A stretch of DNA of 32,000 nt. Source: Candidatus Fokinia solitaria (GTDB lineage Bacteria > Pseudomonadota > Alphaproteobacteria > Rickettsiales > Midichloriaceae). The stretch spans positions 720,001 through 752,000 of the forward strand of contig NZ_CP025989.1 of the NCBI RefSeq assembly GCF_003072485.1, given 5' to 3'. Below, one piece after another: positions 1 to 32,000 of this stretch. The first letter of the stretch is position 1. The number at the start of each line of letters is the position of its first letter. The translations under genes and the position numbers were made by a program. The notes below the pieces were generated by a model, which was not told the DNA's origin, made no database searches, and saw nothing but the letters and a program-made list of their open reading frames with translations.

Positions 1-3000
1 GCTCAGATGCTGCTTTTTCTAATGAACTTTTTGTTTGGTCTTTTTGGATCGACTGCGCTGTAATCATGCTTTGTTTTAATCCAATCAGTACTTGCAACTT
101 CGGATCTTGGAAAAAAATACTGCCTTCTACACTATAACCAGCTTCCATTACTCTGATCATATCATCGACATCTACCATCACTTTATTCACTTTTTGCTCA
201 TATTCTTTCGAAGTAGATTGAAACTTCTTTGCTAGCACCCTACTCTGCTGCGAAAGAGATGATACTTCTGGTTCTGTTCCTGTCTCTGAATTTGGTATTT
301 TCAACTGCGAACCTCCTTTTCGCGCTGAGCTTTGCGAAGTTTGCACTATCTTGCGCTGCATTCTATCATGAAAATCTTTTCTAGCATTACGTTCTTCAGC
401 GAGTTCAGATATATTCTTCGCTTTCTTGAAAGCATCATATAATTGTTTTTGCTCCGCGCTAAAAGCATTGTCATTCTCGATCATAAGAGAATTTAGCTCA
501 GATATTTTCTGAGTAAGTGCGATTTGATTTTTGTCTAGTTCTATAACATCTTTATTCATTAGATTAATTTTTTCCTGATATTCTTTCAATATCTCTTGAT
601 CTGTCTCATGCATTCTCTTGTATTCCTTTTGCGTTTTCTTCATCACAGTATACGTCTGCGTCTCGCTCTGATATCGCTCACTTACTTCTCGTTTTTTTAT
701 GAGAGATTTGTCCAGCACCTTCATTACTGCGAATTGCCGTATTTCTGGTGACGTTGCTGCTGGCTGTATACTTCCTTCTAATATTTTTTTATTGTTCTCT
801 AATCGCTGCACATAAGCATCCTGCAGAGGCAGCAGTTTTTGGAGCTTGTCTGATATGATTTTCTTTTTATACGCTTCAGTATAAAGATTTACGCATTCAT
901 CTGTAATATCTGGGACGCCATGTTTCATCATGTTTATATTATCCGTGCCTATTACTGCTCTCTCCTCCTCCAATATTGCGCCTCGTTCGTCATACATAAG
1001 CTCGAGCTTTTGTTCTGATACAACTATAACATCCTGCACTACCTTTAGCTTCTCGAGAGTCGAATCATGTATTTCCTTTGCCGCATCTACAACGGTTTTT
1101 TCAGTAATCTTCATGATTCCTAATTTCTTCTGACATGCTAGAATAAATGCACGTAACGCAGAATCGTACTCTTGCATTAATACTGCTTCCATCGTCTCGT
1201 CTATTGTATCTTGAGACTGAAACCTTCTAATTTTCACTCTCGATTGATCCAAATCGCTCAAAGCTTTCTGAGTATCTGCATCAGATATAACGGGATTATT
1301 TTTTTGAATTTCATCTACTATGTCGCTAAAATTTGAATCACTAACTGGCTTTAATATTTCTAGCTTTTTTGTATTATCACTTATTTCGTTCGTTATTTCC
1401 GATCGCTTCTTCTTTAGATGCTGCCATCTCTCGTCTTGCTCTAGACTACGAAAAGGACGTTCGTCTAATTCTTTATATTCCACATTCATCGTCTTCAGCG
1501 ACTGCTCATCAGCGTCAACTTTGCGCTGTAAAACTAGTAATTCACTCAAGTTCTGTAACTTTTTATAATAGCCACTACTTGCGGCATCACTTGCATCCTC
1601 AGCATCTAATATCTTTTTCTTCTGGTCAAGAGTATACTGTAACAACTCTTCTTCGTCCATTTTTTTCCCTTTCTCATCCGATACTAGGTCTATTCTCTTG
1701 TCTATTTTTTTTTGCTCTTCTAGATAAAACATGCGAGCAGCTCGCACTTTTCCTATCTCCTCGGATAGCTCATTACCCCCGAACCTTTCATTTATGGACG
1801 TAAGCTCATGCTGTGCTATATCTTGCAGGTTACTCGTCTTTATCGTAGAAAGAGATGATTCTTCCATCTGTATAAGTTGAGTATGTAACGAAGATGCTTC
1901 TTTCTTTATCTGTAGCAGCATTGCACCATTTGACAACGTAACTTCGCCGCCCTCTTTTTTCTCAGCATCTTCTACTGTTTTTAGCTCATTCTCAGCACTT
2001 TGCTTTAACTTTTGCATTGCATGATATAATTTCTCTCTCTTTTCATACTGATTACTGAAGTCAAAGTATTTCATCGCATCTTTCACTGCTAAAATATTAT
2101 CATCTAGAAATGCTATTATTGCTTTTAACTGCTTTTTTAATACACTGCTACGACATACAATCCCCTTACTAAGCCAGTCATCCATTTTCATATCTTTGAA
2201 AGTAGGAATAATATCATCAGAACGTGCTCCTACTAACTCCATTAAATCTGCGTTTAAAACTGCGATTTCATCGCCAACTGCTTTCTTTTCAAGCTCAATC
2301 TGCCTCTCATCTACTTGCAGTAATTGAGCTACATCTGCAGCACGCTGACTTTGATACGCATCATCTAGCTTTTGAATATCTGTTTTAAATTGCTCGTTTA
2401 GAAAATCTTCGCCTCTCTTCAAGCGCTTTGCTAGCTTATTATCTTGCCTCCATAAATCTTGCCTTTGGCGCTCCAATTGCATCAACTTCTCTTCGCCTTC
2501 CTGTATATCAGTGACAAATCTCAACTCTTTCATTATCGCTTTCTGCAGAAACTTTTGCTGTAACAGATCCTTATCAGCGTTTGCTTTATTATCTTTTAAG
2601 TCTTTCAGATCTGACATCATTCGAAGTATAGTCTCCATTCCTCCTCTTCCAGCAATATCTACTCCGTTTAGATCTGCATTATCGAAAAACTCGCCTATCT
2701 CTGAGGCCTGAGCATCACGCTGCACTATAGCTTTATCCGGAGATAATTCTAGCGATACGGTAATTTCTAATTTTCTCCATGCATTTTCCATCTCACGATG
2801 TCGGAAAACTTCTCTTATAGCTTTTTCACTTGAGAAGTTTTCATTTTTTTCATGATATTCTGCGTTCTCTTCATCGAAAATTTTCGATATTGCATGATGT
2901 AGATTTAATATTTTCTCTTTTTCAGACTCGATACGCTCGCGCGCCTCAACTCTAGAATCGCGCTCGTGCTGCCGCTGCATCGCTATATCAGTTTTTACCA

Positions 3001-6000
3001 TTTCAGCTTTAAAAAGATCTACCGCATACGCTACTAATGGTGGCATCTTTGCTACAAGCTTCTTTGCACTCTCATGATTGAGTAACGACAACATCTTTGC
3101 AGCATAAGATGAATACTGAGTAGTACTCCCTGGCGTTATCTTGAGATTATTAGCACTATCTAGAATCTGCACCAAGAATTCTTGAAACTGAGACAAATAT
3201 TCCTTTTGCTCAACTAATGTTTTCTTGTATAACTCTTCTTTTTCCTCTTCCTGCTTATGCTTTTCCTTTAAGTACTGTAAAGATTTGAATGCATCAGACA
3301 CTGGGATACTATCACGATAAAACTCCGTTTCTTTTAGAAATTCTTCTAATTTCTGGCGCTCTTGTTCTATTTTTACCATCCCTCTAAAAGCCTCTTTTTC
3401 ATCATCAGAAAAACGGCCCCATTTATTGAAGTTGGTTTCATGCAGAGAAGTTATCTTCTCCTTCGTTGTCTTATTCCATTCTCTCCCCTCCTCTGTTTTG
3501 TTACTCTTTTCGTAACGCAAATACTCCAAAACTAAATCTAAAATATCCCTTCCATATTGAGTCTTTCCAGCTCGCTGTAGCAACTCTACTTCATGATTCT
3601 GTTTTGCTTTCGCTGCATCAAACTCACGCTGAATGCTATTAACTGCATCCTTGTAGGATAACAATACATTATCGTATACACGTTCTGCATCACTCTTCTT
3701 TGGTAGTTTTGCTAATACTTTCTTTATATCGTCTTTTCCTTTCTTTATTAGCATCGCTTTCTCATCTTTATTTTCTAAAATAGCAATAGTCTCCTTTAAA
3801 TGCGCAACAGACTGAGCGTGCAAATCGACATCGCCGCGTACTGCTAAATCTTCTTCCGCAGCATTCCACAGTTCTAATTTACTCAAGAAGCTTTCATTTG
3901 CCTCTATATGGCTCTGTACTTGCACCAAGAATGCACTTCTCGTAGAAGTATATAATGCAACGGCTTCTCCTACTGTTGCAGGATGTTGTGCCTGCTCTAT
4001 GTTAATTTTATATTTCGCAAAAACTTGCCCCGTATTGTGATTGCTTATCGCATTAACTGCCGTTGTTAAGGAAGTACGTAGCTCTGCTTGATTCTCTGGT
4101 CGTTTTTGCCCCTCTAATGCTTGCAATAATTTCTCGTCAGCCTCAGCATTCTGTTGAATTTGTGCCAGGATATCATTTATCAATTGATCATGTAATTGAC
4201 AAGCAGCCTGCCACTCTGTTTCAGATAACTGTCTCCCTGCATCACTGATAACATCTTCATTAGGATTTTGAAATTTTTGCAGCATCGTCTCGATCTGCAC
4301 CTTCTGTGCGGTAAGAGAGCTCTTTTCTATAAGCTTAAGCAGATCTTTTAAATCTTTGTACACTATAGCAGAGTTAGACTTTTGAAGAACAAACTCACCA
4401 GAAAGTTCAGTAAGTTTTTGCTTCAACACCAAACTACGACCGATGTTTCCACGAATGTCAGACTTAAGATGCCCTATCATGTCTTGATATTCACCGATCT
4501 TTTGATCTTCCGGAGAAACTGCTCTTGGATTCAGCAAGTCTTTAAGCGCTTTAAGAGTCCTATCCTTCGCGCGTTGCATAGTGTCTCTTTCCATAGAGCA
4601 ATTTTCTAATAGCCCGGTAACTTTTGTATAATGCACACTTACTGCTTTAGTATTGGCACTTTCCACGTTTTCAGCATTAGTTGGAGCATTTAATTTCTGC
4701 GACAATCCCGAATTCGTATCTTGTTCTTTTTTAAGCGTGACAACGAGAGCATTTCTGAGGTCTTTATATGATATAGCGGCCTCTTTATACGCTGCCTCTT
4801 CAGGAGACGTATTTTCTAAAACTTGCAACTTTTCTTTCATCTTACCAACGTCAGAGAATGCACTTCGTACTTCAATTCTTTCTGCAAAAGTATCAAGCTT
4901 CTTTAAATAAAGATTTATTTCTTGACCATCATTACGTCCAGATGGCACTGGTATGGCATTCAACTCCTCCAAAAGTAGTTTATTTTTACCGCCATTATCT
5001 GCAGTCAGTTTTGTAATAAGAGCATTTTTCAATTCTACGCATAATGCTATAGCATTTGCGTACGTTACTTCATTTTTTACGCGATATAACTTCATCGCAT
5101 CGATATCGTTCTTAAAATCTTTCTGACACTTTTCCAAGATTGGAGAGACATTCGCCTCCCACTTCGAGTCTGCTACTGGATTTTCTGTCACTAGAGTAGA
5201 TAAGTCTTGCAGCACTTTCTCATCGTAAACACCATCATTTTTCTTCTCTTCAATTGTAACAAGAAGAGCCTTGATTTTAGGATCATTTTCTATCTTCAAT
5301 CTCTCTGAGAAATACACATTCATTTCCTCTCTTTCTTTCATCGCTGCTTCAGATATTTGCCATGCTTTTATATCTGCCATGAAAGACGGATGTGCGTTTA
5401 TGCCTCTCTCTAATGAAGCCATCAAACTCGAATAATAATTTTTCTCTTTCTCTAAGTCGCTCTGCTGCTTCTTCTTTTCGTCTATCTGGTCTTGAATCCC
5501 GTCTATAGCTAAAGAAATTGCATTTCTTTCGTCCTGAAGTACAGGTATTTTCAACCTATCATATGTGTTAGCTAACTCGTACTCTTTATCTGCTAGCTTC
5601 ACTTCCTGCAGCTTTTTATCATTCTCCAAAGCAATAATTTCCATAGATACTTCATTTAGTTCCTCATTTATCTTCTCAAGCTTTTTCTCCTTTAATAGAG
5701 TGTGCTTACCTACTATTTTCTTTAAATATGTATCATAATATTCTGGAAGTATAAAATCTGTTCGATGTTGTATTCTAATATCTTGCAATTCCTCCAACAT
5801 TCCTGCCGCTTTATCTAACGAATTCTCCTTCTTATCAGAATAAGTAAGCAGCATTGATAAATTGTGTAGCATCTTCCATATAGTCAAATTATGCTCTTCC
5901 ACACCTATTACCATGCGTTGTGTATCTGATGGGTTTATTTGCGGTAATGCAGCAGCGCATACTCCTTCCGTGCTTCTTCTTAATATTGCTAACGCAGTAT

Positions 6001-9000
6001 AAGATTCGCTATAAGGTATAACTCTCAATACTATGATTCCTTGCGGCACTAATGCACTCGATAGCTTTGCATATGCTGAATCTTTTTGCTCCTGCGTCAG
6101 CATCACATCAGTAACATTTTCAGATTTCCATTGTTCTATCTCTCTTAACCTTTCTTGTATTTCAAAATCTTTCTCTGGACTTGCTATAGTATCATGTCCG
6201 CGATCTGAATTTCGAAGTCTTACCAACTCCGACCATAATGAATCAATGTTATGCTCGTATTCTTTTAATTGCTGCAATACATGTTCTCTATTATATTGCA
6301 TTACCTGTAATAGCATAGCTTTCTCTTGTTTCTGTGCTCCGTCCGCTAATAAAGCAAGATCATGATTTGCTACTTTAATAGCTTCGTCTAATTCATTCAG
6401 CTCGTCACGGCAATTCATACGCCCTTTTCTTGCAGCGTATAAAGACTGCCTCACTTGATCTATCTCGAATTGTATTGTTTTATCCGCTCCTGTGACAATA
6501 AGTCCGTACCTTACTTCAAAGTTATGCAATTGGTCATACGCTTCTCTAATAGTATTGCTGAGTTCAAATCGCTGATGTTTTAACGATTGTAACGCCAATG
6601 ACGTTTCATCAATCTGCCTTTGCAGAAGTACTTTCGTTATCCCATCTACCGGCTGTGATTTTGATAATGTTAATAATGTTTCTTCATGCGCCATTATACT
6701 TTGCCCTATCACTGTAAAATCCTCAATTTTCTTCGATATCATATCCTCTAATCTTGTCTTTTGTTCAGGTTCCGATATTGATTGATCTCTCGATGTTCTT
6801 TCTTCAAACGTGCTAAGCCATTTTTCATTCTGACTTACAGGCGTCGTCTCTAAAAGATTAAAACACTGTGTTTCCGCATCTCTATGTGCATATTTTTTAG
6901 CTTCCAAAGTATACTTTTCATTCATGTATAGTGGATGCTCTATCATATCGTCATCACATAATCCCTCAATCTCTTCCAACTTTTTCGAAACGTATAATAC
7001 CGGGCTATCGCTCAATTTTACAGGAGGCACTAGCTGTTGCTGCATATTTTGAACAACTCCTCCTTGCGCAAAAGCTTGGCTGAGATCCTGCACTTGTACT
7101 ACTGTTTCTTGCTCTACAACTATTCGTTTTGCTGCAATCTCAAGATCGATTTCAGCTATCTTAGCAGCTATCGAGTTCTCTTGCTCACATCTACTTATTT
7201 CCAATTTATTTTGCGCAAGCTTCTGCGCTTGCAGATCTTTTATTGCATCTTGTGCGGACTTGATATTATGCTCTACACCTATGATTGCGTCTTTTGTCTT
7301 CTCAATCGCAGCATCATACATATGTAATGTCTCTATAGAATCATTTACAAACACGCGTTGCGCATCGATGAGTTCTTGATCTTTCTTTACTGCTCTCTCC
7401 AACTCTTGTAATTTCTTTACTTGTGCATTTTTATCTTTTAAGGCCTGTAAACGAAGCTGTTCGATCTCTTTCAACTCTCCTTGATGCTTTTGCAATGTCG
7501 TTCGAGCATTTTGAAGATTAGTCGCCAAAGCAGCATCTCCTGCCACTTGTCGTTCTAAATGACGTAATGTATCAATCTTCTTCTTTGCTGCATCTCCTTC
7601 TGTTATCTGTCTTCTTCTAATCTGCTGCAGGAGAGCTATATCAGGCAATGCCTTCAAATCAACATCTCCTCTAATCACTCCTTCTATTATTCCTTGGTAA
7701 ATTGTCTCATAAGAATTATTCTCTGCACTAGCACGCGCAAGATTATCTTTCATGCCCTTTACTTCTACTATCATCTGCTTCAATACTTCCACTTCTTCCT
7801 TTTTCATTTCTAATTTCTGTAATTCGCCTTGCATTCCTACAACACCATCTTCAACTGATAGCAATACTTCGTTAACCTTCGTTTTTTTGGCTTGTAACTT
7901 ATTCAAGGCTTCTTCTCTCTTCTGAATTTCAATACGAGTGTTTTCTGCATCGTTCTCCGGCAACATTTCCGCTTCTAACGCCGCCTCTATATCAAGATAA
8001 AGACTTATCTTGATATTCGCTTGCTCTAAATTACTTCCTGTTAATGTTTTTCTTTGCGCTCTTGTATTTATAAGTTCTTGATGTACATTTGCTTTGAGTG
8101 TTTCAATCTCTTCTCTATTACGAAATTTTTCAAAATAAGGCATTGGCTGCCCATTTAAATACATCTCTTTTTTTTTGTAAAAGTCAAGCTTTTGCTTAGC
8201 GCCATAATTGCGTAATGACTCACTATACCAGTCTTCCGCAATTTGACATATACTTTCAGCAATAGATACTTCATGTACTGCTTTATGTATTCTTGCAACA
8301 ACGTCTATTGCTTCTTGACTACTTATAGTCTGATGCTTTTGCTCTAATGCTCTTTTTTTATCAAGTAATTGCCGTACTTTCGTATCAGGATTAGCGAAAT
8401 ATGCATCCATTGATTGGAATTGCTGTAGTACATCTGACTTTAGACCAAGAGAAATTAACTGCTGTTGATGCATATTCATCCAAGCGTCAAAACTGCCGTC
8501 TATACGATTAAACGTAACATTATCAGCAGGTAAAACATCACTTTTTTTCCATAACAAATTCTCAAGTAGTACCTCTTCTATCTGCATTGCTGATTGAAGC
8601 GCATCACGCCTAAAAGCATATGTTGTAGCACTATCTGGATTGAGAGGTATCGCTTGTTCCTCTCCAGTAGCTTCTGGCGCTATGGCTGATCTTATCAGCC
8701 CTCCTATATTGACAGAATCTGCAGCAATCTTATCAGACAGATCTGCATCATTCATTGTTGTGTATGCTTTACCATATGCATCTATTTCTTTACGAAGCTG
8801 AATTTCATTCTGTTTTACAATTTTCATTTCATCTTCTGTACTTTTCAAGCGAGCGCGCATTTGGCTTATATTCGCATCTATACCACTCACATCAACACCA
8901 TCTTGAATACGAAATGCCCGTACAATAAGCATATTCTCTATTCTCTTCGCGTCCGCAAAAATCATATCTTGCAATACTGCACCATACGATTGATGATCTT

Positions 9001-12000
9001 TTAGCTTTAATTTCGCAATTTCCACCGTAATTATCAATTTCTGCAATAGAGTATAATTTTCACCTTGTAGAGTAGGTATCAAACTGTTTGCTGAATTCTC
9101 ATTTAATACGATGTCTTTTTCAAGGAGTGCTAGCTTCTCTATTGAATCATTCCTCAATTGGTGTTTTTGTATAATATCAGACTGTATTTTTTCTAGAAGA
9201 AATCTTCTGTAATTTTCATCGCTGGAATGCCAAAGATAGTACATTCCGTGAAGCTCACTTTCTTTGAAATTACTTTGAATAACATGCTCGACTCCATCTC
9301 TTGCGGTTGCATTCAAACTTTTCGCACTTCTGAGCACCTCTTTTTCAATAGATTGTGCAGTTGCTACAACTACATTTTGGTCAGTACGTGCTGTTAAAGG
9401 TAGCTGAGAGAAATATTGCCCCGCTTCTTGCAAGCGAGACAGCTCTCTATCTATCTTGCCAAAATTCACTCTCTCAGACGCCCAATTAGAGTAAGCTGTA
9501 GCTGTTCTTTGCAATTCTGCTGTAACAACAACGCAATCTTGCACAGTATGTCTTTGCGCAGGAGACATCTCGTTAAATTTATCTATCCACTGCGAAGTAC
9601 GTTGCCGAGTTTCTGCTCCTAATTTAAAGAGTTCTCTTGCATTAGCTCCTTCAGACTGTTTTTGCTCATACAATAGCGTAACTTGACCGTTTCGTTCATA
9701 ATATTCTTGTCCTTCAACTGCAACTCGCAATGTATTGTACAACTCTTTTTGACGTTGAGAATTAATTGTCGCTTCTCTTGATTGCTTCAGATAAGACGAT
9801 ATTAAGTTCTTTTGTAATTTTTCTTCTGCAATTTCAAATTCAGTCCTTGCGTAATCCAAATCTCCAGCAACTTTAGTAGCTAAAACACCTTCAAGCTCTA
9901 CTATCTTATTTTCTGATGCGACAAGCGCCTGCTCTAACCTTACAATATTACCTTCTGCAACATTGAGAGATAAGTCATTCTGCGCAGCACTGTCCTCTAA
10001 TGCCAATAACGTAGCGTCGCGTATAGAATTATCCGTTGATGTAGATTCTGCTAAGGGCTGAAGAGCAGGTACGTTGGTATAATCTTTATTAATAAACTGA
10101 TACTTGCTTACTGCAATAGTGATCTCTTTTATTCTCTCTTTTGCAAAATGTATCGTTCTGTCGTATCTTCCTATCTCTTCAATAAGTTGAAGATGTTTCT
10201 TATATAGATCGTATACTTCTCTATGCTCAGCATCAAGCACTGGATTTGATGCGCAATATTTCAGGAAATGTTCCAAAAGCAGCTGATAATTTGACAACTC
10301 TGCTACTGTCACATTGCTTTTATCCATTAGAATGGCTTCATTCATTTTCCTTTCAATATGCAGGCTGTTCTGCGCTGCTATTAAAATAGGTATTAAATCG
10401 ATTTCTTTTTGTATTGCATCCTTCATATCCTTAATATCCAACGCTATTTCTTTTTTACTATACGATCCTGTATTTTCTCTCACTGCGCTATACTCATTAT
10501 TCGCTTTTTTCAGTTTGTCCTTTATATCATCAATCTCTCTTTCAAAAGCTTTCTTCTGAAGCTCTTTTTGCTTTAAATCTCTAGCACAATCCGATGACTT
10601 TTGCGCACAATCTTGAGAATTGCAAGTAACAAGTAAATTACTTAGCTTTACATTTTCTTCTGCTATTTCTGCACTAAGCCGTAATATTTTACTTTCTAAA
10701 TCGGTTATCTTGAGATGGAAGCTTTCCTTAATATTATCTAACTCTCCTCTTCTTTTGTAAGACACTGCACCATTTTGCATTGCATTGCTTTTCTGCGAAG
10801 GTTTAATCTTTCTTCCAAGAACGGCTCCATTCTCTTTAAAGGTGACATTTTTCTTTTGAAGATTACGATTTTTTTGTGGCTTCTCACCTAATACGCAAAA
10901 TTCTCCATAGCAAGGCGTTGTAGTAGAATCGAGATTTTTGAGATCAAATTTTTGCTTGAACTGTAGCGTATCAGGCGCTTGTTCTAATATATGCGATTGG
11001 GAATCATTGCTCTCTGAAACAACGGTAGCAGGCCCTTGCTTCAATTGTAACCGACTCATTACATTTTGATGAGCTGCATTTGATTGCGAAGCTGCTCCTG
11101 CTGCTTGCTTCTGTGGCTCTACAGTTGTTTCTTCACGCTGATATAGCGGCACATGAAGTAATTTCGCTACAGAAGAGAGATCTTTGTAATTAGATAATTC
11201 CTTTTCCAATTGCCGTATCAAATTCGCTTCCTGCACCATCCTCGCTATATAAGAGTTACCACGCTGCTTTAATGATTGAAGCTCGGATTCTAGTGCGCGT
11301 ACTTTCTGTTCACGTTCTGTAACAGTATTTATACTCTTCTGTAAGCGTGCTTTTTCTTTCAGTAATCTTGCAATTTGCCCTATAGTTTCTGGAGGATGTG
11401 CTTCTCCTTCTTGCAATGAAGCAAGTGTTCCTTGTAAACGACGTATCTCACTATCTAATGCCATTATTCTATTGGCATTAGATTGTGCTTCTGCAGCAAT
11501 AGCTTGAGCGCCTCCTAACTCCTGTATTTTCGCGACGATTTTTTTCTCACTCTCTTTTTCATGAATCATTTTTGAACGTAAATCCGCTATCTTTGTTTGC
11601 GCTCTAAGTAATCGATTTTTCGTTTTTATGAAATTGAACCTCTCTTGTTCTTCGCCTTCTTCAAGATTTTGCAATGTACTACCAAAGTTATTCACACGAT
11701 CTTCTAAAAGCTGTATATCATTGTAATACGGCGTAAGCATAGATTGAATATTGTAATGAGTCGCTAATGCATCTACCGCATCCAATCGCATTCTCATCTC
11801 ATCTATAGATCTACGATATTCACCTATATCTCTCACATGCACATCACGCGCTTCACGTAGCATCCTTGCTCTGCTTTCAATATTACTAAGATTTATATCG
11901 TCTAAAGGCGTACCATTTTCTAAACCAAGATAATAATCTTTAAGTGTATCTTCTAATTCTTGCTGATCTTGTAAAACGTCCTGTAATTGCGCTTCTGCAG

Positions 12001-14356
12001 CTTTTAATTTTTCGGATAAATTATCGATCTTTCTTTCCACGTTCTGCAACGTTTTCTCATTTCCTTGCTGCGCTTCTGTTTTCTGACCGTTCTTTCCTGC
12101 ATTATGATACATTATTGCCTTCTGCTGTATTGTTTTACCTCCACCTGCAAAATTCACGTTTATCGGTACAGATTGAGGTTTAGAATTCTCTTCAATAAAA
12201 CGTTTTAATTCTTCTAATAGACTTTCTTCTGTCGATGGCGAACTATCATCTCCTAGAAAACGCTTCATTTTTTTAGGAAGATGCTTTTTTATGATTTCTA
12301 TTACTGTATTGCGGTTTTGATAAATAGCCCAAACAGCGCCTATACCGAACTTAATATATGTATCATACTTCGATAAAAATGTTTCATCGTCCTCTTTTTC
12401 TATTGCTATATCTGGAATCACGATCTGCTCATCACCATTTTCCTTCTCAGGTACATTCTCTTGCATCTCTTCTTCCGTAGGTACATCTCCTGACTCTTCT
12501 CCTTCCGTAGACTCGCTCTCTTCCTCAGATGGTACAGTATCATCCAAGTTTCCTTTATTATCATTCTCTCCTTCCTTAGGTACACTTCCTTCCTTGGGTA
12601 CAACATTCTTTACTACTTCTAGCAATGTATCATCCTTCTTATTTTCCACTGTATCTACTTCATTATCTTGTATCTCAATCTCCTCACTTACTTCTTCAAC
12701 ATTCTCTTCATCATACTTCACTTCTTCAACATTCTCTCCATCAGGTACATTCTCTTGCATCTCTCCTTCCTTAGGTACATTCTCTTGCATCTCTTCTTCC
12801 GTAGGTACATCTCCTGACTCTTCTCCTTCCGTAGACTCGCTCTCTTCCTCAGATGGTACAGTATCATCCAAGTTTCCTTTATTATCATTCTCTCCTTCCT
12901 TAGGTACACTTCCTTCCTTGGGTACAACATTCTTTACTACTTCTAGCAATGTATCATCCTTCTTATTTTCCACTGTATCTACTTCATTATCTTGTATCTC
13001 AATCTCCTCACTTACTTCTTCAACATTCTCTTCATCATACTTCACTTCTTCAACATTCTCTCCATCAGGTACATTCTCTTGCATCTCTCCTTCCTTAGGT
13101 ACATTCTCTTGCATCTCTTCTTCCGTAGGTACATCTCCTGACTCTTCTCCTTCCGTAGACTCGCTCTCTTCCTCAGATGGTACATCATTACTTAAGTTCT
13201 CTTCTTCCTCAGGCAGTATATCACTTAAGTGCTCCTTATTATTATCATCACCATTTTCCTTCTCAGGTACATTCTCTTGCTTCTCTCCTCCCGTAGGTAC
13301 ATCTCCTGGTTCTTCTCCCTCCGTAGAGTTACTCTCTCCATTAAGTGGCACATCATTACTTAAGTTCTCTTCTTCCTCAGGCAGTACATTACTGTTTCCT
13401 TTATCATCATTCTCCTCCTTCTTTTCGAAGATATCTTTCACTACCAACACACTTTCGCTTTCTTCCTCGCTTACCTCTTCTTCCATAAATGCATCTTCTT
13501 GTTTCTTCTCTATTAGCGCAACACTCGCCGCTACTTCTGATGATGTACCCTTCTCTTCCTCTATAGAAATATCTTTTTGCTCTTTCTCCTCCTCTATAGG
13601 TACAATACTCGCTACCATTGCTTCCTGCCGTTTTAGAAACATTCTATGTTCAATATTCAGAAGCAGCATTTTAATTCTTTGAAACAGCAATATGCTTCCT
13701 TCTGATATGTCATTCTTTATTCTTCGTGTGAAAGTCTCATCACTTTCAAAGTTCTCATTTTTACCGTTCTTCTCTGCATTATTTTCGAAAGAGACAACAT
13801 TATCTTCGAAAGAGACGGTATCATCGTCATCTTCTTCTGTAATCGATGATTCTTGAAAATCTACAATTTCCTCTTGCTCTTCAGTCGCTTCTTTCATAGA
13901 AACTGCTTCCTTATTATCATCTAAGAGAATTAGATTAACAGCTGAAGCAACATTAGGTCCGTTTTGCACCATCATCATCTGTCGTACTTTTTGTAGCAGA
14001 CTAACTTTTCTTTCCTGCATTATACGATTTTTATACGACTCAGTAGGACGTACACGAAGCGCATACTCATATCGCAAACGATGTTGCTCAAGTTCTCTTA
14101 TATATGGATGCAATAGTGCAAATTCCACGATAAGCGCTTCCTTATTTTCGGCACTATTAACAACACTGATGTCAGCTTTTTTTGAAGCATCAACATTAAC
14201 CTTCGGATCGTAAGCACTTCTATGAAGATCATAACACACTCCACATTCATACCATAAACCCGCAATCAGAACATCTCCCCATCCAATATCGAATATTTTT
14301 ACCCTGCGAAAAGCTCTGTCTTCTACCTCTAGATGCCAAAATAATGAATTAAGCAT
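1..14356 (-). CDS. Giant hypothetical protein, >4,785 aa, 3' end beyond left window edge. Acidic tandem-repeat N-terminal region plus very long E/K/L/Q-rich (coiled-coil-like) body. Candidate secreted effector or surface protein.
   Basis: ATG at 14356-14354 (minus), preceded by an in-frame TAA at 14365-14363. I translated the minus strand by eye in the frame whose codons occupy plus coordinates 3k+2..3k+4 and found no stop down to position 2. About 20 lines across 480-14280 were spot-checked for in-frame tta/cta/tca and none was found. N-terminus reads MLNSLFWHLEVEDRAFRRVKIFDIGWGDVLIAGLWYECGVCYDLH. The last codons in the window read ...LKQSMITAQSIQKDQTKSSLEKAASE. The plus strand is strongly T/C-rich, as expected for the antisense of GAA/AAA/GAG-rich coding sequence. 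The ORF track lists no minus-strand fragments in 1-12400, which fits one edge-truncated ORF rather than a decayed pseudogene. Confidence 0.88.
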   Translation of the reverse strand, partial: MLNSLFWHLEVEDRAFRRVKIFDIGWGDVLIAGLWYECGVCYDLHRSAYDPKVNVDASKKADISVVNSAENKEALIVEFALLHPYIRELEQHRLRYEYALRVRPTESYKNRIMQERKVSLLQKVRQMMMVQNGPNVASAVNLILLDDNKEAVSMKEATEEQEEIVDFQESSITEEDDDDTVSFEDNVVSFENNAEKNGKNENFESDETFTRRIKNDISEGSILLFQRIKMLLLNIEHRMFLKRQEAMVASIVPIEEEKEQKDISIEEEKGTSSEVAASVALIEKKQEDAFMEEEVSEEESESVLVVKDIFEKKEENDDKGNSNVLPEEEENLSNDVPLNGESNSTEGEEPGDVPTGGEKQENVPEKENGDDNNKEHLSDILPEEEENLSNDVPSEEESESTEGEESGDVPTEEEMQENVPKEGEMQENVPDGENVEEVKYDEENVEEVSEEIEIQDNEVDTVENKKDDTLLEVVKNVVPKEGSVPKEGENDNKGNLDDTVPSEEESESTEGEESGDVPTEEEMQENVPKEGEMQENVPDGENVEEVKYDEENVEEVSEEIEIQDNEVDTVENKKDDTLLEVVKNVVPKEGSVPKEGENDNKGNLDDTVPSEEESESTEGEESGDVPTEEEMQENVPEKENGDEQIVIPDIAIEKEDDETFLSKYDTYIKFGIGAVWAIYQNRNTVIEIIKKHLPKKMKRFLGDDSSPSTEESLLEELKRFIEENSKPQSVPINVNFAGGGKTIQQKAIMYHNAGKNGQKTEAQQGNEKTLQNVERKIDNLSEKLKAAEAQLQDVLQDQQELEDTLKDYYLGLENGTPLDDINLSNIESRARMLREARDVHVRDIGEYRRSIDEMRMRLDAVDALATHYNIQSMLTPYYNDIQLLEDRVNNFGSTLQNLEEGEEQERFNFIKTKNRLLRAQTKIADLRSKMIHEKESEKKIVAKIQELGGAQAIAAEAQSNANRIMALDSEIRRLQGTLASLQEGEAHPPETIGQIARLLKEKARLQKSINTVTEREQKVRALESELQSLKQRGNSYIARMVQEANLIRQLEKELSNYKDLSSVAKLLHVPLYQREETTVEPQKQAAGAASQSNAAHQNVMSRLQLKQGPATVVSESNDSQSHILEQAPDTLQFKQKFDLKNLDSTTTPCYGEFCVLGEKPQKNRNLQKKNVTFKENGAVLGRKIKPSQKSNAMQNGAVSYKRRGELDNIKESFHLKITDLESKILRLSAEIAEENVKLSNLLVTCNSQDCAQKSSDCARDLKQKELQKKAFEREIDDIKDKLKKANNEYSAVRENTGSYSKKEIALDIKDMKDAIQKEIDLIPILIAAQNSLHIERKMNEAILMDKSNVTVAELSNYQLLLEHFLKYCASNPVLDAEHREVYDLYKKHLQLIEEIGRYDRTIHFAKERIKEITIAVSKYQFINKDYTNVPALQPLAESTSTDNSIRDATLLALEDSAAQNDLSLNVAEGNIVRLEQALVASENKIVELEGVLATKVAGDLDYARTEFEIAEEKLQKNLISSYLKQSREATINSQRQKELYNTLRVAVEGQEYYERNGQVTLLYEQKQSEGANARELFKLGAETRQRTSQWIDKFNEMSPAQRHTVQDCVVVTAELQRTATAYSNWASERVNFGKIDRELSRLQEAGQYFSQLPLTARTDQNVVVATAQSIEKEVLRSAKSLNATARDGVEHVIQSNFKESELHGMYYLWHSSDENYRRFLLEKIQSDIIQKHQLRNDSIEKLALLEKDIVLNENSANSLIPTLQGENYTLLQKLIITVEIAKLKLKDHQSYGAVLQDMIFADAKRIENMLIVRAFRIQDGVDVSGIDANISQMRARLKSTEDEMKIVKQNEIQLRKEIDAYGKAYTTMNDADLSDKIAADSVNIGGLIRSAIAPEATGEEQAIPLNPDSATTYAFRRDALQSAMQIEEVLLENLLWKKSDVLPADNVTFNRIDGSFDAWMNMHQQQLISLGLKSDVLQQFQSMDAYFANPDTKVRQLLDKKRALEQKHQTISSQEAIDVVARIHKAVHEVSIAESICQIAEDWYSESLRNYGAKQKLDFYKKKEMYLNGQPMPYFEKFRNREEIETLKANVHQELINTRAQRKTLTGSNLEQANIKISLYLDIEAALEAEMLPENDAENTRIEIQKREEALNKLQAKKTKVNEVLLSVEDGVVGMQGELQKLEMKKEEVEVLKQMIVEVKGMKDNLARASAENNSYETIYQGIIEGVIRGDVDLKALPDIALLQQIRRRQITEGDAAKKKIDTLRHLERQVAGDAALATNLQNARTTLQKHQGELKEIEQLRLQALKDKNAQVKKLQELERAVKKDQELIDAQRVFVNDSIETLHMYDAAIEKTKDAIIGVEHNIKSAQDAIKDLQAQKLAQNKLEISRCEQENSIAAKIAEIDLEIAAKRIVVEQETVVQVQDLSQAFAQGGVVQNMQQQLVPPVKLSDSPVLYVSKKLEEIEGLCDDDMIEHPLYMNEKYTLEAKKYAHRDAETQCFNLLETTPVSQNEKWLSTFEERTSRDQSISEPEQKTRLEDMISKKIEDFTVIGQSIMAHEETLLTLSKSQPVDGITKVLLQRQIDETSLALQSLKHQRFELSNTIREAYDQLHNFEVRYGLIVTGADKTIQFEIDQVRQSLYAARKGRMNCRDELNELDEAIKVANHDLALLADGAQKQEKAMLLQVMQYNREHVLQQLKEYEHNIDSLWSELVRLRNSDRGHDTIASPEKDFEIQERLREIEQWKSENVTDVMLTQEQKDSAYAKLSSALVPQGIIVLRVIPYSESYTALAILRRSTEGVCAAALPQINPSDTQRMVIGVEEHNLTIWKMLHNLSMLLTYSDKKENSLDKAAGMLEELQDIRIQHRTDFILPEYYDTYLKKIVGKHTLLKEKKLEKINEELNEVSMEIIALENDKKLQEVKLADKEYELANTYDRLKIPVLQDERNAISLAIDGIQDQIDEKKKQQSDLEKEKNYYSSLMASLERGINAHPSFMADIKAWQISEAAMKEREEMNVYFSERLKIENDPKIKALLVTIEEKKNDGVYDEKVLQDLSTLVTENPVADSKWEANVSPILEKCQKDFKNDIDAMKLYRVKNEVTYANAIALCVELKNALITKLTADNGGKNKLLLEELNAIPVPSGRNDGQEINLYLKKLDTFAERIEVRSAFSDVGKMKEKLQVLENTSPEEAAYKEAAISYKDLRNALVVTLKKEQDTNSGLSQKLNAPTNAENVESANTKAVSVHYTKVTGLLENCSMERDTMQRAKDRTLKALKDLLNPRAVSPEDQKIGEYQDMIGHLKSDIRGNIGRSLVLKQKLTELSGEFVLQKSNSAIVYKDLKDLLKLIEKSSLTAQKVQIETMLQKFQNPNEDVISDAGRQLSETEWQAACQLHDQLINDILAQIQQNAEADEKLLQALEGQKRPENQAELRTSLTTAVNAISNHNTGQVFAKYKINIEQAQHPATVGEAVALYTSTRSAFLVQVQSHIEANESFLSKLELWNAAEEDLAVRGDVDLHAQSVAHLKETIAILENKDEKAMLIKKGKDDIKKVLAKLPKKSDAERVYDNVLLSYKDAVNSIQREFDAAKAKQNHEVELLQRAGKTQYGRDILDLVLEYLRYEKSNKTEEGREWNKTTKEKITSLHETNFNKWGRFSDDEKEAFRGMVKIEQERQKLEEFLKETEFYRDSIPVSDAFKSLQYLKEKHKQEEEKEELYKKTLVEQKEYLSQFQEFLVQILDSANNLKITPGSTTQYSSYAAKMLSLLNHESAKKLVAKMPPLVAYAVDLFKAEMVKTDIAMQRQHERDSRVEARERIESEKEKILNLHHAISKIFDEENAEYHEKNENFSSEKAIREVFRHREMENAWRKLEITVSLELSPDKAIVQRDAQASEIGEFFDNADLNGVDIAGRGGMETILRMMSDLKDLKDNKANADKDLLQQKFLQKAIMKELRFVTDIQEGEEKLMQLERQRQDLWRQDNKLAKRLKRGEDFLNEQFKTDIQKLDDAYQSQRAADVAQLLQVDERQIELEKKAVGDEIAVLNADLMELVGARSDDIIPTFKDMKMDDWLSKGIVCRSSVLKKQLKAIIAFLDDNILAVKDAMKYFDFSNQYEKREKLYHAMQKLKQSAENELKTVEDAEKKEGGEVTLSNGAMLLQIKKEASSLHTQLIQMEESSLSTIKTSNLQDIAQHELTSINERFGGNELSEEIGKVRAARMFYLEEQKKIDKRIDLVSDEKGKKMDEEELLQYTLDQKKKILDAEDASDAASSGYYKKLQNLSELLVLQRKVDADEQSLKTMNVEYKELDERPFRSLEQDERWQHLKKKRSEITNEISDNTKKLEILKPVSDSNFSDIVDEIQKNNPVISDADTQKALSDLDQSRVKIRRFQSQDTIDETMEAVLMQEYDSALRAFILACQKKLGIMKITEKTVVDAAKEIHDSTLEKLKVVQDVIVVSEQKLELMYDERGAILEEERAVIGTDNINMMKHGVPDITDECVNLYTEAYKKKIISDKLQKLLPLQDAYVQRLENNKKILEGSIQPAATSPEIRQFAVMKVLDKSLIKKREVSERYQSETQTYTVMKKTQKEYKRMHETDQEILKEYQEKINLMNKDVIELDKNQIALTQKISELNSLMIENDNAFSAEQKQLYDAFKKAKNISELAEERNARKDFHDRMQRKIVQTSQSSARKGGSQLKIPNSETGTEPEVSSLSQQSRVLAKKFQSTSKEYEQKVNKVMVDVDDMIRVMEAGYSVEGSIFFQDPKLQVLIGLKQSMITAQSIQKDQTKSSLEKAASE
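12449..13184 (-). repeat. Perfect tandem repeat, 324-bp unit (108 aa), 2.27 copies, in frame inside the giant ORF
   Basis: The string aggtacattctcttgcatctcttcttccgtaggtacatctcc starts at 12449, 12773 and 13097 (spacing exactly 324). Copies 1 and 2 look identical base for base by eye. Copy 3 matches through 13184 and then diverges. The off-frame track ORFs 12418..12606 and 12718..12930 begin 324 bp apart with identical peptides. The unit encodes ...DDTVPSEEESESTEGEESGDVPTEEEMQENVPKEGEMQENVPDGENVEEVKYDEENVEEVSEEIEIQDNEVDTVENKKDDTLLEVVKNVVPKEGSVPKEGENDNKGNL. Confidence 0.95.
13178..13400 (-). repeat. Diverged older repeat copies (about 168-bp spacing) related to part of the 324-bp unit
   Basis: acatcattacttaagttctcttcttcctcaggcagta occurs at about 13182 and about 13350. 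The encoded segments, LPEEEENLSNDVP(S/LNG)E.S.STEGEE(S/P)GDVPT..E.QENVP, are recognisably homologous to the SEEESESTEGEESGDVPTEEEMQENVP part of the perfect unit. Confidence 0.8.
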
Positions 14357-14385
14357 TACACTTTAAAGTATAGTAACACACGAGC

Positions 14386-14391
14386 ATTATA
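14386..14391 (-). promoter_or_regulatory. Candidate -10 box (TATAAT on minus strand) about 30 nt upstream of the giant ORF start
   Basis: Plus-strand attata at 14386-14391 reads TATAAT on the minus strand. There is no convincing -35 or Shine-Dalgarno, so this is a sequence-only guess. Confidence 0.3.
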
Positions 14392-14474
14392 GCATGAAGC
14401 TTGCGCAAAGAGAAATGTTTATCTGCTTTTACGAAGAGATAAATATCTTATATCTTTCTTTAATCTTAATCTTA

Positions 14475-14505
14475 CCTGTAACTGCAGAAATATCGCCGTT
14501 ACAGG
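14475..14505 (-). terminator. 8-bp perfect inverted repeat (CCTGTAAC / GTTACAGG, 15-nt loop) just downstream of the desaturase stop; possible weak terminator or processing hairpin
   Basis: cctgtaac at 14475-14482 and gttacagg at 14498-14505. On the minus strand it lies 24 nt after the desaturase stop codon. The trailing sequence is TAAGATTAAGATT rather than a clean U-tract. Confidence 0.35.
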
Positions 14506-14528
14506 AAGATTATATCATTTAAACACAG

Positions 14529-15968
14529 CTAAGCAACTGCGCACTTCTTCTTCAATTTTAAGAGGCATTTCTGAAGTTTCTTCGTACCATCCATAATTTC
14601 TGTAAAATCGGATTTTCTCATACTTTCTAATGCTGTTTCCGCTCTACGTAGAACATCTAAACTTCTGAAAAATACACTATCCAGAATATTCATTGCTCTT
14701 TTGCCAGCTTTCAAAGCATCCATAACACTTTGATGAATCACTTTCACATCACAACCTTTGACTGCGCCAATACTTTTTTGCAGCAGTTCACCAATCATAT
14801 TAATCTTGGCAACACAATCTAATGCAGAAGATATAGAAGGCTGTTCTTGACTGACAGTATGTGCGCGATAATTAAAATCTTGCGATATGCGATTTTTCAT
14901 AGACAGTACAAGGTTTGAAAATGTGCTTTGTAATTTTCCAGTACCGAGAGACGCGGAAGTACTCTGTAAAGCATCTTCATACATTTTCTCCAAGGAGACA
15001 AGTTTTTGTGATACCGCATTTAAAGTGCACCACGCAAAATCTTTTGCTTCCGTAGTTTGCTGTTTTCCTCTCTCAAGCATTTTCTGCTCGTATTCTCTTT
15101 GTACCGCAGCTACCCTCACTTCTGGAGTAACATGCAAATCTCTTGCTAATCCAATCTTTGACATACACCATATAATCCACTTATGCACATCGAGATGATA
15201 CCATTTATGGCCATTTCTATAATCTTTACCAAATGCATGGTGGTAATTATGCCAATTCTCTCCTAATAACAGCAATGCAAGCCACCACACATCTACAGAA
15301 CTATCATCAGCATAACGTCTCTTACCCCAAAAATGACATATAGAATTCACAGAAAAAGTCATTTGCTGCTGCAATGCTCTACCTAAGCCACAGAACAAAA
15401 AGCCTGCTAGCATAGCTTGAATTGGCGCATTGAAAAAAGCAAAGCCAAGAAGTGCGGTAGGCACTACTTGAGTAAATAAAGCTAATTGCCAATAATTTTT
15501 TAGTTGCCACACAAGCATCTTATCTTTCCCTAATGTAGATATCGTACCTTTGTCTATGTGCTTCGTAGTAGATTCTCCAAATATCATCCAGCCGAGATGC
15601 GCCCAAAAAAAGCCTTTCAGAGGATTTTGATATTTCACTGGAGTATGCGGATCTTTATCTGTGTCAGGGTATGCATGATGAAATTTATGATCTGACACCC
15701 AGGCAAGTACTGGACCTTGTAATGAAAAAGCGCTTGTAAATATCAATATTATTTCTACAACTCTATTAACTTTATAAGCACCGTGCGACCACAATCTATG
15801 TAGCCCTACTCCGACTGATATATTAGAAACATAGTATGCTATCACTGCAAGCCATAATTCTTTCGTGCATACTCCATAAAACGCAATGTACAGCGCTATG
15901 CCAAGTAGTATGAGAACAGGATATACCACAAGAACGGTAAAAACAGGCCAATTAATCTTAGAATTCAT
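14529..15968 (-). CDS. Membrane fatty-acid (acyl-CoA/acyl-lipid delta-9 type) desaturase with a roughly 190-aa C-terminal helical extension
   Basis: 479-aa track ORF. N-terminal transmembrane segments are followed by three histidine boxes: HRLWSH, HKFHHAYPDTDKDPH and HNYHHAF. These are typical of the stearoyl-CoA desaturase-like family. Residues from about 290 to 479 carry no motif I recognise. Confidence 0.9.
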   Translation of the reverse strand: MNSKINWPVFTVLVVYPVLILLGIALYIAFYGVCTKELWLAVIAYYVSNISVGVGLHRLWSHGAYKVNRVVEIILIFTSAFSLQGPVLAWVSDHKFHHAYPDTDKDPHTPVKYQNPLKGFFWAHLGWMIFGESTTKHIDKGTISTLGKDKMLVWQLKNYWQLALFTQVVPTALLGFAFFNAPIQAMLAGFLFCGLGRALQQQMTFSVNSICHFWGKRRYADDSSVDVWWLALLLLGENWHNYHHAFGKDYRNGHKWYHLDVHKWIIWCMSKIGLARDLHVTPEVRVAAVQREYEQKMLERGKQQTTEAKDFAWCTLNAVSQKLVSLEKMYEDALQSTSASLGTGKLQSTFSNLVLSMKNRISQDFNYRAHTVSQEQPSISSALDCVAKINMIGELLQKSIGAVKGCDVKVIHQSVMDALKAGKRAMNILDSVFFRSLDVLRRAETALESMRKSDFTEIMDGTKKLQKCLLKLKKKCAVA

Positions 15969-16174
15969 GCCAATATCTTGAAAGTAGAATAAATTTTATA
16001 TGCCGTATAAAGGTAATCTTACCTTAGAAATAACAACATATACTATACACGGCTATGGTATACCCTTCTTAAATATCATGTCAACAAGAAAGGTGAAAAT
16101 GCGCAAGATATGCGCTTATGAGTCATTGATAAGGTGTACATCTTGCGAAGTAATATCAAGTAAAAACATGATAA

Positions 16175-17794
16175 TTAATCCTTGTCATCGTGAATCGTCC
16201 TATCTACTTCAAAATCGCTCATGAATTGTCGTATTGATTGAATAAATGGCGCGTCTTGCATTTTCTTAAGTGTTAAATCTTGCCTTTGCTTTTTTAACTC
16301 TGAGTAAGTGAAGCATTCGGCATTTGTTGTAAACTCTAACTTCCAACTCTTACCCGTCACTTCAGTTAAATGAGATATGAGGTAAGCTTTTTTTTCATCA
16401 CTAATTGGATTAGCTTTTATAATACAATACTCATGATCTACATCTGCAATTTTCAATTCATTACTGACAACGTATAAAAGCTCGCTTCTGCCCTTCGCAA
16501 TAATATCATTGATCAATCGCTCTATCCTATAAAAAAAATCTTCCGTAGTACGAGTATCATTAACACCATCACTAATAAACGATGGTTGTACTATTTCATC
16601 ACTTATAATCATTTTTAAAACATCCATTAATTTATCAGTATTTTCAAACGTACCTACATATGACATTTTTACCAATACCACTTCTAACATCTTCGTGATA
16701 TCAGCAGTGTACTTTGCTTGTTTTTGAAGCTCAATGAGTAAATTCCACGCTTTCAGCAAAAACGCTCTATCCATCACACGACTATCTTTCAACAATATAT
16801 TAAGACAACTATCAGATTCCTTTAAACTATCACTTTGCATGATGCATTCATACACTACAGTAAGCATTGCTTCTAATATAGCTTTTGCTTCATTTGCACC
16901 ACCGTCATACAATTTTCTACTCTTTTCTAATGCTGCGTGCGTATCTGAATAAGCTACATCTCTCAGAATTTCTGCAATAGTAAGTAATGATACTTTACCA
17001 AGTAACGACTCAATATCATCAAGCGTAATGACAGGACTACATCTATCATTGAATAATGCTACAGTTAAGGCTTGCTCCAAGATCGATAATCCGTCTCTTA
17101 TTGAGCCTCTAGCTGCTTCTGCTACCATATCTACAACACCGCTTTCTACTTTACATCCTTCTCTTTCCAATACATTAATATAATACTCAGTTAATTCAAA
17201 CTGCGATAACGCACGAAGGTGCATCCTTTGACATCTAGATATTATCGTTTCCGGTATTTTTCTAAATTCTGTTGTAGCAAGGATAAATTTTACATGAGAA
17301 GGAGGCTCTTCTAATGTCTTTAATATTGCATTAAATCCACTGTTTGAAACCATATGCACTTCATCTATGATAAAGATTTTATATCTAGAGTGAAGTGGCA
17401 TATATTGCGCTGTTTCTATGATATCTCTAACGTCATTCACACTAGTATTACTCGCCGCATCTATCTCCATCACATCAGGATGTTGCATTCGTGCAATTTG
17501 CACACAATTACTACACATACCGCATCCTTCTCCATTATCCATCAGACTCGTACAATTTAATGCTTTTGCAATCAAACGCGCGATAGTTGTTTTACCTATT
17601 CCTCGTGTACCTGTCAGAAGAATCGCATGAGGCACTCTATCTAAGAGAATGGCATTTCTTATTACTTTTATGGTAATATCTTGCCCAACTACATCCAAAA
17701 ATCTCGATGGCCTGTATTTTCTTGATAATACAATGTGCGAATTATTGCTGCTCATATATAAAGTAAATAGTACTTTCGATGTGTTATAACGCAT
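16175..17794 (-). CDS. dnaX: DNA polymerase III subunit gamma/tau
   Basis: 539-aa ORF with YRPSRFLDVVGQ, Walker A GTRGIGKTT, a Zn-module-like CGMCSNC, the IIDEVHM box and LKTLEEPP. The true start may be Met14 at 17755 (MSSNNSHIVLSRKYRP). Confidence 0.95.
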   Translation of the reverse strand: MRYNTSKVLFTLYMSSNNSHIVLSRKYRPSRFLDVVGQDITIKVIRNAILLDRVPHAILLTGTRGIGKTTIARLIAKALNCTSLMDNGEGCGMCSNCVQIARMQHPDVMEIDAASNTSVNDVRDIIETAQYMPLHSRYKIFIIDEVHMVSNSGFNAILKTLEEPPSHVKFILATTEFRKIPETIISRCQRMHLRALSQFELTEYYINVLEREGCKVESGVVDMVAEAARGSIRDGLSILEQALTVALFNDRCSPVITLDDIESLLGKVSLLTIAEILRDVAYSDTHAALEKSRKLYDGGANEAKAILEAMLTVVYECIMQSDSLKESDSCLNILLKDSRVMDRAFLLKAWNLLIELQKQAKYTADITKMLEVVLVKMSYVGTFENTDKLMDVLKMIISDEIVQPSFISDGVNDTRTTEDFFYRIERLINDIIAKGRSELLYVVSNELKIADVDHEYCIIKANPISDEKKAYLISHLTEVTGKSWKLEFTTNAECFTYSELKKQRQDLTLKKMQDAPFIQSIRQFMSDFEVDRTIHDDKD

Positions 17795-17926
17795 TTTTTA
17801 CAGTATAGCACTACCTTTTTGTAAGAAAAAATAAAAAGACAAATTTCATTACAACATATACATACGAAAATTGCTTTTGCATCTAAGAATTAATTACAAC
17901 TAAGAAGACAATTTAGTATATAAGAA

Positions 17927-18589
17927 GTGATATACTATCAAGTAATGCATATCATAACTACTCATAGAAAAATATATACAATGCAATTACAAAAGGAAAA
18001 ATTTAATAAGTTTGAAATACCAACTTTATACAACATAATATCACTGCTGCCAAAATCTACAAATGTACTTGCTTTGTTGAGAGATCTATGTACACCACCT
18101 GAATTGAGAATTTTAAGAGAAAGATTGACAATAGCTTTATATCTTCAGCATAAACCTAATTTCTCATATAAGATGATCAAAAATCTCACAGGAAGCAGCG
18201 TGACAACTATAATGAAAGTAAATCACGTACTACAAAATAAAATTTGTAATGGATATAAAACGATACTACCTCAGTGTAATATCTATACTTCGCTTGAAGA
18301 GGCGCTTTTAAAGACAGGCACTGCGGAAAGATGTAAAGATCTCATATCGGATCTGTGTACCACTTATGAAATAAATATATTCGAAACAAGATTAGTCGTG
18401 GCGTATTTATTATCAAAAGGCTCTAGTAATAAGGAAATAATAAATTTTATCTCAGTCAGTACAGCGACATTAACTAGAATAAGAAGATTTTTAAATTATG
18501 AAAATAATAGAGGATATACGGCGGCATTTCATCTATTTGACAAGTACAACTGCGATAACAATACAGCTATGTTAAAATTTAAAATATAA
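17927..18589 (+). CDS. Tandem-duplicated YerC/YecD (TrpR-like) helix-turn-helix protein
   Basis: 220-aa ORF. Two homologous halves are visible: LLRDLCTPPELRILRERLTIALYLQHKPNFSYKMIKNLTGSSVTTIMKVNHVLQNKICNGYKTIL and LISDLCTTYEINIFETRLVVAYLLSKGSSNKEIINFISVSTATLTRIRRFLNYENNRGYTAAF. The second closely resembles the YerC/TrpR-family core as I remember it (D.CT..E......R..VA..L..G.....I......S.ATI.R..R.LNYG..GY). The start may be the internal Met at 17981. Confidence 0.75.
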   Translation: MIYYQVMHIITTHRKIYTMQLQKEKFNKFEIPTLYNIISLLPKSTNVLALLRDLCTPPELRILRERLTIALYLQHKPNFSYKMIKNLTGSSVTTIMKVNHVLQNKICNGYKTILPQCNIYTSLEEALLKTGTAERCKDLISDLCTTYEINIFETRLVVAYLLSKGSSNKEIINFISVSTATLTRIRRFLNYENNRGYTAAFHLFDKYNCDNNTAMLKFKI

Positions 18590-18600
18590 ATACAATCTTA

Positions 18601-20160
18601 TTATTTCATTTTTCTATCGTTTAGCACTCTGTAATTCAATGCTTCACTCAAATCATATTTCGATAATCTTGAAGTGCTCTGCTTTAGATCCGCAATCGTT
18701 CTTGCGACCTTTTTTAATTTATTTATGCTTCTTGATGAAAAATAGAATTTTTCCACTATTTTCAGAAATAACTTTTCTCCTTCTTCGTCCATCTTCGTTA
18801 CATCATGTAATAATTCCCCTTCTAGTTCCGAGTTCAAATATGTTCTTCCATTTCTTACATTACGTTCTCTCTGCAATTCTCTTGCCGCTATCACACGCTG
18901 CAGTATTAGACAAGAACTCTCTTCTCTCTGTTCGCTATGAAAAGAATGATATTCATCATTCATAGTCACTTGTAAATCGAATCTATCAAGCAAAGGGCCG
19001 GAAATTCTATTTTGATAATCAATCGCACAAGATGGCGCCTTTTTACATATTGCATCAACATTTTTACTGCCAAAATATCCGCATTTACATGGATTCATCG
19101 CCCCTACAAGTTGAAACTTCGCAGGATATGCAACATGATTGTTAACTCTTGCAATCTGCACATATTTCGCTTCTATTGGCTGCCTCAATGATTCTAAAGT
19201 TCCTCTTCCAAATTCCGGCATTTCATCAAGAAACAATATACCTAGATGAGAAAGAGTAACTTCTCCTGGACTTGCATCTTTTCCTCCACCAATCATTGCA
19301 GGTGTTGTACATGAAGAATGTGGTTCTCTAAACGGGCGTTCCGTAATCAGACCATTCTCAGGGCGTAATATACCTGCTAAACTAGCAATAATCGTAGTTT
19401 CTAACTGCTCTTCAACAGTAAGAGGAGGCATTATTGTATGTAAACGACTCGCTAACATTGATTTACCAGAGCCTGGAGGGCCTACCATTAGCACGTGATG
19501 CCCTCCTGCAGCAGCTATTTCCATTCCTCTTTTTGCTAAAATCTGCCCTTTTACATCAGAAAAATCCTTGTTATGTTCAGTACTTTTTTCCTCTTTTAAG
19601 TACGAATCAGCATATCGCTGATTACTGATGAGCTCTCTGCCTTTCAGATGATTCACTAACTCCACAATATGCGACGCTACTATAATATTCTTATTACCAG
19701 AATATGATACCTCTCTAATATTCATACTTGGACATATAACACCACATCCTATTTCCGTCGCTTTAATAGCAGCGGGCAATACTCCGTTCACATGCCTTAT
19801 ACTGCCATTTAATGATAATTCTCCTAATATTACGAAATTGCCAATCTCTTCCTGCGCTATCACTTCCATCGCTACTAAAATAGATAATGCAATACATAAA
19901 TCGAAATGCGTGCCGCTTTTTATAATATCAGCAGGCGCTAAATTAATCGTAATTCTCTTAGCAGGAAGACCAAATCCTATACTATTAAATACCGCTCTTA
20001 CTCTATCTCTCGATTCTGCTATCGATTTTGCTGCAAGACCAACAATGTTAAAACACGGCAATCCTGCACCTATATGAGTTTGTACTTCAATTTCTTGTAC
20101 CTCAATTCCAGAAAATGCTACACTCTTCACCGTAGATAGCATAATGCTCTCATTCTGCAT
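18601..20160 (-). CDS. comM: YifB/ComM family Mg-chelatase-like AAA+ ATPase
   Basis: 519-aa ORF with an N-terminal Lon-protease-like domain and Walker A VLMVGPPGSGKSMLA. It also has GILFLDEMPEF (Walker B region) and a C-terminal ChlI-like region with a CKCGYFGS motif. The start may be Met7 at 20142. Confidence 0.9.
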   Translation of the reverse strand: MQNESIMLSTVKSVAFSGIEVQEIEVQTHIGAGLPCFNIVGLAAKSIAESRDRVRAVFNSIGFGLPAKRITINLAPADIIKSGTHFDLCIALSILVAMEVIAQEEIGNFVILGELSLNGSIRHVNGVLPAAIKATEIGCGVICPSMNIREVSYSGNKNIIVASHIVELVNHLKGRELISNQRYADSYLKEEKSTEHNKDFSDVKGQILAKRGMEIAAAGGHHVLMVGPPGSGKSMLASRLHTIMPPLTVEEQLETTIIASLAGILRPENGLITERPFREPHSSCTTPAMIGGGKDASPGEVTLSHLGILFLDEMPEFGRGTLESLRQPIEAKYVQIARVNNHVAYPAKFQLVGAMNPCKCGYFGSKNVDAICKKAPSCAIDYQNRISGPLLDRFDLQVTMNDEYHSFHSEQREESSCLILQRVIAARELQRERNVRNGRTYLNSELEGELLHDVTKMDEEGEKLFLKIVEKFYFSSRSINKLKKVARTIADLKQSTSRLSKYDLSEALNYRVLNDRKMK

Positions 20161-20261
20161 AGACTTTTTGCGCTATCATTAGCAGTAAGCGTTACAAAAT
20201 GAAAGAAAATTCTTAACGATACGAGGTAATAAATTATCTATTATGAAACTTAACTGAGATT

Positions 20262-21614
20262 TCATGCAAAATCTCGTATTTCCCCTTTCATACTATTAGT
20301 AAATGCTTCGGTAATTTTTACAGTCACTATATCTCCTATTTCTACTCCATGTGGCACTTTATCCACTATCACAGACTGCATATATTCTGTTTTTCCAATC
20401 CATTGAGATTTTTTCTTACCATCTTTCATCAATAATACCTTCATCTCTTGCTCTAACATTTCTTGATTAAAGTGCAGCTTTTGCACCTCTAACAACTCTT
20501 GCAATTTTGCTAATCTTTCTTGCTTCACTTCTTCTGAGATTTGCTCTGACATTATGGAAGCTGGAGTACCAGGTCTTGGACTATACTTAAAAGAATACGC
20601 CGAAGCATATTCAACAGTTTTCACCAACTGCAAAGTATCACTAAAATCCGCCTCCGTTTCTCCTGGATAGCCTACTATAAAATCGGATGAAAACTGTATT
20701 TTATCAGAAATTGCTCTGAATTTTTCAATTATTTCAAGATATTCCTTCGTAGTATGTTTTCTATTCATATTTTTCAGAATTTTATCTGATCCGGACTGCA
20801 CTGGTAGATGTATAAACGGCATTATTTTAGGATGTTTATGAATCATAAATAGCAATTCATCATTCATATCACGCGGATGAGATGTGGTATAACGTAATCT
20901 TTTAATACGCTCATCTTGTGATAAAACTTCCAATAAACGCCCTAAAGTCCACAAATTGCCATATTCATCCACTCCATGGTATGCATTTACGTTTTGCCCT
21001 AATAAAGTAACCTCTGAGACATTTCTACTATCAAGAATATATGATAATTCCTTCATTATCTTCTCTGGAGAACGAGAATATTCAGCGCCTCTTGTATACG
21101 GCACGCAACAGAAATGACAAAATTTATCGCATCCCTCTTGAATAGATATAAATGCTGAAATGGACTGCGAAGAAATATCTATCGGCAATGCATCAAACTT
21201 TTTACTTTCTTCAAAGGAAAGCTCTACTAACCATTTTTTCTCTCTTCTTATTCTTTCTATTAGAGTAGGTAGTTCGTGATATGATTGAGGACCTACTACT
21301 ATATCTACTACGGGGGCTCTTTTTACGACTTCCGCTCCTTCCGCTTGTGCCACACATCCTGCTACCACTATTATTATATCTTTACCCTCTTGCTGTTTTC
21401 TACGCTTAAAATTTGCTAATCTACCAAGTTCTGCATACAACTTTTCAGAAGCTTTTTCTCTTATATGACACGTATTAATTACGATAACATCCGATTCTGA
21501 TGGAGTATCGGTAATTATGAAACCATGCGGCAGCAATAAATCTTGTATTTTTCCAGAATCATACACGTTCATTTGACAGCCATAAGTCTTGATATAAAGC
21601 ATTCTAGGCATCAC
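20262..21614 (-). CDS. miaB: tRNA-2-methylthio-N6-dimethylallyladenosine synthase (radical SAM methylthiotransferase)
   Basis: 450-aa ORF. It has YIKTYGCQMNVYDS (UPF0004 domain), the radical-SAM motif CDKFCHFC and a C-terminal TRAM-like region. Alternative starts lie at Met2 and Met5. Confidence 0.95.
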   Translation of the reverse strand: MMPRMLYIKTYGCQMNVYDSGKIQDLLLPHGFIITDTPSESDVIVINTCHIREKASEKLYAELGRLANFKRRKQQEGKDIIIVVAGCVAQAEGAEVVKRAPVVDIVVGPQSYHELPTLIERIRREKKWLVELSFEESKKFDALPIDISSQSISAFISIQEGCDKFCHFCCVPYTRGAEYSRSPEKIMKELSYILDSRNVSEVTLLGQNVNAYHGVDEYGNLWTLGRLLEVLSQDERIKRLRYTTSHPRDMNDELLFMIHKHPKIMPFIHLPVQSGSDKILKNMNRKHTTKEYLEIIEKFRAISDKIQFSSDFIVGYPGETEADFSDTLQLVKTVEYASAYSFKYSPRPGTPASIMSEQISEEVKQERLAKLQELLEVQKLHFNQEMLEQEMKVLLMKDGKKKSQWIGKTEYMQSVIVDKVPHGVEIGDIVTVKITEAFTNSMKGEIRDFA

Positions 21615-21694
21615 AAAAGCAGAATTGAATTACTTGGAAAAATAATGTACCATACGGTAATAATAGGAAAAACTGTATTGATTTACAGCAGTAG

Positions 21695-22270
21695 ATGAGG
21701 TATTTCACTTTTTTTTTGCTATGCATCAGTTGTCTCTTTTTAAAGGGTTGTACCAGTACGCGGTGTAACAGCTCCATGAACGATGATGAAAAATTTGAAT
21801 ATGCCGTCAATCTCGTACTTGCGATGGAAGGCGGATATGTCAATCATCCATCTGATAAAGGAAGAGAAACAAAGTACGGCATCTCCAAGAGATCTAATCC
21901 TAATGTGAATATCAAAAATCTCACCGTAAGGCAAGCAAAGCAAATATATTACATAAAATATTGGAGGCCAAATCGCTATTATCTGATAAAAAATACCATA
22001 ATAGCAGCAAAGATCTTTGATATTGCGGTACATGCAGGTTCTCAAGTAGCGAATAAAATGTTACAACGTGCACTTTGGGCAACAGGCTGTAAAAATGTAG
22101 CGGAGACTGGCATATTGGACGAACAAACTCTTAAAGCAACAAACAGAGCAAAACCTGCTGTACTTTTAAGTGCACTTAAATCGGAAGTTGCAGGATATTA
22201 CAGAATAATATCTTCTAAAGATGATAACAAACTCTTCTTAAGAGGATGGCTTAGAAGAGCTTATTCATAA
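21695..22270 (+). CDS. Glycoside hydrolase family 108 (lysozyme-like) protein with a probable C-terminal peptidoglycan-binding domain; probable lipoprotein
   Basis: 191-aa ORF. The signal peptide has a lipobox-like FLKGC. AMEGGYVNHPSDKGRETKYGISK matches the GH108 EGGY..D.GG.T.YGI motif. The C-terminal ...FLRGWLRRAY resembles the PG_binding_3 end. Confidence 0.75.
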   Translation: MRYFTFFLLCISCLFLKGCTSTRCNSSMNDDEKFEYAVNLVLAMEGGYVNHPSDKGRETKYGISKRSNPNVNIKNLTVRQAKQIYYIKYWRPNRYYLIKNTIIAAKIFDIAVHAGSQVANKMLQRALWATGCKNVAETGILDEQTLKATNRAKPAVLLSALKSEVAGYYRIISSKDDNKLFLRGWLRRAYS

Positions 22271-22310
22271 TAAAAAGTATTCTGTGATTAAGTGAAATAT
22301 TCACACGTAT

Positions 22311-23354
22311 TTATGCAATAGTTTTATAATGCACTGTAAGCATCTTACATAGATCCAGCATTCTATTTGAAAAACCAATTTCGTTATCGTACCAACATAC
22401 GATTCTTGCGTTGTTATCATTGACGAATGACTGAGTCGCATCAAATATACAGCTGTGTTTACAGCCGTTAAAATCGCATGATACTAATTCCTCTGAATTT
22501 AATGCCATTATGTCAGCGTAGGTATTTGCATAATCTGTAATGCAATCAAGCAAAAGCTCTACAGAAAGCTTACAATTTGCCGAAAATCGAAAATCTACAG
22601 TCGAAACATTAGCAACTGGTACACGTAGACTAGCGCCTCCGATCTTATCACCTAATTTAGGAAATAACTCAGATATCATTCCGGTAAATCCAGTTTTAGA
22701 AGGAATAATTGATAAATTCGCAGCTCTACCTCGTCTTTTATCTTTATGTGATTTATCTAATAACGCTTGATCATTGGTATACGCGTGAACTGTCGTTACA
22801 AAACCTGCTGTAATCTCAAATTTGTCATTTATTGCCTTAATCGCTGGCAAAATGCAGTTTGTTGTACATGAGCCAAGAGTTACTATATGACCTTTTTTTA
22901 CCTCTTCTATTCTGTCATTGTTTACACCTAGAATAATTGCATGTTCTGCTTTTTCACACGGCGCAGAGACGATTACATTGGTAACGCCTCCTTTTAGAAA
23001 ATACGGCTGTAAGAGGCTCTTTTTATTAAATGCGCCACTACACTCTAGCACTAACTCGATATCACCGTTTAAGGTATCTGAAAGTATTTCCACATTCTCA
23101 TAAGCAGTTACTTCAATTCTCTTGTTTATGGTAGGAAAGAACAATCCATCATCGATACACTGCACAGGTATATTCAATACACCATGAGTAGAATCATATT
23201 TCAATGCATAAGCAGCATCCTTAGCAGAAAGAGTACGTCCATTGATACGTACTATGTCAAAGTATTCTCTATATCCAGCATCAGCATCAAGAAAACTGCG
23301 TAACACACTTCTCCCTATTCTACCGAATCCATTAATGCAAACTTTCATATACAA
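22311..23354 (-). CDS. gap: Glyceraldehyde-3-phosphate dehydrogenase
   Basis: 347-aa ORF with INGFGRIGR (NAD binding) and the catalytic SCTTNC, ending in WYDNE.GFSNR. The likely start is Met3 at 23348 (MKVCINGFGRIGR). Confidence 0.95.
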   Translation of the reverse strand: MYMKVCINGFGRIGRSVLRSFLDADAGYREYFDIVRINGRTLSAKDAAYALKYDSTHGVLNIPVQCIDDGLFFPTINKRIEVTAYENVEILSDTLNGDIELVLECSGAFNKKSLLQPYFLKGGVTNVIVSAPCEKAEHAIILGVNNDRIEEVKKGHIVTLGSCTTNCILPAIKAINDKFEITAGFVTTVHAYTNDQALLDKSHKDKRRGRAANLSIIPSKTGFTGMISELFPKLGDKIGGASLRVPVANVSTVDFRFSANCKLSVELLLDCITDYANTYADIMALNSEELVSCDFNGCKHSCIFDATQSFVNDNNARIVCWYDNEIGFSNRMLDLCKMLTVHYKTIA

Positions 23355-23368
23355 TGAAAAACGATGAA

Positions 23369-23551
23369 TTATTGAACAGCGTGAGACACTGTCACTTGTT
23401 TAGCTTTTTTAAATCCTCCTGTAGCGGCGAAATCATTGTACAAAACTGCTCTTTTTTTCTGTAGATATGCTTTATCTTGATAAGATCTGTCGCTGGAGCA
23501 TGCGACGAGAAAGATCCATGACAAAAGAAGCATCGAAAAGCGTAACAGCAT
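23369..23551 (-). CDS. Small putative lipoprotein (60 aa)
   Basis: The track ORF has a signal peptide and lipobox (LLLSWIFLVACSS). It sits between alr and gap on the same strand. No homology is recognisable by eye. Confidence 0.4.
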   Translation of the reverse strand: MLLRFSMLLLSWIFLVACSSDRSYQDKAYLQKKRAVLYNDFAATGGFKKAKQVTVSHAVQ

Positions 23552-23626
23552 ACAGAAGCATATAAATATAAATCTCTTCGAAAGGATAGTAAATCAAAGC
23601 TCTCTTAGCAAGAAAAGCACTTAAAT

Positions 23627-24763
23627 TCAGATATATATTTTTTTCGATTCCAATCGTCCTATCTTACACAGCATTTCGTGCGCTAACCTTTCATGGAGAT
23701 TTGAGATCTTCATCACATCATCTATCAAATTTACGGATTGTGCTGATAAAAAATCCGCATCTGACATGGAAGAAGCATCAAAGATCGCTAATTGCATAGC
23801 GTTTGAAATCATATGAATTTTATGCCCCATGCACATGCAAAATCCGCGACGTTCCTTCTCATACCAACCGTACCAATAGCCACATTCAGCAGTAATTATT
23901 TTACTTCCTCTCTTCAATATAAGATTTCCTCCATACCCTACTACCGCATCTTCATCTAAAATAACTTTTTGCAATATATTCGCACTTATTTTGATCACTG
24001 ATTCAGAGAGATTAAGAGATGGATGAGAAGCGATGTCAGAATATAGCAAAACACCAACTCTCACCATGGAGAAATGATACTCAGTACCAAGTAGTACGCC
24101 AAATGAATTTGCAAAAGTATGTTGCATTACAACACTATTCCATACATTTTGCACTAGAGAAACGGCACTTTTAAATCTTTCCAGTTGTACCTCATTTAAC
24201 GGATGAGAATGTACCTCAGAAACACTCATATGCCCCATCAATCCAATACATTCGATACCTAATATTAGCGGTAACAGATTTAGATCGTGATTCTGATTTG
24301 AATATTTGGCAGTAAATGAAGATAACTCCACTGCGCTAAAACCAGTTCTCACCATTCCTACTTCAACGTATAAGATCATTCTAGGCGTAGGTATTTTATC
24401 TGATGCAGCCTTCAAAGCTGCAACAAGCAGCAAAAACTGCGCTTCGGCATTGATAACGAATATAAATCTTCGCTTTATACCAAGTAAAGCATTATCCACC
24501 GAATCAGGACCATGCAAAACGTATATATTTACATTATCCGACAAATTCGCTTCACTCGCTACATTGAAAACTTCTAGCGCTTCACTAATATCCGCTACTA
24601 AAAAGTCTTTGCACTCAGGTAGAAGAGCTGCAGCTACATTTCGCAGCCCTATTCCATAAGCATTTCCCTTAACAACTGCGCAACAACGCACATCTTTTCC
24701 AACAAAATGTGCGATCTCTAGATAATTATGCTTGATATTAGTAGTAGAGATGACAGTTTCCAT
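23627..24763 (-). CDS. alr: Alanine racemase
   Basis: 378-aa ORF. The N-terminal PLP-lysine motif AVVKGNAYGIG is present. Length and layout fit a TIM barrel plus a C-terminal beta domain with VGYGG. Confidence 0.85.
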   Translation of the reverse strand: METVISTTNIKHNYLEIAHFVGKDVRCCAVVKGNAYGIGLRNVAAALLPECKDFLVADISEALEVFNVASEANLSDNVNIYVLHGPDSVDNALLGIKRRFIFVINAEAQFLLLVAALKAASDKIPTPRMILYVEVGMVRTGFSAVELSSFTAKYSNQNHDLNLLPLILGIECIGLMGHMSVSEVHSHPLNEVQLERFKSAVSLVQNVWNSVVMQHTFANSFGVLLGTEYHFSMVRVGVLLYSDIASHPSLNLSESVIKISANILQKVILDEDAVVGYGGNLILKRGSKIITAECGYWYGWYEKERRGFCMCMGHKIHMISNAMQLAIFDASSMSDADFLSAQSVNLIDDVMKISNLHERLAHEMLCKIGRLESKKIYI

Positions 24764-24780
24764 ACCTCAATGCGCATTGT

Positions 24781-25218
24781 TTACTGCAGCTTTTTATCAT
24801 ATGGAAGAGTGACAAGCAATACGTCTGAAAATCCAGCATCTTTTATCAGATTAAACACAGAAACTAAAGCACCATATGTGACACTTACATCTCCTTTAAG
24901 CATTATCACAGGATTCTTTTTTTTCTTAGCAATTGCCTTTAATTTATACGGAAAATTCTCATCATTTGAGATTTTTATTTCATCTATAAATATATCTCCA
25001 TTAGATGCTATCGACACAACAATAGACTCTTTCAAATTGTCTTGCTGTATGGCTGCTGTATTTGCATCTGGCAAATCTACATCTATACCTCCAACCATCA
25101 TGGAAGACGTCACCATAAATATCGTAAGAAGCACAAGCATTACATCTACGAGTGGAGTAATATTGATATCAGAATTGATGCCCCTTGTTTTTCTGTAAGA
25201 TGTCTGCGCAATACCCAT
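24781..25218 (-). CDS. ExbD/TolR family biopolymer transport protein
   Basis: 145-aa ORF. INITPLVDVMLVLLTIFMV is the family's single transmembrane signature. A periplasmic domain follows, with I.I..DG.....E and LKGD..V.YG..V.V motifs. Confidence 0.85.
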   Translation of the reverse strand: MGIAQTSYRKTRGINSDINITPLVDVMLVLLTIFMVTSSMMVGGIDVDLPDANTAAIQQDNLKESIVVSIASNGDIFIDEIKISNDENFPYKLKAIAKKKKNPVIMLKGDVSVTYGALVSVFNLIKDAGFSDVLLVTLPYDKKLQ

Positions 25219-25219
25219 A

Positions 25220-26380
25220 CTATTGAACTAAGAAAGAAATTATGTGATTGAGAAGTCTGAATTTATCTCGCGGCACTCCGATGCAGCACATCTCTTCATC
25301 ATACCAAAGCATATTATCATTGCATAGACTTTGTACTTTTGAGAAATCTAAATTTTGCATCATCACATCGTCAATTTTGATGCCTGCTTCTAATCTTAAC
25401 CCCATAAGCAACTTTTCCACAAAAACTGCCTTTTCATCAAGAAACTCCACAGTACTAATAGCGCTATCATTCTGCTTTATTTTTAAAAGCCATTTTTCAT
25501 AATGATATTCATCAACTATAGCAACAGAATGACAGGTATTGTGAGAATTCGTTAATAACTCATATGATTGCGATCTGAGTCTACTATGCGCGCCTGGACC
25601 TATGCCAATATATTCTTCATATTTCCAATATGATAAATTATGCGCACTTTCATAAGTTTTTTTCGCGTAATTCGAAATCTCATATCTACATAAGCCGTAA
25701 CTATCTAAGATTTCACCCGTAGCATCATATAGCTGCAATGCTATTTCATCATCAATTTCTCGCAATAAGCCTCGCTTTTTTAAATTACCGAACTTCGTCT
25801 TTGGCTCTATCGTAAGCTGATAAACGGAAATATGAGGAGGATTATATCTCATTACCACCTCAAGCTCCTGCTTCCACTCTTCAACAGTCTGACCATCTGT
25901 ACCGGATATCAGATCAAATGAGTAGTTATTAAAAATAGAAGATACAGCATTCATTGAATGAATTGCATTCTCAGCAGAATGATCTCGACCTAGAAACTGC
26001 AATCTCTCTTGTTGAACACTCTGTATACCGACAGAGACTCGATTTACTCCACAATTCTTTAAATCTAATAATTTCTGAGATGTTATATCACGTGGATTCA
26101 TTTCTATCGTAACTTCAAATGGCATTTGCTGAAAGCTACTCACAAAGCGCACTATATCTTCTATTACCGTAATAGGCGCTAGCGAAGGCGTACCGCCTCC
26201 GATGAACAAAGTCGATACTCCATGCTTTTGCAACAGCGGCTTGTAAAATGATAAGCATTTTATATACGCATCACTCCACTCTCGAGAGTCTGCTACTTTT
26301 TTGACAACGTACGTATTGAAATCGCAGTACGGGCATTTCTTGCCGCAAAACGGCCAGTGTATATATATGGAGAGAGACAG
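25220..26380 (-). CDS. hemW: Radical SAM heme chaperone HemW / oxygen-independent coproporphyrinogen-III oxidase-like protein (start codon uncertain)
   Basis: The track ORF starts at TTG 26233 (337 aa) and contains GGGTPS and a HemN_C-like C-terminus. The same frame stays open upstream to the stop at 26431-26429. That upstream stretch encodes LSLSIYIHWPFCGKKCPYCDFN, the essential CxxxCxxC radical-SAM cluster motif. The real start must therefore lie upstream of 26233. I placed it provisionally at CTG 26380-26378. Confidence 0.85.
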   Translation of the reverse strand: MSLSIYIHWPFCGKKCPYCDFNTYVVKKVADSREWSDAYIKCLSFYKPLLQKHGVSTLFIGGGTPSLAPITVIEDIVRFVSSFQQMPFEVTIEMNPRDITSQKLLDLKNCGVNRVSVGIQSVQQERLQFLGRDHSAENAIHSMNAVSSIFNNYSFDLISGTDGQTVEEWKQELEVVMRYNPPHISVYQLTIEPKTKFGNLKKRGLLREIDDEIALQLYDATGEILDSYGLCRYEISNYAKKTYESAHNLSYWKYEEYIGIGPGAHSRLRSQSYELLTNSHNTCHSVAIVDEYHYEKWLLKIKQNDSAISTVEFLDEKAVFVEKLLMGLRLEAGIKIDDVMMQNLDFSKVQSLCNDNMLWYDEEMCCIGVPRDKFRLLNHIISFLVQ

Positions 26381-26385
26381 CGAAG

Positions 26386-26676
26386 CTACGCGTAAGTTTG
26401 TAAATTTTTCTTTACGTAATGAGTGATGTTACTCACCATTCTAGAAGCAGTATTTAGTTTCAGCACGCCTTTCGATTTCGCTTTCATGATTTCGGACTCT
26501 ACGGTACGTAACAGAACAAAGACTTCGTCCTTCGGCGAATCATTACGCACTACGTCAGTGACCTTCTTCCGCAAACTTGAAATGAAAGTCTTAACCCTAC
26601 TTTTAACCGCTCTATTTCTCTTATATCGTTCCAGTGAGCGCGCACGCGCTTTAACTGCAGAAATATGTTGTGCCAT
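26386..26676 (-). CDS. rpsT: 30S ribosomal protein S20
   Basis: MAQHISAVKARARSLERYKRNRAVKSRVKTFISSLRKKV has the characteristic basic S20 N-terminus. The track ORF extends to 26712, but Met13 (ATG at 26676) matches the canonical S20 start. Confidence 0.9.
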   Translation of the reverse strand: MAQHISAVKARARSLERYKRNRAVKSRVKTFISSLRKKVTDVVRNDSPKDEVFVLLRTVESEIMKAKSKGVLKLNTASRMVSNITHYVKKNLQTYA

Positions 26677-26754
26677 AGGTATTGTTATCGTTTGCACCAA
26701 GTAGTAACACAAAAATATCGCTGTATCAATATCAATTGCGCACTCTTATCACAA

Positions 26755-27378
26755 TTATCCCTTCGTAGCTTTTTCATCTCCAGGTAATACTACATCCTTC
26801 CATGGATTTTCTGAATCAAAATTCCTATATGCCTGATCTAATACTATAGGTTTTTTCACAACTGTGCCTGTATTAGGTTCGAAACATGCATCATGATATC
26901 CACTCAAAGGAAAATCTTTTCTTAGAGGATGATGAGTAAAGTCGCTCTCATTTAATATTCTCTTAAGATTAGGATGCGATAGAAACTTAATACCAAACAT
27001 GTCATACACTTCTCTTTCGTACCAATCCGATGATCGGTATATTTGATACACTGAAGGTATCGCCTCATCTTGAGAAATAGGCAAGTGCACTCTTAAACGC
27101 CAATTATTAGTAACGCTTAGAAGATGATATACGACTTCAAATCTCTTCTCTCTGTCCGGATAATCCACAGCACAGACATCTAAGAGCATTTCAAATGATA
27201 AAATCTCGTCATTCTTTAAAAAATTCAAAAATTGCACAATGTGAGTGCATGAATGTAGTGTCGCATAACTCTCTTTCAAAGGAGAATTGTGCTGAAATTC
27301 GCATAAAGAAAGAACATCATCTTGTACTATTGCTTTATACTTCACAAGCAGTGAGTATAATTCGCTTTGACGAGTCAT
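26755..27378 (-). CDS. nuoC: NADH-quinone oxidoreductase subunit C
   Basis: 207-aa ORF. Recognisable complex I 30-kDa subunit motifs are DYPDREKRFEVVYHLLS, WYEREVYDMFGIKFLSHPNLKRIL and HPLRKDFPLSGY. Confidence 0.9.
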   Translation of the reverse strand: MTRQSELYSLLVKYKAIVQDDVLSLCEFQHNSPLKESYATLHSCTHIVQFLNFLKNDEILSFEMLLDVCAVDYPDREKRFEVVYHLLSVTNNWRLRVHLPISQDEAIPSVYQIYRSSDWYEREVYDMFGIKFLSHPNLKRILNESDFTHHPLRKDFPLSGYHDACFEPNTGTVVKKPIVLDQAYRNFDSENPWKDVVLPGDEKATKG

Positions 27379-27389
27379 AAAAGTAATAT

Positions 27390-27587
27390 TAAGACGTGGG
27401 GAATTCTGTTGCTCGGCTCCCCAAAACCGCCGGTTCAGAGAAAACTGTTATGCAAAAGCAGTTTGTAGTCTCTCTTCTCCATGCATTACGTTGTCGTTTG
27501 CATTTATTTTTACGATCAATTTTACAGCTGCATCACGCTGAGTAAAAGCTGCACCCTTTGAATATATGTCGAATCTATTTCACCCCC
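27390..27587 (-). ncRNA. ssrA: tmRNA (ssrA) coding piece with tag reading frame ANDNVMHGEERLQTAFA* (3' boundary approximate)
   Basis: The minus strand from 27587 reads GGGGGUGAAAUAGAUUCGACAUAUAUUC..., containing the conserved tmRNA 5' GAUUCGAC element. Next comes ...CGUAAAAAUAAAU followed by GCA AAC GAC AAC GUA AUG CAU GGA GAA GAG AGA CUA CAA ACU GCU UUU GCA UAA. The resume codon is at 27501-27499 and the stop at 27450-27448. A GGGGA...UCCCC hairpin follows at about 27395-27420. Confidence 0.8.
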
Positions 27588-27591
27588 TCTT

Positions 27592-27685
27592 TGGTGGAGA
27601 TGTCGAGTTCTGCCCTCGAGTCCATTATATTTATTACGGAGAGTATTTATTACCATAGACTGACTTGCGTCGATCGCTTTTATGG
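27592..27685 (-). ncRNA. ssrA: tmRNA (ssrA) acceptor piece of a circularly permuted two-piece tmRNA (5' boundary approximate)
   Basis: The minus strand reads ...GGAC-TCGAG-GGCAGAA-CTCGA-CATCTCC-A-CCA, ending at 27592. This is a T-arm-like hairpin directly abutting a 7-nt acceptor 3' strand, a discriminator A and an encoded CCA. The strand pairs with GGGGGUG four nt downstream, giving G1-C72, G2-C71 and the Ala-identity G3:U70. Confidence 0.75.
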
Positions 27686-28169
27686 TATCATCATTAAAAT
27701 AGCTAGTAAAGTACTACATTTACCTCACGCCAAGATAAAATATACCAGCCATCGCACGCGCGCGCGGAAACGTTGAGACAGTTACTATATAATACAGTAC
27801 GAAAGATCTTATAGAGTAAGACATAGCCAACAAGAAAGAAAAAGAGAAACATTAAGTCGTGCATGCTTAACAAAAAAGACAAGAAAATTTTACTCACCTT
27901 CAAGATAACCATCTCTCTACAGCTTACAAATAATCCGTTAATACGATCTTGGCACTCTACTACCACATACTATATTTCTCCGCGAAATTCGTTAATTCTG
28001 CGCTTCTCCTTCCAAAAAAGAACAGATAAAAATTAATCAAATTCTATCAATGCATTTAATCTTTCGACGTACTTTACCTTCTATTTCACTCAGAAAGTAA
28101 GAGTAAGGTTCTTTTCATCTATCACTTTAACTTTTTTAAGTGAAATAGATGGTAAAATGCTGCTAATAC

Positions 28170-28868
28170 TTGAATTTAAATAACGTAAAATTTACTCTAC
28201 CTACAATCATAGATAATAAATTTAAACTTCTTACGATGCATGAGGTAGAATCGATGCTACAAGCAGGTACAGATATCGTCTTGCATTCATGTTGCGCACC
28301 ATGCTCTGGAGAGGTGATCAGAAAAATGAAAGATGCTGGACTTAACATCACAATTTTCTTCTATAATCCTAACATACATCCGAAAGCAGAATATGAAATA
28401 CGTAAATCCGAAAACATAAGATATGCAGAAAAGCTCGGAATAGATTTCGTTGATGGAGATTATAACGTTCAAGACTGGTTCGCAAATGCAAAAGGATTAG
28501 AAAAAGAACCGGAAAGAGGCATAAGATGCACAATGTGCTTCGATATGCGCTTTGAAATAACGGCAAAATTTGCTAAGCAAAGAGGTGTGAATATATTCAC
28601 CAGCTCACTAGGAATATCGAGATGGAAAGATATGAGTCAAATCAATAACTGCGGTATCGCAGCTGCCAAAAAGCACAACGTACAGTATTGGACGTATAAT
28701 TGGAGATTGGACGGAGGCAGTGAAAGAATGTACAAAATAGCTAAATCAGAAGGATTCTATAAACAGGAGTATTGCGGATGTATATTTTCTTTGAGGGATA
28801 GCAATGAGTGGAGAGTAAAAAAAGGCAGAAAGCCAATCACTATATGCAAGGAATTTTATGAAGAATGA
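28170..28868 (+). CDS. queH: Epoxyqueuosine reductase QueH (DUF208 family)
   Basis: 232-aa ORF with [24 protein letters not shown] and a C-terminal EYCGC motif, all characteristic of QueH. The track start is TTG 28170. ATG at 28236 (MHEVESM...) is an alternative. Confidence 0.85.
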
Positions 28869-29040
28869 AAAAAACATCGTACCATTCAGCGCGAAGCAGT
28901 AATACGAAAAGAACTAGTGATAATTGAAAAATACTACAATTCACAAAATTAGCATGTATTTTACTTCTCTATAGACATGGCTGCTGCCAGTTAGCTACTA
29001 TCGCAACTATCAAATAAGCATACAAATTTTTTACACTAAA

Positions 29041-29481
29041 ATGCAGCGAAGATCAGGATATCACTCTCTAAAGTTCATTTTAGTTACAGTCGTTGCTTTC
29101 TGTTGCTGCTGTTGCGATAACAACGATAATCAATATGGCAAATATGATAATCACAATAGCTTAAACAAACGCTCTTTTTCACTAATAAATGAGATATTAG
29201 CACTTTTTGGTGACAATGAAGCACGGTTAAAAACAGAATATTACACTGTCTTCTATTGGGAAAGGCTTTGGGAAAAGGATGAAAATTCAAATAGCATAAA
29301 ATTTGTAGGCATCGCAAAAGGGCTTTTGGCATGTAGAAATTTAGCAAAGCGATATGCGGGAGATATCAAAGAAGATTGGTGCTGGAGGTCATATTGCTGC
29401 AAAAGTACTGATGGTGGCGTTTATCGCTATGAAGATTATTTTGAAGAAACAGACTTTGGTAACTGCTGGTGGCTCCGATAG
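29041..29481 (+). CDS. Small hypothetical Cys/Trp-rich protein with an N-terminal hydrophobic segment ending in a CCCCC run (possible lipoprotein or secreted protein)
   Basis: 146-aa track ORF. The N-terminus is MQRRSGYHSLKFILVTVVAFCCCCCDNNDN and the C-terminus is CWRSYCCKSTDGGVYRYEDYFEETDFGNCWWLR. I recognise no family. The coding call rests on ORF length, the signal-like N-terminus and its location in an otherwise empty 700-bp gap. Confidence 0.4.
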   Translation: MQRRSGYHSLKFILVTVVAFCCCCCDNNDNQYGKYDNHNSLNKRSFSLINEILALFGDNEARLKTEYYTVFYWERLWEKDENSNSIKFVGIAKGLLACRNLAKRYAGDIKEDWCWRSYCCKSTDGGVYRYEDYFEETDFGNCWWLR

Positions 29482-29581
29482 TAATCAATTCCATAGATAC
29501 ATCGCGAAAGAATCATGAAAGAGTAAAAATCTACCGCTTTATTTCAATAATCCTACAGAATTGTTCTTCTCTGCAAAACGG

Positions 29582-29667
29582 TGGTGCCTAGGAGAGGACT
29601 CGAACCTCCATGACCGTAAAGTCATCGGCACCTGAAGCCGACGCGTATACCATTCCGCCACCTAGGC
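29582..29667 (-). tRNA. tRNA-Leu (anticodon CAG), class II with long variable arm, CCA encoded
   Basis: The minus strand reads GCCTAGG-TG-GCG-GAATGGTATA-CGC-G-TCGGC-TTCAGGT-GCCGA-TGACTTTACGGTCATG-GAGG-TTCGAGT-CCTC-T-CCTAGGC-A-CCA. It has a 7-bp acceptor stem, a 5-bp anticodon stem, a 7-nt loop with CAG at positions 34-36 and a canonical TTCGAGT T-loop. Confidence 0.93.
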
Positions 29668-29760
29668 ATTTCGACTAATTGCATTAATCGACTTTTCGTT
29701 GTAAACTATACTACGTATATTTTCTCACATGACAAGCGGAATAAAAATTTACTCGAGGTA

Positions 29761-31137
29761 ATGCTGAAGACTAATCATGGAAATAGCGCTTTTTATGGAA
29801 TATTGCTTTCCGTAACGCTTGCAATTTGCGTATCGATCGCACTGATGTGTGAACAGGTCAATACTGCAGATCGCGCAGTTCAGCAGCCTAGTCATGTGAA
29901 TACAGAGTTACAGTCTGTTAGTACGAGAGTCAATCTATATAAACTTGGCGACGATCGTCACTTAGCAAACATCTTTCAAACTTTAGGAATATCGCATGAT
30001 TCGTCTCAAAAGTTGGAAAATGATATTTTCAAAAAATACAAAAAAACAAAATTCAAGATAAATAGCAGCATACTGGTACAACAGCATGATTACGATAATA
30101 GCGGCACAAAGCTCTTAGAGGTAAAAAACGGGAAGGATCAAATCTGCGCAATGTTCAATGAAAAGCAGCAGATACATGTCGTGAAACACTTCAAAAACGT
30201 CAAAGCGACTTGTAAATTGCATAAAGACTTCCTCCTTCATGAATTTTCTAAAGTTGCAAAAAAAAGAAGACTACCTAAAGAATCGTCAATTTTCTTAGTA
30301 AATTGCAAATTAGATGGAAAATTACCATTTTCTCAGAATCTCAAAAAAAGCGGACTTTCTGATAAAGTAGTATATCATTGCAATAGTCTTATAAAGAATA
30401 TCGGATGTACAAAGAAGCTCCAAGGAGATTTCAAAGTGGCGTACTCTTATGCAAATAATGGCTCTCCTACGATCTTGTATATCTCTCTCCAAAAACATCT
30501 TAATAAACCTCCGATTGAAGCCTTCTTTTATAAGACTAGCACTCAAAGCGGATACTTCTTTAAAAATGGGGCATTGATCAATAAATCATCTCAAGCACGA
30601 AGTACGTTTATATCTCCAGTAAAAGGTAAAATAACATCTTCTTATGGACGGAGAAAACATCCGATTTTTGGCACATATCGCATGCATCGAGGCGTAGATT
30701 ATGGCGCACCACGAGGCACTTTAGTAGTTGCGTCAAATCATGGTACTATAGCAGAATGCTCATATAATAGCGGCTTAGGTAGATATGTCAGAATACAACA
30801 CGATAATGGATATTCCACGGTATATGCTCATCTATCACAGTTCAGTTCTGGTATAGCAGTTGGGAAAAAAGTATCTCAAAAACAAGTAATAGGATATGTT
30901 GGTAGTACTGGCACTTCTACTGGCTCTCACTTACATTTTGAAGTACGAAAAGGCAGAACTGCAATGAATCCACAGCTCGTATGTGGTAGTGCTACACATG
31001 GTATTGCAAAACAAACTAAAAACATACTGACAGCAGATTTTAAGTTGCATATGCATAATATTAAGAAATTGTTCTCAGCGCAACAAATGCCACATATTCA
31101 AACTGCACTTATATCACTGCCATATACGTTTTGGTAA
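29761..31137 (+). CDS. M23 family metallopeptidase (LytM/NlpD-like peptidoglycan endopeptidase) with N-terminal membrane anchor
   Basis: 458-aa ORF. It has an N-terminal transmembrane segment (AFYGILLSVTLAICVSIALM). The C-terminal M23 motifs are HRGVDYGAPRGT, GYSTVYAHLS and GSTGTSTGSHLHFEV. Confidence 0.9.
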   Translation: MLKTNHGNSAFYGILLSVTLAICVSIALMCEQVNTADRAVQQPSHVNTELQSVSTRVNLYKLGDDRHLANIFQTLGISHDSSQKLENDIFKKYKKTKFKINSSILVQQHDYDNSGTKLLEVKNGKDQICAMFNEKQQIHVVKHFKNVKATCKLHKDFLLHEFSKVAKKRRLPKESSIFLVNCKLDGKLPFSQNLKKSGLSDKVVYHCNSLIKNIGCTKKLQGDFKVAYSYANNGSPTILYISLQKHLNKPPIEAFFYKTSTQSGYFFKNGALINKSSQARSTFISPVKGKITSSYGRRKHPIFGTYRMHRGVDYGAPRGTLVVASNHGTIAECSYNSGLGRYVRIQHDNGYSTVYAHLSQFSSGIAVGKKVSQKQVIGYVGSTGTSTGSHLHFEVRKGRTAMNPQLVCGSATHGIAKQTKNILTADFKLHMHNIKKLFSAQQMPHIQTALISLPYTFW

Positions 31138-31164
31138 TGGCATTGGCAACTTATTGAATCTCTC

Positions 31165-32000
31165 ATGAAAGATTTTGATGTAATAATAGTCGGCGCAGGA
31201 CATGCTGGAATTGAAGCTGCTGCCGCTGCTGCAAGAAGAGGATGTAATGTATGTTTGATTACAAAATCTAATGCTAATCTTGGAGAGTTATCATGTAATC
31301 CATCAATAGGAGGAGTTGGTAAAGGCACTATCGTTAGAGAAATTGACGCATTAGATGGAATAATGTCTCAAGTTGCTGATATGAGTAGCATACATTTCAA
31401 AGTACTGAATTCTAGCAAAGGCCCTGCAGTATGGGGATATAGAGCGCAAATAGATAGAGAGGCGTACAAAAAGCACATGTCGTACGTGCTTTCTCAGTAT
31501 TATAATATCACAGCAATATTTGGAGAAGTAACAGATATTCTACTTGATAATCACTTAAATACAGTACAAGGCGTATCTGTTATTGAAGCAGATTCTTCCA
31601 ATCGTCATCAAATATTATCTAAGAGTATAGTAATTACCACCGGCACTTTCTTAAACGGAAAAATGTACATCGGTAACTCCATCTCAGCAGGAGGGCGGTA
31701 CGGGGAAAATGCTTCGGTAGAATTATCACAGTTATTTAAGAAGCTTAAATTTTCGACTGGTAGACTCAAAACAGGTACACCTGCACGAATAGTTAAAAAT
31801 TCAATTAACTATAAAGATCTTGAAGAACAGCATGGTGATATAACGCCACGAAAGTTTTCGACAAAAACGCTTCCATTCTCACAACAACAAATTAGTTGTT
31901 TTATTACTTATACAAATAATCTCACTCATGACATTATTAAGGAAAATATTCACAAATCTCCTATATATTCTAACCTCATACAATCGACAGGGCCTCGATA
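31165..32000 (+). CDS. mnmG: tRNA uridine 5-carboxymethylaminomethyl modification enzyme MnmG (GidA), 5' part, continues past the window
   Basis: The ATG at 31165 opens MKDFDVIIVGAGHAGIEAAAAAARRGCNVCLITKSNANLGELSCNPSIGGVGKGTIVREIDALDG. This carries the FAD-binding GxGxxG and the conserved MnmG motifs SCNPSIGG and REIDALDG. It is absent from the ORF track because there is no in-window stop. Confidence 0.95.
   Translation, partial: MKDFDVIIVGAGHAGIEAAAAAARRGCNVCLITKSNANLGELSCNPSIGGVGKGTIVREIDALDGIMSQVADMSSIHFKVLNSSKGPAVWGYRAQIDREAYKKHMSYVLSQYYNITAIFGEVTDILLDNHLNTVQGVSVIEADSSNRHQILSKSIVITTGTFLNGKMYIGNSISAGGRYGENASVELSQLFKKLKFSTGRLKTGTPARIVKNSINYKDLEEQHGDITPRKFSTKTLPFSQQQISCFITYTNNLTHDIIKENIHKSPIYSNLIQSTGPR

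What the first reader, a model, noticed from the sequence alone, without database searches (positions are those of the whole stretch)
1..14356. Single uninterrupted >14.3-kb ORF (>4,785 codons, still open at the window edge), absent from the ORF track: a giant uncharacterised protein
Nearly half the window is one minus-strand reading frame. It starts at ATG 14356, has a stop 2 codons upstream, and shows no in-frame stop down to position 2. I checked this by full by-eye translation plus codon-phase spot checks along the whole length. The N-terminus (MLNSLFWHLEVEDRAFRRVKIFDIGWGDV...) has no Sec signal peptide or lipobox. About 150 aa of apparently globular sequence is followed by roughly 500 aa of extremely acidic repeats. 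Then comes about 4,100 aa of E/K/L/Q-rich sequence with heptad-like character, and I recognise no catalytic, ankyrin, autotransporter or RHS/RTX motifs in it. In obligate intracellular alphaproteobacteria, acidic tandem-repeat proteins without N-terminal signals are typically T1SS/T4SS-secreted host-interacting effectors, for example the Ehrlichia TRP and Ank200-type proteins. A protein of this size in a reduced genome is a very large coding investment and implies strong selection. The function and the C-terminus, where such secretion signals sit, lie outside what can be seen here.
Basis: partly seen in the sequence, partly recalled or inferred. Interest (0 to 1): 0.88.

Follow-up and report, generated by a model that had tools for sequence, protein, structure and literature searches.

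The report
Giant orphan helical protein of Fokinia
Nearly half the window is one real, intact gene for a 5,660-residue (646 kDa) acidic, all-helical protein found only in the Paramecium endosymbiont genus Fokinia, where it takes up 2% of a very small genome; it has no recognisable domains and has not been studied.

Summary
Minus-strand frame 2..14356 has 4,785 codons and no stop, while the other frames have 140-471 stops. The window comes from Candidatus Fokinia solitaria (Rickettsiales, Midichloriaceae; 837 kb genome). The ORF is GenBank AWD33442.1, "hypothetical protein Fsol_00664", 5,660 aa. The last 875 codons lie left of the window. Its absence from the ORF track is an artefact, because ORFs that run off an edge are not listed.

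The codon usage is native. The protein is 646 kDa, pI 5.0, with no TM segment and no hit in Pfam, NCBIfam, PADLOC, PHROGs or the PDB. A HMMER scan of 1.84 billion proteins with aa 641-1840 found only the protein itself and one homologue, in the sister species F. crypta. That homologue has at least 4,483 open codons, is colinear from aa ~1222 to the C-terminus, and is 31% identical, against 72-93% for 13 of 14 neighbouring genes. ω is about 0.4, against 0.05-0.15 for neighbours.

Layout: a unique N-terminus, an acidic region with two identical 108-aa repeats, a non-repetitive core predicted to be helical in the two parts modelled, and an acidic disordered tail.

My best reading, which is inferred and not shown, is an exported fibrous protein that faces the host. 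It may be the fine fibrils seen around the bacteria by electron microscopy. The secretion route is unproven: there is no RTX motif, and the C-terminal composition test is inconclusive.

The parts
14386..14394 (-). Extended -10 promoter-like element TGCTATAAT, about 30 nt upstream of the ATG, inside the 172-nt spacer after the desaturase gene
   Evidence: Read directly. The consensus scan did not list it because the -35 hexamer matches only 3/6. Function not shown.
14354..14356 (-). Start codon ATG of Fsol_00664, with an in-frame TAA two codons upstream
   Evidence: The GenBank protein AWD33442.1 starts with the same MLNSLFWH.
13907..14356 (-). aa 1-150: non-acidic, non-repetitive N-terminal region. 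No relative was detected, and no counterpart is visible in F. crypta.
   Evidence: Composition. No Pfam or NCBIfam hit. Word-index search empty, but that tool also missed the protein itself. tblastn against the F. crypta loci gives nothing before aa 1239.
12377..13906 (-). aa 151-660: strongly acidic region, net charge about -130, rich in E/D/V/N/S/P/G
   Evidence: Charge profile.
12441..13393 (-). Tandem-repeat DNA inside the acidic region: 324-nt unit x2.3 at 99% identity (two perfect 108-aa copies, aa 392-499 and 500-607, plus a partial third), preceded by a 168-nt unit x1.8 at 86% identity; 30-nt sub-repeats
   Evidence: TRF; self-BLAST; repeat dissection.
11237..12079 (-). aa 760-1040: segment with the strongest 3.5-residue hydrophobic periodicity, so coiled-coil-like
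   Evidence: Periodicity profile. Blocks 561-1120 have the highest power, and half of their windows are above the 95% null.
10694..11236 (-). aa 1041-1221: polar, slightly basic S/Q/N/K-rich linker between the lineage-specific N-terminal module and the conserved core
   Evidence: Sequence; composition of block 1001-1250, net +8; alignment with F. crypta starts at aa 1222-1239.
2..10693 (-). aa 1222-4785 of the conserved, non-repetitive core, predicted helical where modelled. The core runs to aa ~5527 and is followed by an acidic disordered tail to aa 5660, both left of the window.
   Evidence: 31% identity over 4,269 colinear columns with F. crypta WPX98166.1. No internal repeats by BLAST or profile-profile comparison. 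The AlphaFold secondary structure is all helix for aa 1500-2699 and for the C-terminal 875 aa; the rest of the core was not modelled. Full sequence.

Best explanation
Window 2-14356 (minus strand) is the first 85% of Fsol_00664. This is a genuine, intact, native gene of Candidatus Fokinia solitaria that encodes a 5,660-aa, 646-kDa, pI 5 protein.

Shown:
- The protein has five parts: (i) a unique ~150-aa N-terminus; (ii) a ~500-aa hyper-acidic region that includes recently duplicated 108-aa tandem repeats; (iii) a coiled-coil-rich stretch and a polar linker; (iv) a ~4,300-aa non-repetitive core whose two modelled parts (aa 1500-2699 and the last 875 aa) are predicted to be all helix, in many helices of 4-98 residues; (v) a ~130-aa acidic disordered tail.
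- The core and the tail are conserved, colinear and kept open in the sister species F. crypta.
- A scan with aa 641-1840 found no other relative among 1.84 billion proteins.
- The protein evolves 4-10 times faster than neighbouring genes at non-synonymous sites, but remains under net purifying selection.

Inferred (not shown):
- The protein is exported without an N-terminal signal. Given its size, acidity, low cysteine content and unstructured C-terminus, the type 1 system is the most plausible route.
- It stays on or around the bacterial surface as a long fibrous, negatively charged molecule in the host cytoplasm.
- There it would form the ribosome-free rim of 'fine fibrils' and the fibrillar 'tail' seen by electron microscopy around these membrane-less cytoplasmic symbionts. 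This would help them hold their position between the trichocysts of the Paramecium cortex and/or shield them from host autophagy.
For: Real gene:
- 0 stops in 4,785 codons, against 140-471 in the other frames.
- In-frame RSCU correlates with the neighbours at r=0.91, against 0.42 and 0.72 out of frame, and this holds along the gene.
- GC content matches the flanks.
- The genome is a PacBio+Illumina hybrid assembly.
- The gene is annotated as AWD33442.1 / WP_108673453.1, 5,660 aa.

Conservation and selection:
- F. crypta WPX98166.1 is colinear over 4,269 columns at 31% identity.
- Its reading frame has 4,483 open codons.
- dN 0.67, dS 1.68, ω ~0.40. Neighbours have dN 0.04-0.19 (hyp146 0.36), ω 0.05-0.15 and, for 13 of 14, 72-93% identity.

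Orphan status:
- Only 2 hits in 1.84 billion representatives, using aa 641-1840 as the query.
- Nothing in Pfam, NCBIfam, PADLOC, PHROGs, PDB sequences or PDB folds.
- Nothing in two metagenome scans and one viral scan.

Fibrous, helical nature:
- AlphaFold secondary structure is entirely helical in two segments totalling 2,075 aa.
- 3.5-residue periodicity is enriched.

Export-compatible features:
- No TM segment, pI 5.0, and 26 Cys in 5,660 residues.
- The last 60 aa have net charge -15 in F. solitaria and -14 in F. crypta, and the tail is predicted disordered.
- T1SS substrates are described as acidic, Cys-poor, with an uncleaved C-terminal signal, and T1SS orthologues are widespread in Rickettsiales (PMC10225607).
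- The genome paper reports multiple secretion systems in F. solitaria.
- virB8 lies 5 kb from the F. crypta copy.

Morphology:
- The bacteria lie naked in the cytoplasm, aligned in the cortex.
- They are surrounded by a narrow ribosome-free rim with fine fibrils and a trailing tail of the same material.
- They have no flagella (PMC4701390).
Against: - No experiment bears on expression, export or localisation.
- The C-terminal 50 aa are not LDAVTSIF-enriched: 38% and 46%, against 47-49% overall.
- There are no RTX GGxGxD motifs.
- No NCBIfam or Pfam model of any kind, so no retention-module model either, matched the N-terminus.
- No T1SS genes lie next to the gene in either species.
- The authors of the electron-microscopy paper attributed the fibrils to host actin.
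- Rapid evolution and an all-helical composition are also typical of intracellular coiled-coil scaffolds.
- Both structure models have low confidence (pLDDT 45 and 49), so only their secondary structure is usable, and they cover about half of the core.
- The N-terminal ~1,220 aa, including the acidic repeats, have no visible counterpart in F. crypta. However, a 1,500-nt run of N sits there.
- Only aa 641-1840 went through the exhaustive protein scan, so relatives matching only other parts could have been missed.
Confidence: 0.45

Rival explanations
1. Intrabacterial scaffold. The protein stays in the bacterial cytoplasm or at the inner membrane as a giant coiled-coil-rich structural element involved in cell shape, polarity, division or nucleoid organisation. 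This would be analogous to bacterial coiled-coil-rich proteins.
For: - No signal peptide and no TM segment.
- All-helical prediction with partial heptad periodicity.
- No recognisable secretion signal.
- Coiled-coil proteins tolerate fast sequence change, which would explain 31% identity with ω ~0.4.
- The pre-gap ORF in F. crypta has a TM-like segment that could anchor such a scaffold.
Against: - Housekeeping scaffolds are normally shared across wider taxa, whereas this one was detected only in one genus.
- Perfectly identical 108-aa acidic tandem repeats and a net charge of about -130 in the N-terminal part are, from general knowledge, hallmarks of exported host-facing proteins in Rickettsiales.
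- No Walker A or SMC-type head.
- Electron microscopy reported few inclusions inside the bacteria.
Confidence: 0.25
2. Soluble translocated effector. The protein is released by T1SS or T4SS into the host cytoplasm or nucleus and acts on host targets, as Ehrlichia TRP/Ank200 proteins do, rather than forming a coat.
For: - Acidic tandem repeats, acidic pI, few Cys, no N-terminal signal.
- Lineage-specific and fast-evolving.
- TRPs and Ank200 are T1SS substrates in a related family (PMC3417381, PMC10225607).
- virB8 is present in Fokinia.
Against: - No homology to TRPs or Ank proteins, and no ankyrin repeats.
- The T1SS composition criterion is not met, and there is no basic C-terminal T4SS-type tail.
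- At 646 kDa it would, from general knowledge, be far larger than any known T4SS substrate.
- The acidic repeats are not visibly conserved in F. crypta. The conserved part is the 4,300-aa helical core, which looks structural rather than like short linear-motif mimicry.
Confidence: 0.17
3. Not a functional gene: a decaying relic, a chance ORF in purine-rich sequence, or an assembly artefact of repeats.
For: - No known domain.
- Near-identical 324-nt repeats could be mis-assembled.
- The F. crypta record has a 1,500-N run and a truncated annotation.
Against: - 4,785 and 4,483 stop-free codons in two species whose synonymous sites are saturated, with dS ~1.7.
- ω 0.40, which is below 1.
- In-frame codon usage matches the genome.
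- Repeats occupy only ~950 nt of 17 kb.
- The assembly is long-read supported.
Confidence: 0.03

Closest known systems
Ehrlichia tandem-repeat proteins (TRP32/47/75/120) and Ank200, T1SS effectors of Anaplasmataceae
   Same: - Host is an obligate intracellular member of the Rickettsiales.
- No N-terminal signal.
- Very acidic, Cys-poor, with acidic tandem repeats.
- Lineage-specific and fast-evolving (PMC10225607).
   Different: - No sequence similarity and no ankyrin repeats.
- 5-30 times larger.
- Repeats make up under 6% of the protein. The bulk is a non-repetitive helical core that TRPs lack.
- The C-terminal LDAVTSIF enrichment is not seen.
Giant T1SS 'two-step' adhesins (LapA, SiiE, MpIBP-type RTX adhesins)
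   Same: - Size class above 5,000 aa.
- Gram-negative host, no Sec signal, acidic.
- Overall layout of an N-terminal module, a very long extender and an unstructured C-terminal end.
- The idea of surface retention after T1SS export (PMC10225607; sizes from general knowledge).
   Different: - No RTX nonapeptides.
- No model of any kind, including retention-module models, matched in NCBIfam or Pfam.
- The extender is helical and non-repetitive, not tandem Ig-like/BIg beta domains.
- No adjacent ABC/MFP/TolC genes.
Giant1-3 extracellular proteins of the bee symbiont Apilactobacillus kunkeei (and, from memory, staphylococcal Ebh)
   Same: - A symbiont with a small genome spends several percent of its DNA on 3,000-8,000-aa elongated, largely alpha-helical surface proteins.
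- Predicted length is on the order of 0.2 µm (PMC12863079).
   Different: - Those proteins have a Sec signal peptide, an N-terminal beta-solenoid, clearly repeated 62-366-aa helical units and C-terminal DUF5776/SH3b wall-binding domains, in a Gram-positive host.
- The Fokinia protein has none of these features.
Bacterial coiled-coil-rich cytoskeletal proteins (crescentin, Scy/FilP-type) and SMC-like rods
   Same: Helical, with partial heptad periodicity and low sequence constraint.
   Different: - No SMC head or Walker motifs.
- Several-fold larger.
- Helices are interrupted every 4-98 residues rather than forming one rod.
- Detected only in one genus.
- Carries an acidic tandem-repeat module.

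Membership tests
Ehrlichia TRP / Ank200-type T1SS effectors | Detectable sequence or domain relationship (TRP repeats, ankyrin repeats) | tested here: not met
   No Pfam or NCBIfam hit at E<=1 for either Fokinia protein. A scan of 1.84e9 proteins with aa 641-1840 found only the two Fokinia proteins.
Ehrlichia TRP / Ank200-type T1SS effectors | Acidic protein with acidic tandem repeats, few Cys, no N-terminal signal | tested here: met
   pI 5.0, 26 Cys in 5,660 aa, no hydrophobic N-terminal or TM segment. Two perfect 108-aa acidic repeats.
Ehrlichia TRP / Ank200-type T1SS effectors | C-terminal 50-100 aa enriched in LDAVTSIF and poor in KHPMWC (criterion from PMC10225607) | tested here: inconclusive
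   In the last 50 aa, LDAVTSIF residues are 38% (F. solitaria) and 46% (F. crypta), against 49% and 47% protein-wide. KHPMWC residues are 14%, against 16-18%. There is no enrichment, but the criterion is loose.
Ehrlichia TRP / Ank200-type T1SS effectors | HlyBD/TolC-dependent secretion shown experimentally | not testable with these tools
   Needs the heterologous E. coli assay described in PMC3417381 / PMC10225607.
Giant RTX / two-step T1SS adhesins (LapA, SiiE type) | Ca-binding RTX nonapeptides GGxGxD near the C-terminus | tested here: not met
   Zero GGxGxD matches in either homologue.
Giant RTX / two-step T1SS adhesins (LapA, SiiE type) | N-terminal retention module | tested here: not met
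   No NCBIfam or Pfam model of any kind matches aa 1-260.
Giant RTX / two-step T1SS adhesins (LapA, SiiE type) | Long extender built of tandem beta-rich (Ig-like) repeats | tested here: not met
   The extender is predicted all-helical where modelled and has no internal repeats.
Rickettsial Sca autotransporters | N-terminal Sec signal and C-terminal beta-barrel translocator domain | tested here: not met
   No autotransporter Pfam hit on the C-terminal 875 aa. The C-terminus is predicted helical and then disordered, with no beta structure.
SMC-like / coiled-coil cytoskeletal proteins | ATPase head (Walker A/B) flanking an antiparallel coiled coil, or one continuous heptad rod | tested here: not met
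   No Walker A motif. Helices are broken into 4-98-residue pieces. Only 22% of windows show significant 3.5-residue periodicity.
Apilactobacillus Giant1-5 / Ebh-type helical surface giants | Sec signal peptide, repeated helical units, C-terminal wall-binding domains (DUF5776/SH3b) | tested here: not met
   No signal or TM segment, no repeats in the helical core, no DUF5776 hit. Features taken from PMC12863079.

The most novel reading that the evidence does not exclude
Fsol_00664 is itself the 'fine fibrillar' material seen by electron microscopy around and behind Fokinia cells. That would make it a bacterium-encoded, exported, half-micrometre-scale acidic helical filament. It would build a private, ribosome-excluding coat and tether in the host cytoplasm, positioning a membrane-less endosymbiont in the Paramecium cortex and protecting it from autophagy. 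It would belong to a previously undescribed class of non-repetitive giant helical exoproteins, exported by a T1SS without RTX repeats.
Probability: 0.2. Interest if true: 0.8.

Novelty: new variant of a known kind. Interest (0 to 1): 0.6.

Why it matters
Ca. Fokinia solitaria had the smallest Rickettsiales genome known when it was published. Even so, 2% of that genome is one gene with no detectable relative outside the genus and no recognisable domain. The gene is kept intact across a divergence at which synonymous sites are saturated. The genome paper does not mention it, and I found no other paper that discusses it.

Such a costly, fast-evolving, lineage-specific protein is the obvious candidate for whatever is special about how Fokinia lives. 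The bacteria sit naked in the host cytoplasm, lined up in the cortex, inside a fibrillar halo. If the protein is that halo, it gives a molecular handle on how a cytoplasmic symbiont of a ciliate holds its position and avoids xenophagy.

It would also add a non-repetitive helical type to the catalogue of giant bacterial exoproteins, which is dominated by repetitive beta-domain adhesins. If the protein turns out to be intrabacterial, it would be among the largest bacterial scaffold proteins known.

Tried and rejected
- The search for homologous proteins timed out on the full 4,785 aa. It returned nothing for aa 1501-2400, for a chimeric query that included the neighbouring desaturase as a positive control, and for aa 1-260. 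The desaturase and the giant protein are both in that collection, so these negatives say nothing about absence and I do not use them.
- Two genome-contig scans found nothing, using the C-terminal 500 aa visible in the window and then DnaX. The Fokinia genomes appear not to be reachable there, and 8-mer patterns only reach close relatives.
- Exact look-ups of F. solitaria proteins in the look-up of encoding contigs failed, so I could not read the DNA left of the window. The C-terminus comes from the protein record only.
- Metagenome scans with two alignments and one viral scan found no relatives. The patterns chosen automatically were not the most conserved motifs.
- AlphaFold2 on two-sequence alignments of aa 1500-2699 and of the C-terminal 875 aa gave pLDDT 45 and 49. 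I use only the secondary structure. Foldseek against the PDB gave no hit at E<=1e-3, only generic long-helix proteins with TM scores of about 0.1 normalised to the query. I rejected these as uninformative.
- Profile searches of the PDB gave only chance-level coiled-coil matches.
- I tested for cryptic internal repeats in the core and found none.
- Autotransporter, RTX toxin, ankyrin effector, SMC, phage and defence-system readings were all rejected on the tests above.
- A Tat-signal reading of the N-terminal 'RRVKIF' has no HMM support and is implausible for a 646-kDa protein.
- Supplementary tables of the genome paper, which list the secretion systems, are not held.
Full report
**1. Observation**

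Translating window 2-14362 on the minus strand gives an open frame from the ATG at 14356 to the window edge, with a TAA stop two codons upstream. It has 4,785 codons and no stop. The other five frames of the same stretch have 140-471 stops, so this is not chance. The ORF tool does not list ORFs that run off an end of the source. That explains why the ORF was 'absent from the ORF track'.

**2. Source and identity**

An alpha-type, permuted tmRNA sits at 27395-27714. Seven neighbouring proteins are exact matches to proteins of Candidatus Fokinia solitaria. This organism belongs to the Midichloriaceae (Rickettsiales) and has a single 837,348-bp chromosome. It is an obligate cytoplasmic symbiont of Paramecium. 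Its genome was the smallest in the order when published, and it was assembled from PacBio plus Illumina reads.

I searched 1.84 billion representative proteins with HMMER, using aa 641-1840 as the query. It returned exactly two proteins.
- **P0010** is 5,660 aa. Its first 4,785 residues are identical to the window translation. It is AWD33442.1 / WP_108673453.1, 'hypothetical protein Fsol_00664'.
- **P0011** is 4,423 aa and is WPX98166.1 of Ca. Fokinia crypta.

The gene is therefore 16,983 nt, or 2.03% of the genome, and its last 875 codons lie left of the window. The genome paper does not use the words giant, largest, longest or hypothetical. Full-text searches on Fokinia turned up no paper that discusses this gene.

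**3. It is a real, native, selected gene**

- GC content matches the flanks.
- In-frame relative synonymous codon usage correlates with the pooled neighbours at r=0.91, against 0.42 and 0.72 for the two wrong frames. The correlation holds in each third of the gene.
- The flanking region is colinear with F. crypta at about 78% nucleotide identity.
- Thirteen of the 14 neighbouring proteins are 72-93% identical between the species; hyp146 is the exception at about 40%. For the ten neighbours tested, dN is 0.04-0.19 (hyp146 0.36), dS is 0.7-2.4 and ω is 0.05-0.15.
- The giant protein aligns colinearly from aa ~1222 to the C-terminus over 4,269 columns at 31% identity. Its dN is 0.67, dS 1.68 and ω about 0.40 (NG86 method, dS near saturation, so the value is rough).
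- The F. crypta frame has 4,483 stop-free codons.

Two ORFs of more than 13 kb cannot stay open by neutrality at that divergence. The gene is maintained by selection, but it changes 4-10 times faster than its neighbours.

**4. Anatomy**

| Region (aa) | Description |
|---|---|
| 1-150 | Non-acidic, unique |
| ~150-660 | Hyper-acidic, net charge about -130 |
| ~322-639 (within the above) | Tandem repeats: 324-nt unit x2.3 at 99% identity, giving two perfect 108-aa copies plus a partial third; an older 168-nt unit; 30-nt sub-repeats |
| ~760-1040 | Strongest 3.5-residue hydrophobic periodicity |
| ~1040-1220 | Polar, slightly basic linker |
| 1222-~5527 | Conserved core |
| last ~133 | Predicted disordered; final 60 residues have net charge -15 (F. 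solitaria) and -14 (F. crypta) |

- The core has no internal repeats by self-BLAST or by profile-profile comparison of two segments.
- AlphaFold2 models of aa 1500-2699 and of the C-terminal 875 aa, built on two-sequence alignments, have low confidence (pLDDT 45 and 49). I use only their secondary structure.
- That structure is entirely helical, with helices of 4-98 residues separated by short loops and essentially no beta structure.
- Over the post-repeat part (aa ~700-4785), periodicity at 3.3-3.55 residues is about twice background. About 22% of all 56-residue windows along the window-encoded protein exceed the 95% null. The core is therefore a mixture of coiled-coil-like and other helical segments, not one long rod.
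- The protein is 646 kDa, pI 5.0, with 26 Cys and no hydrophobic segment reaching the TM threshold.
- It has no RTX, Walker A, HExxH or LPxTG motif.
- The best-conserved motif is KEYFLAA[VI]NSDYL..NSILYGNS at aa 5082-5111, which lies outside the window.
- A TGCTATAAT extended -10 element lies about 30 nt upstream of the ATG. The consensus scan did not flag it.

**5. No family**

- Pfam, NCBIfam, PADLOC and PHROGs give nothing for either homologue or for the C-terminal 875 aa.
- Sequence and profile searches of the PDB give only chance-level hits.
- Foldseek on both models gives no hit at E<=1e-3.
- Two metagenome scans and one viral scan found no relative.

The word-index protein search gave empty results. 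I discount them, because that search also missed the desaturase control and the protein itself, and both are in its collection.

**6. The F. crypta copy**

- It sits in a different neighbourhood. lpdA, bolA and an NDUFA12-domain gene lie upstream. tpiA and thyX lie downstream. virB8 is 5 kb away.
- It is about 26 kb from, and inverted relative to, the desaturase gene that abuts the F. solitaria copy. A rearrangement breakpoint therefore lies at the 5' end of the gene.
- Its 5' part contains a run of exactly 1,500 N (L003 8321-9820).
- Homology to F. solitaria starts right at the end of that run, 60 codons upstream of the annotated start.
- Before the run lies an ORF with a TM-like segment, an acidic stretch and a coiled coil. 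It has no similarity to F. solitaria and is one nucleotide out of phase if the gap length is real.
- Whether F. crypta has an equivalent of the N-terminal 1,220 aa cannot be decided with these data.

**7. Mechanism**

What is shown is an intact, selected, genus-restricted giant helical acidic protein. What follows is inference.

In Gram-negative bacteria, proteins of this size that lack an N-terminal signal and act outside the cell are, to my knowledge, type 1 substrates. T1SS substrates are described as acidic and Cys-poor, with an uncleaved and poorly conserved C-terminal signal. Some are retained on the surface through an N-terminal module. T1SS orthologues are widespread in Rickettsiales, and Ehrlichia TRPs and Ank200 are T1SS substrates (PMC10225607, PMC3417381).

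Fsol_00664 fits the general properties: it is acidic, Cys-poor, lacks a signal peptide and has a disordered tail. It fails or is inconclusive on the specific ones. It has no RTX repeats. Its C-terminus is not LDAVTSIF-enriched (38% and 46%, against 47-49% protein-wide). No retention-module model matched. No transporter genes lie next to it.

The description of the organism reports that the bacteria lie naked in the cytoplasm and are aligned between the trichocysts. Each is surrounded by a narrow ribosome-free rim containing fine fibrils, sometimes with a trailing tail of the same material, and they have no flagella. The authors suggested host actin (PMC4701390). A 646-kDa elongated, strongly negatively charged helical protein is a plausible alternative source of that material.

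I therefore rank the explanations as follows.

| Explanation | Confidence |
|---|---|
| Exported, surface-associated fibrous protein | ~0.45 |
| Intrabacterial scaffold | ~0.25 |
| Soluble translocated effector of the TRP kind | ~0.17 |
| Non-functional or artefact | ~0.03 |
| Something not considered here | remainder |

**8. Comparison and novelty**

In its general features the protein most resembles exported giants and acidic-repeat effectors of host-associated bacteria. It fails the testable, defining sequence features of each family I considered: TRP/Ank effectors, RTX/LapA-type adhesins, Sca autotransporters, SMC-like rods, and the Apilactobacillus Giant / Ebh helical surface proteins. 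The membership table gives the details.

Its unusual traits are:
- a non-repetitive helical core of about 4,300 aa, whereas giant bacterial proteins are typically built from repeated units;
- detection only within one genus;
- its share of a very small genome.

I rate it a new variant of a known kind, namely a lineage-specific giant, probably host-facing protein of an obligate endosymbiont, and not categorically new. It is publicly annotated as hypothetical and has never been analysed. I score interest at 0.6. The finding is solid and unexplored and points to a concrete, testable link with a published ultrastructural oddity, but its function remains inferred.

Noticed in passing
L003 8321-9820 (Ca. 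Fokinia crypta CP110343.1, about 775.0-776.5 kb): An exactly 1,500-nt run of N interrupts the 5' part of the F. crypta homologue. The annotated protein (WPX98166.1) starts 60 codons downstream of where homology to F. solitaria begins. The upstream ORF (L003 7738-8320: TM-like segment, acidic stretch, coiled coil) is one nucleotide out of phase if the gap length is real. This could be an assembly gap at a repeat or a masked stretch.
   Followed up: partly
window 14357-14528 versus L001/L003: There is a synteny break at the 5' end of the giant gene. In F. solitaria it follows the acyl-CoA desaturase gene. In F. crypta the desaturase is at record positions 478-1917, while the giant gene is about 26 kb away on the other strand, between lpdA/bolA and tpiA/thyX.
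   Followed up: partly
window 29041-29481 (+): A hypothetical 146-aa protein (Fsol_00680) is the only other fast-evolving gene in the window. It is 40-50% identical to its F. crypta counterpart, against 72-93% for the other neighbours (dN 0.36).
   Followed up: partly
window 12594-13682 (+): A 362-aa antisense ORF lies entirely inside the acidic repeat region. It is most likely a by-product of the GAA/GAG-rich coding strand, which leaves the complementary frame free of stops, and not a gene.
   Followed up: no
window 17927-18589 (+): A 220-aa protein carries a Trp-repressor domain (PF01371) only in its C-terminal part. It is conserved in F. crypta (79% identity), although the genome is reported to synthesise only alanine and glycine. 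Its regulatory target is unclear.
   Followed up: no
window 14529-15968 (-): In the acyl-CoA desaturase, the Pfam domain covers only residues 39-263 of 479. The protein carries a roughly 200-aa C-terminal extension of unknown function, directly upstream of the giant gene.
   Followed up: no
window 14260-14356 (-), aa 1-32: The N-terminus reads ...AFRRVKIFDIGWGDVLIAGLWY..., which superficially resembles a twin-arginine motif followed by a hydrophobic stretch. No Tat-signal model matched in NCBIfam, and the stretch contains two Asp residues. This is probably coincidental.
   Followed up: partly
window 27357-27714 (-) and 29582-29667 (-): A two-piece (permuted) alphaproteobacterial tmRNA with tag peptide ANDNVMHGEERLQTAFA, and a tRNA-Leu(CAG). 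Both are ordinary, but they helped place the window taxonomically.
   Followed up: yes
tool behaviour, versus 78: The word-index protein search returned no hits for queries whose exact sequences are in its own collection: the desaturase P0012 and the giant protein P0010. Its negative results for long or compositionally biased queries should not be read as absence.
   Followed up: yes

Follow-up and report, generated by a model that had tools for sequence, protein, structure and literature searches.

How did a 324-bp unit come to stand in perfect tandem copies in the genome of 'Candidatus Fokinia solitaria', and what kind of gene carries it? The organism is a Rickettsiales endosymbiont of Paramecium that lives naked in the ciliate cytoplasm (PMC4701390, PMC5905368). 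Its genome, one closed circle of 837,348 bp assembled with Unicycler from PacBio Sequel and Illumina reads, was the smallest Rickettsiales genome at its publication in 2018 (PMC5905368), and has lost the Krebs cycle, LPS and flagella. Our analysis covers a window of 32,000 nucleotides of this genome, to which all coordinates refer. The array is genuine: a recent tandem duplication of a familiar type and an ordinary product of unequal recombination. The giant gene in which it lies, an orphan and previously undescribed, is more notable than the repeat itself. We favour, with a probability of roughly 0.6, a very recent in-frame tandem duplication in a native orphan giant gene whose acidic region would serve as a flexible spacer or brush.

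The carrier gene and its relatives

The minus strand holds a frame that is open for 4,787 codons in the window (chance probability about 1e-169). Public annotation has this frame as one protein, P0001, of 5,660 aa and 646 kDa, and its 17-kb ORF takes up about 2% of the genome.

1..14356, minus strand: the orphan giant gene as far as it lies in the window, comprising 4,785 codons from its start; the ATG is at 14356 and the gene continues beyond the window
14201..14356, minus strand: first 52 codons, 54% identical to Fokcrypt_00002 (61 aa); for no other part was a relative detected

The RSCU correlation of the giant gene with neighbouring genes is 0.92, whereas the wrong frames give 0.44 and 0.71, and its GC3 is 0.32 (neighbouring genes, 0.30). 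The open frame and the native codon usage together identify a native protein-coding gene on the minus strand, and the peptides quoted in the earlier note are therefore a reverse-complement reading. A plus-strand frame of 452 codons is also open across the array, which might place the repeat in a plus-strand gene (ORF 12594-13682, 362 aa) or in non-coding satellite DNA; however, this frame is the stop-poor antisense of GAA/GAG-rich sequence, and next to the annotated minus-strand frame, with its 17 kb of native codon usage, we give either assignment practically no credence.

An exhaustive phmmer search with the N-terminal 1,198 aa, repeats included, returned only P0001 itself and a 61-aa Fokinia ORF, and word-based searches with the remainder of the protein gave no relative among the matches listed. 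No Pfam domain (E <= 0.1), NCBIfam match or PDB match was found for the giant protein, and its 90% cluster has one member, from one contig. The 61-aa ORF, Fokcrypt_00002 of Ca. Fokinia cryptica, occupies the same genomic position as the start of the giant gene, and across syntenic DNA the divergence between the two Fokinia species is 22%. In the Ca. F. cryptica record, the ORF orthologous to the giant gene is cut off by a break after about 150 nt, and the record also has a perfect 111-nt copy, inverted, of a gene nearby. The giant gene is not mentioned in the F. solitaria genome paper (PMC5905368).

Layout and origin of the array

The features of the array and of its older neighbour, listed in the order of transcription, are as follows.

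13226..13393, minus strand: older diverged unit S1, a member of the repeat family of the array, 168 bp (56 aa); adjoins the array
12449..13184, minus strand: perfect tandem array C1-I1-C2-I2-C3, 736 bp, period 324, 2.27 copies, no mismatches; aa 391-636
13097..13184, minus strand: core C1, 88 bp; VPSEEESESTEGEESGDVPTEEEMQENVP
12861..13096, minus strand: insert I1, 236 bp, with nested 30-bp and 18-bp micro-repeats inside; KEGEMQENVPDGENVEEVKYDEENVEEVSEEIEIQDNEVDTVENKKDDTLLEVVKNVVPKEGSVPKEGENDNKGNLDDT
12773..12860, minus strand: core C2, same sequence as C1 and C3
12537..12772, minus strand: insert I2, same sequence as I1
12449..12536, minus strand: core C3, same sequence as C1 and C2

The segment 12449-12860 is identical to 12773-13184 base for base, a 412-nt perfect run at offset 324 that was established by direct comparison and with which the repeat search agrees; mismatches at this offset begin exactly at 13185. 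Direct comparison of the two full copies (12449-12772 and 12773-13096) likewise gives 0 mismatches, in agreement with the exact repeat, ending at 13184, that had been reported earlier. A perfect match of 412 nt cannot be attributed to chance. TRF places the array at 12441-13184 with a period of 324 bp, 2.3 copies, 99% matches and a score of 1474. The earlier note counted 2.27 copies of one unit, and the 736 bp at period 324 bear out this figure; however, the array is better described by a C-I-C-I-C layout, in which the core C has 88 bp and the insert I 236 bp. This layout was read from the alignment and a motif map.

The frame is kept across the units, as had been claimed, since 324 = 3 x 108, and both 108-aa units are identical, each with 37% Glu+Asp and a net charge of -32, which bears out the acidic character ascribed to the array. 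The nested micro-repeats are present too, with the correction that the MQENVP micro-repeat has a period of 30 bp in TRF and not 33. Nor is this a frame-shifting or promoter-altering repeat of the phase-variable contingency type, as the periods of 324, 168, 30 and 18 bp are all divisible by 3 and the repeats are contained in the CDS. The position near the N-terminus of a very long gene is also as first described (7-11% into it), and internal repeats of the giant protein are confined to aa 280-700, the body being without them. Divergence of the neighbouring repeats was likewise seen, the array of the 168-bp unit having 86% matches in TRF and several substitutions in the aligned core, and C3 is followed by EKENGDEQ, which is similar to the tail of this older unit.

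Perfect copies beside diverged older ones make very recent duplication or homogenisation, as proposed in the earlier note, the natural inference, and 0 differences in 412 sites correspond to less than about 0.7% divergence (own calculation). From the sequence we infer a mechanism in which the ancestor would have been C-I-C, that is, two 88-bp direct repeats around a 236-bp insert, and one unequal recombination or replication slippage between the two C copies would have given C-I-C-I-C. Gene conversion may have held the copies identical afterwards, and ongoing gene conversion could account for the perfect identity as an alternative to a single recent event. The step from C-I-C to C-I-C-I-C is the standard outcome of unequal recombination or slippage in VNTRs, and the array resembles an intragenic minisatellite or VNTR in its short direct repeats and its head-to-tail, in-frame units, which are of high identity, a multiple of 3 in length and inside a real ORF; however, the VNTR class is defined by copy-number variation in populations, and the array is known from one genome.

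The assembly might instead have collapsed or over-expanded the true copy number, or the number might vary within the symbiont population. Perfect 324-bp units exceed Illumina k-mers and would close into a loop in the graph of a short-read assembly, and the locus may be hard to assemble in view of the break and the inverted copy in the Ca. F. cryptica record. However, typical PacBio Sequel reads are expected to span the 736-bp array many times (PMC5905368), and the array has clean, in-frame boundaries and diverged flanks, so that an artefact appears improbable. With one F. solitaria genome on record, the array sequence was not found in other strains or in metagenomes (the metagenome scans were empty). 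For a symbiont that cannot be cultured, the array would be of practical use as a strain marker of a size amenable to PCR.

The acidic region and the predicted helical body

The duplicated segment sits in a polyanionic region between the short conserved N-terminus and the predicted helical body of the protein.

12437..13936, minus strand: acidic region, aa 141-640, pI 4.05, GRAVY -1.24 (also given as -1.43), about 37% Glu/Asp

The AF2 model is without secondary structure at aa 251-657 and over most of aa 145-207, with helices at aa 208-250, and the 500-aa polyanionic region is probably intrinsically disordered. The body is alpha-helical in AF2, with helices of 15-50 residues and loops between them. 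The pLDDT is low everywhere, with means of 36 and, for the body, 44, which makes both the disorder and the helix calls weak. The body furthermore has heptad-like periodicity, the power at period 3.5 being 0.326 compared with 0.199 +/- 0.014 in shuffles (~9 sd above), and the approximately 4,900 residues beyond the acidic region are predicted to be an alpha-helical or coiled-coil rod. Foldseek gave no match with E < 0.9 for the model. Crescentin, FilP, Scy and the coiled-coil effectors of intracellular bacteria have a long helical region with heptad-like periodicity of the sort predicted for the giant protein; however, the giant protein has no homology to any of them, and its low-confidence helices are broken by loops rather than forming a continuous rod.

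Within the favoured reading, the polyanionic region would most likely be a spacer or brush that is flexible and carries negative charge. The length of such a spacer would be weakly constrained, and 108-aa blocks could therefore come and go without harm; we infer this tolerance of length change for the acidic region, whereas a role of the giant protein at the host interface is speculative.

Likeness to known systems and possible roles

Among the closest parallels are TRP32/VLPT, TRP47, TRP120 and A. marginale MSP1a of Ehrlichia and Anaplasma, which belong to the same order as Fokinia. These proteins share with the giant protein in-frame acidic tandem repeats (pI about 4) and the lack of a Sec signal, and their copy number is strain-variable. 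However, the giant protein showed no sequence homology to them (phmmer on the N-terminal 1,198 aa, word-based searches beyond), its unit is much longer (108 aa), and it is about 10-30 times larger, is predicted to be mostly helical rod and has no demonstrable T1SS signal. Of the RTX GGxGxD nonapeptide repeats, sought as GG.G.D, there is no instance in the 5,660 aa, and no T1SS genes lie in the window. The C-terminal 50 aa contain 38% LDAVTSIF and 14% KHPMWC, where TRP32 has 38% LDAVTSIF and the background of the giant protein is 49%. Neither a signal peptide nor a TM-like segment was found (maximum 19-aa hydropathy 1.42), and for a T4SS signal of the VirB/D4 type the C-terminal R-x7-R-x-R-x-R motif is absent and the last 20 aa have a net charge of -3.

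Acidic tandem-repeat effectors such as the Ehrlichia TRPs are a known Rickettsiales theme (PMC3417381, PMC8112483), and by this analogy selection may have multiplied a 108-aa module that binds a host protein, cations or nucleic acid, the copies raising avidity. The space that the gene fills in the smallest Rickettsiales genome implies selection for its retention. We consider such a module unlikely, however: Pfam and NCBIfam searches, and phmmer on the N-terminal 1,198 aa, linked the giant protein to no TRP and to no other family, the RTX motif is missing, T1SS-like composition is not clearly enriched at the C-terminus, and with 0 substitutions between units no signal of selection can be read.

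The earlier note saw in the array a strain-variable antigenic determinant that might be probed with host serum. According to references within PMC3417381, variable-copy acidic repeats are immunodominant in vertebrate-infecting relatives, e.g., VLPT/TRP32 of E. chaffeensis. This idea is ill-suited to Fokinia, whose host is a ciliate, Paramecium, without antibody-based immunity (PMC4701390, PMC5905368), so that the role of an immunodominant antigen does not apply; furthermore, no further strains carry the sequence to show variability. As stated the reading is inapplicable, and we consider it very improbable.

That an orphan gene of this size has stayed intact while the genome shrank is a sign that its role is important and specific to the lineage; the host interface is a plausible place for it. 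It is conceivable, if quite improbable, that the giant protein is exported with the rod outward and its acidic repeats as a polyanionic brush around F. solitaria. If so, there would be an export route without a recognisable signal, and the brush would fend off ribosomes, possibly the autophagy machinery as well, and be tuned as 108-aa units are gained or lost. The symbiont would then encode a coat of a kind so far undescribed.

The bacterial giants described so far are for the most part surface adhesins, with recognisable repeat domains and signal peptides, or NRPS/PKS enzymes. The Fokinia protein, in contrast to most of them, has no recognisable domain or signal peptide and has repeats only at aa 280-700, and the hallmarks of giant surface adhesins (signal peptide or anchor; arrays of Ig, cadherin or other domains) were not found in it. 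It nevertheless resembles the bacterial giants of >5,000 aa in being a single ORF of >5,000 codons that fills about 2% of a symbiont's small genome, and those giants are likewise lineage-restricted (PMC11573180; bioRxiv 10.1101/2023.11.21.568195; A. kunkeei Giant1-5, PMC12863079).

Structure and probable origin of the perfect array

The tandem array described in the earlier note is real, and its coordinates, period, copy number and composition all hold; its coding strand, however, is the minus strand. Tandem Repeats Finder (TRF) reports an array at 12441–13184 with a period of 324 bp, 2.3 copies, 99% matches and a score of 1474, and base-by-base comparison of 12449–12772 with 12773–13096 gives no mismatch. 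The perfect run at offset 324 extends over 412 nt (12449–12860 is identical to 12773–13184), and the first differences appear exactly at 13185. Each 108-aa unit is 37% Glu+Asp and carries a net charge of −32. Alignment of the repeat cores together with a motif map resolves the array into the layout C-I-C-I-C, and no other family of direct repeats of at least 40 nt, and no long inverted repeat, is present elsewhere in the 32-kb window.

Features of the array and its carrier gene
1–14356, minus strand: first part of the gene for the giant protein P0001
12449–13184, minus strand: perfect array, encoding aa 391–636 of P0001
Core C, 88 bp: encodes VPSEEESESTEGEESGDVPTEEEMQENVP
Insert I, 236 bp: made of 30-bp and 18-bp micro-repeats

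The micro-repeats of I encode the pairs MQENVPKEGE/MQENVPDGE, ENVEEVKYDE/ENVEEVSEE and VPKEGS/VPKEGE; for the MQENVP repeat TRF gives a period of 30 bp, not the 33 bp proposed earlier. The claim that neighbouring repeats have diverged is borne out by an older member of the repeat family, 168 bp (56 aa) in length, which adjoins the array 5' in the gene, carries several substitutions and forms a TRF array with 86% matches. The sequence EKENGDEQ, 3' of the last core, is similar to the tail of this older unit. Internal repeats of P0001 are found only within aa 280–700. A further in-frame micro-repeat of the giant gene (21 bp, 1.9 copies, VSFEDNV/VSFENN) lies at 13777–13816 on the minus strand.

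An ancestor with the layout C-I-C would have been converted to C-I-C-I-C by one unequal crossover or slippage between its two 88-bp C copies, and we infer that the present layout is exactly the product expected from one such event. The absence of differences at 412 aligned sites bounds divergence between the copies at less than about 0.7% (calculated 95% bound); the two Fokinia species differ by 22% in syntenic DNA. The perfect identity of the units points, as in the earlier view, to a very recent event or to homogenisation that still goes on. Features of this kind are well known, and the array adds one more example.

Most simply, the repeat region would be a flexible, polyanionic spacer. Its 88-bp cores would recombine to add or delete 108-aa blocks and leave the fold undisturbed. 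It is possible instead that selection multiplied binding modules, as in the Ehrlichia TRP effectors, a reading for which the present analysis offers no support. All the repeat periods are divisible by three, which excludes phase variation as a mechanism. The earlier interpretation is supported in part: the array is recent, in frame, acidic and N-terminal, as had been proposed; its interpretation as an antigenic determinant, and the serum test suggested for it, are unsuited to a ciliate host. Copy-number variation of the array, for which one genome is on record, is a reasonable conjecture.

Coding status of the giant gene

The open frame carrying the array runs on the minus strand from 14362 to beyond the start of the window and comprises at least 4,787 codons. 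It is matched by P0001, a protein of 5,660 aa (646 kDa, pI 5.0) whose start codon is the ATG at 14356. Given the base composition, a stop-free run of 4,785 codons has a chance probability of about 1e-169. The relative synonymous codon usage (RSCU) of the gene correlates at 0.92 with that of ten neighbouring genes, where the wrong frames reach 0.44 and 0.71, and its GC3 of 0.32 is close to the 0.30 of the neighbours. The giant gene is native and coding. Its acquisition from the host by horizontal transfer is rejected on this native codon usage and on the finding of no eukaryotic match in a phmmer search with the N-terminal 1,198 aa. A plus-strand ORF overlapping the array (12594–13682, 362 aa, within a 452-codon open frame) was also considered and is not a gene; it is open because it is the stop-poor antisense of a GAA/GAG-rich coding strand.

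'Ca. Fokinia solitaria' is a member of the Midichloriaceae (Rickettsiales) and an endosymbiont of Paramecium with a closed genome of 837,348 bp, sequenced with PacBio Sequel and Illumina (PMC5905368). The 17-kb giant gene takes up about 2% of this 837-kb genome. The text of the genome paper (PMC5905368) does not mention it, and no account of a giant gene in Fokinia turned up in a full-text search of the literature. The gene carrying the array is an undescribed orphan giant in a highly reduced genome, and as such is worth a note.

Relatives and predicted architecture of the giant protein

When 1.84 billion representative proteins were searched exhaustively by phmmer with the N-terminal 1,198 aa as query, the search returned only P0001 itself and P0002 (Fokcrypt_00002), a 61-aa ORF of 'Ca. 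Fokinia cryptica'. Word-indexed searches with aa 1–1098, 1199–3400 and 3401–5660, which are weak negatives, revealed no relative among the 8,000 candidates listed for each. No match to the giant protein was found in Pfam, NCBIfam or PDB sequence searches, no relative in a search of genome contigs, and scans of metagenomes were empty; a ComM query against the genome contigs gave at most 47% identity among the 600 matches listed, which says little about taxonomy. Within the reach of these searches, the giant protein is an orphan.

Synteny upstream of the giant gene is kept in F. cryptica (alr, gap, muramidase, miaB, comM, trpR-like, dnaX and desaturase), with 72–93% amino-acid identity, and P0002 lies exactly at the position of the giant-gene start, with 54% identity over 52 residues. 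The F. cryptica record CP110343.1 ends about 80 nt past the stop codon of the P0002 ORF and begins about 150 nt into the ORF corresponding to the giant gene. Positions 1–111 of the record (10157–10267 of L081, a locus taken from it) duplicate, in inverted orientation and at 100% identity, a stretch of its own desaturase gene 1.3 kb away (L081 8753–8863). This end of the record probably results from a fold-back or from mis-circularisation of the contig, and P0002 may therefore be a truncated start of the giant gene.

Residues 1–140 of P0001 are mildly basic (pI 8.6) and helical by prediction, and are followed by a strongly acidic region, aa 141–640 (pI 4.05, GRAVY −1.24). By calculation from the net charge of the repeat unit, 0.30 per residue, and its low hydropathy, this region falls in the disordered part of the charge-hydropathy plot. 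A single-sequence AF2 model assigns no secondary structure to aa 251–657, which is only consistent with disorder, and no proof of it, because confidence is low throughout. E, L, K, A and Q abound in the body of the protein, and the value for its hydrophobic periodicity at 3.5 residues, 0.326, exceeds the 0.199 ± 0.014 of shuffles. The AF2 model of aa 2700–3600 consists mainly of helices of 15–50 residues with one short β-hairpin (pLDDT 44), and Foldseek gave no usable match for this low-confidence single-sequence model (best E 0.92).

No recognisable export signal was found in P0001: there is no TM-like segment, RTX motif or R-x7-R-x-R-x-R motif, and LDAVTSIF residues are no more frequent in the C-terminal 50 aa than in the protein at large (criteria of PMC3417381). 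Another small in-frame micro-repeat of the gene, a C-terminal NEEVNHEEVNYEEV motif, lies at about aa 5620–5640, outside the window, in an acidic tail of pI 4.1. It is a speculation, and an improbable one in our estimate, that this 646-kDa helical protein with its 500-residue acidic brush serves as coat material of F. solitaria.

Neighbouring genes

The neighbours are ordinary housekeeping genes (fatty-acid desaturase, dnaX, comM, miaB-like, gap, alr, hemW-like, nuoC, queH and M23 peptidase), and the window also contains a permuted alphaproteobacterial tmRNA. GC and AT skew change sign at about 27,400–28,200, and gene orientation turns from all-minus to all-plus at about 28 kb, beside the tmRNA gene. 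A replication origin at this position is rejected, the skew switch coinciding with the orientation switch and DnaA boxes not being in excess; the change in skew is probably a mere coding-strand effect.

nuoC (complex I 30-kDa subunit; 26755–27378, minus strand) also lies beside the tmRNA gene, apparently alone, with neither nuoB nor nuoD as neighbour. In the HemW-like radical-SAM ORF (25220–26428, minus strand), profile matches begin only at about position 50–60. The open frame reaches upstream to 26428, so that the true start probably lies upstream of the listed TTG. The YerC/YecD TrpR-like protein (17927–18589, plus strand) is extended at its N-terminus by about 120 aa and is conserved in F. 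cryptica, with 79% identity.
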